Source: Candidatus Latescibacterota bacterium (GTDB lineage: Bacteria > Latescibacterota > UBA2968 > GCA-2709665). Taken from it: a DNA stretch of 64,000 bases. The translations under genes were made by a program, and so were the position numbers. The notes under the pieces were generated by a model. It saw only the letters and a list, made by a program, of their open reading frames with translations. It ran no database searches and was not told the origin of the DNA. The stretch is taken from NCBI GenBank assembly GCA_965203805.1, contig OZ241917.1, positions 3,872,001 through 3,936,000 of the forward strand. Reading direction: 5' to 3'. Positions 1-64,000 of the stretch are shown one piece after another; position 1 is the first letter of the stretch, and each line of letters begins with the position of its first letter.

Positions 1-54
1 TCCTTTTAATCGAGATTTAATTTAATCGAATGCACCAGACCCGTCAACTGTCAC

Positions 55-606
55 AAAAAAGCTGTCAGCGGTCAGCCATCAGCGCTCAGCAAAAAGCAAA
101 AGGCAAAGACCAAACTGCAAATCGTAAACTGCGCCGCTCGGAGCAGGGCCGGGACCTACCCCCTGACCCCCTTCCTGAAGGAAGGGGGAAGCGGGATTCT
201 ATCGCGGTGTCCTGGTTTTGCCTCAAGCTGTCTGCTCCCCCTCTCCCCTTGGGAGAGGGGGTTGGGGGGTGAGGGCATCCCCCCGGGAGAGGGGGCCGGA
301 GGGAGAGGTCTGCGTAAATTCGGTGAGACGTAAGAGGGTAGACGGTAGATGACGTCTTTGCCCGATTGGTTCTTCCACTATGCCTGCGGCAAGAGATGAT
401 ACCGAACAGGCAATCATGTCTTCTCCCGTCTCCCGTCTAACGTCTCCCCGCCTTTAGGGAATTTGGGGAAAAGGGGTTTTGAATTTGATGTTCGACTTCG
501 ATTCAAGCTGTTCCCTGCCTTTTCCTTTGTGTCTTCGTGTCTTTGTGTGAGCGGTTTTCGCTCTTGCTTCAAGCTGAATGCTGAAAGCTGACCGCTGATT
601 GCTGTT
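55..606. repeat. Intergenic cluster of short repeats and REP-like palindromes
   Basis: Inverted pair of TCAGC-containing 7-mer runs (~61-90 and ~572-604); CCCCTCTCCC..GGGAGAGGGG hairpin (~237-260); tctcccg heptamers (~422-450); ctttgtgt-type octamers (~525-548). No credible ORF. Confidence 0.55.
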
Positions 607-642
607 TTTCTCCCCTCTTATCGCCTTTAGGAGACCTTCTCC

Positions 643-1920
643 ATGACGACTGGAGAGGCCTCCACGATTCATCCTGCACAGGGTTCGAGCGCCGCGCCAG
701 TCCCGCAGACGGAACGCATCGACTCGATCGACGTCCTGCGCGGCTTCGCCCTGCTCGGCATCCTCGTGATGAACATCCAGGCATTTGCCATGCCCCAGAC
801 GGCGTACTTCAACCCGACCGCGTACGGCGACCTCACCGGCGCGAACCGCTACGTCTGGATCGCGGGCCGTATGTTCGCCGACCAGAAGTTCATGACCATC
901 TTCTCGATGCTGTTCGGCGCGGGCATCGTCCTGATGACGGCGCGGGCCGAGGCTCGCGGTGACGGCCGCAGGGTGCATTACCGCCGCATGAGATGGCTGC
1001 TGGTCATCGGGCTTCTCCATGGATACCTTCTCTGGTGGGGCGATATCCTCTTCCATTACGCGGTCTGCGGGATGCTGGTGTACCCGCTGCGCCGGCAGTC
1101 GCCGGGAAGGCTGATCGCAATCGGATTGGCGCTGCTCGTGGCTGCTTCCGCGTTCTGGGGCCTGGTGGGCCTGTCATTTCCGTACTGGCCGGAGGAGGTA
1201 CGCACCGAGATCGAGGAAGAAGCCTGGCGGCCGACGCCGGAGAAGATCGACACGGAACTCGCCACGTACCGCGGCGGCTGGCTCGATCAGTTGCCGCACC
1301 GTTCGGCGACCGCGCTGGGTATGCAGACGTTATTGCTGATCATTTGGGTTGTATGGCGCGCCGGCGGGTTGATGCTGATCGGGATGGCGCTTTTCAAGAA
1401 AGAGGTGTTCAGCGCGCGGCGCTCGTCCGGCTTCTACGCGGCGCTGATCGCCGTGGCGGCCGTGGTCGGCCTTCCGCTACAGGCATACGGAATCTCACTC
1501 AGTTTTGCGGACGCATGGTCGTTCGGTTCGCTATTCGTAGACACGCAACTCGTCTACTGGGCGAGCATCGCGGTCGGGCTCGGCTACGTCGGCGCCGTCA
1601 TGCTGGCGTGCCGGACGGCGGCGCTTCGCCGCGTCACGCGTCCGTTCGCGGCCGTGGGCCAGACCGCCCTCACCAACTACCTGCTGCAGACGGTCATCTG
1701 TACGACGATCTTCTACGGACACGGCCTCGGTCTGTTCGGCGCCGTGGACCGCGTTGGGCAGGTTGGCGTCATGGCTGGCGTCTGGGCGGTGCAGCTCATC
1801 GCGTCGCCGCTTTGGCTGAGGCGGTTTCGCTTGGGTCCCGTCGAGTGGCTCTGGCGGTCGCTCACCTACCGCGCGCGCCAGCCCATGCGGCGGAACCCGG
1901 TCCCGTTAACCGCGGAGTGA
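643..1920 (+). CDS. DUF418 (YeiB-like) multi-pass membrane protein
   Basis: N-terminal RIDSIDVLRGFALLGILVMNI and KFMTIFSMLFGAG; C-terminal GQTALTNYLLQT and GPVEWLWRSLTY motifs; AGGAG RBS upstream. Confidence 0.9.
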   Translation: MTTGEASTIHPAQGSSAAPVPQTERIDSIDVLRGFALLGILVMNIQAFAMPQTAYFNPTAYGDLTGANRYVWIAGRMFADQKFMTIFSMLFGAGIVLMTARAEARGDGRRVHYRRMRWLLVIGLLHGYLLWWGDILFHYAVCGMLVYPLRRQSPGRLIAIGLALLVAASAFWGLVGLSFPYWPEEVRTEIEEEAWRPTPEKIDTELATYRGGWLDQLPHRSATALGMQTLLLIIWVVWRAGGLMLIGMALFKKEVFSARRSSGFYAALIAVAAVVGLPLQAYGISLSFADAWSFGSLFVDTQLVYWASIAVGLGYVGAVMLACRTAALRRVTRPFAAVGQTALTNYLLQTVICTTIFYGHGLGLFGAVDRVGQVGVMAGVWAVQLIASPLWLRRFRLGPVEWLWRSLTYRARQPMRRNPVPLTAE

Positions 1921-2020
1921 CCGCCAAGGGTTCAGGGCGGGCGAAGTCCACCTGACTGGAAAGATCTCTCTCGTGCCGATCGCGCCTGTTTGCGGGATTC
2001 CAAAAAACGGATCGCCCCGC

Positions 2021-2049
2021 TTGACAGGGCGAGGCGACCGGGCTAAATT
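2021..2049 (+). promoter_or_regulatory. sigma70-type promoter (copy of the tmRNA promoter)
   Basis: TTGACA (2021-2026), 17-bp spacer, TAAATT (2044-2049); flanks nearly identical to 2522-2560. Confidence 0.7.
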
Positions 2050-2145
2050 TTGAACAGTTGGGCGACACCATCTGCCCCAACCTTGAATTCGAAATCGTAA
2101 ATTCCCTCTCCCATTCAGTATTGGTGTTGTTGAAAAGGATACAAG

Positions 2146-2358
2146 ATGAACGAGGTGGAAACCAGAGTTACGGATCTTGACAGTCGCCAAGCCAGACTCG
2201 AAGGCGTCATCGAACAGGTCAATGAGCGCCTGAACAGCATTGACAGGCGTTTGGATGGACAGCAACAATGGTTGCGATGGATTGTCGGGATCCAGATCAC
2301 GTCCTTCGTTACACTGGGCAGTCTTATCATTACCGTCGTTTTGAAACTCTATTCATGA
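2146..2358 (+). CDS. Small coiled-coil protein with C-terminal TM helix (XhlA/DUF1640-like)
   Basis: 70 aa; heptad-rich N-terminus, hydrophobic C-terminus (WLRWIVGIQITSFVTLGSLIITVVL); AAGGA RBS. Confidence 0.7.
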   Translation: MNEVETRVTDLDSRQARLEGVIEQVNERLNSIDRRLDGQQQWLRWIVGIQITSFVTLGSLIITVVLKLYS

Positions 2359-2529
2359 CCGTTACCCAAGGCTCTGGATGAATCCAGGCCCATCCTCGAT
2401 ACCCTCCAGAAGTTCCCCGCCATCCAGATTTCCACCGTCCGTTTTCCTGCACGCTTCCAGATTGAAGTTTCAGGACGGTTTTCCATCCCTGCCTTTGCCC
2501 ACTGTATAGCCCGGAAAAGACCGCCCCGC

Positions 2530-2558
2530 TTGACAGGGCGAGGCTGCCGGGCTATATT
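2530..2558 (+). promoter_or_regulatory. sigma70-type promoter of tmRNA
   Basis: TTGACA (2530-2535), 17-bp spacer, TATATT (2553-2558), about 40 nt before the mature tmRNA 5' end. Confidence 0.8.
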
Positions 2559-2599
2559 TTCATCGGTCCGGGCGACCAGGCGAATCGGGCTTATCGTGT

Positions 2600-2959
2600 G
2601 GGGGCGACCTGGATTCGACGGGGGTGGAGAGGCGATGGCTGCGTGTCGAGGTCCCATAACCTCGTTAAATCGTGGGAACACTCTATAATTGCGGACGATA
2701 CGTACGCAATGGCTGCGTAACGAAAACGCAGCCCGTTCCGCCGGGCTTCGCCCGCAGGGCCCGACCGGAGCGCCGACTAATGCGGGCTGGCTCGCGGACC
2801 TCCGTTCGAGGGTGCGAGAGCGAGAGCTGTTCGAACTGGCGTGCCGGCAACCCCGTTTACCGGGGCGCCGTCGCGTGAGATTCAAAAGGTAAACTACACA
2901 CGTAGACGCTGTCGTTGATCTGCTTTCGGACGCGGGTTCGATTCCCGCCGCCTCCACCA
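2600..2959 (+). ncRNA. ssrA: tmRNA; tag peptide (A)ADDTYAMAA encoded at 2691-2720
   Basis: 5' GGGGGCGACCTGGATTCGAC and 3' GGTTCGATTCCCGCCGCCTCCACCA; acceptor stem with G3:U70 alanine identity pair; ATAATT followed by GCG resume codon and tag ending in AA-stop; 360 nt. Confidence 0.97.
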
Positions 2960-3235
2960 TACAATCCCCTCAATCCGTTGTCTTCAGTCAATCGACCGGC
3001 CGGACAAATCATACCCCCTGTTGATTTACCGAAGTCCGGCTTTTCCGTTTTACACGCCAATCTGCAGAGCCCCCGTCGCGTTGTCGTATCAACAGCTTTC
3101 CTGTCTCCAGACCAACCTCGGCCCGCAGGCGCACGTCAGTGCGCACCGCAAACAGCAGCGCCGGACCACCTGGTTTCGTCATTCCTTCCATAGCCGCTAA
3201 TTGCGCCATGAAGCGTTCGTTAACCTCCCGTAGAA

Positions 3236-4678
3236 GTGAAGCGCCCGACCATCACCGGCAGCCGAATCGGGCAAGAATACCATAGCCGGTATGGATCCGC
3301 CCGGATGAGCACGAACACACTGACGGCATCGCACTGCGACCGAGCCATATGCGGCACGTCCCGGCGCCACGCCAGGCGTTGTCCGGAGGTTGCGCGTCTC
3401 CTCCGGACGGTCGGATTCGTACTGGTATCCGCGGCGGCGCTTAGCGCATGCCGTACCGACGAGAAACGCGCCGCAAGCACCTCAGAATGCGTGTCGTGTC
3501 ACCGGGAAACGACGCCGAACATCGTCAAGGACTGGGAATTGAGCCAGCACCGCGTAAGGGGCGTGGACTGCGCCATGTGCCATGGGTCCGAGCATCGTTC
3601 GGCAGAGGACGTTGAGCTTGTCAAGACCGCCACACCGGATGTCTGCGCCACCTGCCACCCGGTCCAGACAGACCAATTCAAGGCTGGCAAACACGCGTTG
3701 GCATGGGCCAGCATGGAGGCCATGCCAACGACCCATTGGCTGCCCATGGCGCTCACCGGCGGCATGAAGGGATGTGGAGGATGCCACCAGGTTGGGATCA
3801 AGAGTGAAGAGCAGATTCGCCGGTTGAAGGATGAAGGCATCCGGTTTGGTCTGGCCTCCTGCGACGCCTGTCACACCAGGCATCTCTTTTCCGTGAAGGA
3901 AGCGCGGGAGCCTCAAGCCTGCCGCACGTGCCATATGGGCATGGACCATCCTCAGTGGGAGATGTATTCTTCGTCGAAGCACGGCGTCCGGCATGCGCTC
4001 AAACAGAGCGGAACGTTGCCCGCGGAAGCCGCGGCCCCGACCTGCCAGACGTGTCACATGCCCAAAGGGGACCATGAAGTGCGGACGGCCTGGGGCTTCC
4101 TCGCCGTCCGGCTTCCCATGCCGGAGGACGAGCGGTGGGCGGCCGACCGGGCCACCATTCTCACGGCCCTCGGCGTATTGGATCCGGAGGGAAATCCGAC
4201 CGCGCGGCTGGACGTTGTCAAAAAAGCAGACGTTGCCCGGCTCACGCAGGAAGACTGGCAAAGGGAGAGAGACCGGATGATTCACGTTTGCGAACAGTGC
4301 CATTCCGGCAATCTCGTCCGCGCCGAAATGAAGAAGGGCGACGACATGGTTCGCGAAACCGACCGGCTGCTGGCCGAGGCGATCCGCATCATCGCGGGCC
4401 TGTACAAAGACGGGACGCTTCGCAAGCCGGACCACTACGCGTACGACTATCCCGACCTGCTGGCGTTCCACGACGCGCCCACCGTCATCGAACAGAGACT
4501 CTTCAAAATGCACCTGGAACACAGAATGAGGGCGTTTCAGGGGACGTTTCACAACAATCCCGATTACGCGCTCTGGTACGGTTGGAGCGAGATGCTTCAG
4601 GATCTGACCGAGATCAGGACCCTGGCGGAAGAGATGCGCGGAAACCATCAGCGGATGCCCCGGAACCCGTCCGAGTGA
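3236..4678 (+). CDS. Octaheme cytochrome c, hydroxylamine oxidoreductase (HAO)-like, probable lipoprotein; true start likely downstream of 3236
   Basis: Eight CxxCH motifs (CVSCH, CAMCH, CATCH, CGGCH, CDACH, CRTCH, CQTCH, CEQCH); HAO-family CHTRHLFS and CHMGMDHPQWEMYSSSKHG; lipobox-like LSAC. Confidence 0.88.
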   Translation: MKRPTITGSRIGQEYHSRYGSARMSTNTLTASHCDRAICGTSRRHARRCPEVARLLRTVGFVLVSAAALSACRTDEKRAASTSECVSCHRETTPNIVKDWELSQHRVRGVDCAMCHGSEHRSAEDVELVKTATPDVCATCHPVQTDQFKAGKHALAWASMEAMPTTHWLPMALTGGMKGCGGCHQVGIKSEEQIRRLKDEGIRFGLASCDACHTRHLFSVKEAREPQACRTCHMGMDHPQWEMYSSSKHGVRHALKQSGTLPAEAAAPTCQTCHMPKGDHEVRTAWGFLAVRLPMPEDERWAADRATILTALGVLDPEGNPTARLDVVKKADVARLTQEDWQRERDRMIHVCEQCHSGNLVRAEMKKGDDMVRETDRLLAEAIRIIAGLYKDGTLRKPDHYAYDYPDLLAFHDAPTVIEQRLFKMHLEHRMRAFQGTFHNNPDYALWYGWSEMLQDLTEIRTLAEEMRGNHQRMPRNPSE

Positions 4679-5292
4679 CCGACTTCACCATCATCCTGAG
4701 TATCTTGGCGGTTGCAACCCTCGGCGCGATCGTATTTCTCGTTCGCAGACCCGAACTGGCGTCCAATCTGGGGGGAAAGGTCCTCGCGTTCCTGGCGCTC
4801 TGCATCCTGCCGGGACTCCTGCTGATCGGCGGCGCGGAACGCCACTACGAACAGGCCAAGACCACGACGTTCTGTGTTTCCTGTCACGTGATCCGGCCCT
4901 ACGCCGAGAGTCTCCTTATAGACCATCCGCGCTTCCTTCCCGCGTCGCACTTTCAGAACCGGCGAATACCCGCCGAGCGTGCCTGTTATACCTGCCACAC
5001 CAACTACACGATGTTCGGGGACGTCGACGACAAGGTCAGAGGCGTGCGGCACGTGTGGCACGCCGTGTTGGGTACCGGGTCCGATCCGGTCGTGCTGTAC
5101 AAGCCGTTCGAGAATCTCGCCTGTCTGAATTGCCACGAAGGCGCCCGCTCTTACGCGGAGCAGGTAGCCCATGTCCCATTCAGGACGCAACTGGCGGAAG
5201 GTGAAATGTCATGCCTGATGTGCCACAACCTGATTCACGCGGTCGACAAGCTGGACCGGTTTCCGCGGTGGGATCCGGTGTCAGCACGATGA
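4675..5292 (+). CDS. NapC/NirT-family membrane-anchored tetraheme cytochrome c
   Basis: GTG start overlaps upstream stop (GTGA); two N-terminal TM segments; TTTFCVSCH, CYTCH, CLNCH, CLMCH. Confidence 0.85.
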   Translation: MTDFTIILSILAVATLGAIVFLVRRPELASNLGGKVLAFLALCILPGLLLIGGAERHYEQAKTTTFCVSCHVIRPYAESLLIDHPRFLPASHFQNRRIPAERACYTCHTNYTMFGDVDDKVRGVRHVWHAVLGTGSDPVVLYKPFENLACLNCHEGARSYAEQVAHVPFRTQLAEGEMSCLMCHNLIHAVDKLDRFPRWDPVSAR

Positions 5293-5543
5293 GCCGGCTT
5301 CGGATGCGCGGCCTGCGGACCGGAATTGCCGGGCGCCTCCAGGCGTCGGGATTGCTGATTGCATCGGGGCTCGCGCTCAAACTCGTCACGCTGTTCTGGA
5401 ACCATCCGATATCACTTTTCCTCTTCCTGATCCCGGGATCCCTGCTGGTGGGCGCAGGCATAGTGCTCTACCTTTGGTCCATCGTGACCAGGGCGGGGAA
5501 ATCGGACGCCAACGAAGAACGCGACCGACCTGCCACGCCTTGA
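5289..5543 (+). CDS. Small two-TM membrane protein
   Basis: ATGA overlap with the previous stop; 84 aa with two hydrophobic stretches. Confidence 0.65.
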   Translation: MSRLRMRGLRTGIAGRLQASGLLIASGLALKLVTLFWNHPISLFLFLIPGSLLVGAGIVLYLWSIVTRAGKSDANEERDRPATP

Positions 5544-5603
5544 GGCGCCCAACCGCGGACAACGCCGGCGCCAGCGATGTGTTCGGACGACGCCCTTCCG
5601 CAG

Positions 5604-5629
5604 GGGTTCGATTCCCGCCGCCTCCACCA
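5604..5629 (+). repeat. att-site copy of the tmRNA 3' end
   Basis: Identical to 2934-2959. Confidence 0.9.
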
Positions 5630-5659
5630 ATTATTCCACGGCTTGTAATCCATCATATA

Positions 5660-5803
5660 AACGAACTCAGGGCCGGGTGAAGTCCGTTGCGTCCATTCGC
5701 GATTGACATCACCCGGCTCCGGTGCGTTCAGTGCGCCTGGCATCCTGAGCCGCTCCCTGAGCATGCGTTGCCCTGAGCTTGTCGAAGGGTCGAAGGGTCA
5801 AAA
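5660..5803 (+). repeat. Direct repeat copy 1 (~140 bp) flanking the AbiE cassette
   Basis: Near-identical to 6784-6922; ends in CCTGAGCTTGTCGAAGGG REP-like unit. Confidence 0.9.
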
Positions 5804-5933
5804 AGGGCACCGGAACGCGGGTGTTTTCCATATTGTGGCAGCGTGATTTCGATTTTTCTTGCCCTTTCGACCAGAATCAGACATAATATTATCACTTATT
5901 ATTAAATATAGACAATTTGTCCGAGCCCGAACC

Positions 5934-6527
5934 ATGCAAAGGCGAGCCGAAGAGATATTCCGCCGGCACGGCGGCCAACTTCGCATGAGCGAAGCACTGG
6001 CGCAAGGGATCACGCGCTACACGCTTTACACGCTGAGGGACCGGGGTGTTGTGGAGCCGGTGAGCAGGGGCATCTACCGGCTGGCGGAACTGCCTCCCTT
6101 CGGCAACCCGGACTTTGTGACCGTTAGCCTGCGCTTTCCAAACGCCGTAATCTGTCTTGTCTCCGCGCTGACGTTTCATGACCTGACGACCCAGATCCCC
6201 CGTGCGGTTTCCGTGGCGGTGCCGCGGGGGTCGCGTGCGCCGTCGCTGGACTACCCGCCTGTTCGCGCGCACAGGATCTCCACCGAAGCCTATGAGAACG
6301 GCATCCAAACACATCGGATCGATGGCGTGAATGTCAAAATCTACAGCCGCGAAAAGACCCTGGCCGACTGTTTCAAATTCCGCAATCGGATCGGGATGGA
6401 CGTCGTACTTGAGGCGCTGAGGTTTTACAGGGAACGAAACGGATTCGATCTCGGCGCTGTGCTCGCCTGCGCAAGGGTCTGTCGGGTGGAGAACGTGATG
6501 CGGCCCTATCTTGAGGCTATGCTGTGA
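5934..6527 (+). CDS. Type IV toxin-antitoxin AbiEi-family antitoxin / transcriptional regulator
   Basis: N-terminal wHTH (VSRGIYRL), VICLVSALTFHDLTTQIP, KIYSREKTLADCFKFRNRIGMDVVLEAL. Confidence 0.9.
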   Translation: MQRRAEEIFRRHGGQLRMSEALAQGITRYTLYTLRDRGVVEPVSRGIYRLAELPPFGNPDFVTVSLRFPNAVICLVSALTFHDLTTQIPRAVSVAVPRGSRAPSLDYPPVRAHRISTEAYENGIQTHRIDGVNVKIYSREKTLADCFKFRNRIGMDVVLEALRFYRERNGFDLGAVLACARVCRVENVMRPYLEAML

Positions 6528-6766
6528 CGCCGCCCCGAAACGTGCCCGCCTCGGTTCGACAACGGCTCCTCAATCGGGCCAGGAGCGACCGGCGTCCGTT
6601 CAATGAGCTCTTGCAATACTTCGCCATGGAGCGGTTTCTCTATCGGCTTTCCCGATCCGACCATGTTGTAGCCTCAATCGCTGAATTCCTTTCGCCTATC
6701 ACCGCGGCCGTTTCCTCTGGACATCCATCACCGATCCGCTGGAACGCGCCTGGTCCGTGGACCTGA
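6524..6766 (+). pseudogene. AbiEii nucleotidyltransferase toxin, internally deleted
   Basis: GTGA overlap with the antitoxin; AbiEii N-terminus (ASVRQRLLN..FNELLQYFAMERFLYRLS) joined in frame to an AbiEii-like C-terminus (IAEFLSPI..WNAPGPW); only 80 aa. Confidence 0.8.
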
Positions 6767-6783
6767 GCGGACGACCTTGATTG

Positions 6784-6922
6784 AACGTACTCAGGGCCGG
6801 GTGAAGTCCGTTGCGTCCATTCGCGATTGACATCACCCGGCTCTGACGCGTTCAGTGCGCCTGCCATCCTGAGCCGCTCCCTGAGCTTGTCGAAGGGTCG
6901 AAGGGTCGGCGAAGGGTCAAAA
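6784..6922 (+). repeat. Direct repeat copy 2 flanking the AbiE cassette
   Basis: Near-identical to 5660-5803. Confidence 0.9.
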
Positions 6923-7031
6923 TACGTCACATGCGTCAACCCGGCGACGTTGGTGCTCCTTTGTAGCATTTTGCGGCACTTCGGCGCCGGATCATTGACG
7001 AATGGCCGCAGAATGCGACACTCGCGCGGAC

Positions 7032-7060
7032 TTGACAGAACAAATCTTCGCACTTATATT
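7032..7060 (+). promoter_or_regulatory. sigma70-type promoter with no adjacent long ORF
   Basis: TTGACA (7032-7037), 17 bp, TATATT (7055-7060). Confidence 0.55.
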
Positions 7061-7642
7061 CTGGCGGCTTCCGCCGCTCCAGCCCTCGCGTGCGGACAGC
7101 AGGGACTGGAGAACGTGAAGAGATGATGCCTTTCTAATTCAAACGCTCCGGGTTCTGGCCTGCTTCGTTCCGACCGTAGCTCCCATTTATCCTGATTGAC
7201 TGGCAGATGTTCGTTTTCGGATCAGGGAAAGGGCATCCAGTTGACGCTATGGGATCAGGAATTACCGTGAAGCGAGACTTTGAGAGTCAGAATGTTCTGT
7301 AGCATACTTAGACGTTATGTTTGAGTTGTCTTTGCCCACGGCTTTCGTTCCGAATCCGTGCGAGGTCGGATCCACGTTTCATAAGCACCAGTTAGCCAAT
7401 AGGAGGCTGGCTGTGCCGGCGTTCGTTTCTAGTAACGGACGCGTTTTCCGAATCATGCAAAACGAACGAGGGTTTCAGACTGGCAATCGGTGCCCCTTCA
7501 AGATCGGAATAAGCGGCCTGTTTACGTGTTCGTCCTACGCCGGCCACTTGATCAGTCGAACCGATCGTCTGCCAGCTCCTCGTAACATGTCGAACTAAAT
7601 CACGCGCCTCCGGCACCGCCGGGGGCGTATTTCGTGTTGGCC

Positions 7643-8650
7643 ATGAGCAATCGAGAGTTGGTTTCCGTCATCATTCCAACGTATAATCGGGCGAGTTATC
7701 TGGTGCAGTCGCTGGAAAGTGTATTGGCTCAATCGTACCGGAACCTCGAAGTAATCGTTGTTAACGATGGCTCCACTGATGAGACAAGAGCGATATTGGA
7801 GCCTTACCGTAATCGAATTGCGTACTACGAAAAAACAAACGGCGGCAAATCATCAGCGTTGAATCTGGGACTCAAATACATTTCGGGAGAGTATGTCTGG
7901 GTTTTTGATGACGACGACGTCGCACTGCCTGAACTGGTCGAGTCCCATATGTCGGTTTTTGAATCCCAACCCCAGGTCGATTTCGTATATAGCGGATATG
8001 CGTTTTTTGAGGGCAAAGACTCAGACAACGTCATCGAGACGGTCAAGGCTCGTGCATATCCGGATCGTGAGATGGTGGGCGAACTGCTGAATGGGAATTT
8101 CATCAGTGGCGTTTCAGTCGTAGTCCGAAAACGATGTTACGATCGTGTGGGATGTTATGATGAACGGCTGATTCGCGCTCAGGACTACGATATGTGGATC
8201 CGCCTGGCACGCGCAGGTTTTAAAGCGGGCGTAATAGGACGGCCGTTAGTGAGGGTGCGTAAACACGAAGGCTTGCGGGGATCTGAAGAGGACCGGTTTG
8301 ACACCTCCGTTTTGATGGAAAAACACCTGGAGTATCATCGAATAATCATGCAAAAGGTTTATTGGGAAGTCCCGTTGGATGTCATCTCGCCGGAAATGGC
8401 GGATGCTCCGGATGATCCGAAACGAATCTTGCGGGCGTTGTTGAAGCGCACCTGGATTGTGGCCAATAGAATGTTGGTGGATGAGACCACCCGAGATCTT
8501 CGTATCGTTCGTGACCACCTTTCGCAATATGAAAAATTGCGCCTGGATGATCGTCAAAGGTCATTTCTTTCTGCATTGAAGGACTACGCGGGCAGACGAA
8601 GACAGTCCGAGATTGTGTCGTTGAGTGAGCTCTTATTACAATCTGCATGA
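7643..8650 (+). CDS. Glycosyltransferase family 2 with C-terminal helical extension
   Basis: VSVIIPTYNR, IVVNDGSTD, FDDDD, QDYDMWIRL motifs. Confidence 0.93.
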   Translation: MSNRELVSVIIPTYNRASYLVQSLESVLAQSYRNLEVIVVNDGSTDETRAILEPYRNRIAYYEKTNGGKSSALNLGLKYISGEYVWVFDDDDVALPELVESHMSVFESQPQVDFVYSGYAFFEGKDSDNVIETVKARAYPDREMVGELLNGNFISGVSVVVRKRCYDRVGCYDERLIRAQDYDMWIRLARAGFKAGVIGRPLVRVRKHEGLRGSEEDRFDTSVLMEKHLEYHRIIMQKVYWEVPLDVISPEMADAPDDPKRILRALLKRTWIVANRMLVDETTRDLRIVRDHLSQYEKLRLDDRQRSFLSALKDYAGRRRQSEIVSLSELLLQSA

Positions 8651-10548
8651 CATGGGCGGCGGGGTATGTGGATGGCAGTGATTGGGATTCGTCGATGACA
8701 TCCAGAATAACCTCAATTGCAAAATCACTTATGTTCGTTCTGGTGTGGTTCGTGAGCCTGAACGTTGAAATGGCTGCAGCCGACAGTGTATGGGCACAGG
8801 TTGAAGACATCTTGGCGACAGATCAAGGATTGATGGTGCTGGATGGGATGGAAAAGGTTCCTGCGCGGTACGCAGGCAAAGACGATCCGGTCTACGGCGA
8901 CTGGCTGGTCCTCCACGCGTTTTCCGAGCCGGGAACGTTCAACCCGTATGGCGGGATGGACTATAGTTCTTACAGAATCCTGGAGAACGTGTTCGAGTCG
9001 ATGTTGTATATGGAGGCGCCGTCGCCGTACGAGTTCAAGGGCAAATTGGCGAAGGGGTATCCGGCGGTGTCCGAGGACAGGCTCTCCTACACCTTCGATC
9101 TACGGGAGGAGATTCGCTTTTCGGATGGGAGACCATTAACCACCGAAGATGTACTGTTCACCTTCAAGGTGATCAAGAATCCGGACGTCCAGTTATCGGG
9201 ATTCGTGCGAAGCGGCTTCAAGGACCTGAGTGCGGTTCGACCCGAGGGGCCTTATAGAATCACGTTTGCCTACCGGGAACCCTATTTTTATAATGCGATC
9301 AATATTGGACGGCGGTGGATCCTTCCGAAGCACTATTACGACCCCGACGGGCTGATGGACCGTGTCCGTATCGAGGACCTGATCGACGGCTCGTGGGAGG
9401 CGGGTCCCCAGGCCGACCTGGTGCGCCGGTTCGCGGAGCGGTTCAACAGGGATTTCAGCAAGCATGCGCTCGGCTCCGGCCCCTACGTGCTTCCCCATTC
9501 AGACGACGCGGCGTCGCCGGGGAAGACCGTTCTGGACCGGGACCCGGACTATTGGGGACGAGGCAGGAAGGACCTTCCTCCCGCAGGGTACGTGGACAAA
9601 CTGGTGTTCAACGTGGTTGTGAACCCGGATGCGGCGTTTATCGAACTGGTCAACGGCAACCTGGACGTCTTGAACATGTACCCCCTGCCATTCAAGGAGA
9701 AAAGCTGGTCTCCTGAATTCACGTCGCGATTTCTTAAGGTTATCCGTTACGCAAGCGGCATCAATTTCATCGCGTGGAACAACACCCATCCGATTTTCCG
9801 CGATAGGCGGGTCCGCCGGGCGATGAGTCATCTCACGCCGCGCAAGAGCATCATCCGAAATCTGATCTACGGACTCGGCGTACCCATCGACGGACCGGTG
9901 CATATGTCTCGCCCGGAATTTCACGCGGGACTGGAACCCCTTGAGCATAACCGCGATCGGGCGGTCGAATTGCTGCAGGCGGCAGGCTGGACGGACACAG
10001 ACCGGGACGGCGTTCTGGACCGTGTTGTGGACGGCGCCAAGACAGCATTCGAGTTTGAATTCCTGGTAGCGGCCGGCTCGCAGCTCAGCAAAGATATCGC
10101 CCTGGTGATGCAGGACGAACTTGCGGACGTGGGAATCGGCTGCAGGGTGCGTGAAATAGATCGTTCCATTTTTGGCGAGCGGTTGCGAAAGCGGGAGTAC
10201 GATGCGTTGTTCACCGGCGTGGGCAGCCATCCGGCGCTGCCGCTGGATCTACATTCAAGCTGGCATTCGTCGCAGGTCAAAGACGGCGCCAATTATTCCT
10301 GTTTCGCGAACGAAGAGGCGGACCGCATCCTGGAACGGTATCGCCGTACGTTCGACCCTGACCGACGGATCTCGCTCTACCGGAGGCTCCAGGAAATCCT
10401 GTACGATGAACAGCCCTATACGTTTATCTTCGTGGGGCGGTCGGTCACGGCCTACAGCAAGCGGTTCCAAGGGGTCAACTGGTATCCTTCGGGACGGACC
10501 GATTTTCTGGAATGGTGGGCGCCACCGTCGGACCGGCGTTATCCGTAA
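8647..10548 (+). CDS. ABC transporter substrate-binding protein family 5 (OppA/AppA-like); start may be 8695
   Basis: SEPGTFNP, YTFDLREEIRFSDGRPLTTEDVLFTF, GSGPY, FRDRRVRRAM, QEILYDEQPY; N-terminal signal-like segment. Confidence 0.9.
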   Translation: MTWAAGYVDGSDWDSSMTSRITSIAKSLMFVLVWFVSLNVEMAAADSVWAQVEDILATDQGLMVLDGMEKVPARYAGKDDPVYGDWLVLHAFSEPGTFNPYGGMDYSSYRILENVFESMLYMEAPSPYEFKGKLAKGYPAVSEDRLSYTFDLREEIRFSDGRPLTTEDVLFTFKVIKNPDVQLSGFVRSGFKDLSAVRPEGPYRITFAYREPYFYNAINIGRRWILPKHYYDPDGLMDRVRIEDLIDGSWEAGPQADLVRRFAERFNRDFSKHALGSGPYVLPHSDDAASPGKTVLDRDPDYWGRGRKDLPPAGYVDKLVFNVVVNPDAAFIELVNGNLDVLNMYPLPFKEKSWSPEFTSRFLKVIRYASGINFIAWNNTHPIFRDRRVRRAMSHLTPRKSIIRNLIYGLGVPIDGPVHMSRPEFHAGLEPLEHNRDRAVELLQAAGWTDTDRDGVLDRVVDGAKTAFEFEFLVAAGSQLSKDIALVMQDELADVGIGCRVREIDRSIFGERLRKREYDALFTGVGSHPALPLDLHSSWHSSQVKDGANYSCFANEEADRILERYRRTFDPDRRISLYRRLQEILYDEQPYTFIFVGRSVTAYSKRFQGVNWYPSGRTDFLEWWAPPSDRRYP

Positions 10549-10878
10549 GTCAGAAATCTGGCAGCCTGGCGAATGGAAATCCTGGGAGCGAGGGCGTCTC
10601 GCCCCCGAGGGTTTTCAACCCAGCTTCCTGCCCTGTGAACTGTCAGCTTTTGGCTGCCGGAGCCACCTATCGCCAACCAATTCAACGGTGGGGTGGAGGG
10701 AGCTGATAGCTGACGGATGAATGCTCACAGTAGAACAGGCTGTCAAGCCACGCAATTCCTGCTTCGCGACAGTTTTCATCATCGTGATGACCATTAAACC
10801 AATCCACAAATAGTTTCGTATGGAAGACGTGAACGAATCTGTTTACGTATACAAGAGACCTATTTCGCAGGGTTTGTT

Positions 10879-13800
10879 ATGGCCGATCTTGATGCCGGAA
10901 CGATCGTAGACGGACACTATGAGATTATCGCGCCGGTCGGGAGTGGGGGTATGGGAACCGTTTATCGTGCGCGCGACGTCCAGGATAATGAGACCATTGC
11001 GTTGAAGATGCTTAACATTCCGAAACACGGAGCGCAGCGTAGGTTCTTAAGGGAGTTTAGCATCCTGTCCAGGATCCGTTACCCCCGAATTGTACGCTCA
11101 CACAGGTGGGGGGTGTACAAGGGAAGACCTTATTTTTCCATGGATTACGTCCGGGGTCGGACTCTGTCTGACGTAATTGACGACGCGGTGGACCACGAGA
11201 AGCTGAGAACGACGTGGTTCCTCCAATTTGTACAGCAGATTGGCGATGGATTGGTGCACATCCACGAACAGGGCCTGATACACCGGGACTTGAAGCCATC
11301 CAACATAATGATTTCCCAAGCTGGCGGAAATCTCTACGTTACGATTATGGATCTGGGACTCGCACGATTTCAGGAGTCGTTTTACGGGCAACTTACTCAG
11401 CCCGGGACGACCACAGGTACGGTGGAGTATATATCTCCAGAACAGATCCGTGGTCGGTCTGTCGACCAACGTTCTGACTTGTATTCGCTGGGGGTAATAC
11501 TGTACGAAATTCTCACCGGGAAACCGCCGTTCTGCGGCGGAAATCCAGCTTCGGTAATCTTTCGGCATCTCAGAGATCGACCCCGTACGCCTCACGTGCA
11601 AGGCATTCACGACCGGATCACGAGCGTGGTCCTGAAGCTGCTGGAAAAGGATCCGATTGACCGCTATAACTCTGTTCGGAGTCTTCTTCAGGATCTGCGG
11701 GAAAACGCCAGTGCCAAATCCGCTATTGGGATCGGGACTCCTTCTGCTACAAAGCCACCCGATCATTTTTTGCAACCCCAATTTCAGGGCCGGGAAAGTG
11801 AATTGATGGTGCTTCGGAAGGTTCTGAGCGAATCTCGCGATAGTGTGACACGAATGGTCCTGATTAGCGGAGAGGCCGGAATCGGGAAATCTCAGCTGCT
11901 GAATGAGTTCCAAGCCGATGCCCGCGTTCACGGGATGCGTATCCTTAGCGGGCGTTGTTATGAGAGCGGTGGGCGGGCATACGGTCCATTCCTGAAAGCG
12001 TTGACGGACCTGGCAGGGAGGCCGGGCAATCAAGGTTCGGATCTGGAAGTATCCGTTATGCGGGTTCTGGCGCAAATTGAACAGCTGGCGGATAACGATC
12101 AGAATGATCCTTACGCAGTGATGGAAATTTTGTCGGAGTTCTTCCGGATCCTTAGCCGTGAAACACCTACCCTCGTTTGCGTGGACGATATTCAGTGGGC
12201 AGACGATCTGAGTTTGCGGTTTCTGGATTTCATGAGACGCGATACAGACCCATCGAAACTCTACTTCGGCCTGACGTGCCGGAAGGAGGGCGAAGACCAG
12301 TTGCCGGCTCGTATCGAGGCGGTATTTCCCAACGCAGACGGACCCGGAATCGCCCATTTGAGACTCGAGCCGCTCAGTTTTGTGGAAATCAAGAATCTTG
12401 TTGCATCCATACTAGGCGAACCGACCGTGCCGGATGACGAAGCCCGCAGAATTCGTAGGGAGACAGGTGGAAATCCTCTGTTTGCCGTCGAACTGGTCCG
12501 CGGGGCCATCGATGATGGCTCAATTCACCAGGACATTTCAGGCGGGTGGACATGGTCGCGGTCAACCGCGTGGCCCATGCCCGCGGGCATCACGCAGGCG
12601 ATCGATTCGCGTCTCCGTCGGTTGCGGTCTGACGACCGCCGGGCGCTGGAATACGCTTCGATTTTTCGGGGGGCGGTTTCATTCGATCTGATTTCGGAAA
12701 TATGGCGCGGCGATAACTTGCGGTTGCTGGAAGCACTTGAAGGGCTTGTCCGCCTGGGTCTTCTGAGAGCTCTCGAGGACAGCGAGGGGCGGTACCGGTT
12801 TTCTCATGGGTTGATCCAGCGGGCGGTTTACCACGGTATCTCAGAAAAGAAACGCGAACTGTTGCATCTGGAAGCAGGCCGAGCCCTGGAGCCGCGATTC
12901 GAGACGGACTCGGATGAGACGTTGGACGATCTGGCTTATCATTTCTCAAGGTCGAACGACATCGAGAAAACGGTGAGTTGGGTACTGGCAGCTGGTCGCA
13001 AGGCCGTTAATATGAGTGACTTTATACAGGCTGTAGACCACTTTGAAACCGCAATTAAAAGAGGCGCGTTCTTGGCGGATGCGCCAGATAGGATTTGTGA
13101 GGGGTCATTGCATTACATTGATTTTCTCTGCGCATATGCGGAAGCACTTTCCGGATGTGACAGGTTTGACGAAGCCCTAGCCGAGTTGGAGAAGGCCATG
13201 CGGTGGATTTCCAACGATACGCCCGCTCAAAAGGCCGCCGCCCTTACTATGTTGGGTATAAACCACTCAAATTCGGGGGAATTTAAGAAGGCCGAATCGG
13301 TGTGGATGAAAGCTCTGAGCCTTTACCGAGATCTGGGCGATGATGAGAACGAATTGGTGACCCTAGGACTTCTATCGAACGTCTACTTGGATCTGAACTA
13401 TAACAAAGCGGCGGCTAACTATTTTCGCTTGGCCGCTGAAAAGTGCCAGCAGCTAGGTGGCGCTGTAAACAATGCTCGCGCGGAGCTTTTTCTCGCATTT
13501 GAGGCAGAATTGGAGTGCCGAACTGAAGGAGCAAGAACGCTTCTGCAGTCTTCGCTCGATCAGTTGGATCAGAACGGAGACCGTATCTATCGATATTCAT
13601 GTTTGTACCAGTTGGGGCGCATTGAATTACGCTTGGGAAATCTTGACCGTGCGCAGGAGATTTTTCAAGAGCTTCTAGTCTTCTGGCGCAGGTGCGGATC
13701 GAGGAGTTCTGAAGCCAATGCCAATTTGTATCTCGGCAGGATTGCACTGGAACAGGGAGACGCCAACGGCGCGGAATCGCAGGCTCGTGCCGCGGAGCGA

Positions 13801-15741
13801 CTTGCTGTGGATCGAGATCTATGCAATGAATACCATAGGGCTTGTGCGCTTCTCGCCGAGATAATGGCAGAAAGCGGACGTGTCGATGAGGCTCTTTCTT
13901 GGGCTGAACGGGCATCTCCCGGTGTAGACGCCGGCGACGATATGCGCAGTACGGTTCTGACAGCTAAAGCAAAAGCTCTCTCGGCCGCGGGCCAAGATGA
14001 AAATGTCCAATCGCTATTGGAAGTAGCACTTCAAAGCCAGGACGCGCAGCCAGCATCGGAACAGGTACGTCTTCTTCTCGTTGCAGGAATACACCATTTG
14101 GACAGGGGTCAATCCGAGGATGCCCGATGTTACCTGGAGAGAGCCAAACGTGGAGCGGAGGTGATGGGAATGAGTTATTTATCTCGTAAAGCTTCCGACA
14201 TGATTGGCAGAATTCCAGTTCAATTCCGCGAGGAGTCAAACGTAGACCAGTTGGCTCGTGGACTTACTGAGAAGCAACTTGCGACACTTTACGAAGTGTC
14301 AAACGATTTGACGTCTGTGCTCGAATTGAATACGCTACTGGATCGAATTCTTGATCGGCTAATAGGAGTAAGCAGAGCCGAACGCGCTGTAATTGCCCTT
14401 AAGGACCAGACGGCGCAAGGTGTTCAGGCGGCACGTGTCTACAACCTAGAACATGCGGCAACACAGGAGATTAGCAGAAGCGTTATTAGGGAGTCGATGC
14501 GACGAAACGAACCGATTTTATGTGTGAACGCGCAGGTTGATGAACGTTTTGGTCAGCAGGCGAGTGTTGTCGCGTACGGCATCCGTTCGGTGCTTTGCGT
14601 CCCTCTACACCATGAAGAGTTGGGCGTAATTGGAGCGTTGTATATAGACCACCGCGGCATAGAGGACCTATTTGCGGAACGGGACCGGGCCATGTTATCG
14701 GCCTTTGGGAATCTGGTATCCATTGCGGTTGTCAATGCTCGGATGTACTCGCAAATCAGGGACCGGGCGCTATTCTTTCAGAAGCAGATCGAGGGTCGCC
14801 ACCAATTGGAAGAACTGATCGGTCAGAGCCGGGCGATGCAGGACGTGTTCAGCCTGGTTGACGTTGCGGCGGAAAGCGACGTGACCGTACTGATTCAGGG
14901 TGAAACCGGAACGGGCAAGGAACTGGCCGCTCAGGCCATCCACGCACGCAGCGAACGAAAGGAACAGCCTTTCATGTCGGCCAATTGCGCCGCGCTCACC
15001 CACGAACTGCTTCAGAGCGAACTCTTCGGTCACAAGAGGGGTGCCTTCACCGGGGCCGTATCCGACCGAAAAGGGCTGTTTCTATCCGCGGACGGCGGCA
15101 CGGTATTCCTGGACGAAATTGGAGATGCTTCTCCACAATTGCAAGCAAGCCTATTGCGGGTACTTCAGGACGGTGAGATACAGCGAGTCGGTGAGACGGT
15201 GGTCCGGAAAGTAGATGTCAGGGTGATCGCAGCCACGAACCGCGACCTGGAAGCGGATGTTCGCAACGGCTTGTTTCGAGAGGATCTATACTATCGCCTG
15301 AGGGTATTGCAGATTGAGATGCCGCCCCTTCGTGATCACATTGACGATATTCCGCTGCTGTCGGAGCATATTCTGAAACGTGTCTGTGCGGACCAGGGTA
15401 AGTCTGTGCCGGGTTTTACCGTAGGGTCAATACAGGCAATGATGGGTCATGAGTGGCCGGGAAACGTGCGAGAATTGGAAAACGAGATCAGACGCGCGGT
15501 TGCCCTGGTAGAAGAAGGCAAGGAAATCGCTGTCGATCTATTGTCCGAGAAGATCGGGCTTCACGAAAAATTGAACGGCCGGGAACGCGGTTATTTCAAA
15601 GCAAGTGTGATGGCCGTGAAAAGGAGGATGATTGTTGAAGCTCTCGGCAAATGCGGCGGGAATATCACTCGCACAGCCGATCAACTCGGGCTGAGCCGAA
15701 ACGGGCTTCAAAAGATGATGGCACGTTTCGGCATGAGGTGA
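10879..15741 (+). CDS. Ser/Thr kinase + STAND-type AAA NTPase + TPR + GAF + sigma54 enhancer-binding ATPase + Fis-type HTH
   Basis: Kinase [31 protein letters not shown]; P-loop GEAGIGKS with VDDIQWAD; helical repeats; GAF ([15 protein letters not shown]); [44 protein letters not shown]; C-terminal [13 protein letters not shown]. Confidence 0.95.
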
Positions 15742-15882
15742 TTGCATGCAAAGATATTGTTAATGGATGTAGCCGGCGTGCGCAACAAATGGTGAGGGCA
15801 CGACGTCGACGTCGACGATGTGCCACCTGTTATGAGATACTGATATTAAATGAGTTAAACGTACAATATCCGTGAAACACCA

Positions 15883-15915
15883 CAAATAGACGTATAAAGT
15901 GTATACATCTATTTG
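15883..15915. promoter_or_regulatory. Palindrome, candidate upstream activator sequence
   Basis: CAAATAGACGTATA-aagtg-TATACATCTATTTG, 13 of 14 arm positions match, ~90-120 bp upstream of the -24 element; IHF-like site near 15950-15963. Confidence 0.5.
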
Positions 15916-16000
15916 CTTAGGACTGGCTGAAGACTATAGACATATTGTTATAATCTATTGTTTTTAAATCGCTTGTGCAACTGCATGAGCGATTTTTTTA

Positions 16001-16017
16001 TTGGCATGCCAATTGCT
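16001..16017 (+). promoter_or_regulatory. sigma54 (-24/-12) promoter
   Basis: TTGGCATGCCAATTGCT fits TGGCAC-N5-TTGC(A/T) with one substitution and lies directly downstream of a GAFTGA-containing activator gene. Confidence 0.9.
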
Positions 16018-16071
16018 ATAAACGTAACACGATAAATGCCAAAGCTTGTCCGCCCAAAAGGAGGAAGAATT

Positions 16072-16275
16072 ATGAAATCCGATGGATCCAAGAGGAATCT
16101 GCGTGCGATTAATGCAGCCGTAGGTAGGAACGGCAGGATCAACAGCTATCTGACATCGTCCGAGCCGTTTAAGGGGTTTGTCTGCACCTGGCCACGATTT
16201 CGCGTACTACCCCCTCCCACCAAGACAGTGGCCCACGTAGAGGCGTTCACCGAGGGATCTAGTCATTCGGGTTAG
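16072..16275 (+). CDS. Putative RiPP precursor peptide (67 aa) with ranthipeptide-like leader
   Basis: AGGAGG RBS; first ORF after the sigma54 promoter; LRAINAAVGRNGRINSY leader; directly upstream of an RRE-rSAM/SPASM gene. Confidence 0.82.
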   Translation: MKSDGSKRNLRAINAAVGRNGRINSYLTSSEPFKGFVCTWPRFRVLPPPTKTVAHVEAFTEGSSHSG

Positions 16276-16348
16276 GGCGTGTTTTCAGATTAAAGCGCGC
16301 CGCCAATCCGTAGGGGGAAATCACTTGCTAAAGATTAAAAGATGTGAA

Positions 16349-17806
16349 ATGCATCTTTTTAGGACGCCGCAAACTATCCATGCAATTGTATTCCAGGTCC
16401 GCACAGGTATTTTTTTCGAATTGGACCCGGTCTGCGAATCGATCTTGAAACGATGCGACGGGCTTTCGGCCGAAGCTTCTGTCTCCGAACTTGCTACTGA
16501 GCACAATCGTGACGATGTCCTCAATTCTATCGAGGTTCTGGAAAAGGTAGGGTTAATATCCGACGCTTCCTTGCAACTCCTTTCGTCGACAACATTGTAC
16601 GATGAACTGCCTTGCGAGAACCCAGGACTTAACAACTACTCAGATCCGTTTCATGTCACACTTCACGTGGCGCATGCGTGCAACATCAAATGCGCCTATT
16701 GCTTCGCCCATGGAGGCGACTACGGCGGACCGCCGGGTTTGATGCATCTCGACGTCGCGCATCAGGCCGTACGATGGGCGTTGGTTTCAGCCATCCCGCA
16801 CAAGAGATGCCAGATCGACTTCTTCGGCGGTGAGCCGCTACTGAATTTCGAACTGATTCAATCGACCGTGCCGTATGCCCGCGAATACGCCCATGAGTTA
16901 GGGGTTGGGGTATCATTTGGTGTAACTACCAACGGATCTTTGCTATCAGAAGAAATAGTCCAGTATCTAACTGGCGAAGAAATCCAGGTTATGGTTAGCG
17001 TAGATGGAAACGCGGCTATTCAAGATCGACTTCGAAAGTTCAATGACGGTAGCAAAACCTTCGATGTTGTGGCTCAAGGAGTCAAAAGGTTAACCCAGAA
17101 GTCGGCAGGGCAGGTGACTGTACATGCAACGATGACATCATTCAATATGGACGGAGACGCAATTGAAAGGGACTTGGAAAAACTAGGTGCGGCTCAGCTA
17201 GAGTTCGCTCAAGTCGTGGCATCCCCGAATGTTCCCTATGCATTTCGAGAGGAGCATCTTCCGGAGTTAAAGCGCGGACTTTACAAGAAGAGCAAGCGAG
17301 AACTTGAGGCAATTCTCAACGGTTCGCAGAATGCCGGATTTTTCGATGAATATATAGAGAGGTTGATGAGACGTGATAATGTCTGCCATGGCTGCCAGGG
17401 CGGGAAGACATTTTTCGCGGTGGCTGCGGACGGCGCGATCTATTTCTGTTCCAGTTTGGCGGACAGCCCGGAATTTAAGATGGGGGATGTATTCGCCGGA
17501 TTGGACGTACAAATCCAAGACCGAATCAAAGAGACGTTTCAGGTAGACAACCGAACCGATTGCCGGGCCTGCTGGGCAAGGAATCTGTGCGGCGGAAGCT
17601 GTTTATTTGATGCACGTACTTCAACCGGGGATCCGTTGAAACCCAATCCGGTGTCGTGCGAACAGATACGGTATCGATACGAGTTGGCGATGGAGATGAG
17701 TTTGGAAATCCAAAACCGAGACGAGGGGATTCTTAGAAACAGATACGATTTGGAGTGGACAGATCAAGAAGATGAACCGCCCCAACATTGTATTAGTCGC
17801 GAATAA
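16349..17806 (+). CDS. Radical SAM/SPASM peptide maturase with N-terminal RRE (CteB/PapB/QhpD-like); alternative TTG start 16325
   Basis: PqqD-like N-terminus ending LEKVGLI; LHVAHACNIKCAYCFAHGG; IDFFGGEPLLNF; TTNG; VSVDG; SPASM GCQGG..AIYFC and CRACWARNLCGGSC..SC. Confidence 0.93.
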   Translation: MHLFRTPQTIHAIVFQVRTGIFFELDPVCESILKRCDGLSAEASVSELATEHNRDDVLNSIEVLEKVGLISDASLQLLSSTTLYDELPCENPGLNNYSDPFHVTLHVAHACNIKCAYCFAHGGDYGGPPGLMHLDVAHQAVRWALVSAIPHKRCQIDFFGGEPLLNFELIQSTVPYAREYAHELGVGVSFGVTTNGSLLSEEIVQYLTGEEIQVMVSVDGNAAIQDRLRKFNDGSKTFDVVAQGVKRLTQKSAGQVTVHATMTSFNMDGDAIERDLEKLGAAQLEFAQVVASPNVPYAFREEHLPELKRGLYKKSKRELEAILNGSQNAGFFDEYIERLMRRDNVCHGCQGGKTFFAVAADGAIYFCSSLADSPEFKMGDVFAGLDVQIQDRIKETFQVDNRTDCRACWARNLCGGSCLFDARTSTGDPLKPNPVSCEQIRYRYELAMEMSLEIQNRDEGILRNRYDLEWTDQEDEPPQHCISRE

Positions 17807-17941
17807 TGACTGTTGGGGATGGCTGAGACAACGTCAACCGCCAGTGGATTTCCACTTGAGTCGCACGTCTTCGTCGGCGCTTGACTCGACCCGAATTCCG
17901 AAACCACTTGAGTATGGTTCTTATGAGACAGGATCTGAATC

Positions 17942-19111
17942 GTGCATAAGTGTGACCCACGAACTACAGTGGAATATCCGCTCGCCGTCTTCACACCTCA
18001 GGTTGGAACTGTTTCGGAGACCTTCATTCGTCGGCATGTAAATGATCTGTGCACTGGCGCATCCGTTACGATTACCTGTCAAGTCGGCGACCCGGTAAGA
18101 TCCAGTTGGAACTTTGTTGGACCGATGTTGGTTTTGGATCACGTAGAGCCGGTTCGTTTCACACGAGAGACAGGCTGGGAGTTCACTTCGAAGCACCTTA
18201 ACGCGATAAAGGGGTTTTTACAGGAACATCACGTTCAGATTGTGATGGGAGAATACCTGGATGTCTGTTTGCCTCTATTGGAGATCGCTGTAGAGTTGAA
18301 GATTCCATTTTGGGGGCATGCTCATGGCTACGACATTTCCATGCGCTTGCGCGATCACCGGCTTCGGAATGCATACCGCCGCTATAGGGAGGCGGCTGGA
18401 ATTATTGTGGGCTGTGATTGGGCCCGCAAACGGTTAATCCGTTTGGGTTTGACGGCAGACAATGTTCATGTGGTCCCATGCGGTGTAGACTTACCTAAAC
18501 AGCCTGTGGTTCGATCTCACTCGGAATATATCCGTTGCTTAGCCGTGGGTCGGTTTATTGAAAAGAAAGCACCTCTTGTAACGCTGGATGCATTCCGGCA
18601 GGCTATGACGGCATGTCCAAGATTGCGATTGCACTATATCGGTTCAGGTGATTTGGTTCCGTCGGCCCAAGAGTATATACGAAATCATGATTTGGTGAGT
18701 TGTGTCACGCTTTACGGTAGTCGATCTCACGATTTCGTGAAACAATCGATGCAGTGGGCGGATATTTTCCTACAACACAGTATGACCGATCCGGCAACTG
18801 GCGACCAGGAAATGATGCCAGTTGGGATTCTGGAGGCAATGGCAAACAGCCTGCCGGTAGTTTCGACCCGGCATGCGGGAATTCCCGAGGCAGTAGAAGA
18901 GAGTATAACAGGGTATCTGGTAGATGAAGGTGATAGCAGCGGTATGTGCGACTGCATTGTTCAACTGGCACAGAATCGTGAGTTGCGCAAACGAATGGGA
19001 TGTGCAGCCCGTGAGCGCGTCAATGGTCGTTTCTCCTGGGACCTTGAACGCACTGCTTTGTTGGAATTATTAGACCTTAGATACGTGGCCAATCGCTTTG
19101 GCGCTTCATGA
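17942..19111 (+). CDS. Glycosyltransferase family 4 (WcaL-like)
   Basis: SETFI, HGYDI, VGRFIEKK, QEMMPVGILEAMANSLPVVSTRHAGIPE. Confidence 0.9.
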   Translation: MHKCDPRTTVEYPLAVFTPQVGTVSETFIRRHVNDLCTGASVTITCQVGDPVRSSWNFVGPMLVLDHVEPVRFTRETGWEFTSKHLNAIKGFLQEHHVQIVMGEYLDVCLPLLEIAVELKIPFWGHAHGYDISMRLRDHRLRNAYRRYREAAGIIVGCDWARKRLIRLGLTADNVHVVPCGVDLPKQPVVRSHSEYIRCLAVGRFIEKKAPLVTLDAFRQAMTACPRLRLHYIGSGDLVPSAQEYIRNHDLVSCVTLYGSRSHDFVKQSMQWADIFLQHSMTDPATGDQEMMPVGILEAMANSLPVVSTRHAGIPEAVEESITGYLVDEGDSSGMCDCIVQLAQNRELRKRMGCAARERVNGRFSWDLERTALLELLDLRYVANRFGAS

Positions 19112-19292
19112 GTGGGAAATGACAGAGGCGTCTCTCTAATGGATGTGTAGATTTGATGCGCATTGAGGTTCGCCATAGGGTCGTGGATCGTGCCTTTGAA
19201 GCCGAAAAAAGTGTTTCATTGTCAGAAAATATCCAGTCAGATGCACCGGTCTTGGGACGATACAACTGGCGGGCCTTGGAGCATCTGAGATA

Positions 19293-19883
19293 ATGCACAG
19301 ACTCGACGACGATAATGAGTATTTCGCGCTTGTAATGTTGGACGTTCGGACAGCGTTTTTCGACATCCAACGTATATTGCAGGTGGACCAGGAAAAACAT
19401 CCCGATTATGACGTCTTGTTTGTAGTCGGACGCGATGTACGGGACAATTTGAATCGGGCGTTACGGCAACGAGCCCCAGACGTTACGGTAATACCGAGGA
19501 AGGACGCAGCGTCGCATCTGGCCCTCGCCAAACTCGTCGAGGCACGCCAAAGATATTCACATGTTCTTGCGGAGAGACTGGATCGCTATCTCGAGACGCA
19601 CTTTCAGAAGAAGTCGCTGTCATTGGGAGATTTGCGAGAGAGTTTTCAAATTTCATCGAGTTATATTACCCGGCTGTTCCGGGAACACGTAGGGATGTCA
19701 TTTCGAAAACGGTTGAATTCGTACCGTGTACAAAAAGCCAAGCACCTGTTAAAAACTACAGATCAGACAGTGGATTGCATTGCAAGAGAGGTTGGATTCA
19801 GGAATCACGCACGGCTGACAGAAGCGTTTTACAGGTTCGAAGGCATGCCGCCGGGCCGGTTTCGCAGGATGTGTGTTTTTTGA
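19293..19883 (+). CDS. AraC-family transcriptional regulator
   Basis: C-terminal SSSYITRLFREHVGMSF..RVQKAKHLL..IAREVGF..GMPPGRFR. Confidence 0.85.
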   Translation: MHRLDDDNEYFALVMLDVRTAFFDIQRILQVDQEKHPDYDVLFVVGRDVRDNLNRALRQRAPDVTVIPRKDAASHLALAKLVEARQRYSHVLAERLDRYLETHFQKKSLSLGDLRESFQISSSYITRLFREHVGMSFRKRLNSYRVQKAKHLLKTTDQTVDCIAREVGFRNHARLTEAFYRFEGMPPGRFRRMCVF

Positions 19884-19938
19884 GACTTCGTAATGTAGGA
19901 AATCCAAGTCAGGCAGGACAAGCTGAGGTTGTTGCCCT

Positions 19939-20889
19939 ATGGTTACGGTCAAAAACATGCCGGAAGGAACTTCACACCGGGTTCATTCATCCGCTGTCGT
20001 CGGAACCGGAACAATGATTGGGGATTATACTTCGATTATGAAGGGGGTAATGGTTGGCGCAGAATGTGAAATCGGACAACATGTGGTAATTCACCCGGAT
20101 ACGATAATTGAAGATGGTGTGCGTATTGACGACCATGCGACGATCGGGAAGTTGCCAATGAGAAGTGTTGCCAGCGCTTTCAATCGAAGTGACCAGCCCG
20201 AGCCAGCAAGGATCGGAAGCGGCTGTTTGGTTGGTACATCAGCGATCCTGTACCGAGGGTGTCGAATTGGAAATCATGTCCTGATTGCTGACCAGGCGAC
20301 TGTACGAGAGGATAGCACGGTGGGGGATTATACGATTATTGGACGGAACGTCGCGCTCGAAAGCCAGGTAATCGTAGGGAGGTTGTGCAAGATTGAGGCA
20401 GGAGCGTATGTTGCCGGACCTTCAGAGATTGAGGAAGGTTGTTTTGTTGCCCCAGGCGTGGTTGTTACCAATGACAACTTCATGGGCCGGACGGAAGCCA
20501 GAAAACGGAAATTTAGAGGGATTAGAATTGAAGTCGGAGGCCGAATTGGTGCTAATTCTACAATCCTCCCCGGTAAACGAATCGCGCCTGATGGAGTGGT
20601 GGCCGCAGGTGCGGTTGTAACACGTGACGTGCCGGCGCGCACGGTGGTTTCCGGACTCCCTGCGCGTTATCTCCGCGATGTAACGCCCGAGGAGTTTTGG
20701 CGGCATCAAGAACCAGTGGTACGCGGTGACCTCGAAATGGAACCCCGAGGCACAGATTCCAGTTCACGAGAATGCGAACGGAACAGGGGGTCGGCAGAAG
20801 AGGGTCGCCTAGCGGGGTACTTCTTCAACGAATTGACATTTGAGTATCAAGAACTACCTGGAAATGGGGGATCGGCATTTGGGAATTGA
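19939..20889 (+). CDS. Hexapeptide-repeat sugar N-acetyltransferase (WbpD-like)
   Basis: Left-handed beta-helix repeats; APGVVVTND, IGANSTILPG, VVAAGAVVTRDVP..GLPAR. Confidence 0.88.
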   Translation: MVTVKNMPEGTSHRVHSSAVVGTGTMIGDYTSIMKGVMVGAECEIGQHVVIHPDTIIEDGVRIDDHATIGKLPMRSVASAFNRSDQPEPARIGSGCLVGTSAILYRGCRIGNHVLIADQATVREDSTVGDYTIIGRNVALESQVIVGRLCKIEAGAYVAGPSEIEEGCFVAPGVVVTNDNFMGRTEARKRKFRGIRIEVGGRIGANSTILPGKRIAPDGVVAAGAVVTRDVPARTVVSGLPARYLRDVTPEEFWRHQEPVVRGDLEMEPRGTDSSSRECERNRGSAEEGRLAGYFFNELTFEYQELPGNGGSAFGN

Positions 20890-20890
20890 A

Positions 20891-21460
20891 ATGGGGCCGC
20901 AGCATTATGACAAGGTATACGAGTCTACGGAACTCTACCGCCTTCACTATTCGCAGTCCCGCTGCTACGAATTATGGAAGCGGGTCTTGAGGTTTATGCG
21001 GGTATTTCCGTCACCGCGTGTTTTGGAAATCGGGTGCGGAACCGGGCAGTTTGCGCATATGCTCTGGGATACGGGCTATAGGCAATACCATGGTTTCGAT
21101 TTCAGTACCGCAGCAGTTCGAATTGCGACGGGTGCCTGCGAACAGTCGTTTACGGTCGCTGACGCAAGAAAGCCTGAAGCATATCAATGGAATTACAATC
21201 TGGCGCTTGCAATCGATTTTCTGGAACACGTTGAAGACGATTTTGAGATCCTTGGACACATTAGTCCGGGGACGCCACTTGTATTTACCTTGCCGACCTT
21301 CGATGATCCAGCGCATGTGAGATGGTTTCGGCATCCGGACGAGATCTATGATCGGTATGGAGTCTGCATCAGTTTTACAGGTTTATCGTTTGTCAAGCCG
21401 TGGTTCGTGTGTCTGGGACACGTGGCTCGACCGGCAGTGAAATCTGTACCATTGGTTTGA
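20891..21460 (+). CDS. Class I SAM-dependent methyltransferase (start uncertain, 20864 possible)
   Basis: VLEIGCGTG, GFDFS, FLEHVEDD. Confidence 0.85.
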   Translation: MGPQHYDKVYESTELYRLHYSQSRCYELWKRVLRFMRVFPSPRVLEIGCGTGQFAHMLWDTGYRQYHGFDFSTAAVRIATGACEQSFTVADARKPEAYQWNYNLALAIDFLEHVEDDFEILGHISPGTPLVFTLPTFDDPAHVRWFRHPDEIYDRYGVCISFTGLSFVKPWFVCLGHVARPAVKSVPLV

Positions 21461-21519
21461 GTTAAACCGTCGTCGATATCAAAGAAATCCCGATATCCAA
21501 TCTGTCGAAGAGATGATGC

Positions 21520-22305
21520 ATGTCACCTATCTGGGACTCTGATTTCAGTTACGCATATTTTGAAAATATCCTCGAAGTTGCGAAACGCAATTATTGTCTG
21601 AGTCTCCTTGGTGACGCTCCAGAGGTACTACAGCGACCTTCCGCAAGGCCGCGGCTATTCCTTCGCCATGACGTGGATTTCGATTTGGGTGCGGCGCTTA
21701 GGTTGGCGGAAGTAGAGAGCAGGTTCAATGTCACTGCCACCTATATGGTTATGGTCAATTCCCCTTTCTATCGTGCAGACACGAAGCACGCAAGTAGCAT
21801 ATTCCTTCGTCTTATGTCACTGGGACATGAAATAGGTTTACACTTTTACTTTAGGCGGTGTGCTTGTTTGGGCGAGGACGTCGGGGTCGATGCCTTGTTG
21901 CCAGAAATACAAAATGCATGCGCGCAACTTGAAGATAGTATTCGACTTCCTGTAACGTCCTTTTCTCTTCATCGTCCGTTAAGCCGGTTCTTGGGTGGCG
22001 ACTTGCTTGTCGGTGGGAAAGTGAATGCATACGCAGGTGTTCTAATGGATTGGTATCTGTCTGATTCAAAAGGATCCTGGCGCGAAGGAGAACCGCTGCC
22101 GAAACTGTTAAATCCAGTACGTCCAAATTTGCAGCTGTTGATCCATCCCATTTGGTGGGGCGGCAGTCGGATTGCACCAAGGATGCGCTTAGAACGGTTC
22201 CTAGATGAAAAGGCTTGCGGTCTGACCGCACATCAACTGAAGGAACTAAATGCTACACTCCAAGAATATGTCACGATCCCGAATTTAAGGATTCGTGGAG
22301 GCTAA
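21520..22305 (+). CDS. Polysaccharide deacetylase-like protein (WbmS-like)
   Basis: LRHDVD, GHEIGLH, YLSDSKGSW, QLLIHPIWW. Confidence 0.75.
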   Translation: MSPIWDSDFSYAYFENILEVAKRNYCLSLLGDAPEVLQRPSARPRLFLRHDVDFDLGAALRLAEVESRFNVTATYMVMVNSPFYRADTKHASSIFLRLMSLGHEIGLHFYFRRCACLGEDVGVDALLPEIQNACAQLEDSIRLPVTSFSLHRPLSRFLGGDLLVGGKVNAYAGVLMDWYLSDSKGSWREGEPLPKLLNPVRPNLQLLIHPIWWGGSRIAPRMRLERFLDEKACGLTAHQLKELNATLQEYVTIPNLRIRGG

Positions 22306-22323
22306 CTTCGACGGAAAAGTCGT

Positions 22324-23097
22324 GTGCATGCTGCGCAATGGATTCTCGTAGTTAAGACAAAGACCGGGGGGAATAACGAAGTGCCGATTGTAATGAGTGC
22401 GCATCAACCCAATTGTTTGCCCTGGCTGGGTTTCTTTCACAAAATGACCTATAGCGACGTATTCGTTTTTCTGGATGATGTTCAATTTACAAATAAGACA
22501 TATACAAATCGGTACTATGTGAAATTCAACGGCAATAAAGTGCGCCTAAGCGTACCTGTGCTTAAATCAAAATCGCTTCGAAAGATAAGAGAGATCGAAA
22601 TAGACACTCGTATGTTCTCGTACAAACACATTCAGACATTCCATCATGCGTACGGGAAATCTATCGGTTTTGATGAGATATTCCCAATTCTCCTTCCGCA
22701 CTTTGAGATGGGAAAAATCAATCTTGCGGAATTAAATATGGGGCTCATTAGGGCACTGGCAGACTATATGGAGTTGACACCCCGATTTATAAGGTTGTCG
22801 GATCTGGGACTCAAGAGTAAGAAAAACCAGCTACTAATCGATATAGCTAAAAAATGTGAAGTGGACATTTTTGTTTCAGGAGTTGGCGCCAGAGCCTATA
22901 TCTCAGGTCACGAATACAGATATGCAGAGAAAGGGATATTATTGGCATTCCAGAATTTCATCCATCCTGTTTACGTCCAATCAACCGGCCCCTTCCTGGC
23001 AGGGTGCAGTATTGTCGACTTGCTATTTAATACTGGAAGACTTGCTCTGGACCATCTAGTCAGCCAGAAGCAAGCTCCATACATATATGCTAAGTGA
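22324..23097 (+). CDS. WbqC-family protein (start may be further downstream)
   Basis: AHQPNCLPWLGFFHKM..DVFVFLDDVQF..NR; HPVYVQ..SIVDLLFN. Confidence 0.88.
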   Translation: MHAAQWILVVKTKTGGNNEVPIVMSAHQPNCLPWLGFFHKMTYSDVFVFLDDVQFTNKTYTNRYYVKFNGNKVRLSVPVLKSKSLRKIREIEIDTRMFSYKHIQTFHHAYGKSIGFDEIFPILLPHFEMGKINLAELNMGLIRALADYMELTPRFIRLSDLGLKSKKNQLLIDIAKKCEVDIFVSGVGARAYISGHEYRYAEKGILLAFQNFIHPVYVQSTGPFLAGCSIVDLLFNTGRLALDHLVSQKQAPYIYAK

Positions 23098-23185
23098 TAT
23101 AGGGCGCGGAAAAGTGCTCAATGAACTCCTAAGGGTTTGAGGTCGGCCGGCAGTTCGTACCCTTTAATGCTTCGGATGGTTAACG

Positions 23186-24709
23186 GTGCTAATACTCACA
23201 GGCGTCTGCATCATTGCGGCGTTGGTTAGAGTTATCCCTCGGTTATTCGCGCCAGCTATGGTCACCGATACCTATGGGCATTGGATCCTAATAAAAAAAA
23301 TAAGGGAAAAGGGTATTATCGAGGCACATAATGATGTGCACTATTACCCGTTAGGCTTTCATTGGCTGCTCAGTTTTATTCCAGATAGACTTTTGCCCCA
23401 TTGGGACCGGATCAATGGGGCCTTTTTTGACGTTTTACACGTCGTCCTCTTTTCATTCGCAATTTGGAGGCATTCGGTCGAAAGCAAAATGCCTGATGAA
23501 ATTGTGTGGGGCTGGGCGCCGTTACTTCTGGCGCTATCTCCGGCCTGGTTATCGTTGGGGCGAGGCCCAAGAGCTTACCATGGCACTGCGCGCGTATTTG
23601 GTGAGTTATTGGTCAGCGGAGTCTTCGTATGTATTTGGATATACCAGGATACTGGTTCGATGGAGTGGCTGACTTGTGCGATCATTGTGAGCGTAGTACT
23701 GATGCTATCGAGCAAATTTGGCTCGCAGGTCCTTTTGTCGTTCTGTTTGATTATTGGCGTACTCCAACGCAGTATCATTCTAATGTCTATACCTTTTGTC
23801 TCAGGTCTGCTGGCATATGCGTTCTCAAAGAAGGCATATGGCACGATTCTTAAAGGGCATATCCGTCATTTAAAATGGTATGCGAGCAATATCAAAAAGA
23901 AGAGAATGTTTATTGCAAACCGTAACTCCCTCCGGGAAATATGGCGGATATACAGGCAATCTGGCATTCTAGCGGCTGCGTACAGGTTTTTTGGTGTAAA
24001 TAGCGTGGGTGTAGGGATTTTTCAACATCTAATTTTGATAGTCGTCCTGATCCAAACCGGCGGAAGCGACGTATCTGGTACGTTGCCAAATTACCTATGG
24101 CATTGGTTGTTCGCGGGCGTCTGTCTGTGGATGCTTTCTTCCATGAAATTTCTGTTGTTTATCGGCGCTGCTGAAAGGTATCTCTTTGCAATGGCGATCC
24201 CGGAATACATCCTGATCGCAGACTACTTGCTCGATGGTCCGGCAGGAGCACGCTGGGTGATACTCTTCGGATCTGTTTTCGTTTGGCTAGTCTTCGTATG
24301 GCAGATGCGCATACAGTATGGTGGGTACTATTATTTGGAGACCAAAGCAAGAAAACAAACCATAGGTTTTCTTAATACGCTAACTTCAATGAGACTGCTC
24401 ACGTTCGACCGATCGCCTGCATGGGACATAGCATATAAGACCAATCACCACCATTTTATGATTGTTCCGGAATTTGACGCAACATCATCATGGGATGATC
24501 TCTTTGAATATGATACATATCCCAGCTGGAAGGCTGTGTCCCTTTTAGATCTACGATTAATTGTAGTGAGTCGCGAGGCAGTGATGGATGCCATACGAAA
24601 GAAGATCCCTGTTGCATTTCCGTTTTCGGAGCTTGAGAAGCTGTTCGACAATGGAATGTATCAGGTATATCGTGTGCCAGAGTCCTTGTTTCATCCAATC
24701 GGGTCCTGA
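23186..24709 (+). CDS. Multi-pass membrane protein, possible GT-C fold glycosyltransferase
   Basis: N-terminal TM, acidic loop (TDTYGH), YYPLGFHWLL, many TM helices, soluble C-terminal domain. Confidence 0.6.
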   Translation: MLILTGVCIIAALVRVIPRLFAPAMVTDTYGHWILIKKIREKGIIEAHNDVHYYPLGFHWLLSFIPDRLLPHWDRINGAFFDVLHVVLFSFAIWRHSVESKMPDEIVWGWAPLLLALSPAWLSLGRGPRAYHGTARVFGELLVSGVFVCIWIYQDTGSMEWLTCAIIVSVVLMLSSKFGSQVLLSFCLIIGVLQRSIILMSIPFVSGLLAYAFSKKAYGTILKGHIRHLKWYASNIKKKRMFIANRNSLREIWRIYRQSGILAAAYRFFGVNSVGVGIFQHLILIVVLIQTGGSDVSGTLPNYLWHWLFAGVCLWMLSSMKFLLFIGAAERYLFAMAIPEYILIADYLLDGPAGARWVILFGSVFVWLVFVWQMRIQYGGYYYLETKARKQTIGFLNTLTSMRLLTFDRSPAWDIAYKTNHHHFMIVPEFDATSSWDDLFEYDTYPSWKAVSLLDLRLIVVSREAVMDAIRKKIPVAFPFSELEKLFDNGMYQVYRVPESLFHPIGS

Positions 24710-24804
24710 ACCCCATCTAAATGGATAGAACAAAAGGGCACAGGGCCGGGATAAGACTCTTACTCGCACAGTCGCAGGGACGCGTTCGTTTCCCGTGAAC
24801 TGAA

Positions 24805-26589
24805 ATGCTAATTTCAAAAGCCCAATCGACCAGTCTGTGTAAACGATTCGGAATCGTAGCCTTGAGTTTACTTTCCGCGTTATCCTTCGGTGTGACCTAC
24901 GGATGGTCTGATCAGACAGTTTACATGCTTCCCGGACTCAAGTTGGCAAACCCTTCTCTATGGAACAACGACTGGCTTGTATCGGAGACTACACACCCTC
25001 ACGTCGCGTTCAATTACCTCGTTTATGCGCTTTCAATGATTGGTCCTGTTGAGTGGACAACGGCGGCACTTCATCTGGTGATGATGTTTGCGGTAGTCGT
25101 AAGTGTTTTTTTCCTTCTCGCCGGCCTGTATGAACGCCCACTCTTGCCGTTTTTGTTCTCGCTTGTTCTCTTGCACATGATTTTTGGCAGGGTGGTCTTA
25201 TCTCATGGGTTCTTCCTGCCGTTGCTGTTGCCGACGAATATTGCGGCGTGTTTTTTTCTCGTGGGTATTGCGACGTTAACTCGCGCAGTAAGGCAATGGT
25301 CGAATACAGGGCGCCAACCGAATTGCCCTACAGCGGCTGCGCACGGCCTACGTTTTCTTGGGCTTTATGGGTTTTTCGTTTCTGGTCTGCTGTTTGGCCT
25401 CAGTGGTCTTTTTCACGGCACTTTTCTCTGCCTGGTTCCGGTGTTTCTGGTGGGTTTGCTAATTTGCCGGCGAATGGCTGTATGTCAGGTGGTTGTCCTT
25501 GGCGTACCGTTCTTCGTGGTGATTCTTCCTGCCCTCTGGTGGGCCTTACGCTCATTCGTTGTGGACGAGGCGGGAAGTCTTGAAAGGTTAGACGAAATCG
25601 CACGTATCCGGATTCCGCATCACTATCTGCCATCGACTTGGGGAAAAGAAACGATATTGATGTTTGCTGGTAGCATGTTGCTGGGTGCGATAGGGATCAT
25701 CCTGAGACGGCCGGCGAGAAAGGAAGCTTCAGTCGTGTTCGCCTCGGTAGCCTCAATCGCGGGCGTTTCAGTCTTGGTGTTCTTCTCGACTGTTGTATTC
25801 TTCGTGCCTCAAATTGCTATGCTTCAGACTTATCGATTTGTGGCATTTCTCTCGGTCTTCAGTGTCTTGTTTTTTGCGGGTGCAATTGCAGGGCAGGTCG
25901 AATTAGCACCGAGTTCGCGTTGGGCTTTGAAGACTGGTGTAACGTACATATTTGTGGCAATTGGGCTATCGGTCGCGTCTTGGATAGATGTTTACGTTGG
26001 GATCACTCTTGGGGTACTGTATTTGTTCGGGCTGGCAGGAACACAGTTAGAATGGCATCGTCCAAGTTTATCATGGATTGGGGAATTATCGCTCATTTTC
26101 GTCGTAACAATCTTTGTTGGCTTGTACGCTGTTGAACGATTTCCATATTCCAGGCAGGCATTGATACCGGTACAAAAATCGAGAGCCGCACTATTTAAGT
26201 GGGTGCAAGAAACTACCCCGAAGGATGCGGTCTTCATTGTGCCGATCGATTTACAGAGGTTTCGGCTGCACACAAAACGCAGCATCGTAGCTGACTGGAA
26301 AGGCAATTCATATCGACTTGAAGACGTGGAAGAGTGGGTCCGCCGAATTCGCGCAGTTTGTGGAAATCCGATGGCCTATTCATACCGTGAGCTGTATAGA
26401 GGATATCAGACAATGGAAGTAAATAGAGCTCGACGGTTGGCCGATGAATTTGGAGCACAGTATGTGGTCGTTAAAGCCTTTCAGCACAAGGGTCATCTCG
26501 GCGAATTTGAAAGGGTTTATTCTCGAGGTGGGTTCTTGGTCTACCGAATTTGTCGGTCGATCGCAATTTCGGAGGAATTCGTCACATGA
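24805..26589 (+). CDS. Multi-pass membrane protein with DUF6798-like region, possible GT-C
   Basis: DQTVY..NDW, RIPHHYLP, WVQETTPKDAVFIVP..FRL..RSIVADWK..EWVRRI. Confidence 0.7.
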   Translation: MLISKAQSTSLCKRFGIVALSLLSALSFGVTYGWSDQTVYMLPGLKLANPSLWNNDWLVSETTHPHVAFNYLVYALSMIGPVEWTTAALHLVMMFAVVVSVFFLLAGLYERPLLPFLFSLVLLHMIFGRVVLSHGFFLPLLLPTNIAACFFLVGIATLTRAVRQWSNTGRQPNCPTAAAHGLRFLGLYGFFVSGLLFGLSGLFHGTFLCLVPVFLVGLLICRRMAVCQVVVLGVPFFVVILPALWWALRSFVVDEAGSLERLDEIARIRIPHHYLPSTWGKETILMFAGSMLLGAIGIILRRPARKEASVVFASVASIAGVSVLVFFSTVVFFVPQIAMLQTYRFVAFLSVFSVLFFAGAIAGQVELAPSSRWALKTGVTYIFVAIGLSVASWIDVYVGITLGVLYLFGLAGTQLEWHRPSLSWIGELSLIFVVTIFVGLYAVERFPYSRQALIPVQKSRAALFKWVQETTPKDAVFIVPIDLQRFRLHTKRSIVADWKGNSYRLEDVEEWVRRIRAVCGNPMAYSYRELYRGYQTMEVNRARRLADEFGAQYVVVKAFQHKGHLGEFERVYSRGGFLVYRICRSIAISEEFVT

Positions 26590-27803
26590 AGGTCTGCATG
26601 ATTACGTTTCAATATCCGCCGGTGTTTAACGGGGGTGTAGGGAGTGTCGCCTTCCGATTGGCTAGGAATCTGGCGTCGGCAGGAGTTGACGTGCATGTTA
26701 TCGCTCCGGGTACCCATCATTTGGATGACCCGATAGCGCCTGCCTCCGAGGATGGAGCAATTGTCCACCGAACTTATCCGGCGCTTGGTTCCTACTTTGG
26801 AGACCATACCCAACTGGGGCGAATCGGCGACCACGTAATCAAATTGCATCGCGAGGTGGATTTCGATTTGGTACATGCTTTGTTTCTGGTGCCGGCGGGA
26901 CAGTTAGGCGCGATTGTAGCTGGGCAAATCGACCGGCCATTGGTGGCTAGCGCTCATGGAAGCGATATTGAATTGATGCGGTACAACCCGGCGCTGATCG
27001 GGACATTGCGGTGGGTACTCAATGAGGCGGATATCGTTACGGCTGTTAGTGCTGAGTTGCTGAACAAAGCACAAAGATTCGCCAACATAAGGGACGGGAG
27101 AGTTATTCCGAATGCTTTCGATCCGGAATCGTTCGAGCCGTGGTCCCTTAAGGAAGTATCGGCCAACCAGGGATGGCGGTTTCAGGTATTCGTGGAGTCG
27201 TTTTTGCGTACGAAACGGCGTGGCGGGCCGGTGATCGGCACAGCCGGGATGATTCGACCTGCTAAGGGTCTCCCGGTTCTGCTGGATGCTTTTCATAAGT
27301 TAATGGGGACGGTGTCAGATGCGCATCTGCTGATAGTAGGTGATATCGTAAACCCCCAGGATAAGAAGAGATATTTAAGTCGAATCAAGACTATGGGATT
27401 GAAACGAAAGGTAACATTGACCGGTTCGGTACCGCCAAGGCAGGTGATGGCCTGGATGCGGGAAATGGATGTTTTCGCCCTTCCGTCGTTACATGAAGGA
27501 TCTCCTTGCGCATTGATGGAGGCGATGGGTTCTGGGCTCGCCGTAGTCGCGACGAACGTAGGCGGAATACCAGACCTCGTGACGGATGGTGTGAATGGAA
27601 TGCTGGTTGACTACGGCGACTCAGGGATACTGGCGGAGAAACTGTCCGCATTGTGTCTTGATACTGCGACCCGCGCCCGGCTCGGCATTGCTGCGAAGCA
27701 AACAGTCGAAACCGGCCTCCTGCCGAAAGACGAAACGGAAACCTGGCTGGACGCGTATTGTTCTGTCATTGCTGAAACATGCCCGCCCGAAATTGTGAAA
27801 TAA
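26586..27803 (+). CDS. Glycosyltransferase family 4
   Basis: YPPVFNGG, HGSDI, KG, EGSPCALMEAMGSG..VGGIPD; ATGA overlap with the previous gene. Confidence 0.92.
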   Translation: MKVCMITFQYPPVFNGGVGSVAFRLARNLASAGVDVHVIAPGTHHLDDPIAPASEDGAIVHRTYPALGSYFGDHTQLGRIGDHVIKLHREVDFDLVHALFLVPAGQLGAIVAGQIDRPLVASAHGSDIELMRYNPALIGTLRWVLNEADIVTAVSAELLNKAQRFANIRDGRVIPNAFDPESFEPWSLKEVSANQGWRFQVFVESFLRTKRRGGPVIGTAGMIRPAKGLPVLLDAFHKLMGTVSDAHLLIVGDIVNPQDKKRYLSRIKTMGLKRKVTLTGSVPPRQVMAWMREMDVFALPSLHEGSPCALMEAMGSGLAVVATNVGGIPDLVTDGVNGMLVDYGDSGILAEKLSALCLDTATRARLGIAAKQTVETGLLPKDETETWLDAYCSVIAETCPPEIVK

Positions 27804-28579
27804 CAACCATTGAATATTGTACGTGTGTACCTGGTGAATATTGGAGTGGACTATTTGGCCAAAACCAAATCGACGCGAATATTGAGTAGGTTTGTTTCTC
27901 TACAGGAGTCACCCGAGTTTCGTAGAATCTAGCTGGAAGTCGGTATTGCAGTCCTTGGTGCGCGTGTTCCTAGCTTTGGAAGATGATATATAATGCGAGG
28001 GTCACATCTGAAGCTCGGGTACGGTCTCTTAGCTCTTCTTGTGAAGGCTCTGCATTTGACGGGCTTCGCGGCCGTTCAACGAAGGCCTTGTCTAGGACAC
28101 GTTCCTGGCTGTCCGTGCGGATGAGGGTGTTTTTCCCCTTGAGGCGATTGCTGAACCGTGGATACGTAAACTAAGAATCGTGATGGGAGCTTAAAATGTC
28201 GGGCGTGGCCTTACTCAGGGCCTTTTGTCGAGCGCGCTAAAGCGGAAAGCCGCCTTCAGCGCACCGGAGACCGGCTGAGCAAGCAGATATTGGCTAATCC
28301 AATCCATCGCTGCCTTCAGATAGAAAAACTAAAGCGACCGGCGCCCCGGGTAGGTAATGTCGGTGCGCAAGACCGGATTGGGTAGGTTGATCACTAGATT
28401 CCGCAGTCGGTCAGGATAGGCAAGATAGTCTGGTGTTGGGCCGCGGATTGATCGTTTCCAGCACATCTAATCAAACCCGCACGGTCTTGCAGTTGACTCA
28501 GTAACCCAATCTCTACAAGAACAGATAATTCGTCGACGCGAGATCCCTAGAGACGCGTTCGGGTATTCTGCTGAGCAAT

Positions 28580-29671
28580 CTAGTGTCCTGTCCCAGAAAT
28601 AGCTTTACATAATCGTTCGATTTTGCGGAGGATGGATTCCGCGGTTGCGGTCCAGACAAAGGGCTTGGAAGTCTCGTTATAGTTGTCAGTGAAGGTTTGG
28701 ATTCTGTCGATGAGTTCTCTCACGGATCTGAAGGTGCCCCTTCTGATGGCCTTTTGCGTGATGATATTGAACCAGATCTCGACCTGGTTGAGCCAGGAGG
28801 CGTACGTCGGGGTAAAGTGAACGTGGTATCGGGGCCGTTTCGCCAGCCACTGTTTCACCTTGTTGTGCTTATGGGTACTATAGTTGTCGACGATCAAGTG
28901 AATCTCAAGATCTTCAGGCACGTTGTGGTCGATGTGATTGAGAAACTGCAAAAACTCCTGGTGGCGGTGTCTGCGCTTGCATTGCGTCAACACCTCTCCG
29001 GAAGCAATGTCCAAGGCAGCGAACAAGGTCGTGGTACCGTGCCGGATGTAATTGTGCGTCACGTTCTCCACGTATCCCAGCCCCATCGGCAACAGCGGCT
29101 GGGTGCGTTCCAGCGCCTGCGTCTGGCTTTTCTCGTCGACGCAAAGCACCATCGCGCTGTCGGGTGGGTCCAGGTATAAGCCCACAATGTCGTGCACCTT
29201 CTCGACGAAGAAGGGATCGGTGGACAGCTTGAAGTGCTTCTGACGGTGTGGCGCAATGCCCAAGGTGGACCAGACACGTTGAATCTCGGATTTGGATATC
29301 GTCGTTTCGGCAGCGATGGACCGACACGTCCAATGCGTGCTGCCATCGTCAGGTTTTGTGGTGAGCGTCTTCCGGATCAGTCCTGTGATCTTCTCGGCGT
29401 CAACCGTGCGCGGTCTGCCCGGACGGCGTTCATCATACAGACCCATTAATCCCTGTTGGAGAAAGCGGTTGCGCCATTTGATGACACTTTGCAAGCTCAA
29501 CTGTACCCTATCGGCAATGACACGGTTGCTGAGACCCTCGGCGCTCATCAAAACGATGTTGGCGCGTCGCACGAGACCGTGTGACAACGTACGAGACCGT
29601 GAAAGCGACGTTAGTTCCTCACGGACCTGGGGACTCAACACGACCGGCTTTCGCGGACGACCCCGTCCCAT
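28580..29671 (-). CDS. IS630-family transposase
   Basis: HTH region; VLCVDEKSQ, YIRHGT, IHLIVDNYSTHK, HFTPTYASWLNQVEIWF (DDE); stop codon supplied by the CTAG target. Confidence 0.96.
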   Translation of the reverse strand: MGRGRPRKPVVLSPQVREELTSLSRSRTLSHGLVRRANIVLMSAEGLSNRVIADRVQLSLQSVIKWRNRFLQQGLMGLYDERRPGRPRTVDAEKITGLIRKTLTTKPDDGSTHWTCRSIAAETTISKSEIQRVWSTLGIAPHRQKHFKLSTDPFFVEKVHDIVGLYLDPPDSAMVLCVDEKSQTQALERTQPLLPMGLGYVENVTHNYIRHGTTTLFAALDIASGEVLTQCKRRHRHQEFLQFLNHIDHNVPEDLEIHLIVDNYSTHKHNKVKQWLAKRPRYHVHFTPTYASWLNQVEIWFNIITQKAIRRGTFRSVRELIDRIQTFTDNYNETSKPFVWTATAESILRKIERLCKAISGTGH

Positions 29672-29765
29672 GGTTCTCTCCTTTCTTGAAAGGCGTGACA
29701 AACGGTTAGAGAGAACATAGGACAGCTTCTATAATTAATCAAGTTATTTTAGGGACAAGACACTA
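28581..29765 (-). mobile_element. Complete IS630-family insertion sequence
   Basis: Terminal inverted repeats CTAGTGTCCTGTCCCAGAAATAGCTT (28580-28605) and the complement of 29741-29766 match at 22 of 26 positions; TA duplication in a CTAG target. Confidence 0.95.
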
Positions 29766-30160
29766 GTTTGTCAAGCTTCTCGTGCTTCTTCAACGCTTCA
29801 AGGACGCCACGAAATTTGAACTGAGGAACCCGAATTCTAGGGTTCGTCGTTTGCTTCTTGCCTTGACCTGGTTTTCCATCTTCTACACTGGTCCATTGTT
29901 CAGGATCCACAAATTTCCCGAATTTGCATTGACGGACGGACATTTTACCATAAAACGTACAAGTGGAATCTTGCAAATGCCGGATGTTCATTCATTTATT
30001 ATGACAATGAGGGACATTCAACCTCCGTGTTCGATCTTTCAGCCTGAGGTAGTTGTTCTTTTAATTTAGTCGACCGCCCGCTAGCAACGGAGAATTGACG
30101 CGTTCGGCTTCAGAACACATGACGGCACGAAACAACTTGCAAGAAGGTCGCTTGAATTCT

Positions 30161-31243
30161 ATGTCACCAATTCAGAACAGTAACTGCTTTAGTATTTCGT
30201 TCGCGTTTATTTTTCTCATCTGCGACTGTTCGCGTACTTCTCGAAGTAAGGAACTAATCTCGGGCGTTGAAGAAATCTCGCTAAGTCAGGCTCCCCAAGG
30301 AGAGTATCTAAACGTCTCTGCAGTAACTACAAACAGCAAGGGTGAAATTTACCTTTGTGACAGCGAGAATAGTCGGCTCCTATGGTTTGGTTCGGATGGT
30401 GTCTTTCGTTCGGAATTAGGACGTCGAAATAGGTACTCCGGGGACGTACGATTTCCAACTGCACTAACCGTCGGAAAAAATGATGAGATCTATGTTGCCT
30501 GTTTGGATGAAGTATTGGTCTTCAGTTCATCCGGGCGTCTCGTCAGACGATTTTCGCCGACAATTCCCGACACTAGTCTGGAGTCGAAACAACACAAAGT
30601 CATCTTCAGTCCACGATCGATCGCGGTAGACTCATTGGGAGCTATATATCTATCTGGATTCTGGCCTAATGGCTGCATTCATAAGTTTTCTGCGAATGGA
30701 AATTGGTTAGCATCGTTTGGTGATATATTCCCGCACTCAGACACGAGGGTTCAGCAAAACTACTCTGGAGGAATTCTCCTAGCGTCCTGCCAGAGGATAT
30801 TGATCAGTTACTTGATGGCGTACAGGATTAGTACTTACAGTTTGGACGGAATTCCATTAACAAACATTGATCGAGCAGACGTAAACCTCGCACCTAGCTT
30901 TGATCTGTCTGGTTCCCAAAACAGATACTTCCTGCGTTCCCGCACTTTGGGCATATTCAAGATCGGCCACCTGTTTCTACATCAATACTACATACGCGGG
31001 GTTGGAAAATTCGTCGATGTCTACAATACAAATACAGAGAAATTAACAACCAATATTCCAATCAATGTACGTATACATCACATAGATTCCGAGCATTACA
31101 TTTACTATACGACTTCCGATCGTTTGGGTAGCACAGTGTTTCGAGGAAAGATTCAGGGTTCCAGATTGGTGGCAAGAATCACGGGTTCTTGTCGGGTACC
31201 GTTACGCTACCCGACAAGGCACATAAGGGTGAGAGGCTTATAA
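30161..31243 (+). CDS. NHL-repeat / six-bladed beta-propeller protein, probably exported
   Basis: Repeats GEIYLCDSENSRLLWFGSDG, FPTALTV..DEIYV, PRSIAVDSLGAIYL..IHKFSANG; hydrophobic N-terminus with Cys. Confidence 0.75.
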   Translation: MSPIQNSNCFSISFAFIFLICDCSRTSRSKELISGVEEISLSQAPQGEYLNVSAVTTNSKGEIYLCDSENSRLLWFGSDGVFRSELGRRNRYSGDVRFPTALTVGKNDEIYVACLDEVLVFSSSGRLVRRFSPTIPDTSLESKQHKVIFSPRSIAVDSLGAIYLSGFWPNGCIHKFSANGNWLASFGDIFPHSDTRVQQNYSGGILLASCQRILISYLMAYRISTYSLDGIPLTNIDRADVNLAPSFDLSGSQNRYFLRSRTLGIFKIGHLFLHQYYIRGVGKFVDVYNTNTEKLTTNIPINVRIHHIDSEHYIYYTTSDRLGSTVFRGKIQGSRLVARITGSCRVPLRYPTRHIRVRGL

Positions 31244-31311
31244 TTCGGAATTTCTGACCAAACTTGAGAATATCTCTATGTAGGGAAGGATTTGCGTAGA
31301 GGAGATAACCT

Positions 31312-34086
31312 ATGTGTCTTGTCAGAGCTTTTTGCCTCTGCGTAGGATTTGTGCTCAGCAATGGTTGTAGTTGGCCATTGACGGAATCAATTTTTCTAAC
31401 CTATACCGTACATGTTACTGATCCACAGATGGGTGTTTTTTCTGTTAAGCTACACATCGGTAACGCTTCAGACAAGGTTACATTAAGGTCGTATGTGCCT
31501 GACGAACATACACCGATTACCAATTTGGAAGCGTTTGATATGCAAGGCAACTCCCTCGGTATAGTACGTGCTACCGAAGAGAGGGGGTATGAGGGCAGCA
31601 CGCTCTCGATGAACTTATTCGAGATCGACAATTCTGAAGAAGGTGATATTACCGTTACCTATAATACGATGGTCGGGACTAAATACGCCAAGCACGGTAG
31701 GCAGCCTTACAATACCCACGGCTACATGAATGCTAATTTCGCGCTTGTGTCTGGTAGGAATCTATTCTTGCTGCCGGACGCGTCAATTGACTCTGCGTAT
31801 GTTAATTTTTCGTTGCCGAACAACTGGCAGATAGCAATTCCCTGGCCTGAAAAGCAGGGCGGATATATGCCTAACATTCATTCCGCCCACCTGAAGGATG
31901 AGTTGATGAATGCCACCATATCTCTCGGCTTACTCGAATGTGAGACCAGAACAATCAACAACGTTCGTGTTTCTTCGTATGTCTATAAGGGATGGGATCG
32001 TGTAACCAAGGACAACATCGTCGAGATGTCATTCTCGGCCTACAGATCGGTCCAAGAGTTGTTCGGTGGCGACGGAGATGGCGACTATGTATTTAGTTTC
32101 GTACCCAAGACGTCTGAAGGCATGTCGATTTATTCTTCTCATTGGTCGAATTCTCAAGGACTACCCATGTATCCCCCCACACAAGAACGCTGGATTGTAG
32201 TCGTTGAGAACCTAATTGATAGGTGGATTAGATTTCCCCCTTACCGCATGGTTTATTCGGAAAGTGATGATTTTTGGTTGTTGGATGGTATTAGGCGCTA
32301 TTTTGGTTTGTATATATGTGAAAAGATCGGATTCTTAAATTCAAAACGTTATTTGACGATAGACTTTCAAGGCTTTATGGGAAGGGTCGCGGAATTCAAA
32401 GCGGATCATATCTGGTTTCACAAGACCCAAAACGTGAACCCGGTCAGTGATGTGTCTGGTCTCTACGTCGATGATTCTTGGGGCCTCAAGACTACTCGAA
32501 GGGCGGTAGCTCCATTCGTGGTTCGGTTTCTGGATGGGTTTATTCAAGAATACACAGATAAAACCCGCAGTCTTGGCGATGTATTGAAATATGAATATAA
32601 AAAAAAGAGAAATCTAAATTTCATATTGGACATCAAAGAACATCTGGGAGAGCCGATCAGCAAGGAGATCGAATATTACTTGAACAACCTGCACGAGATC
32701 CCAATGAAACTAAACATATCCCGCACCGTACCAAGTTTTCCGACAACTCATCTGCCCGATAAAAACAGTGAACACGCTGATACAATGAGGATAGTGATTA
32801 CCGGAGACGTGCGTGGACACTTAGAACACTGCGGATGTAAGTCGAATCAGGATGGGGGTATCGCCCGCAGATCCAGCGTCATCGCTCAATATCGCGAAAA
32901 ATACAAGAATCTCATTGTTTTGGACATTGGTAACATGTTCCCCCCCTCAAAGGGGGAGAATTTCCTGTCTGATCTAGATAAAGAAGAGTTGAAGGTCTTT
33001 CTGAGATCAATGAACGAAATGAAGTATGATTTCGCGGCTATATCCACCAGCGAGTTATTCTTTGGCTACGAATTTCTGAAAAGGAATATGCAGGTCGTAG
33101 ATTTCCCGTTCATATGCGCAAACGTACTCAGGAATGGCAATCCTATAGGACAGCCTTTCGTTTCGACCCGGACAGATGACTACCGTGTAGCATTCATAGG
33201 TATTTTTCAAGAGACTACGAATATATCTACGACGGGGAGCTATTTTTTTCAGGACCGAACTTCAGATTTGGAATTCCTGGATCCGGTTGTAGCGATTAGT
33301 CACTATCTGCCAATGCTGAGAAAAGACAATGACTTCGTATTCATAGTAGGTAATCTTGAGCCCGACCTTATTTTCGAGCGTCTTTTGCCGGTCGACGGAA
33401 TAGATGGCATTATCTCTCGGATTCGACCGAATTTCGATCTGTATGAGACCGAAAACGGACTCGTGCAGTCCAGTAATACAGTATCCGGTTTTCACGCTGG
33501 AAAGCCTGTTATTTTTGAATCCAACGGGCTCTATGGAATTGACTTATTCGAGATCATTTCGAATAGAGACCGGGAAATCGTCGCACTGCAGCGTAAAAGG
33601 ACCCGACTTCATGACGACATCCAAGAAGATACCGTAGTGCGGAGTATCATTGATGATCTATATAGCACGGTAATTGACGAAGATTTGCGCCCTTTATTGG
33701 ATTGGGATCAACGATTTGGACAGGATGAATATGTTGGCGTGCAGGCATGTGCGGCGTGTCATTCACGGCAATACACACAATGGAAGAACACGCGACATGC
33801 TACCGCCTTTAACACGCTCCTTGATGTGCGTAGGCAGTACCAACCCAAGTGCGTAATCTGCCATACGACAGGAATGGGATATGAAACGGGATATAAAATG
33901 GGTGAATTGAAACATCATCTTATCAATGTACAATGTGAAATGTGTCATGGTCCAGGGAATTTGCACGTTAGGAACCCCGGGTCAAAGATGATCCGGTCTC
34001 CAAAGATTAGGCTCTGCATTACGTGCCACGATAGTGAACATTCCGACTTTGATCCAGAGGAATACTATCCCAAAGTCGTTCATTAG
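31312..34086 (+). CDS. Fusion: M61-peptidase-like region + UshA/5'-nucleotidase-like domain with CGC motif + tetraheme cytochrome c554-like domain
   Basis: Lipobox-like SNGC; YTVHVTDP..FSVKL and LPNNWQIA (M61 N-terminus); GDVRGHLEHCGCKSNQDGGIARR, FPFICANV; YVGVQACAACH, CVICH, VQCEMCHGPG, CITCH. Confidence 0.75.
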   Translation: MCLVRAFCLCVGFVLSNGCSWPLTESIFLTYTVHVTDPQMGVFSVKLHIGNASDKVTLRSYVPDEHTPITNLEAFDMQGNSLGIVRATEERGYEGSTLSMNLFEIDNSEEGDITVTYNTMVGTKYAKHGRQPYNTHGYMNANFALVSGRNLFLLPDASIDSAYVNFSLPNNWQIAIPWPEKQGGYMPNIHSAHLKDELMNATISLGLLECETRTINNVRVSSYVYKGWDRVTKDNIVEMSFSAYRSVQELFGGDGDGDYVFSFVPKTSEGMSIYSSHWSNSQGLPMYPPTQERWIVVVENLIDRWIRFPPYRMVYSESDDFWLLDGIRRYFGLYICEKIGFLNSKRYLTIDFQGFMGRVAEFKADHIWFHKTQNVNPVSDVSGLYVDDSWGLKTTRRAVAPFVVRFLDGFIQEYTDKTRSLGDVLKYEYKKKRNLNFILDIKEHLGEPISKEIEYYLNNLHEIPMKLNISRTVPSFPTTHLPDKNSEHADTMRIVITGDVRGHLEHCGCKSNQDGGIARRSSVIAQYREKYKNLIVLDIGNMFPPSKGENFLSDLDKEELKVFLRSMNEMKYDFAAISTSELFFGYEFLKRNMQVVDFPFICANVLRNGNPIGQPFVSTRTDDYRVAFIGIFQETTNISTTGSYFFQDRTSDLEFLDPVVAISHYLPMLRKDNDFVFIVGNLEPDLIFERLLPVDGIDGIISRIRPNFDLYETENGLVQSSNTVSGFHAGKPVIFESNGLYGIDLFEIISNRDREIVALQRKRTRLHDDIQEDTVVRSIIDDLYSTVIDEDLRPLLDWDQRFGQDEYVGVQACAACHSRQYTQWKNTRHATAFNTLLDVRRQYQPKCVICHTTGMGYETGYKMGELKHHLINVQCEMCHGPGNLHVRNPGSKMIRSPKIRLCITCHDSEHSDFDPEEYYPKVVH

Positions 34087-34240
34087 ACTTATGTACGAAA
34101 CGCTTAGTTGGTTGACCGGATCGATCCTACTACGAGAGGCGAAAGTAGGGCACTTTACTTCTGGATACAGCAGGGACGATGACAAAGAGGTTGTACGCGT
34201 GGCGACACTAAAGTGAGAAATTCGAAAGGAGGTGAAAAAG

Positions 34241-34498
34241 ATGTCGAAAAAGTGCAGAATCCTGATCGTTTCAGCTGTGACTCCTGTTCTTGCGCTTTTA
34301 GCATCAATCTTGGTGCCAAGCAAAACGACAGTGGGACCGTACGCAGGATTCCTTGCTCCTGAAGCACATGCTGAAGCAACGTGTTACAGTAGATGCTATG
34401 GAACGGAATGTTCATACTGGCCGAGTGCCGAATATTGGTGCGAGGAACAAGGAAATGGATGCACCGAGTGGACTGATTCTGATAGTGGCTGCAGCTAG
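34241..34498 (+). CDS. Secreted cysteine-rich peptide (85 aa; six Cys in predicted mature part)
   Basis: AAGGAGGT RBS; basic-hydrophobic N-terminus, AHA|EA cleavage-like site; EATCYSRCYGTECSYWPSAEYWCEEQGNGCTEWTDSDSGCS. Confidence 0.8.
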   Translation: MSKKCRILIVSAVTPVLALLASILVPSKTTVGPYAGFLAPEAHAEATCYSRCYGTECSYWPSAEYWCEEQGNGCTEWTDSDSGCS

Positions 34499-34860
34499 TT
34501 TTCGTTTCCATTAGCTGCTCTAGCTATCAAATAAGTTTTTGGCTCGTCAAAGCACGGGAGTCACAAGGCATTTTGACCGGAAATCGAACTATAGGTCATT
34601 GTCAATTTATCCAACATTGTGGACCTTCCGTGCTTTTTTGCGCCGAGAGACTCCACCAGAGAAGTAAGTTCCTGCTGTATCGATTGACGCGCAGCCAGGC
34701 TCATTCTGTAACGGCATTGCGGTGAATCAAGAGGTTCGTGTTTTTTCGCTCCTTTACGTTTGTTCAAAAGGAATCTCCCAACAGCGCACCAGCAGCTTTA
34801 AACGGAATCTTTAGGGCTACTGATGCCGCTGCCCAGTCAACTAAACATACGCCTTGTCCT

Positions 34861-37362
34861 ATGGATCGAATTGTAATCATAGCCTTTTTCTTTGCCCAAT
34901 TCCTCTTCACGGGCTTTGACTCCGTTGCGATCGCTGGGAACTCACTTGATGCGACTATGATCGATTCCCTACATATCGAGGGTACGCGATTATTCAAGCA
35001 AGGCAAATTCGAATCAGCATTGGATATATTTCAGGAAGCGACCAGGATTGACGACGGGCATGCTCCTTCGTATGTAGGATTGGGCCATGTTTACTTGAAG
35101 CAGGATAGTCTATTGGCAGCGGAGCGGGCCTTTATGAAAGCCCGAAATGCAAACAACAAGTTTGCGCCAGCCCATAACGGGTTGGGTCTGGTTTACTGGA
35201 AGAAAAAGACGGGACGCCTGTGGGCGATTCAGTATTTCCGAACTGCTTACCAGCTTGACCGTAGGTACTCTGAGGCCTATTACAATGCGGCCGAGGTCTA
35301 CCGTGAGTTGGGCGATACGAAAGAGCTAGATACGTATGAGAGATTGGTGGACGCCTTTCCCGAACATCGGGACGCCTGGTTCAGGATTGGAGAGATACAT
35401 CGAACGGGTGGAGCCGGAAGGTATCCGAATTTGGCTGAAGCCGAGGCAGCCTATCGTCAACAACTCGCAGTGAATGCGAAACACGTGGCGGCGCGATCCA
35501 GTTTGGCCGACGTATTGGTCGTGCGAGGCAATATAGAGGAGGCATTAGCCTGGTTGGAGGGGCTTGAAGATACCTCGGGCGTGAAAATTCGCGAAGTTCT
35601 ATTACAACAGGCCAGGATCTATCAAGATCGCGGCGAGGCAGGAAGGGCTGAGGCGCGTTACGAGGAATACATCGAATCGTTGGATCCGGAGGAGCAACTT
35701 TGTTATTTCGATCTCAGCCTCGTGGCCGCCGGTGAGGTTCTGGACCGGTTCACCTCGGCGCCGAAGACGGAATGGGAGGAATTGTCGGACAAATTCTGGG
35801 CAGGACGGGACCCTGCGCCGGTGACCGCGGCGAACGAACGCCGTAACGAACATTTCCGCCGTGTAGCATTCTCTCGGGAGTCCTACGGCCAACACGCATT
35901 CCCATGGGATGTGCGAGGGGAAGTTTACGTCCGGTACGGGGAACCGGATCATGTCAGCAAGTCCGCCGATATCCAATTCGAGACAGCGCCCAGGGTCGTG
36001 GCTGTAAAGGAGCGCCTCGTTAATCAAGCCGGTGATGCAGTTTTTGCGTTAACGAAGAGCAGGAATGACGAGATGCTGGAATATATCGTCACGGAGACGA
36101 TAAGTTACGCTGACCAGGACCGGGAGATTCAAATAGGGCCGATGAGCTCCAGGCAAAGAGAGATAGAGGAAACCGGCAATAGCCGCACTTATACTGCTAT
36201 AGAAGACGACCCAATGGCGAAGATGCGAAAGAGTGGAATCAAGCGTGACAAATTCGGAAGCCTTCAGGTGGCGTCGTCCAGTATACTCGGATGGCCTGTA
36301 TACCCCGTACCGGGAAAGGTCTGGGAGTACTGGATCTACACCGACGTTGGGCAGGGAATTGAAATCACGTTTGTTCAGCCGTACCATCCCGGACCCTTCA
36401 CCTATGCGGATATGCCTCATGGTATTGGTGAGGGTGGCGGCAGCGTCTCTCGATCCTGGCGCGAGATGAATCCTGCGGTTGTGGTGAACAGGGCAATTGC
36501 GAAAGCTCCAGAGGTGTACAGACAGGATTTCGCAACCGCCCCACTGGATTTCTTCTATGATTTCGCCCGATTCAAGAGAAGCGACCGTACGGTCAACCTG
36601 GAGGTGTATTATGGCGTTCCAACACGTGACATCACCTACGTAACGGACAGGGACGGTCTATATACTGCACATTTGAAGCGAGGCGTTGCGTTGTACAATG
36701 CGGACGATCAGCAGATCTACAGGTCGGCGGAAGAAATGGAACTCTACGTGGAGGGGAGTTCCGAAACGTCGCGGAACGCTTTCGTCCCATTTATGGACCG
36801 AATATCGGTACGACCGGGCAATTACCGGATGGCGATCCAGATTCTGGATGTTTCATCCGGAAAGTCGCAGGTCTACAATCAGCGGGTAAGGCTGACGGCC
36901 TTCGGCAGCCGCTACTTGCGACTGAGCGATATACAACTGTCCGCGTCCATCCGATCAGCGGGTGATGGCAGGTTTAGAAAGGGTGATATCGACGTCGTGC
37001 CGAACCCGAGCCAGGCCTTCATTTCCGGACAACCAGTACATTTCTACTATGAGATGTACAATCTGAAGAAGGATGAATTCGGCGTGATACGTTATCGTGT
37101 TTCCTTTCAGGTCGAATCGATAGAGCAAAAGTCCATCGCCGTTCGAATTCTGGGAGGGATCGGCAAGTTGCTGGGCGGAAGGGAGGAGCGTGAGTCGATC
37201 ACAGTTGATTACGAGCATGTCGGACACCGGGCGGATGACCAGGGTTACCTGGAACTGGATATGACAAATAGCGATGCGGGGACGTACAGGCTGAATGTCA
37301 GTGTAACGGACGTAAACTCGCTGCAGAGCGCGGACGCGACCAAGTTATTCACAATAGACTAA
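34861..37362 (+). CDS. TPR-repeat GWxTD-like domain protein, exported
   Basis: Signal-like N-terminus, TPRs, FWAGRDPAP..NERRNEHFRRVAFS..WDVRGEVYVRYGEPD, C-terminal LSDIQL..VVPNP..FYYEMYNL beta domains. Confidence 0.85.
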   Translation: MDRIVIIAFFFAQFLFTGFDSVAIAGNSLDATMIDSLHIEGTRLFKQGKFESALDIFQEATRIDDGHAPSYVGLGHVYLKQDSLLAAERAFMKARNANNKFAPAHNGLGLVYWKKKTGRLWAIQYFRTAYQLDRRYSEAYYNAAEVYRELGDTKELDTYERLVDAFPEHRDAWFRIGEIHRTGGAGRYPNLAEAEAAYRQQLAVNAKHVAARSSLADVLVVRGNIEEALAWLEGLEDTSGVKIREVLLQQARIYQDRGEAGRAEARYEEYIESLDPEEQLCYFDLSLVAAGEVLDRFTSAPKTEWEELSDKFWAGRDPAPVTAANERRNEHFRRVAFSRESYGQHAFPWDVRGEVYVRYGEPDHVSKSADIQFETAPRVVAVKERLVNQAGDAVFALTKSRNDEMLEYIVTETISYADQDREIQIGPMSSRQREIEETGNSRTYTAIEDDPMAKMRKSGIKRDKFGSLQVASSSILGWPVYPVPGKVWEYWIYTDVGQGIEITFVQPYHPGPFTYADMPHGIGEGGGSVSRSWREMNPAVVVNRAIAKAPEVYRQDFATAPLDFFYDFARFKRSDRTVNLEVYYGVPTRDITYVTDRDGLYTAHLKRGVALYNADDQQIYRSAEEMELYVEGSSETSRNAFVPFMDRISVRPGNYRMAIQILDVSSGKSQVYNQRVRLTAFGSRYLRLSDIQLSASIRSAGDGRFRKGDIDVVPNPSQAFISGQPVHFYYEMYNLKKDEFGVIRYRVSFQVESIEQKSIAVRILGGIGKLLGGREERESITVDYEHVGHRADDQGYLELDMTNSDAGTYRLNVSVTDVNSLQSADATKLFTID

Positions 37363-37734
37363 GGTGCTGAGAACTGGATTAGCTTTCTTTATGAAAAACG
37401 ATAGTTTCCTTGGTGGTTTCACCTTGACGCGTTTACTCCCACGGTCTAGTGCTTTACAACTGCGTACAGTGAATTTACTACGTCGTGTGGGTTTCCGCAA
37501 TCAACGCACTCCGAACTACCTCCTTCGTCAACGCCGTTCAGCCACGGTAACAGCAATCACGAATCAACATCATCGACCGCCACCTAAAGCGCTTATGACG
37601 TCAAGATTCTGACTCCGAGAATCGCACGTTCGGCAGATTTCGGTATCGTATGATTTACTTCCATCAACTCCCTTCCAAACCGTGAGGTACTTAAGTCGCA
37701 GTATCGTATCGATTATGTGCAGGAGTGTCGAAAC

Positions 37735-38763
37735 ATGCATTCGTTAGGAATTGCCTGTGTAGGTGCGGGAAATTGGGGTAGGAATCTGGTGCGTCACTTT
37801 GATGCCCTGAGCGCCTCCCGGTTAATAGTATGTTGTGACCTGAACGAGGATGTACTGAAGGACCTCTCGGCGCAATACGTTGATGTGACATTAACTCGTG
37901 ACTACCAAAGAGTTCTCCATGATCCGAGTATTGACGCCATAGTACTCGCATCTCCAGTCGAAATGCACTTTCCAATGGCCAAACAGGCATTGGAGGTGGG
38001 CAAACACGTCTTTGTGGAGAAGCCGCTTGCGCTCGAAGTGCAAGAAGCAGAAGCCTTATGTCTGATGGCAGAGGAGAAGGGCCTGATCTTGATGGTTGGG
38101 CACCTCCTTGAGTACCATCCTGCGATCCAAGAACTGAAGAATCTGGTCGATCTTGGCGCTCTCGGTGATATTCATTACATATACACCCAGCGAGTGAATT
38201 TTGGCATTATCCGAAAAAACGAAACCGCGCTTTGGAGCCTGGGACCTCACGATGTATCGATGGTGTGCCACCTGCTCAATGGACAACCGCAAACCGTGAA
38301 TGCCCGCGGGATGTCGTGTGTCCAGGACGGCATTGAGGATGTTGTGTTTGCCAATCTGAATTTCGACGATCAAGTCATGGCGCAGATTCACGTTAGCTGG
38401 CTGGATCCACATAAAATCCGGCGACTGACCATTGTCGGCAGTCAGCGGATGGCTGTGTTCGATGACATGGAGCCAGTTGAAAAAATCAGATTATATGAAA
38501 ACTACGCAAACCATGCCGACATTCCAGGGTGGGAACGAAGGGCGCGTTTGCATCACGGCCCTGTCGAGGTACCTGAATTCGACCGTAGCGAACCCCTCAA
38601 GCTGGAATGCGAACATTTCCTGGATTGCATTCGGTTTGGTCGGAGGCCGATCAGCGACGGCAACGACGGATTGCGCGTGGTGCGGGTGCTCGATGCCGCA
38701 CAGCGTTCGCTGGAAAGCGCGGGAATTCCAATCCGAATCAAGACGGCGCAACCAGACGCGTGA
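37735..38763 (+). CDS. Gfo/Idh/MocA oxidoreductase (WbpB-like sugar dehydrogenase)
   Basis: GAGNWGRN, GKHVFVEKPLA, LMVGH..YHPA, WSLGPHDVS, HVSWLDPHKIR. Confidence 0.9.
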   Translation: MHSLGIACVGAGNWGRNLVRHFDALSASRLIVCCDLNEDVLKDLSAQYVDVTLTRDYQRVLHDPSIDAIVLASPVEMHFPMAKQALEVGKHVFVEKPLALEVQEAEALCLMAEEKGLILMVGHLLEYHPAIQELKNLVDLGALGDIHYIYTQRVNFGIIRKNETALWSLGPHDVSMVCHLLNGQPQTVNARGMSCVQDGIEDVVFANLNFDDQVMAQIHVSWLDPHKIRRLTIVGSQRMAVFDDMEPVEKIRLYENYANHADIPGWERRARLHHGPVEVPEFDRSEPLKLECEHFLDCIRFGRRPISDGNDGLRVVRVLDAAQRSLESAGIPIRIKTAQPDA

Positions 38764-38782
38764 ATAGTGCCCGAGGAATCAA

Positions 38783-39595
38783 ATGCCAGTTGGCGTGAAA
38801 AACTCGGATTTTGCGTTTCAAATCAGACGAATTGTGCTTGAGCAGTCGATGCGAGCGCGGGTTGGGCATATTGGATCGGCGCTTTCTATAGCTGACGTGA
38901 TTGCGGCGTTATATGCCGATGTACTTCGCATTCCCGATCCGGACGATTGGGATCGCGACCGTTTTGTCCTTTGCAAGGGCCACGCGGCCCTTGCTCTCTA
39001 TGCGGCGCTGTATCTGAAGGGATGGATCACAGACAGCGAGTTGAATACCTATTGTGGTGAAGGTAGTTTGCTGGGCGTGCATCCGGAACACTCGCTTCGG
39101 GGTATTGACTACTGCACCGGCTCGTTAGGGCACGGGCTCTCAATGGCGGTTGGGGCGGCGCTTGCTTCCAAGATGCAGGGGTCCGGCCGTCGGGTATTTG
39201 CCCTTTTAAGCGACGCGGAATGCAATGAAGGCGCGTTGTGGGAGGCTGCCATGTTCGCGGCTCACCATAGGCTCAAAAATCTCGTCGCAATTGTGGATCT
39301 GAACGGTCAACAGGCACTTGGCTATACCCGGGATGTGATGGATCTCGCGCCGATGGGCGAACGTTGGCGGTCATTTGGATGGGATGTGCATCAAGTCGAT
39401 GGACATAAACCGGCGGAAGTCACAGCCACAATCGAAGGATTAGATCCCGCTTCGGGACGCCCTCATGTGCTGATTGCGAATACAGTGTTCGGAAGAGGGG
39501 TGTCGTTTATGGAGAGCCGCATTGAATGGCATTATCTGCCAATGTCGGATGCCGAATACAGTCGGGCGATGATTGAGATTGGTGCACCAACATGA
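38783..39595 (+). CDS. Transketolase-like N-terminal (ThDP-binding) subunit
   Basis: GHIGSALS, RDRFVLCKGH, TGSLGHGL, SDAECNEG..WEA..N. Confidence 0.92.
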   Translation: MPVGVKNSDFAFQIRRIVLEQSMRARVGHIGSALSIADVIAALYADVLRIPDPDDWDRDRFVLCKGHAALALYAALYLKGWITDSELNTYCGEGSLLGVHPEHSLRGIDYCTGSLGHGLSMAVGAALASKMQGSGRRVFALLSDAECNEGALWEAAMFAAHHRLKNLVAIVDLNGQQALGYTRDVMDLAPMGERWRSFGWDVHQVDGHKPAEVTATIEGLDPASGRPHVLIANTVFGRGVSFMESRIEWHYLPMSDAEYSRAMIEIGAPT

Positions 39596-40572
39596 GATCT
39601 GAATTTGTGAATACTCTAGTAGAGTTGGCTGAGTTCGACAAGCGAATTCTTTTGCTTACCGGCGACCTTGGATTCAGGGCCGTGGAACCATTCTCCGACA
39701 GGTTTGCGGACAGATTTATCAACGTCGGTGTGGCTGAACAGAATATGGTAGGGATGGCGACCGGACTGGCTGAGGCTGGCTTCGTGCCATTTGTGTATTC
39801 AATTGCCACGTTTGCATCGCTCCGGCCTTACGAGTTCATTCGAAACGGTCCCGTTCTGCACCACTCGAAAGTCCGCATCGTAGGTGTGGGTGGAGGATTT
39901 GAGTACGGCTCTGCGGGGATTACTCACCACGGATTGGAGGACGTTGGTGTGATGCGTGTGCAGCCCGGTTTGGCAGTGATTGTCCCAGCAGATTCACAAC
40001 AGACGGCAGCAGCCCTCCGGGCATCCTGGGATCGTCCGGGACCGATCTATTACAGAATAGGCAAGGACAATGACATGATCGTTCCTGGACTGAACGGTCG
40101 GTTTGAGTTGGGCAAGGCGGAGGTCGTTCGAGAGGGATCTGATTTGTTGTTGATTGCAATGGGAAGCCTGGCCAGTGAAGCGGTGGATGCGGCTGCCGAG
40201 TTATCCGTCGACGGAATCGATTGTACGGTTGCTGTGGTCGCCAGCTTGAATCCGCCGCCCACGGCGGATCTACAAGCGCTGATTTCTGAATTTTCAATCG
40301 TGGTCACGGCTGAAGGTCACTACGTTACCAGTGGTGTGGGTTCGCTGGTCTGCGAGACGGTCGCGGAACATGGCTTGTCCTGCCGGGTGGTGAGGGTTGG
40401 GGTTCGGAACCCGAGCAACGGGGTGACCGGCAGCCGGGATTATCTCCGACGAATCCACGGCTTGAACTGTTCCTCGCTGGCGCACATTATGCGCCGGGAG
40501 GCACAGCAAGGTGTGAAGTCTCCCGGCATTCCGTGTACCACTCATGGATTGCGCGTAAGCAACATTGCATGA
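39592..40572 (+). CDS. Transketolase-like C-terminal (pyrimidine-binding) subunit
   Basis: LTGDLG, RFINVGVAEQNMVG, RPYEFIRN, GITHHGLED. Confidence 0.92.
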   Translation: MRSEFVNTLVELAEFDKRILLLTGDLGFRAVEPFSDRFADRFINVGVAEQNMVGMATGLAEAGFVPFVYSIATFASLRPYEFIRNGPVLHHSKVRIVGVGGGFEYGSAGITHHGLEDVGVMRVQPGLAVIVPADSQQTAAALRASWDRPGPIYYRIGKDNDMIVPGLNGRFELGKAEVVREGSDLLLIAMGSLASEAVDAAAELSVDGIDCTVAVVASLNPPPTADLQALISEFSIVVTAEGHYVTSGVGSLVCETVAEHGLSCRVVRVGVRNPSNGVTGSRDYLRRIHGLNCSSLAHIMRREAQQGVKSPGIPCTTHGLRVSNIA

Positions 40573-41261
40573 GCGAAACCCCTCAGGTATCAATTGTTCT
40601 GCCGGTATATAACCAGGCTGGCCATGTCGAGCATGTGGTAAGGGCATATGACAATGCTTTGAGTCGTATTCAAATCCGATACGAGTTGATCCTGGTAGTC
40701 AACGGCGCCGCGGACGATTCTTTGGCGGTCTGTCAGAAGATTGAAGCTGGTTGTAGTGCCGTTAAAACGGTATTCAGCCAGCGGGTTGGTTGGGGTGAGG
40801 CCGTACGAACTGGTATCAAGGTTGGCAGTGGATCGCTGATGTGTTTCGCGAACTCTGCGCGTACGGGTCCGGAAGATCTCGTACTGATGATTCTGTATGC
40901 GATTGCCAACCCAGGTAGGGTTATTAAGGCGAACCGCAGAAAGCGTGGCTCGCTTATTCGCAGAATGGGTTCGTTGTTCTACAATCTTGAGTGTCGTTTC
41001 TTGTTTGATATGCCGTATTGGGATATCAATGGCACGCCAAAGGTCTTTCCGTGTGAATTTGACAAGTTGCTTGGCATGCAACGCCCCGATGATCTGCTGG
41101 ACCTGGAGTTCAACCTTATTTGTCGATCAGAGGGTTATCCCATGCTCGAGGTGCCGATTTTTTCCACTCGGCGGTTCGGTGGCCGGTCGACGACTACGTT
41201 TTGGTCTGCGGTACGATTGTATGTGGGCGCATACAAGATCTGGCGAAAAAGATGCAGGTGA
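40569..41261 (+). CDS. Glycosyltransferase family 2, DPM1/polyprenol-phosphate type
   Basis: SIVLPVYNQ, ILVVNGAADDS, GWGEAVRTG, DINGTPKVF, LDLE, EVPI..RFGGRS; DxD position appears degenerate (ANSA). Confidence 0.75.
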   Translation: MSETPQVSIVLPVYNQAGHVEHVVRAYDNALSRIQIRYELILVVNGAADDSLAVCQKIEAGCSAVKTVFSQRVGWGEAVRTGIKVGSGSLMCFANSARTGPEDLVLMILYAIANPGRVIKANRRKRGSLIRRMGSLFYNLECRFLFDMPYWDINGTPKVFPCEFDKLLGMQRPDDLLDLEFNLICRSEGYPMLEVPIFSTRRFGGRSTTTFWSAVRLYVGAYKIWRKRCR

Positions 41262-42454
41262 AGAATACAGAGACAGGCGATCGTGAGCCGACGCCTTTGG
41301 AGGCATCGTGGACGACACACTCCGAAAAGTGGCGTGACCCATCTCAAATAATCAGTCACTGGCGCGCACCCGATCGAATGAATCCAGTGCTGTTCAAATA
41401 CAAAGTAGAAGGCAAATGGTGGGACCTGCTGGACCAGGAAGGGATTACTCTACTGGTGAGTCGTGAGTATGAGCACCTGTTGATGGCAATGTGTGCGGAC
41501 GGCAAGGGTCCCCAGGTCTCGTATATGCCTCTTCCCCATCCATCCGGTTTGACTACAAACAGGGCTACGGGATCCGTATACGTTGCCAGTACCCGCAACC
41601 CCAATCAGGTTTACAACCTGGTGCCAGCGAAGGGAATCGTGCCACGGTCAGACCGCAAATGCGAGACGGCTGAAGGCGGGTTACTCTTTCCCAAGATTTC
41701 ACGATTTTACCCTGGATGCCTGTATATACATGATCTGGCTTTAATGGGCAATGTCCTGTATGCGAACGCAGTAGGTCAGAACGCGGTCGTACGTCTCAAT
41801 CCTGACGGATCATATGAACATGCCTGGTGGCCGAAATGTTTAGAGACGCCCGTTGGACGAGCATTCGATCAAAACTATCTGCAGTTGAATTCAATTGCGT
41901 CTGGCGGAAGCCTGGAGACGTCGTTTTTTACTGCGTCAACGGATAAGATCTCGGCTCGGCGCCCCGGTCATAGGAACTTCCCGGTAGACGGGCGAGGGGT
42001 CCTCTTTTCGGGCGCAACCAGAGAACCCTTTGTACGTGGCCTTACGCGACCTCATTCAGCCCGGATACTTGACGGATCAATCTGGTTGGGCAACAGCGGA
42101 TATGGTGAGGTCGGCTTCGTTGACGGCGACCTGTTTATGCCGATCGTGCGGCTTCCGGGATGGACAAGAGGGCTCTGTTTCTGTGGTCGGATCGCATTTG
42201 TCGGCGTATCTCGGGTGATACCGCAATATCGTCAGTATGCCCCGGGGTTGGATTCGACGAAAAGTCTGTGTGGATTGCGAGCCATCGATACGAAAACTGG
42301 CGAGGTCTTAGGCGGTTTGACTTGGCCCTCTGGTAATCAGGTTTTCTCGATTGATTGGGTACCTCGCAGTGTTTCAAGAGGATTTGTACTTTCAACGAAT
42401 GGAAGACGTGCAAGAGCCCGGGAAGAGTTGCTCTACTATAGATTCAAAATCTGA
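41252..42454 (+). CDS. TIGR03032 / DUF4915 family protein
   Basis: LYIHDLA, NAVGQN, LQLNSIA, GLTRPHSAR..LGNSGYGE, LPGWTRGL..VGVSR. Confidence 0.8.
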   Translation: MQVKNTETGDREPTPLEASWTTHSEKWRDPSQIISHWRAPDRMNPVLFKYKVEGKWWDLLDQEGITLLVSREYEHLLMAMCADGKGPQVSYMPLPHPSGLTTNRATGSVYVASTRNPNQVYNLVPAKGIVPRSDRKCETAEGGLLFPKISRFYPGCLYIHDLALMGNVLYANAVGQNAVVRLNPDGSYEHAWWPKCLETPVGRAFDQNYLQLNSIASGGSLETSFFTASTDKISARRPGHRNFPVDGRGVLFSGATREPFVRGLTRPHSARILDGSIWLGNSGYGEVGFVDGDLFMPIVRLPGWTRGLCFCGRIAFVGVSRVIPQYRQYAPGLDSTKSLCGLRAIDTKTGEVLGGLTWPSGNQVFSIDWVPRSVSRGFVLSTNGRRARAREELLYYRFKI

Positions 42455-42667
42455 TTCCATTGTGTGAATCTTCAGTCACAACGTGACAGTTTAGAACTGC
42501 CTGGTCCGGGTCCCTGTTTGCTTGTCTCAGAGTGGTTGATGGCGTTGGAGCTGGTGAACGGACCGCATATCTAACGAAGAGGCAGGATGAGGATCAATTC
42601 GATCCATGTTCGGCAGCTTCGAAGCCCAGGAGCGGAACATCGGTGACTTTCAGTTTCGACTAATGCC

Positions 42668-43612
42668 ATGAATGATCCAGCGATCAAATGTAAGTTTCAA
42701 CTGTTGATGATCAGTGCGATGTACGAGAATGGCGGCAATATGACTCACCGGTTTCTCGATGGACATCCACAGATGTCTGTCTATCCGTTTGAGTCACAAC
42801 TCGGCACGCGCCATGTGACAGACCATCTCACTTCGTTGTTTCCGGTCAAATATCGTTGGCCTGCATTTGATATGAACGCTACCGTGGCCGAAGATTACGA
42901 GGCGATCATCGACGAAGAGTGCCGGGTCCGAACGCGCACTCCACGGGTGAGCAAATTCCGTCATTTGTGCTTTGATTTTTCCGACGAGGAGCGGCTTGAA
43001 TGCTATCGTGCCATTGTCGAGTCCGCCGGCAGATCCCGCGCAAAAAACGTATCGGCCTTTTTTAGCGCTACTTTCACGTCCTGGAAGAACATGGCACGCA
43101 CCGGAGAGGAAGTCATTAGTGTAGGGTACAGCCCAGTGGTAGTTGTCGATACACCCCGCATCCTATGCGATTTTTTCGAAGCACATGTCCTGCACGTTGT
43201 CCGCAATCCGTGGTCCGCTTATTCGGATACAAAGAAGCGTCCCGTCCCGCTATCTCTTGAACACTACATGCTGGGCTGGACCGTGAACCAATATTACGCC
43301 ACGATGTATTATGAAATGTACCCCGGGCGAGTTCATATCGTGAGAGCGGAAGACATAATGGCTGATTCGCTTGCAGCTTTGAAACCGATATGTGAAAAGC
43401 TTGGATTGGAACCTTCAAAGTCTATAAAGACCGCGACCTGGAACGGTATCGAACTCCAGGAGATTTATCCGTGGGGTACGATCCGAGACGCGACGCCCGA
43501 TGCGAATAGCAGAACGGCATTAGAACTCTCCATATCTGAACGAGAAGCCATACGTCGCGCCGCTGGTGGGTACCTGGAGGAATTCGACTACAAGGATTTC
43601 GTAAGACCATGA
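42668..43612 (+). CDS. Sulfotransferase-like protein
   Basis: HRFLDGHPQMSVYPFE, HVVRNPWSAYS, IVRAEDI; canonical RSGTT loop replaced by ENGGN. Confidence 0.7.
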   Translation: MNDPAIKCKFQLLMISAMYENGGNMTHRFLDGHPQMSVYPFESQLGTRHVTDHLTSLFPVKYRWPAFDMNATVAEDYEAIIDEECRVRTRTPRVSKFRHLCFDFSDEERLECYRAIVESAGRSRAKNVSAFFSATFTSWKNMARTGEEVISVGYSPVVVVDTPRILCDFFEAHVLHVVRNPWSAYSDTKKRPVPLSLEHYMLGWTVNQYYATMYYEMYPGRVHIVRAEDIMADSLAALKPICEKLGLEPSKSIKTATWNGIELQEIYPWGTIRDATPDANSRTALELSISEREAIRRAAGGYLEEFDYKDFVRP

Positions 43613-44553
43613 AGCGTGTCTTGCTGACAGGTGGAACGGGTTTTGTGGGGGCCAATCTCGCGCGTCGATTGTTGTTGGACGGGCACGACGTGCACCTGCT
43701 CGTGCGACCCGGATATTGTGATTGGAGAGTTGAAGAAATACGTGATTGTGTTCGGTTTCACATTGTTGACCTCGGATCGGAAGAGGGTGTACTTGAAACC
43801 GTAAACGAGGTCCGCCCCGATTGGGTGTTTCATCTCGCGGTGTATGGTGCATATTCCGATCAAATCGACATTGGTACGATGGTACGAACCAACGTTGACG
43901 GCACGATCCATCTCGTTAGCGCATGCGAGAGCGTCGGAATTGACGCCTTTGTGAATACAGGTTCCTCATCCGAATACGGATATAAGGACCACGCACCGTG
44001 CGAGCGCGAATGGTTGGAGCCAAACAGTAATTATGCCGTGACCAAAGCATTTGCAACGCAATACTGCAGATGTGCGGCGCAAGAAAAGAGTTTGAACCTG
44101 CGTACATTGCGGCTGTATTCGGTCTATGGACCTTATGAGTCGCCGGGTAGACTTTTCCCTGCGGTAATCGACGCAGGGTTCAAGGGGCAGTTGCCTTCAC
44201 TCGCAGATGCAGATACATCCAGGGATTTTATATATGTGGAGGATGTAGTTGACGCATTCATCCTGGCTGCCTCCTGTCCCAAGGGAGACCCAGGTGAGGT
44301 GTATAATGTAGGAACTGGAATTCAGACAACATTGCGTGACGTTGCGGAACTTGCCCGGCGTTACTTCGGAATTTCAACGGAACCGCTATGGGGTACGATG
44401 CCGAAGCGCGCCTGGGATACGGACGTATGGGTGGCCGATAGTCATAAATTACGGGATAACTTGGGATGGCGTCCACGATTTACCGTCGAACTAGGATTTC
44501 ATAAAATGGTTGAGTGGTCGCGTATCCGGAAACATCCGCTACTTTCTGCATAA
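43609..44553 (+). CDS. NAD-dependent epimerase/dehydratase (extended SDR)
   Basis: TGGTGFVG, FHLA, GSSSEYG, YAVTK, SVYGP, RDFIYVEDV. Confidence 0.93.
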   Translation: MKRVLLTGGTGFVGANLARRLLLDGHDVHLLVRPGYCDWRVEEIRDCVRFHIVDLGSEEGVLETVNEVRPDWVFHLAVYGAYSDQIDIGTMVRTNVDGTIHLVSACESVGIDAFVNTGSSSEYGYKDHAPCEREWLEPNSNYAVTKAFATQYCRCAAQEKSLNLRTLRLYSVYGPYESPGRLFPAVIDAGFKGQLPSLADADTSRDFIYVEDVVDAFILAASCPKGDPGEVYNVGTGIQTTLRDVAELARRYFGISTEPLWGTMPKRAWDTDVWVADSHKLRDNLGWRPRFTVELGFHKMVEWSRIRKHPLLSA

Positions 44554-44629
44554 TACCTGTGCTATAGCTGAGGATCTGCGTAAGGTGGCGATCGAAAATG
44601 AAAATCAAGTCGCAGTCGACAAAGCCGGC

Positions 44630-45637
44630 ATGCAGACCATTCCATGTATTTTCTGTGGATTGGGAAGCGACGACATCGTAGTTAAAGAAGACGGCTACAC
44701 GGCCAGGAAATGTCCCGGTTGCGGACTGGTCTATCTTTCACCCAGGCCAATTGCTCAAGCAGTAATCGACCTGTACGGACGGGATCATGCACATGTCTCC
44801 GCAGCGTCCCATTTGGCGGCAGGTGCGCTAAAACGCCTTTACGCGAAACATCATCTGTCCATTTTGAATCGGTATGTCAGGGTAGGTGGGTTATTGGAAA
44901 TAGGCGCAGGAGCCGGTTTCTTCCTGGATGAAGCGCGTAAGAAGGGGTTCGATGTACACGGAATCGAGGTGAATCCCGCGCAAGCGAGTCATGTGCGGCA
45001 CACTTTGAAAATTCCATGCGAAGACAAACCGCTGGAGATATGTTCGTTTGGTGAAAAGAAATTCGACGTCATTTACCACTGTGACGTAATCAGCCATTTT
45101 CATGATCCTATAGAAGAATTCCGGAAAATAAACCGCAAATTGAACCACAACGGTTTGTTGATTTTTGAGACGGGGAATTTTGGAGACGTGGAAGAGAAGT
45201 ATTACTCCGCGTACACCAGATTTCAGTTTCCAGATCACCTTTTTCTGTTTGGCGAGAGCAATCTGCGAGATCTCCTTGGTAGGTCTGGTTTCCATGTCGA
45301 ACACATATATCGGTTCTCGATATTGGCACAGTTATCGGTAATGAAATATACGGCGGCTCTCCGCCGTGTCTTGCGAAGTACTCAGATTCCAATTGTCTGG
45401 ATTTTGAGTAGAATTGGTGGCATTCCCTTCGCCCAGGGACCATTCATTATGGGCCAGCGTATGCCTCGAATTGGGAGATTCAGGAGAATATTGAAACAGA
45501 TAAGTCGCTACAGTATATACCTCATTCGTTACAGGATTGGATCTATCTTGCCGAAGCGAGGTCGACCTCTGACACTGATTGTGACGGCACGGAAACGGCA
45601 CCCAGAGATCGCCACCGACAAGGTACAGACGCGATGA
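44630..45637 (+). CDS. Class I SAM-dependent methyltransferase with N-terminal Zn ribbon
   Basis: CIFC..CPGCGLVYLSPRP, LLEIGAGAG, VISHFHDP. Confidence 0.85.
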   Translation: MQTIPCIFCGLGSDDIVVKEDGYTARKCPGCGLVYLSPRPIAQAVIDLYGRDHAHVSAASHLAAGALKRLYAKHHLSILNRYVRVGGLLEIGAGAGFFLDEARKKGFDVHGIEVNPAQASHVRHTLKIPCEDKPLEICSFGEKKFDVIYHCDVISHFHDPIEEFRKINRKLNHNGLLIFETGNFGDVEEKYYSAYTRFQFPDHLFLFGESNLRDLLGRSGFHVEHIYRFSILAQLSVMKYTAALRRVLRSTQIPIVWILSRIGGIPFAQGPFIMGQRMPRIGRFRRILKQISRYSIYLIRYRIGSILPKRGRPLTLIVTARKRHPEIATDKVQTR

Positions 45638-46179
45638 ACAAAGACAGACACATTAGATTCCGAATTTACATCGGGATCGTTGCATTGTTCACAATCACGA
45701 TGGGCGTGGCACTGTATTACACATTGAAAAAGAACCGACCGTCGGATCAAGAATCGGGCCTTACAGTAGGTGCTCGCGCACCTGAGTTTGCTTTAAGAGA
45801 TTTACAAGGAAAGACGGTTCGCTTGACGGATCAGAAGGGTCAGGTCGTGTTGATTGACTTCTGGGCTACCTGGTGCCGGCCATGTAAGAAAGAATTGCCC
45901 CTTATTCAGCGGGCGTACGACCGATACAAAGAAAAGGGGCTTGTTGTGCTGACAATAAATACGGACCTCCAGCGAGAAGTCGTCCCGTACTATATGTCAG
46001 AAAATGGCTATACGTTTCCTGTCTTGTTTGCAGACGGCAAAATCCAGCTTGCTTATAATGTCCGCGGGATTCCAGCGCTCTTCATTATTGACGAAAACGG
46101 CAGCGTACGGTTTTATCGCCGTGGCTTTAACCCGGGCTTGCAAGAAGAGATCTCTCGGATGATGTCAAGGCTGTTGTAG
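45634..46179 (+). CDS. TlpA/ResA-family thiol-disulfide oxidoreductase
   Basis: N-terminal TM; APEFALRDLQG; DFWATWCRPC..ELP; GIP..IID. Confidence 0.93.
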   Translation: MNKDRHIRFRIYIGIVALFTITMGVALYYTLKKNRPSDQESGLTVGARAPEFALRDLQGKTVRLTDQKGQVVLIDFWATWCRPCKKELPLIQRAYDRYKEKGLVVLTINTDLQREVVPYYMSENGYTFPVLFADGKIQLAYNVRGIPALFIIDENGSVRFYRRGFNPGLQEEISRMMSRLL

Positions 46180-46261
46180 TCATCAACCGGGATTTTCTCG
46201 CAATGCTTTGTTGGTACGTGCGCGTGATGTGAGCGGGTCATTGTATGTGAAGGGTCGGCTC

Positions 46262-47686
46262 GTGAGTTTTGTATCGTTTGCCTTCCTTTTTTTATTTCTG
46301 GTTGTTCTATCCTGCAGATTGACTTTCGGCCGGACAAAGACAGAGACACCATATTTATTCGTGCTGACGTGCGCCAGTATCGTCTTCTACGCCTGGCATA
46401 TCCCAGAATATCTGCTTGTAATTGCTCTCAGTACAATTGTCGACTACTTTGCTGGTTTAAACATCGTCCGTTTCCCAAAGGGAGGTCGGTTCCGCAAGAT
46501 CGTGCTTTCGCTGTCGTTGATCGTGAATCTGGGGATCCTCGCCCTTTTTAAATACGGCAGTTTTGCGCTTGAGAACGTAACGTGGTTGAGTCAATGGTTG
46601 GGATTTCGTGGCACGATGCCGTCGCTGAATTTGATTCTACCGCTCGGCATTTCGTTCTACACATTTCAATCGATGAGCTATACAATCGACGTATATCGGG
46701 GCACTTTATCACCGATTCGCAGCTTTTGGGATTTTTTCCTCTATGTAAGCTTTTTCCCGCAGTTGGTGGCTGGACCTATCGTCAGAGCGAAAGACTTTCT
46801 TTACCAGATCCACAGAAAGCGTCGGATTAATGCACGCGTCTTTATGGAGGGTAGCTATCTAATTATCCGGGGATTCTTCCTGAAGATGGTTATTGCGGAT
46901 AATCTGGCGGGGTTTGTCGATCGATATTGGGCAATCGGCGCCACATCCAGTGCAAACCCAACCATTTCGTTAATCGTTACTGTGTTTTTCGCTTGTCAGG
47001 TTTTCTGTGATTTCGCTGGATACTCCAGCATTGCGCGTGGGTTGGCCTATTTGCTTGGGTTCCGTCTGCCAGTGAATTTCAATTATCCATTCATCGCCTT
47101 TACATTTCGAAATTTCTGGGCGCGATGGCATATCACACTGTCGCAATGGCTGCACAGTTATCTTTACATTCCTTTGGGTGGCAATCGCAAATCCAGAAGA
47201 CGCATGTATTTCAACCTAACGCTTGTGATGTTGCTAGGCGGGCTGTGGCACGGTGCCGGCTATACTTACATCCTTTGGGGTGGTATTCATGGTGTCGCCC
47301 TTGCAGTTGAGCGACTCATGGGGTTCGATGACCTTGACAGCAGGGAACACTCAGGAAAGCTGGAGAGATTCATCTGGTATCTTCATGTTCAAGGCGTGTT
47401 TCTCGTTAGCCTATTGATATTCAGATCTACCGATATTTCGGAGACCCTCGCAATAATGCAGAACATCCTTACGGGTCGTTTTGAAGTCGTTAACGATGCC
47501 GGTCTTGTAAAAGGGTTGTTTTTCGTCATACCGGTCGCATTGATCCACCTGCGAGCCTATCTGGCCGAGAACCTGAAGACTCGGTTCACGAAATTCGATT
47601 TGAGGCCGGCCTGGGCGGCTTCGATGCTCTACCTGACGCTGACCTGCTATGGCAAGAATGAACCGTTCATCTATTTTCAATTCTAA
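46262..47686 (+). CDS. MBOAT O-acyltransferase (AlgI/DltB-like)
   Basis: LPLGISFYTFQSMSYTIDVY, FFPQLVAGPIVRA, FWARWHITLS, GGLWHGA, FIYFQF end. Confidence 0.94.
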   Translation: MSFVSFAFLFLFLVVLSCRLTFGRTKTETPYLFVLTCASIVFYAWHIPEYLLVIALSTIVDYFAGLNIVRFPKGGRFRKIVLSLSLIVNLGILALFKYGSFALENVTWLSQWLGFRGTMPSLNLILPLGISFYTFQSMSYTIDVYRGTLSPIRSFWDFFLYVSFFPQLVAGPIVRAKDFLYQIHRKRRINARVFMEGSYLIIRGFFLKMVIADNLAGFVDRYWAIGATSSANPTISLIVTVFFACQVFCDFAGYSSIARGLAYLLGFRLPVNFNYPFIAFTFRNFWARWHITLSQWLHSYLYIPLGGNRKSRRRMYFNLTLVMLLGGLWHGAGYTYILWGGIHGVALAVERLMGFDDLDSREHSGKLERFIWYLHVQGVFLVSLLIFRSTDISETLAIMQNILTGRFEVVNDAGLVKGLFFVIPVALIHLRAYLAENLKTRFTKFDLRPAWAASMLYLTLTCYGKNEPFIYFQF

Positions 47687-47702
47687 TTGAGGGCCTACGA
47701 GG

Positions 47703-48809
47703 ATGCGTTTTGGTTCAACTCTACGAACAGCGATGTTTGTCTCTTGCTTTCTTGCCCTGACGGTGGTTGGAATGTTCGCATCAATTTCGTTTCCGTCGTT
47801 GAACCCATTCCCTCAACTTCAAGACATATTGACATCGCCTGAACAGCAGTGGTACCTGGCGTGGGAACGTGAAATCAATCACCGGGACCACTATGTGCTA
47901 TACTACGATATCGGGGTATCTATCGACCATGCGCGCCGGTCAGATGTATTGTTCCTTGGTAATTCACGAGCCCTGTTCGGCCTGCCGCATGACGTGATGG
48001 CTCCTTTTTTTCAAGATGTGGGATTGCGTTACTTTAACCTGGCATTCGGGCACGGTGAGACCAACGTTTTTCCAATGCGTATAATTCAAAATTTCGATTT
48101 AAGGCCGAAAATTGTGGTTGTAAATGCGGATAGGTTTTTCACAGGCATACCAAGTGAATTCGCAGAATTGGTCATGCCAACGTACGGAAGTCAGGACTCG
48201 CACCAGGCTTCACGAAATGACGATACGTTTCCCCAGCGCCGTCCACTCTGGGAGGAATTCAAGGCGAATTTGGAAGTAAAGACGAGGTTCTTCGTTCAAG
48301 ATCGCCTTCAGGCTATTTTTCCCTACCTCATACCCCGAGGGAGGAGGCTGTCCGAGAGCCCACTCTTGTATCGTTCCTCTGTTCATGGATCTTGGAGTGC
48401 GTTAAATTGGCCTTCTCGTGATCTACCTATCCGTAACGGGAACAAGAAAGGCGATATCTCTGCAAGCGAAATGGAATTCGCCAGGGCATTTCAGATGGAA
48501 ATGTACCGCCGAAACGCATTCCTTGTTCTCATGTTGGTACCGGCAAATCAGGTATCTGCGTTAAGAGCGAGGCAATTGGCGGATGTCTTAAATGTGCCAC
48601 TTATTGCTCCTGAGTTGGACGGTCTCACAACAAGCGACGGCTCACACCTCTCGCCTGACAGCGCAAGACGATTCGCGTCAGCATTCCTTGAAGAATTCGA
48701 AAATCTGCCGTGTTTTGGCACGCTCGTGGGTACGATCCCGCATCGGTACTCACGAACAGACGATGCTTCGTTTCGCCCCAATCTGACGGGGGAACTCTAC
48801 ACCCGGTGA
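47703..48809 (+). CDS. SGNH-like periplasmic partner of the MBOAT (AlgJ/DltD-like)
   Basis: LFLGNSR block, FNLA, DGSHL catalytic-like DxxH; adjacent to the MBOAT gene. Confidence 0.7.
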   Translation: MRFGSTLRTAMFVSCFLALTVVGMFASISFPSLNPFPQLQDILTSPEQQWYLAWEREINHRDHYVLYYDIGVSIDHARRSDVLFLGNSRALFGLPHDVMAPFFQDVGLRYFNLAFGHGETNVFPMRIIQNFDLRPKIVVVNADRFFTGIPSEFAELVMPTYGSQDSHQASRNDDTFPQRRPLWEEFKANLEVKTRFFVQDRLQAIFPYLIPRGRRLSESPLLYRSSVHGSWSALNWPSRDLPIRNGNKKGDISASEMEFARAFQMEMYRRNAFLVLMLVPANQVSALRARQLADVLNVPLIAPELDGLTTSDGSHLSPDSARRFASAFLEEFENLPCFGTLVGTIPHRYSRTDDASFRPNLTGELYTR

Positions 48810-48868
48810 TACAGAGTGCCTTCATAGAATTCAAAAAAACGCCGATCAAGATAGGATTTCAGTGAGGA

Positions 48869-49816
48869 TTGAGAACAGTGAGAAAGGTAGTGATTCCGAT
48901 CGCCGGTCTTGGCACCCGGCTTTTTCCTACGACAAGGGCATTGCCAAAAGAGATGTTACCCTTGGGCAAATTTCCGGCGATACAGCTCGTCGTTGAGGAA
49001 ATGGTGGCGGCTGAACTGGATAAATTCCTCTTTATTACATCCCGTCGCAAGACAATCATAGAAAACCAGTTCGACAACAGCCTGGATATCGATAATCTTG
49101 CGAATCAAAATGGGCAGTTGCAGAATTCGGTAAATCTCGACTATAGTAAGCGCGGCATAGAATTCTTCTATGCTCGCCAGCAAAAGCATCCAGGCGCGTC
49201 AAAACCAGCGGGTACGGGTGCCGCCATTGCCTCCGCCGAGAGCTTCGTAGACGACGAACATTTCGTGGTCGCCTATGGCGACACTGTCATTGGATCGACG
49301 TTGCGACCGAACTTCGTCCAGCGAATGATCGAAGCGCACGTCAAGTACAATGCGACGTGCACAGTGGGTGTGCGTTTCGTCCCTTCGACGCTGGTCAGCC
49401 GGTATGGCATCGTGCAGGCCGCTCTCGGAGAAGACATTGATGCCGACGGTTTCTTGCTTGAAGACGTCGTGGAGAAACCTGCCCCAGAGCTCGCGCCGAG
49501 TTCTATGGCCGTGAGCGCACGTTACGTCTTCGGCCCGGAGATTTTCAATGAAATAAGAAAGCTCCATCCTTCTTCCGCCGGCGAAATCGGAATTACGGAC
49601 GCTATCAAGGGCCTTATTCGTTCAGGACATGCGGTCAGGGCGGTAAGAATGAAGCAGGATGAGAAACGTTACGACATCGGAAATCACGAAAGTTATTTCA
49701 AGGCCTTCATCGATTTCGCTCGCGCCGATGCCGATTGTGGTGAGGCTATACAACGGTATATGGCGTCGTGTGTACGGGAATACGCAGCCGAAACTCTTGA
49801 GGGGTATGTAGTATAA
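48869..49816 (+). CDS. galU: UTP-glucose-1-phosphate uridylyltransferase (GalU-like)
   Basis: VIPIAGLGTRLFPTTRALPKEMLP, SRYGIV, VEKP, EIGITDAI, RYDIG. Confidence 0.85.
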   Translation: MRTVRKVVIPIAGLGTRLFPTTRALPKEMLPLGKFPAIQLVVEEMVAAELDKFLFITSRRKTIIENQFDNSLDIDNLANQNGQLQNSVNLDYSKRGIEFFYARQQKHPGASKPAGTGAAIASAESFVDDEHFVVAYGDTVIGSTLRPNFVQRMIEAHVKYNATCTVGVRFVPSTLVSRYGIVQAALGEDIDADGFLLEDVVEKPAPELAPSSMAVSARYVFGPEIFNEIRKLHPSSAGEIGITDAIKGLIRSGHAVRAVRMKQDEKRYDIGNHESYFKAFIDFARADADCGEAIQRYMASCVREYAAETLEGYVV

Positions 49817-50089
49817 GCCATCCCGCTTATCAGATCGATGGGCTGAACTCTGGCGGTCCGCAATCAACCGAAAATGCGTTTCAGGGACGGTTTGATTTCA
49901 TAGTTGGACACCGGACTCTATGGGAATCATAAGTTGTTCGACACATTTCATCGTTCAGAATTGATTCGCGTGGGTCAATTATGGACGTCCTGTAGCCCGT
50001 TAAATGGAGGAACACGATGGCGGAAGCGGCTTGGAAACAAAGACGACTCCTGGTAACGAGCCTCTTTCCCGACGAAAGAAATCCGCATC

Positions 50090-50335
50090 GCCTTCAGGCT
50101 CGACGTGCAGACAGAGCCGCTTGAAGACTTTACTGACAACTTGGTCTTCCGCACGTGGGACTACCAGAAGGAGGCGATATTCTGCCTCGACCACGATCTG
50201 AAGGAACAGACGATCGCCAAACTTGAAGGCGTGGAAAGCATCTTTGTGTGCATTGAGGAAGCCCTAAATATGGTGACGAAATGGAATCTCCGAGCAGGAT
50301 TTGGGGAAAGCTTTGTGGCTTTCGAGGCCAATTGA
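50090..50335 (+). pseudogene. C-terminal fragment resembling a type III restriction-modification Mod methyltransferase
   Basis: FRLDVQTE..FTDNLVFR..IFCLDHDL..TIAKL..FVCIEEAL..KWNL resembles the Mod C-terminal tail; no catalytic motifs present. Confidence 0.5.
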
Positions 50336-50336
50336 G

Positions 50337-51575
50337 ATGACTACGCCGTCACACAGTCGCGATGCAACAGCTACCATACGTGGGTACATGTATCAATTCG
50401 ACGCGACTATCCGTGCGATTCTCCAACTGCCGGAAGACGAGCACCTTGACGTTGAGGGTATAGAGGACTTCGATATCGGTGGCGACGAACCTACCGATCT
50501 TTTCCAGTGCAAGTACAGTGCTGCTAAACGCCTGACGCCAGCAGAACTCCGAGATGCGGTTTTGCCCATGTTGAAAGGGTATCTCACTCTCGACGTATCG
50601 GCGCGAAAGACGAGGCGATTTCATCTGTACGGGTACTACAAGGACTCTGCTCGCGGCGTTTCGCACCCAACGCTTCAAAAGTTGAAAGCCGCGCTCGTCC
50701 AGAGGAAGCGCGTCCCGAGGGCTGGCGGCAAGACCCACACGCAAGTCACTAATCTCCAGGCGACGCTTGGAGCAACCGATGCTGACCTGCAGGACTTCGC
50801 GAAGAAACTGACTATCCACATCGGTGAAGAATACGAGAAACACAAACAGGAAACCGTCGCTAGGTTGAAGGGCGAAATGGCGGTGACCGAGGTTGAGGCG
50901 AAGGAGCACTTGTATCCTTCGGCGTTCACTTTAGTTACCGCCCTGGCTACCGAAGACTCGCGGGCAAAGCGACGGACAACGAAGGCCGAATTCTGCTCGC
51001 AACTCATACCTTCTCGAACGCTCCTCAGCGCTTGGTTACTGAAGGAGTTGGGAAATGCCGCGTTTTGCCGTGACATGAGACAGTGCCACTTCAGTAAACA
51101 AAACATCGATGCGGCACATCGCTTCTTCATCGTTGACTGTACTCACCTAGCCACAAAGGCCGACCTATTGTCACTGCTGTACGCCCTGCGCCGTAAGTGG
51201 AGCAGCCACACAGTCCGTCGGAAGCCCGATGCCGAACGCTATGCACCGTACATCTATTTTCGTGGCCTCAATGAAAGTACCCTTATCGCGCTCAAGACGT
51301 CACTCCAAAGTGATGGTATCCGGTTCGTCGATGGTTTTGCTTTTGCCGGTGCAAGCTTCAAGGTTGAGCAACTTGCCACACCGCAGACATACGCGAACAA
51401 GATATCTCTCAGGTTTCTAAACTGCGAGGAGGACATGATTGCCACCCTGTCTTTCGTCAAAGGGCAGCGCGTCATCTACGAGTTCTTTCTCAATGCGCCG
51501 TTGTTGGTTGATGTCGGTGTGCGGTACACCGCATTGCCTGTGAACTCGATATCCATGATTGAGCGGATCATATAG
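50337..51575 (+). CDS. DUF4297-family nuclease (anti-phage partner of HerA)
   Basis: RDATATIRGYMYQFD..EGIEDFDI..FQCKY PD-(D/E)xK-like N-terminus; immediately upstream of a HerA ATPase. Confidence 0.82.
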   Translation: MTTPSHSRDATATIRGYMYQFDATIRAILQLPEDEHLDVEGIEDFDIGGDEPTDLFQCKYSAAKRLTPAELRDAVLPMLKGYLTLDVSARKTRRFHLYGYYKDSARGVSHPTLQKLKAALVQRKRVPRAGGKTHTQVTNLQATLGATDADLQDFAKKLTIHIGEEYEKHKQETVARLKGEMAVTEVEAKEHLYPSAFTLVTALATEDSRAKRRTTKAEFCSQLIPSRTLLSAWLLKELGNAAFCRDMRQCHFSKQNIDAAHRFFIVDCTHLATKADLLSLLYALRRKWSSHTVRRKPDAERYAPYIYFRGLNESTLIALKTSLQSDGIRFVDGFAFAGASFKVEQLATPQTYANKISLRFLNCEEDMIATLSFVKGQRVIYEFFLNAPLLVDVGVRYTALPVNSISMIERII

Positions 51576-51585
51576 GAGACTTTCG

Positions 51586-53335
51586 ATGCCCGACGACAAA
51601 CCAGCCGTTAATGCAGAAGTAATCGCCGTATACCCAAACCGTGTACGGATATCCGTAGACGATCTGTCGTCGTTCCGATATGCGGAAGAGAGCCTCCGTG
51701 TCGGCTCCTATCTCAAGGTTTCCGACAACGAAAACGTCGCGCTCATGTGTATAATCGAGAGTTTCTCAATTGAGGTGAGTGAGAGCCAGGAGGGGAAGAC
51801 GGACCGCCGCTACGTAATCGATGCTTACCCCCTAGGAACGCTCAGCGATGGTGAGTTTCGGCGTGGCGGCGATGAACTTGCAATCCCGCCCAAGAAAGTC
51901 GTTCCTGCGGCTAGTGCAGAAGTTGGGGCGATTTACACAAATGCCTTCGAAACTGGCAAGCGTTTCTCGTTCTCGACATTGGGTCGTAAACGCGAGATTG
52001 ACGTTCCCGTACATGGTGACAGGTTCTTTAACAAGCATATTGCAATCGTTGGTGCGACTGGATCTGGAAAATCGCATAGCATCGCAACGATAGTGCAGGA
52101 GGCTGTAGATGCCCGGCAGGGCGACTACAAGGGACTAAACAACGCCCACGTAGTTCTCTTCGACATCCACTCGGAGTATCGATCCGCATTCCCGAATGCA
52201 AGGGTCTTGGGAGTCGAGGACTTGACGCTTCCGTATTGGCTACTAAACGAGGATGAAATGGAGGAGATGTTCCTCGAATCTGGTGATCGTAACAACTACA
52301 ACCAGGAATCGATCCTCCGAACTGTCGTTACGCTCTGCAAAAAGTCAAAGAACCCTGAGGCGGAAAGGATCTACTTCGATAGTCCTCTCAAGTACGACAT
52401 TCAGGAGGTTGTCAACTGTTCTGATGAATCTTACGCGGGAAACAAAGGACGCTGAAGATCCCTTGCATATCGTCACCTCCGAAGGCGACAAGACATTCAA
52501 CGAGGAAGAGAACAAGCTACGGTGGTATTGCGTCAAACGTCGCACTTTTGCTTCCCCACAAAGGGCCTCAAAGGAGAAGACCGGCATCAATAAGGGCGCT
52601 TACGCCGACGGAAGCATCGACAAGTTTGTGCGGCGGCTTTCCGCAAAGATTGGCAACCCACGCCTAGACTTCATTTTTGGGAAGAAAGCCTCCGGCATGG
52701 AGTTTGAAGCCGTACTGGAGCAACTAATGGGGTACGGGGACGACAATTCAGCCAACGTGACAATTCTGGATCTGAGCGGAATTCCCTTTGAAGTCATTAG
52801 CATTACCGTGTCCTTAATCACGCGTGTCTTGTTCGACTACGGGTACTACTTCCGACGCTCCAAGCAACGATGCGATACGCCGCTTCTACTCGTGTATGAG
52901 GAAGCCCACAAGTACGCACCCAAGAGCGAATTGGCACGATTCAGAGCTTCTTTGACAGCGATAGAGAGAGTGGCAAAGGAGGGGAGGAAATACGGCGTCA
53001 GCCTGCTGATTTCCAGCCAGCGTCCGTCAGAGATTTCTGAGACGATCTTTGCTCAATGCAGCAACTTTCTAGCGATGAGGCTGACAAACCCAGATGACCA
53101 AGCGTATGTCCGCAGATTGCTCCCGGACACGCTCGGCAACCTGACGTCAGGACTTCCGGCTCTTGAGTCGGGGGAGGCGTTGCTTATCGGAGATGCTACG
53201 ATCATGCCCTGCGTTGTGTATGTAAGGCCCTGCAACCCCGCGCCTTCATCAAGCGACATACCTTATTATCAGATATGGCAAGAGGCTTGGAAGTCGGTCG
53301 ATTTCGGAAGCGTGACGACGGAATGGCGCAGGTAG
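51586..53335 (+). pseudogene. herA: HerA/FtsK-like ATPase (DUF87), split by a +1 frameshift near 52419-52420
   Basis: Walker A GATGSGKS and FDIHSEY in the first frame; EEAHKY, AKEGRKYG, SQRPSE, RLTNPDDQ in the second; removing one T from TGTTCTGATG restores VVNC-LMNLTRE. Confidence 0.85.
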
Positions 53336-53625
53336 AGCGTGCGAATTTTTCTTCAGGAATAGTGAATGACCTCATATCAGAAACGGAGTGTGAAGCAGTG
53401 CCCTTCGCAATTGGCTTGCAGCCTCTAGCCTGCTTGGTTGGCGAAATTTGTAGCATTTGAGTCAAGTTTCATGCTGAGACCGCTCAAATGGGGCCTGTTT
53501 TAATGACACAGACACGCTCTTGCAACAACACGTCTCGGCGGTCTGAGGCGAAGCCTCGTTAGAACTTTGTTTGACATCGCGTATTATAAAAACCACAACA
53601 TAGAGTCTAAATAGGGAGATTTCGA

Positions 53626-54228
53626 ATGCGCGCATTTATCGTTACTCTATTTTTGCTTTGTTCGACAGCCGAAGGGTATGGACAAACTCGTGATGGTTTT
53701 TACCTTCGCCTAAACTCAGGATTGGGTAATTTGCGAGCCTCGGAGAAAGCAATTGAGGATGAGTTTACTTTAACGGGTGTTTCGGGTATTTCGTCGATCG
53801 CTGTTGGACATTCTGTTGCAACAAATTCGTTTATTAATGTTGACGTATTCGCGGGTGTTGTTTTGGACCCAAGTTTGGATTTTAATAGGGCTGCGTTAGG
53901 TAGGTTGACAGATGCAGAGATGTCAGTTGCGGGAATAGGTGTGGGAATTACTCATTACTTCATGCCGGCCAATTTCTATATTGCTGGTTCCCTTGGATTA
54001 GCTACAGCGGAGTTGAGTTACGCAAATACAACTATTGAAACAGATTCGGGTTGGGGGATAAATGCTGTAATTGGTAAAGAATGGTGGGTAAGCAAGTCTT
54101 GGTCATTAGGGTTGTCGGGTCAATATTTCTATGTTGTAGTGCCTGACAAAAGTATCAATTCTAATGCGACTTTTGATTTGAAAGCTCGTAGTTTTGGGAT
54201 TCTATTGTCAGCTTCATTTAATAAATGA
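53626..54228 (+). CDS. Small outer-membrane beta-barrel protein
   Basis: Signal peptide, alternating amphipathic strands (DGFYLRL, GITHYFMP, GKEWWVS), aromatic residue near the C-terminus; GGGAG RBS. Confidence 0.8.
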   Translation: MRAFIVTLFLLCSTAEGYGQTRDGFYLRLNSGLGNLRASEKAIEDEFTLTGVSGISSIAVGHSVATNSFINVDVFAGVVLDPSLDFNRAALGRLTDAEMSVAGIGVGITHYFMPANFYIAGSLGLATAELSYANTTIETDSGWGINAVIGKEWWVSKSWSLGLSGQYFYVVVPDKSINSNATFDLKARSFGILLSASFNK

Positions 54229-54420
54229 TCGAGATGTACGTGCTGTCGGTATCGAAAAATGAACTTAGTGGCGCGATTGGAGCCCGGAAGAAACACGATC
54301 CGGGCTCCTTTGCTATGTTTTTTTGAACCCATTGCGCCCGGCCCGTGTCTTTTGGGAAGGACGGGCTTTGGACATCAACCTCATTCAGATCTCCTCGAAG
54401 CGAGAGTAAGACGTCTTGCA

Positions 54421-56844
54421 ATGCCATCCCTGATAATTCGTCAAACGCGATGTTGCCGCGCAGGATTGGGTTCTTTCATGTTCGCGGTGCTGTGCCTCGG
54501 ACTCTGTGTCACGACACCGATTGCCGCTGGCGTGACACAGGTTGCCGACAGGCTCTATGAGTCAGCTCTAAAACAGGTCGGTCGCGTCACCGTCGAGGAG
54601 AGCCTGAAGGCATTTCGTGAAGTATTGAAGGCGGACCGGGACTTTGCGCCGGCCCATTACGAGATCGCGAAGCTATATATGTCGCTTGATACGCCCATGG
54701 ATCGCCAGAGCGCGCGCAGCTCGTTGGACGCGGCGATTCGGCTGGATCCTCGCAACGCGGATTATCAACTCACGCTCGGTGAGTTGCTCGGCAAGCAGGG
54801 ACTTTGGTTGAAGGCGGAACGGCATTACGAAAAGGTTTGTGAGACCTATCCTGAAAAACACGCCCAGGCGGCATATATGGTGGGCTTTTTCGCAATGCAA
54901 GCCTTCTTTAAGTACATAGATATGGAGCATATAGACGTAACCGCTGGGGCGGGCGGCCCCTCATATCACCTGTTTCGATGGGAGGAATTCGGTTCGCGAG
55001 ACCGCGAGAAAGCACTGGCATTCCTCACCAAAAGCATCGACGCCGATCCTGGCTTTCGGGAAGCTTATTATGATCTGGGACTGATTCACTATGAGAGCAA
55101 GAACCCGAAAGGATTGGTAACGGCATCAAAGCTATGTCTGGACCAGTATCCCGAGGACAAAGACGCGTTGCTCTATTGTGGATTGGGATACCAGGGGATG
55201 GGTGAATGGGAAACGGCTCATAGGTATTACAGGCGTGCCCTGGAGCGAATGTCTGCGGAGGAACGCGCGTTAATGGAGTCGGTGGACGTGATTGCAAGCC
55301 AGAAGGAACTATCGGTGATTGATTCAAATGCGACGTCCGATGCGACCCGAAACGGATGGACGGAAAGCCCTGAGCTTGTCCGGTTCTGGCGGAAACGTGA
55401 TCCACTTTACCTGACGGCGTTCAGCGAACGGCGGATGGAGCACTATGGACGCGTGGCGTATGCCAATCTCCGGTATGGGCAGCGACTGAAGGGAATACCA
55501 GGATGGAAGACAGACCGCGGGAAGGCATATATCAAGTTTGGGCGGTATCTCAAAAAGAAAGCAGAGCGTCCTGAAATCGAAGGCGGTGTTGACTCGTTCG
55601 AGGGCAGCTTCCGCCGAGATTTCCACGGCGGTGACGAAACGTGGATCTATGAGGGATTTACGATTTCCTTTGTCAATAGCGACGGGCTGGATTCGTGGCG
55701 TTTCGATACCCGTCCGGGTCGGACATCGAGTCGGTACGTGTTCAATCATCAGCCTACCCATTTCATGGACCCTTATGGTCGTTTCAAATACCGAATCCCA
55801 TTCCAGATTGCAATCTTCAAGGACGGCGACAGCCGCCGCCTTGAACTGGCCTATGCGCTGCCCGAGTACAACGTAAGCCTATCGAATTCGGACCGGACTA
55901 TTGCTATTGAGAATGGAGTGTTTGTGTTTGACGAGGAGTGGGAGGAAGTGTATCGGAAGCATTCCGATCTCGAACTGAAGTGGCCCGAGTTGACACCCAC
56001 CGGGTATCCCGATGCAGACAGCTTGCGTAAAAATCATCTGGTGTTTCAGTTGGCCTTTGAGGTGCCGAATGGTAGTTACAACTTGGTTGGCGAGGTCCGC
56101 GACCTGAATCGCGGGTCGATAGGTACGTTTCGGGAAAGGCGCAGGTCCGAGACAGTAGATTCTTTGTTGTCAATGAGCGATCTGTTGCTGGCCACGCATA
56201 TCGAATCGCGAACACCGTTTCCGGAAGGAAGGAGCGATCTCACGATCGTGGCGAATCCACTGCGGACGTACCATCGGGCGGAGCCCGCGTTCATCTACCT
56301 GGAGGTTTACAACCTGAAGCGTGACAGATATGGACAAGCGGAGTACGAGATCTCGTATCAAATCGGCCGTCCGAAACAGAAGGAAATCGATCCGTTTCTG
56401 TTCCTGGCACAGCGGTTGCCGCATGGTGACGTTCAATTGGAAATGACACGTGCGCGAGGGATACACGGGGGCGAACCAGGTCTTCCGGCACGGCTCACTA
56501 TGGATGAAGATCAGACTCCAACGGGTGTCTTCATACCTGGCCGAAACGTGAGCCCGGACCTATTCGAACGGGGACGAGAAGACGAGGTGACGTACCGCGT
56601 TAGGTACGTCTTTCCGAAAGAAGATGAACTTGCCAGCCGGATCAAGGAGATGGGCCGGAGCAAAGAGGGTGTGGAGACGACAATCACGGCGCGCTATGAG
56701 GGCAGCCGGGAGGATGACTTCACGTATTTGCAGATTGACCTGAGCCACGTGCCTGCGGGAGTGCACCTCCTATCGGTGCGGCTGAAAGACATGCATACCG
56801 GTCAGGAAGCGTCGCGGGATGCGTTGTTCCGGGTAATTGAGTGA
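54421..56844 (+). CDS. TPR + GWxTD domain protein, tandem copy 1
   Basis: TPRs; FWRKRDP..ERRMEHYGRVAYAN..GWKTDRGKAYIKFG; MSDLLLA..ANP..YLEVYNL. Confidence 0.9.
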   Translation: MPSLIIRQTRCCRAGLGSFMFAVLCLGLCVTTPIAAGVTQVADRLYESALKQVGRVTVEESLKAFREVLKADRDFAPAHYEIAKLYMSLDTPMDRQSARSSLDAAIRLDPRNADYQLTLGELLGKQGLWLKAERHYEKVCETYPEKHAQAAYMVGFFAMQAFFKYIDMEHIDVTAGAGGPSYHLFRWEEFGSRDREKALAFLTKSIDADPGFREAYYDLGLIHYESKNPKGLVTASKLCLDQYPEDKDALLYCGLGYQGMGEWETAHRYYRRALERMSAEERALMESVDVIASQKELSVIDSNATSDATRNGWTESPELVRFWRKRDPLYLTAFSERRMEHYGRVAYANLRYGQRLKGIPGWKTDRGKAYIKFGRYLKKKAERPEIEGGVDSFEGSFRRDFHGGDETWIYEGFTISFVNSDGLDSWRFDTRPGRTSSRYVFNHQPTHFMDPYGRFKYRIPFQIAIFKDGDSRRLELAYALPEYNVSLSNSDRTIAIENGVFVFDEEWEEVYRKHSDLELKWPELTPTGYPDADSLRKNHLVFQLAFEVPNGSYNLVGEVRDLNRGSIGTFRERRRSETVDSLLSMSDLLLATHIESRTPFPEGRSDLTIVANPLRTYHRAEPAFIYLEVYNLKRDRYGQAEYEISYQIGRPKQKEIDPFLFLAQRLPHGDVQLEMTRARGIHGGEPGLPARLTMDEDQTPTGVFIPGRNVSPDLFERGREDEVTYRVRYVFPKEDELASRIKEMGRSKEGVETTITARYEGSREDDFTYLQIDLSHVPAGVHLLSVRLKDMHTGQEASRDALFRVIE

Positions 56845-56877
56845 ACGCGAGCAAATAGAAGTTCACGAGGTGCTGTT

Positions 56878-59202
56878 ATGGCATTTCGAATATTTCGTCA
56901 CATCCAAAGATGGTTTAGGAGGTTTACTTCCTATGTAGTTGTACCTTTTTGCCTTGGATTCTCTGTCATTTCACCACTCGAAGGCACGATGAAGCAGTAT
57001 GCCGATACGATTTTCGAGTCAGCGCTGGAACAGGTCGGTGATGTTGCCATCGAGCAGAGCCTGCAGGACTTCCGAGCCGTATTGAAGGTGGACCCGGACT
57101 ACGCACCGGCTCACTACGAGATGGCGAAATTGTATATGTCGATGAATACGCCGCTTACCCGCCAGAGCGCGCGCAAGTCGCTGGACGAGGCGATTCGGCT
57201 GGAACCGGGCAACGGAGACTATCAACTGATGCTCGGTGAGTTGCTCGGCAAGCAGGGACTTTGGTTGAAGGCGGAACGGCATTACGAAAAGGTTTGTGAG
57301 ACCCATCCTGAAAGACTTGCCGAGGCGGCGTATAGGGTAGGCTTTTTTTCCATGCAGGCGTTCCTGAAGTATATCAATCTGGAGCACGTGGATATCGTCG
57401 ACGGGGGGGGGGCGGGCCCACCAACGTATCACCTGTTTCGTTGGGAAGAACACGCTACGCGGGATCGGGAGAAGGCGTTGGCATTCTTGATAAAGAGCAT
57501 CGTGGCAGATCCTAAAAATCGTGACGCGTATTACGATTTGGGGCTGATCCATTATGAAAGCAAGAACCCTGAAGGACTCGTGAAGGCATCAAAGCTATGC
57601 ATGGATCAGTATCCCGAGGATAAGGACGCGCTGCTCTATTGTGGCTTGGGATACCAGGGGATGGGTGAATGGGAGACTGCCCATGAGTATTATATGCGCG
57701 CGTTGGAGCGAATGTCGACTGAGGAACGCGCTCTGATGGAGTCCGTGGACCTGATTGCAAGCCAGGAGGAACGATCGGTACTTGATTCGATTGCGACGAC
57801 CGATACGACCCGAATCGGATGGACGGATAACCCTGAGCGGGCGCGATTCTGGCGGAAAGGTGATCCACTTTACCTGACGCCATTCAGCGAGCGGCGGATG
57901 GAGCACTATGGACGCCTGGCGTATGCCAATCTTCGATATGGGCGGCGACTGAAAGGGAAACCGGGATGGCAGACGGACCGCGGGAAAGCACACATAAAGT
58001 TCGGGCCTGCTCTCAACAGGAAGGCAAGGCGGCTTGAGATCCCAGGAGGTGTTGACTCGTTCGAAGGCAGGTTCGGCCAAAATATCCAGGGCGGTGACGA
58101 GGAGTGGTACTATGAGGGATTCTCGATCTCGTTTGTCAACAGCGACGGTCTGGATTTGTGGCGTTTCGACACCCGTCCGGGTCGGACATCGGGACGGTAT
58201 ACGTTCAATCATCGACCAACACACTATATGGACCCGTTTCGTCATCACAAATACAGAATCCCATACCAGGTGGCAAGCTTCAAGGATGGTGACAGCGTCC
58301 GCGTGGAACTGGCGTATGCGCTGCCGAAATACAATGTATCTGCCTCGGATGCGGACAGTGGTTTTGTATTGGAAAACGGAGTATTTGTGTTTGACGAGAA
58401 CTGGGACGAGATATATCGGAAGCGGTCGGATCTCAACCTGAGTTGGCCTGAGTTAACGCCCAGCGGGTATCCTGCTGCGGACAGCTTGCGGAATAGTCAC
58501 GTGGTGTTTCAGTTGGCATTCAGGGTGGCCCCCGGCACGTACCTTCTGGTCGGCGAGGTGCGGGAGCGGAAGCGCGGGTCGATAGGTACGTTCCGTGAGG
58601 AGCGTGGCTTTGCGACCGCGGATACAGTGTTGTCGCTGAGCGATCTGCTGTTGGCCACGCAAATTGAGACGGGGTCGCCTTTTCCGGAGAAGAGAAGTCA
58701 CCTCAACGTCGTTGGGAATCCGCTGCGGACCTACGATCGGTCGGAGCCCGCGTTCATGTACCTGGAGGTTTACAACCTGAAGCGAGATGAGTACGGACGC
58801 ACGGAATATGAGATCTCCTATCGCATCGGGCGGCTTGGCAAAGAAGAGATCGATCCGTACGAGTTCATAGCGGAGCGATTGCCGGGGAATGGCAAGCCGT
58901 CGGGTGCTGCACAGGTGCATGTGACACGCAACGAACGACTTGAGGTGACAGAGGTGGAAGAGGTTCGGGAGGGCGAGGACGATGAACGGGCCAGGCGGAT
59001 CAAAGAAGCGGGACCCAGCGGAGAGGAGTTGGAGACGACGGTAACAAGCCGATATGAGGGACAACGAGAGGATGACTTCACGTATCTGCAGATTGACCTG
59101 GGTCACGTCCCTGTGGGTGTACACCTGCTGTCAGTTAGGGTCAAAGACGTGAAAACCGGACAGGTGTCTACGCGTGAAGAGACGTTCCGTGTGATCGAGT
59201 GA
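56878..59202 (+). CDS. TPR + GWxTD domain protein, tandem copy 2
   Basis: Paralogous to copy 1; GWQTDRGKAHIKFG. Confidence 0.9.
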   Translation: MAFRIFRHIQRWFRRFTSYVVVPFCLGFSVISPLEGTMKQYADTIFESALEQVGDVAIEQSLQDFRAVLKVDPDYAPAHYEMAKLYMSMNTPLTRQSARKSLDEAIRLEPGNGDYQLMLGELLGKQGLWLKAERHYEKVCETHPERLAEAAYRVGFFSMQAFLKYINLEHVDIVDGGGAGPPTYHLFRWEEHATRDREKALAFLIKSIVADPKNRDAYYDLGLIHYESKNPEGLVKASKLCMDQYPEDKDALLYCGLGYQGMGEWETAHEYYMRALERMSTEERALMESVDLIASQEERSVLDSIATTDTTRIGWTDNPERARFWRKGDPLYLTPFSERRMEHYGRLAYANLRYGRRLKGKPGWQTDRGKAHIKFGPALNRKARRLEIPGGVDSFEGRFGQNIQGGDEEWYYEGFSISFVNSDGLDLWRFDTRPGRTSGRYTFNHRPTHYMDPFRHHKYRIPYQVASFKDGDSVRVELAYALPKYNVSASDADSGFVLENGVFVFDENWDEIYRKRSDLNLSWPELTPSGYPAADSLRNSHVVFQLAFRVAPGTYLLVGEVRERKRGSIGTFREERGFATADTVLSLSDLLLATQIETGSPFPEKRSHLNVVGNPLRTYDRSEPAFMYLEVYNLKRDEYGRTEYEISYRIGRLGKEEIDPYEFIAERLPGNGKPSGAAQVHVTRNERLEVTEVEEVREGEDDERARRIKEAGPSGEELETTVTSRYEGQREDDFTYLQIDLGHVPVGVHLLSVRVKDVKTGQVSTREETFRVIE

Positions 59203-59234
59203 TTTGGGCAGATGTAAGTTCAGGAGGTCTCGTA

Positions 59235-61658
59235 ATGTCATTCCGAATAGTTCGTCACATCCAACGATACTGGAGAGGGTTACCTCCTACTGGTTTTGCG
59301 TTTATATGCTTCGGGTTCTATGTACCAATGCCGCTCGAAGCCACAACACAGCAATACGCCAATGAGCTATATGAAACTGCGGTAGAGCAGGTCGGTCGCG
59401 TCACCGTCGAGGAGAGCCTGAAGGCATTTCGTGACGTATTGAAGGCGGACCGGGACTTTGCGCCGGCCCATTACGAGATCGCGAAGCTGCATATGTCGCT
59501 TGACACGCCTATGGATCGTCAGAGTGCGAGAAAGTCGCTGGATGAGGCGATTCGGCTGGAGCCGGAAAATGGGGATTATCAACTGGCGCTCGGCGAGTTA
59601 CTCGGCAGACAGGGGCTCTGGATGATTGCGCAGCGGCATTACGGGAGCGTCTACGAAAAGCACCCGGAAAAACGCGCCGAGGCGGCATACATGGCGGGAT
59701 TTTTCGCAATGCAGAACTTTCTGAAGTATATCGATTTGGAGCATGTAGATATCGTTCAAGGAATGATGGGCGAACCTGATACGTATCATCCATTTCGCTG
59801 GGAGGAATACGGTGGGCGCGATCGCGAGAAGGCACTGGAATTCCTTATAAAGTGTATCGAAGCCGATCCTGGTTATCGACAAGCACATTACGATTTGGGC
59901 TTGATCCACTATGAGAGCAAGAACCCCAAAGGATTGGTAACGGCATCAAAGCTTTGTCTTGATCAGTATCCCGAGGATAAGGACGCGCTTCTGTATTGCG
60001 GTCTGGGATACCAGGGGATGGGAGAATTGGAGGCTGCCAATGAGTATTACATGCGCGCGTTGGAGCGAATGTCGGCGGAGGAACGCGCGCTAATGGAGTC
60101 GGTGGACCTGATTGCAAGCGAGGAGGAACTGTCGGCGCTTGATTCAATTTTGACGAGCGAAACGACCCCAAACGGATGGACGGATGACCGTGAACGGGTG
60201 CGATTCTGGCGGAAACGCGACCCACTTCACCTTACGGTATTCAGCGAACGGCGGATGGAGCACTATGGACGCGTGGCGTATGCCAATCTCCGGTATGGTC
60301 GACGATTGAAGGAAATGCCTGGATGGCAAACAGACCGAGGGAAGGCACACATCAAATTCGGGCACGCGGTTAAAAAGAGGGCAAGGCGACTTGAGATCCC
60401 AGGAGGTGTTGATTCATTCAACGGCGAGTTCGGCCGAACGATCCAGGGCGGTGATAAGGTCTGGTTCTATGAGGGATTCTCTATCTCGTTCGTCAACAGC
60501 GACGGTCTGGATTCGTGGCGTTTCGACACCCGTCCGGGCCGTGTTTCGGGTCGATATACGTTCGATCAGGAAGAACCCCATTTTCGTGATCCTTATCGAC
60601 TAAGCAAATACAGAGTCCCGTATCAGATTGCAAGCTTCAAAGACGGGGACCGTTACCGCATCGAACTGGCGTATGCACTGCCGAAATACAATGTGTCCGC
60701 CTCGGATGCGGAAATCGGTCTTGATTTGGAGAATGGCGTTTTTGTGTTTGACGAGGACTGGGCCGAAGTGTATCGCAAGCGTTCAGATATTAGCCTGAGA
60801 TGGCCAGAGTTGACACCGAGCGGGTATCCCAATGCGGACAGCCTGCGCATAAGTCATCTGGTGATCCAGTTGGCGTTCGAGGTGCCGCCAGGCAGGTACA
60901 ACTTGATAGGCGAGGTGCGGGACCGCAAGCGGGGGTCAATAGGGACATTCCGTGAGGAGCGTGGCTTAGCGACCGCGGACTCTGATCTGTCGATGAGCGA
61001 TCTGCTGTTGGCGACGCAGATAGAGACCGGGTCGTCTTTTCCGGAGAAAAGAAGCCACCTCAACATAGTAGCGAATCCGCTGCGGACCTATCATCGGTCG
61101 GAATCCGCGTTCATCTACTTGGAAATGTATGAACTGAAGCGGGACGAATTCGGTCGAACGGAGTATGAGATTTCCTATCGCATCGGTCGACCCGTAGGAG
61201 AAGAAATAGACCCGTACATGTTCATGTCTCAACAATTGCCTGTTGGCGGCGAGCAAATTGAAGTGACTCACGTTCTTGGGTCACACGAGTCGAGCATGCG
61301 CCAACGAATGCGAGTGTCGGAGGAAGAAGAACAGCAGCATCATGGCTTGTCGGTTGCGTCGCAAGAGGTCGTTCAGGGTAATCTCAAGAGCAAGGATGAA
61401 TTAACGTACCAGGCAAAGTTTATATTTCCGGATGAGGATAAACTTGCCAGCCGGATCAAGGATTTGCATCCAAACGAGGAAGGGGTAGAAACAACAATTA
61501 CTGCACGATATGAGGGACACCGTGAGGATGACTTCACGTATCTGCAAATCGACCTGAGTCACGTGCCAGTGGGCGTGCATCGGTTGTCGGTTAGGGTCAA
61601 GGACATGCATAACGGACAGATGACGGCACGGGAAGAACTGCTGCGTGTGATCGAGTGA
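59235..61658 (+). CDS. TPR + GWxTD domain protein, tandem copy 3
   Basis: AGGAGGT RBS; GWQTDRGKAHIKFG. Confidence 0.9.
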   Translation: MSFRIVRHIQRYWRGLPPTGFAFICFGFYVPMPLEATTQQYANELYETAVEQVGRVTVEESLKAFRDVLKADRDFAPAHYEIAKLHMSLDTPMDRQSARKSLDEAIRLEPENGDYQLALGELLGRQGLWMIAQRHYGSVYEKHPEKRAEAAYMAGFFAMQNFLKYIDLEHVDIVQGMMGEPDTYHPFRWEEYGGRDREKALEFLIKCIEADPGYRQAHYDLGLIHYESKNPKGLVTASKLCLDQYPEDKDALLYCGLGYQGMGELEAANEYYMRALERMSAEERALMESVDLIASEEELSALDSILTSETTPNGWTDDRERVRFWRKRDPLHLTVFSERRMEHYGRVAYANLRYGRRLKEMPGWQTDRGKAHIKFGHAVKKRARRLEIPGGVDSFNGEFGRTIQGGDKVWFYEGFSISFVNSDGLDSWRFDTRPGRVSGRYTFDQEEPHFRDPYRLSKYRVPYQIASFKDGDRYRIELAYALPKYNVSASDAEIGLDLENGVFVFDEDWAEVYRKRSDISLRWPELTPSGYPNADSLRISHLVIQLAFEVPPGRYNLIGEVRDRKRGSIGTFREERGLATADSDLSMSDLLLATQIETGSSFPEKRSHLNIVANPLRTYHRSESAFIYLEMYELKRDEFGRTEYEISYRIGRPVGEEIDPYMFMSQQLPVGGEQIEVTHVLGSHESSMRQRMRVSEEEEQQHHGLSVASQEVVQGNLKSKDELTYQAKFIFPDEDKLASRIKDLHPNEEGVETTITARYEGHREDDFTYLQIDLSHVPVGVHRLSVRVKDMHNGQMTAREELLRVIE

Positions 61659-61691
61659 TGGCGTGCACATGTAAGGTCAGGAGGTCTTGTA

Positions 61692-64000
61692 ATGTCATCC
61701 CTGATTGTTCGTCACATCCAAAGATGGTTTAGAAGGTTCACTTCCTATGGAGTTGTACCTTTTTGCCTTGGATTCTCTGTCATTTCACCACTCGAAGGCA
61801 CGACGAAGCAGTATGCCGATACGATTTTTGAGTCAGCTCTGGAACAGGTCGATCGCGTCACCGTCGAGCAGAGCCTGCAGGACTTCCGAGCTGTATTGAA
61901 GGCGGACCGGGACTACGCGCCGGCTCATTACGAGATCGCGAAATTGTATATGTCGCTTGACACGCCTATGGATCGCCAAAGCGCGCGCAGGTCGTTGGAC
62001 GCGGCGATTCGATTGGAACCGGGTAATGGGGACTATCAATTGAAGCTCGGTGAGTTGCTCGCCAAACAGGGACTCTGGTTGAGGGCTGAGCGCCAATATG
62101 AAAAGGTGTGCGAAACCCACCCCGAGAGGATTGCCGAGGCAGCATATATGGTAGGGTTTTTTTCCCTGCAGGCGTTCTTGAAGTATATCGATATGGAGCA
62201 CATAGATATTATTACTGGCGGCGGGCCACCTACATATCACCTGTTTCGTTGGGAAGAATTCGGTGCGCGCGATCGGGAAAAAGCACTGGCATTCCTTATA
62301 AAGAGCATCGAGGCCGATTCTGGGTTACGTGATGCCTATTTTGATTTGGGACTGATCCATTATGAGAGCAAAAACCCCAAAGGGCTCGTAACAGCATCAA
62401 AGCTCTGCCTGGATCAGTATCCTGAGGATAAGGACGCGTTGCTCTATTGTGGGTTGGGCTACTTGGGGATGGGTGAATTGAAAACTGCCCACGAGTATTA
62501 TATACGCGCGTTGGGGCGAATGTCGGCGCAGGAACGCGCTCTGATGGAGTCGGTGGACCTGATTGCAAGCAAGAAGGAACTATCGGCGCTTGATTCGATT
62601 GCGACAATCGATACGACCCGATACGGATGGACGGATAACCTTGAGGGGGTGCGATTCTGGCGGAAACGTGATCCACTGTATCTGACGGCATTCAGCGAGC
62701 GGCGGATGGAGCACTATGGACGGGTGGCTTATGCCAATCTAAGATATGGGCAGCGGTTGAAGGGGATACCGGGATGGCAGACGGACCGCGGGAAGGCATA
62801 TATCAAATTCGGGCGGTATCTCAGCAAATCGGCGACGCGGCTGGAGTTGCCAGGCGGTGTCGATGGAGCGAGCACCAGCATTAGTAGAGTCGTTCAGGGT
62901 GGGAATGAAGAGTGGTATTATGATGGTTTTTCAATTTCGTTTTTCAACAGCGACGGTCTGGATTCGTGGCGTTTCGATACCCGTCCAGGGAGGGTCTCTG
63001 GTCGATATACGTTTAATCATGAACCGACTCACTATAGGGACCCGTATCGCCATCGCAAGTACAGAATTCCTTACCAGGTTGCGAGCTTCAAGGACGGGGA
63101 CAACTACCGGGTGGAACTTGCATACGCGCTGCCGAAATACAATGTATCTGCCTCGGATGCGGACAGTGGTTTTGTATTGGAAAACGGAGTATTTGTGTTT
63201 GACGAGAACTGGGACGAGATATATCGGAAGCGGTCGGATCTCAACCTGAGTTGGCCTGAGTTAACGCCCATCGGGTATCCTGCTGCGGACAGCTTGCGGA
63301 ATAGTCACGTGGTGTTTCAGTTGGCATTCAGGGTAGCGCCTGGCACGTACAATCTGGTCGGTGAGGTGCGGGACCGGAAGCGGGGGTCTATAGGTACGTT
63401 TCGTGAGGAGCGCGGCTTTGCGACCGCGGATACAGTGTTGTTGCTGAGCGATCTGCTGTTGGCCACGCAGATTGAGACGGGACCGCCTTTTCCGGAGAAG
63501 AGAAGCCACCTCAACGTCGTTGCGAATCCACTGCGGACCTACGATCGGTCGGAGCCCGCATTCATCTACCTGGAGGTTTACAACCTGAAGCGAGATGAGT
63601 ACGGACGCACGGAGTATGAGATCTCCTATCGCATCGGGCGGCTTGGAGCAGAAGAGATCGATCCGTACGTGTTCATAGCGGAGCGATTACCGGGGAATGG
63701 CAAGCCGTCGGGTGCGGCACAGGTGCATGTGACACGCAACGAACGACTTGAGGTGACAGAGGTGGAAGAGGTGCGGGACGGCGAGGACGATGAACGGGCC
63801 AGGAGGATCGAAGAAACGGGACCCGGCGGAGAGGGATTGAAGACGACCGTAACAAGCCGATATCAAGGACACCGAGAGGATGATTTCACATATCTGCAGA
63901 TTGACCTGGGTCACGTCCCTGTGGGTGTACACCTGCTGTCGGTTAGGGTCAAAGACGTGAAAACCGGACAGGTGGCTACGCGTGAAGAACTGCTGCGTGT
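61692..64000 (+). CDS. TPR + GWxTD domain protein, tandem copy 4 (runs off the window; absent from the ORF track)
   Basis: AGGAGGT RBS and ATG at 61692 (MSSLIVRHIQRWFRR); GWQTDRGKAYIKFG; terminal REELLRV at 63981-64000 is in the same frame as the ATG. Confidence 0.88.
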   Translation, partial: MSSLIVRHIQRWFRRFTSYGVVPFCLGFSVISPLEGTTKQYADTIFESALEQVDRVTVEQSLQDFRAVLKADRDYAPAHYEIAKLYMSLDTPMDRQSARRSLDAAIRLEPGNGDYQLKLGELLAKQGLWLRAERQYEKVCETHPERIAEAAYMVGFFSLQAFLKYIDMEHIDIITGGGPPTYHLFRWEEFGARDREKALAFLIKSIEADSGLRDAYFDLGLIHYESKNPKGLVTASKLCLDQYPEDKDALLYCGLGYLGMGELKTAHEYYIRALGRMSAQERALMESVDLIASKKELSALDSIATIDTTRYGWTDNLEGVRFWRKRDPLYLTAFSERRMEHYGRVAYANLRYGQRLKGIPGWQTDRGKAYIKFGRYLSKSATRLELPGGVDGASTSISRVVQGGNEEWYYDGFSISFFNSDGLDSWRFDTRPGRVSGRYTFNHEPTHYRDPYRHRKYRIPYQVASFKDGDNYRVELAYALPKYNVSASDADSGFVLENGVFVFDENWDEIYRKRSDLNLSWPELTPIGYPAADSLRNSHVVFQLAFRVAPGTYNLVGEVRDRKRGSIGTFREERGFATADTVLLLSDLLLATQIETGPPFPEKRSHLNVVANPLRTYDRSEPAFIYLEVYNLKRDEYGRTEYEISYRIGRLGAEEIDPYVFIAERLPGNGKPSGAAQVHVTRNERLEVTEVEEVRDGEDDERARRIEETGPGGEGLKTTVTSRYQGHREDDFTYLQIDLGHVPVGVHLLSVRVKDVKTGQVATREELLR

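Follow-up and report, generated by a model that had tools for sequence, protein, structure and literature searches.

The window, a stretch of 64,000 nucleotides from a Candidatus Latescibacterota contig, contains what we believe, with somewhat more confidence than doubt, to be a RiPP module of three genes from a family that has not yet been described, consisting of a regulator, a precursor peptide and a maturase acting on cysteine. Judged from the sequences, the peptide and maturase probably represent a ranthipeptide-like family with one Cys-centred modification, for which a thioether would be the expected product. What is new beyond the preliminary description of this DNA, which covered the peptide and the enzyme, is a predicted sigma-54 promoter (38 of 42 related loci) and a predicted dedicated activator encoded upstream (37 of 41 loci). 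In the literature we found no description of the precursor family or its regulator, nor of any RiPP module that has a kinase-STAND-sigma-54 activator of its own in one-to-one pairing; supplementary tables may list these clusters. In the available parts of the sponge-microbiome papers, Latescibacterota MAGs carry no more than 'ranthipeptide' labels assigned to clusters automatically.

The precursor peptide and its conservation

The precursor gene lies on the forward strand at window positions 16072-16275 and encodes 67 amino acids, with the ATG at 16072 and the stop codon ending at 16275. A ribosome-binding site (GGAGG, 16060-16064, forward strand) is read from the sequence 7 nt 5' of the ATG, and the aligned loci likewise keep a GGAG-type block ahead of the start codon. 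The peptide contains a single Cys, Cys38 (codon 16183-16185). Its leader includes L-R-A-I-N, with Asn14 encoded at 16111-16113, and its core reads F-V-C-T-W-P-R-F-R-V-L-P-P-P. The coordinates, start, stop and sequence of the ORF, its strong ribosome-binding site and its single-Cys core are exactly as the preliminary description gave them.

That description let its proposal depend on an upstream peptide being conserved at homologous radical SAM loci. It was found that a small ORF of the same layout lies 5' of the enzyme gene in all of the 42 related loci with upstream DNA. These were drawn from the fetched loci L001-L058, leaving out L030, L045, L049, L050 and L053, which have no DNA 5' of the enzyme, the distant radical SAM loci L038-L041 and L054-L058 (22-32% identity), and L037, a SCIFF-like comparator. 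Asn14 and Cys38 are invariant in the precursor alignment (34/34 rows), where conservation of G21 and P49 reaches 90% or more. A single Cys is present in 30 of the 41 distinct precursor sequences and a pair in 9, while the two with 3 and 5 Cys are ORFs that retain an over-long N-terminal extension. A Cys-rich homologue, which would mark the window copy as decayed, was looked for among these 41 and none was found.

Two motifs had been put forward as possibly conserved, and they fared differently: LxxIN persists as the leader motif h-x-x-[IVL]-N common to the family precursors, while CxWPR does not, W-P after the Cys being limited to the close, window-type subfamily. The stretch after the Cys in this subfamily is C-x-W-P-x-F-x-h-L-P-P-P (window form), and the core of the larger subfamily is C-x6-V-P-P-L-P-F-P followed by an acidic tail. 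C-x-P occurs in 20 of the 41 distinct peptides, Pro is found at most 3 residues from the Cys in most, and the spacing from the Cys to V/P-P-x-P is conserved at positions +7 to +11.

Database searches with the peptide gave contrasting pictures. No Pfam match was obtained for the window peptide, the one precursor scanned, and no NCBIfam match for three precursors, those of L006 (larger subfamily), L031 and the window itself. When 5.8 billion proteins were searched with the single window sequence, only the window's own copy was matched, which is uninformative on conservation. A profile run against 1.84 billion representative proteins, on the other hand, returned 20 matches, and 19 of them are small peptides of the precursor layout, predicted elsewhere by gene callers. 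The lack of a family model and the solitary self-match would suit an ORF arising by chance, or a regulatory leader 5' of the radical SAM gene, that is not a substrate at all. We give this reading next to no weight. The protein sequence of the peptide is retained even in loci whose enzymes share no more than 42-73% identity with that of the window, its Asn and Cys are invariant, its ribosome-binding site is strong, and third-position variation is in excess: the core-block variation by codon position is 0.085/0.034/0.273 among 29 major-type homologues, a coding signature beyond chance. On these comparisons, the predicted small ORF is a real, conserved gene.

The maturase and its place among radical SAM enzymes

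The maturase gene (16325-17806, forward strand) begins with TTG 50 nt downstream of the peptide ORF and encodes 493 amino acids; residues are included in the family consensus from this TTG onwards. It agrees with the RRE-radical SAM/SPASM gene previously placed directly after the peptide, and the motifs quoted as being of CteB/PapB/QhpD type, LHVAHACNIKCAYCFA and DFFGGEP, are both present. Pfam detects Radical_SAM (4.6e-12, 46.9 bits) and Fer4_12. The PqqD/RRE match at residues 21-78 is weak (19.6 bits, below the cut-off of 23.4). Precomputed PF05402 matches are listed for several close homologues, and CteB (5wgg) aligns full length to the maturase, RRE region included (E 3.8e-54, residues 21-456).

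The CxxxCxxC cysteines are C119, C123 and C126, invariant in 55/55 family members and 54/54 relatives. The seven-Cys SPASM motif has the form C-x9-15-G-x4-C, a gap, C-x2-C-x5-C-x3-C, another gap, and C. Here it is represented by C357, G370, C375, C413, C416, C422, C426 and C445, all of which are invariant in the 55 family members. An extra cysteine, Cys354, is present in 32 of the 55, with Glu, Asp or His at that position in 17 more. The replacement of PCH by FCS, pointed out earlier for the window enzyme, turns out to be a family trait: Y-F-C-S is found in 53-55 of 55 members, against Y-P-C-H in 51-53 of 54 SCIFF-like relatives and the signature YPCH in CteB.

The four best NCBIfam matches of the window enzyme are all Cys-thioether maturases, and each score is below the cut-off of its model: SCIFF maturase (TIGR03974), 243 bits vs 425; nif11-type maturase (TIGR04064), 236 vs 519; QhpD (TIGR03906), 234 vs 453; and PapB family (NF047865), 223 vs 340. 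True SCIFF-type maturases score 251-324 bits on the three non-SCIFF models, and the window enzyme, with 223-243 bits on all four, stays below these cross-model scores; it therefore belongs to an outlying branch, whose reaction could differ. In the enzyme tree, rooted at the midpoint and with SCIFF-like outgroups only, SH-aLRT support is 99 for the family clade, 97 for the window-type clade and 100 for the split from the SCIFF-like enzymes, and the enzyme clades track the core types of the precursors. The placement relative to PapB, QhpD, the nif11-type enzymes and WprB is given by model scores. From tree and scores, the predicted maturase belongs to a distinct clade. The pair of precursor and radical SAM/SPASM enzyme, the latter with a predicted RRE, is genuine and, as had been claimed, unlike the multi-Cys SCIFF and PapA systems: the upstream peptides are conserved and none is Cys-rich.

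When compared with SCIFF (ScfA/ScfB; CteA/CteB, 5wgg), the window enzyme has the same radical SAM core and seven-Cys SPASM domain and a predicted N-terminal RRE, and the SCIFF maturase is its best NCBIfam match. The leader h-x-x-L/I-N is also shared, a Cys-rich comparator peptide of this kind being present at L037, and both systems are minimal units of peptide and enzyme, no protease or exporter being conserved beside the module in the related loci. The differences lie in the score (243 bits vs 425) and the separate clade (SH-aLRT 100), in one conserved precursor Cys rather than the six that give SCIFF its name, in Y-F-C-S rather than Y-P-C-H, and in the predicted sigma-54 promoter with its dedicated giant activator. 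The hosts differ as well. The family occurs in MAGs of a few little-known phyla, Latescibacterota, Gemmatimonadota and Poribacteria, whereas the SCIFF matches are named Bacillota and Caldisericum.

PapB/PapA (freyrasin) and QhpD/QhpC are, broadly, from one enzyme group with the window system (223 bits on PapB, 234 on QhpD), but the window enzyme is under both cut-offs (340 and 453), and the family precursors have neither the repeated C-x3-D/E of PapA nor a conserved acidic acceptor after the Cys. A single-Cys precursor for a radical SAM enzyme has a parallel in KgrA, the enteropeptin sactipeptide precursor; its enzyme KgrC, compared here by description only, is called a sequence-divergent sactisynthase in the available text of PMC10288494. 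The same text states that, data being too few, no single-Cys precursors entered the training of the sacti/ranthipeptide scoring module of RODEO.

The likely modification

We propose that the predicted N-terminal RRE of the maturase would bind the leader, with its h-x-x-[IVL]-N motif and invariant Asn; in the available part of PMC9413430, an Asn of the PapA leader is proposed as needed for RRE binding. The radical SAM/SPASM core would then act at or from the single invariant core Cys. Most likely a single thioether (-2 Da) would be formed within the peptide, linking the sulfur of the Cys to a carbon 2-11 residues further on, and the presumed acceptor stretch is hydrophobic and Pro-rich in both subfamilies. 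In a ranthipeptide, the thioether runs from the Cys sulfur to a carbon other than the alpha carbon, and the acceptor residues of known ranthipeptides are Asp, Glu, Thr and Asn. None of these is conserved after the Cys in the homologous precursors. Two family differences in the region of the active site, Y-F-C-S for Y-P-C-H and the extra Cys354, also weigh against the proposal.

The absence of an evident conserved acceptor could also mean that the enzyme alters the Cys without closing a ring, by oxidation to formylglycine or a thioaldehyde in the manner of anaerobic sulfatase maturases, by epimerisation, or by attachment to something other than a peptide. The anaerobic sulfatase maturases can be recognised as relatives (E 1.1e-15 in PDB; 109 bits in NCBIfam). 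The modification site of sulfatases is C-x-P-x-R, which the C-x-P of about half of the peptides loosely resembles. Furthermore, residue 354, potentially an additional cluster ligand, might indicate that the auxiliary cluster is not bound by the substrate thiol. Nevertheless, we regard such chemistry as unlikely: the thioether maturases are much closer (243 bits vs 109), the enzyme carries a predicted RRE, and the constant spacing between the Cys and V/P-P-x-P suggests that a defined downstream segment matters.

Another candidate, raised in the preliminary description, is a Trp-centred C-C cyclophane at W-P-R, with the Cys incidental. A WPR-crosslinking radical SAM enzyme, mentioned there, does exist: according to the available text of PMC11851443, WprB links Trp-C5 to Arg-C-gamma at WPR and acts on three WPR repeats. 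The window core has the W-P-R tripeptide in common with that system, though only once. A functional W-P-R core was not sustained by the homologues. Of the 13 distinct window-type peptides, no more than 5 have Arg after W-P, the others having W, D, E, K or L, and Arg and Lys together account for 6; Trp at the position before this Pro is absent from the other subfamilies, while the Cys is invariant. The enzymes also differ in architecture. In the description given by the same source, WprB is a twitch-domain protein without the Aux I cysteines, is 28% identical to WgkB and requires a separate WprC, which sets the WprB/WprA/WprC system apart from the full SPASM domain and predicted fused RRE of the window enzyme. 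On GggB, the only member of the published group with a model in the NCBIfam listing, the window enzyme scores 63 bits, compared with 243 for SCIFF. We therefore consider a cyclophane highly improbable.

The family is of use for a general question. Radical SAM/SPASM thioether maturases have so far been mapped mainly through Cys-rich precursors. Here, 41 distinct natural precursors, 30 of them single-Cys, are available with a fixed spacing from the Cys to the Pro-rich segment, as are 'second' enzymes that form a sister clade, one of them encoded at L029, and a clear signature (Y-F-C-S, extra Cys354), so the family would be a clean system for asking what decides the choice of acceptor. If the product is an ordinary thioether without notable activity, this is a solid new family and not a new principle.

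Regulation and genomic context

Upstream of the peptide gene, at 10879-15741 on the forward strand, lies a regulator gene of 1620 amino acids. Its Pfam domains are, in order, a Ser/Thr kinase, AAA_16 (STAND NTPase), TPR (MalT-like), GAF, a sigma-54 AAA+ activator domain and HTH_8. In the 37 loci with a homologue of this regulator, it is directly upstream and on the same strand. The genome has exactly two full-length activators, which are 55% identical, and each adjoins one of two peptide-radical SAM pairs.

Three elements follow one another in constant order across the window-type loci between regulator and peptide. The first is a repeat, CGTATAAAGTGTATAC, at 15891-15906 (no strand assigned), seen as a conserved block in an intergenic alignment of five loci. 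Its subfamily consensus is TGTATACA-N-TGTATAC, and 6/6 loci of the window type have it, at a distance of 111-121 nt on the 5' side of the -24 element, against a background of 32 matches in 856,722 nt (all loci, both strands). We consider it a candidate activator site. The second is a terminator-like hairpin of 13 pairs followed by a T-run (15966-15995, forward strand), directly before the promoter; both arms and the T-run are kept in 5/5 aligned window-type loci, and a stricter regular expression finds it in 5/6. It probably acts as a terminator and keeps the regulator gene and the peptide operon insulated from each other.

The third element is the predicted sigma-54 (-24/-12) promoter, TGGCATgccaaTTGCT, at 16002-16017 on the forward strand, 70 nt before the peptide start, which agrees with the consensus at 9 of 11 positions and has both cores, GG and GC, unbroken. 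Across the window alone, the sigma-54 pattern has 12 matches vs 16.9 expected, not above chance, and the promoter call therefore depends on positional conservation across loci: the 38 loci mentioned above have sites with at least 9/11 positions, and 30 of the 42 reach at least 10/11. Since rpoN is present in the genome, the elements of a sigma-54-dependent operon, namely a promoter with -24 GG and -12 GC, an adjacent enhancer-binding protein and rpoN, are all found at the level of sequence. In the proposed mechanism, the kinase-STAND-TPR-GAF activator would bind upstream, perhaps at the repeat about 110 nt before the promoter, and drive the sigma-54 promoter, from which the peptide and maturase genes would be co-transcribed. 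This wiring offers a direct way into the question of when uncultured Latescibacterota and Gemmatimonadota produce the peptide.

A bolder extension is that the modified peptide is not a product of the antibiotic type but itself the signal sensed by the TPR/GAF/kinase part of the adjacent activator. A sigma-54 autoinduction loop would result, which would also switch on the neighbouring surface-glycan genes; parallel cassettes, of which there are several per genome (2-3 in one genus), would be separate channels, and the crosslink might run from the Cys to a carbon of Val or Pro within V-P-P-x-P. We know of no Val or Pro carbon acceptor for radical SAM thioether enzymes, and hold this whole picture to be a long shot.

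The glycan-type gene cluster downstream (17942-27803, forward strand; Pfam and NCBIfam) is given as context only. It contains genes for a GT4, an AraC regulator, a NeuD-like hexapeptide acetyltransferase, a methyltransferase, a WbqC-like protein, DUF6798 and a second GT4. The order GT4, AraC, acetyltransferase is common to the window and its closest locus, L029, and sugar-related genes recur downstream in other loci. Two further proteins, one of 300 amino acids encoded downstream in 13 loci and one of 388 amino acids, have no Pfam or NCBIfam match, and both are absent from the window. As a separate observation, no RNA run was among the sequencing runs listed for this DNA, and one sponge-metagenome sequencing run contained 0.20 of the query words.

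Conserved precursor and maturase pair

The precursor peptide ORF (67 aa) extends on the forward strand from an ATG at 16072 to the end of its stop codon at 16275. It is preceded by a ribosome-binding site, read from the sequence as GGAGG (16060-16064, +), and contains one Cys (codon 16183-16185). The maturase ORF (16325-17806, +; 493 aa, TTG start) begins 50 nt 3' of the peptide ORF, and no terminator-like site was found in a search of this gap. The maturase holds the motifs LHVAHACNIKCAYCFA and DFFGGEP. The ORF, ribosome-binding site and enzyme motifs of the preliminary description were all found. Homologues were collected from a species-representative genome collection and a metagenome collection. 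As that description had proposed looking for, a conserved peptide precedes the enzyme at homologous loci: in all 42 loci that include upstream DNA, a small ORF with this layout comes before the maturase.

The precursor and maturase thus form a conserved pair, with one invariant Cys in the core and one invariant Asn in the leader. Two columns are invariant in a MAFFT alignment of 34 peptides, Cys38 and the Asn14 of the leader motif h-x-x-[IVL]-N, and conservation reaches at least 90% at Gly21 and Pro49. Among 41 distinct peptides, Val occupies position +7 from the Cys in 30, and Pro occupies +8 in 31, +9 in 29 and +11 in 34. The cores fall into three types that follow the enzyme clades: C-x-W-P-x-[F/W]-x-h-L-P-P-P in the window type; C-x6-V-P-P-L-P-F-P, with an acidic tail after it, in the largest (major) type; and, for example, S-C-[D/E]-P-S-[F/W]-P-L in the distant types. 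The variation of the core block in 29 major-type genes (0.085, 0.034 and 0.273 at the three codon positions) matches the expectation for coding sequence.

When the 34-peptide profile was compared with 1.84 billion representative proteins, there were 20 matches, 19 of them small peptides with the family layout; in some of these the core is garbled or cut short. Since the matches are few and nearly all small peptides, the family is real but rare. P0135, a 642-aa repeat protein with five profile matches through the leader-like L-R-L-V-N-G...E-G-R-I-E-I-Y, was taken as a chance resemblance and not homology. Two MAGs, one labelled Poribacteria and one Latescibacterota, share an insert of about 300 nt between peptide and maturase with a conserved 52-aa ORF (L007:2645-2948 and L018:3697-4000), and the acidic tail is shortened in both peptides.

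Relationships of the maturase and the predicted crosslink

The maturase belongs to the Cys-thioether maturase group and has both auxiliary-cluster motifs. Pfam identified Radical_SAM and Fer4_12, with a PqqD/RRE match at residues 21-78 below threshold. The closest solved structure is the SCIFF maturase CteB (5wgg, E 3.8e-54), and the alignment spans residues 21-456, which takes in the recognition domain. The top four NCBIfam models all score under their cut-offs: SCIFF maturase (243 bits, cut-off 425), nif11-type maturase (236, 519), QhpD (234, 453) and PapB (223, 340). The ten nearest outside relatives score higher (SCIFF model, 331-615 bits; the other three models, 251-324 bits), and therefore the window maturase is an outlying branch of the SCIFF/nif11/QhpD/PapB group. 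Searched against 5.8 billion proteins, the maturase matched 66 at 39-100% identity, of which the top one is its own entry. Most of the 66 are unnamed, and the few with names belong to MAGs of Gemmatimonadota and Latescibacteria. After these, the scores fall to SCIFF-type maturases at 29-36% identity.

In a 55-row tree (IQ-TREE quick, midpoint rooting, SCIFF-like rows as the only outgroup references, none of the PapB, QhpD or nif11 type), the 28 precursor-following enzymes form a single clade (SH-aLRT 99). Its sister is a group of six downstream "second" rSAM genes (SH-aLRT 98), and both are separated from 21 SCIFF-like rows (SH-aLRT 100). Every one of the 55 family members retains the radical SAM cysteines and the full set of seven SPASM cysteines. 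The FCS that the preliminary description had set against (P/L)CH proved to be a family trait: the family has Y-F-C-S, whereas 51-53 of 54 relatives have Y-P-C-H. At residue 354, three positions ahead of the first SPASM Cys (C-H-G-C), 32 of 55 members carry an extra Cys and another 17 have Glu, Asp or His; the 54 SCIFF-like relatives have Leu, Ile, Gln, Val or Thr at this position and never Cys. Cys354 may be a fourth ligand of the first auxiliary cluster.

The RRE of the maturase would bind the peptide leader; for PapA, an Asn of the leader is reported to have been proposed as a requirement for RRE binding (PMC9413430). The maturase would then join the Cys, through a single thioether, to a carbon within the hydrophobic, Pro-rich stretch that follows. 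Known ranthipeptide acceptors include Asp, Glu, Thr and Asn. None of these is conserved after the core Cys among the peptides. The link may instead be to an alpha-carbon (sactionine), or to Val or Pro, and the main rival to the thioether is a modification of the Cys that forms no ring.

The WPR motif, on which the preliminary description had based a possible Trp-x-Arg cyclophane, did not hold as a conserved feature. The residue after W-P in 13 distinct window-type peptides is R in 5, W, D and E in 2 each, and K and L in 1 each; W-P at that core position is absent from the other subfamilies. The WPR-crosslinking rSAM enzyme mentioned there does exist, as WprB, for which PMC11851443 describes 28% identity to WgkB, no Aux I cysteines and dependence on a separate WprC protein. 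Compared by this description, the window maturase has neither the WgkB likeness, nor the Aux I loss, nor the need for WprC.

We rate the precursor and maturase family, with its unusual dedicated sigma-54 regulator, as new within a kind of system that is already known. In the literature searched, sponge-microbiome papers included, there was no description of these precursors or of the regulator link, and Latescibacterota MAGs carried automatic "ranthipeptide" labels only. According to a Mitchell group survey, single-Cys precursors were excluded from RODEO training because of too little data (PMC10288494). Supplementary tables of the sponge papers and of this survey may list these clusters.

Regulator and intergenic elements

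The regulator (10879-15741, +; 1620 aa), which the preliminary description does not mention, combines Ser/Thr kinase, AAA_16, TPR, GAF, sigma-54 AAA+ and HTH_8 domains. In 37 of 41 loci a homologue lies immediately upstream in the same orientation. The source genome contains rpoN, a second maturase copy 60% identical to the window's, and exactly two full-length regulators (55% identical), each adjoining one of the two peptide-enzyme pairs. With TGGCAC-N5-TTGCA scored as the sigma-54 consensus (11 positions), 38 of 42 loci have a -24/-12 element ahead of the peptide start at a threshold of at least 9 positions, and 30 of 42 at a threshold of at least 10. Its distance to the peptide start is 58-123 nt in most loci and 169-220 nt in four distant ones. 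The window site, TGGCATgccaaTTGCT (16002-16017, +), matches 9 of the 11 consensus positions; taken alone the match is not above chance.

The window-type loci keep the order of repeat, hairpin with T-run, and promoter. The repeat TGTATACA-N-TGTATAC (15891-15906 in the window), present in 6 of 6 window-type loci at 111-121 nt before the -24 element, is a candidate binding site of the activator. The hairpin (15966-15995), between repeat and promoter, is a putative terminator that would make peptide expression depend on activation. Eight major-type loci (within L005-L034) have related but different repeats, e.g. TATATACAGTGTATCT and TGTATGCAGTGCATCC, about 210 nt before the sigma-54 promoters and about 270-290 nt ahead of the peptide ORF, which suggests paralogue-specific activator sites.

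Neighbouring genes and distribution

Only the regulator, peptide and enzyme are constant across loci, and no conserved protease or exporter was found beside the module. The variable downstream genes encode GT4 and GT9 glycosyltransferases, an AraC regulator (7 loci, the window among them), UDP-glucose dehydrogenase, DUF354, a 300-aa protein without assigned function (13 loci), a short sigma-54 activator with a UvrD-type helicase (10 loci), and a second rSAM. The enzyme is present in 25 of 168 genomes of the phylum, in 4 of 15 of the window's genus and, with 2-3 copies each, in 15 of 21 of another genus; given this uneven presence, the module is accessory and patchy.

In the closest locus, L029 (enzyme 73% identical), the order of GT4, AraC and acetyltransferase is the same as in the window, but a second rSAM, which the window lacks, lies between maturase and GT4. 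Such second rSAM/SPASM-like genes, with long branches in the tree, are at L029:5545-7026, L003:6307-7698, L046:2423-3901, L036:5378-6844, L030:1096-2511 and L031:6141-7637. For the genes in L003 and L046, model matches begin only beyond residue 120 or so, and their radical SAM motif may therefore be degenerate. L008, L012, L019, L023, L025, L026, L028 and L035 (about 5500-9400) represent one paralogous locus type, in which a short sigma-54 activator (about 340 aa) comes after the maturase and is itself followed by a protein of about 950 aa whose C-terminal half is a UvrD-type helicase.

In the window, a glycan-type cluster (17942-27803, +) lies 3' of the maturase and ends at a DDE_3 transposase gene with HTH domains (28580-29701, -). 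Further along, a gene at 31312-34086 (+) encodes a 924-aa protein with a peptidase M61 N-terminal domain and C-terminal multihaem cytochrome motifs (c554, c7, MtrC-like).
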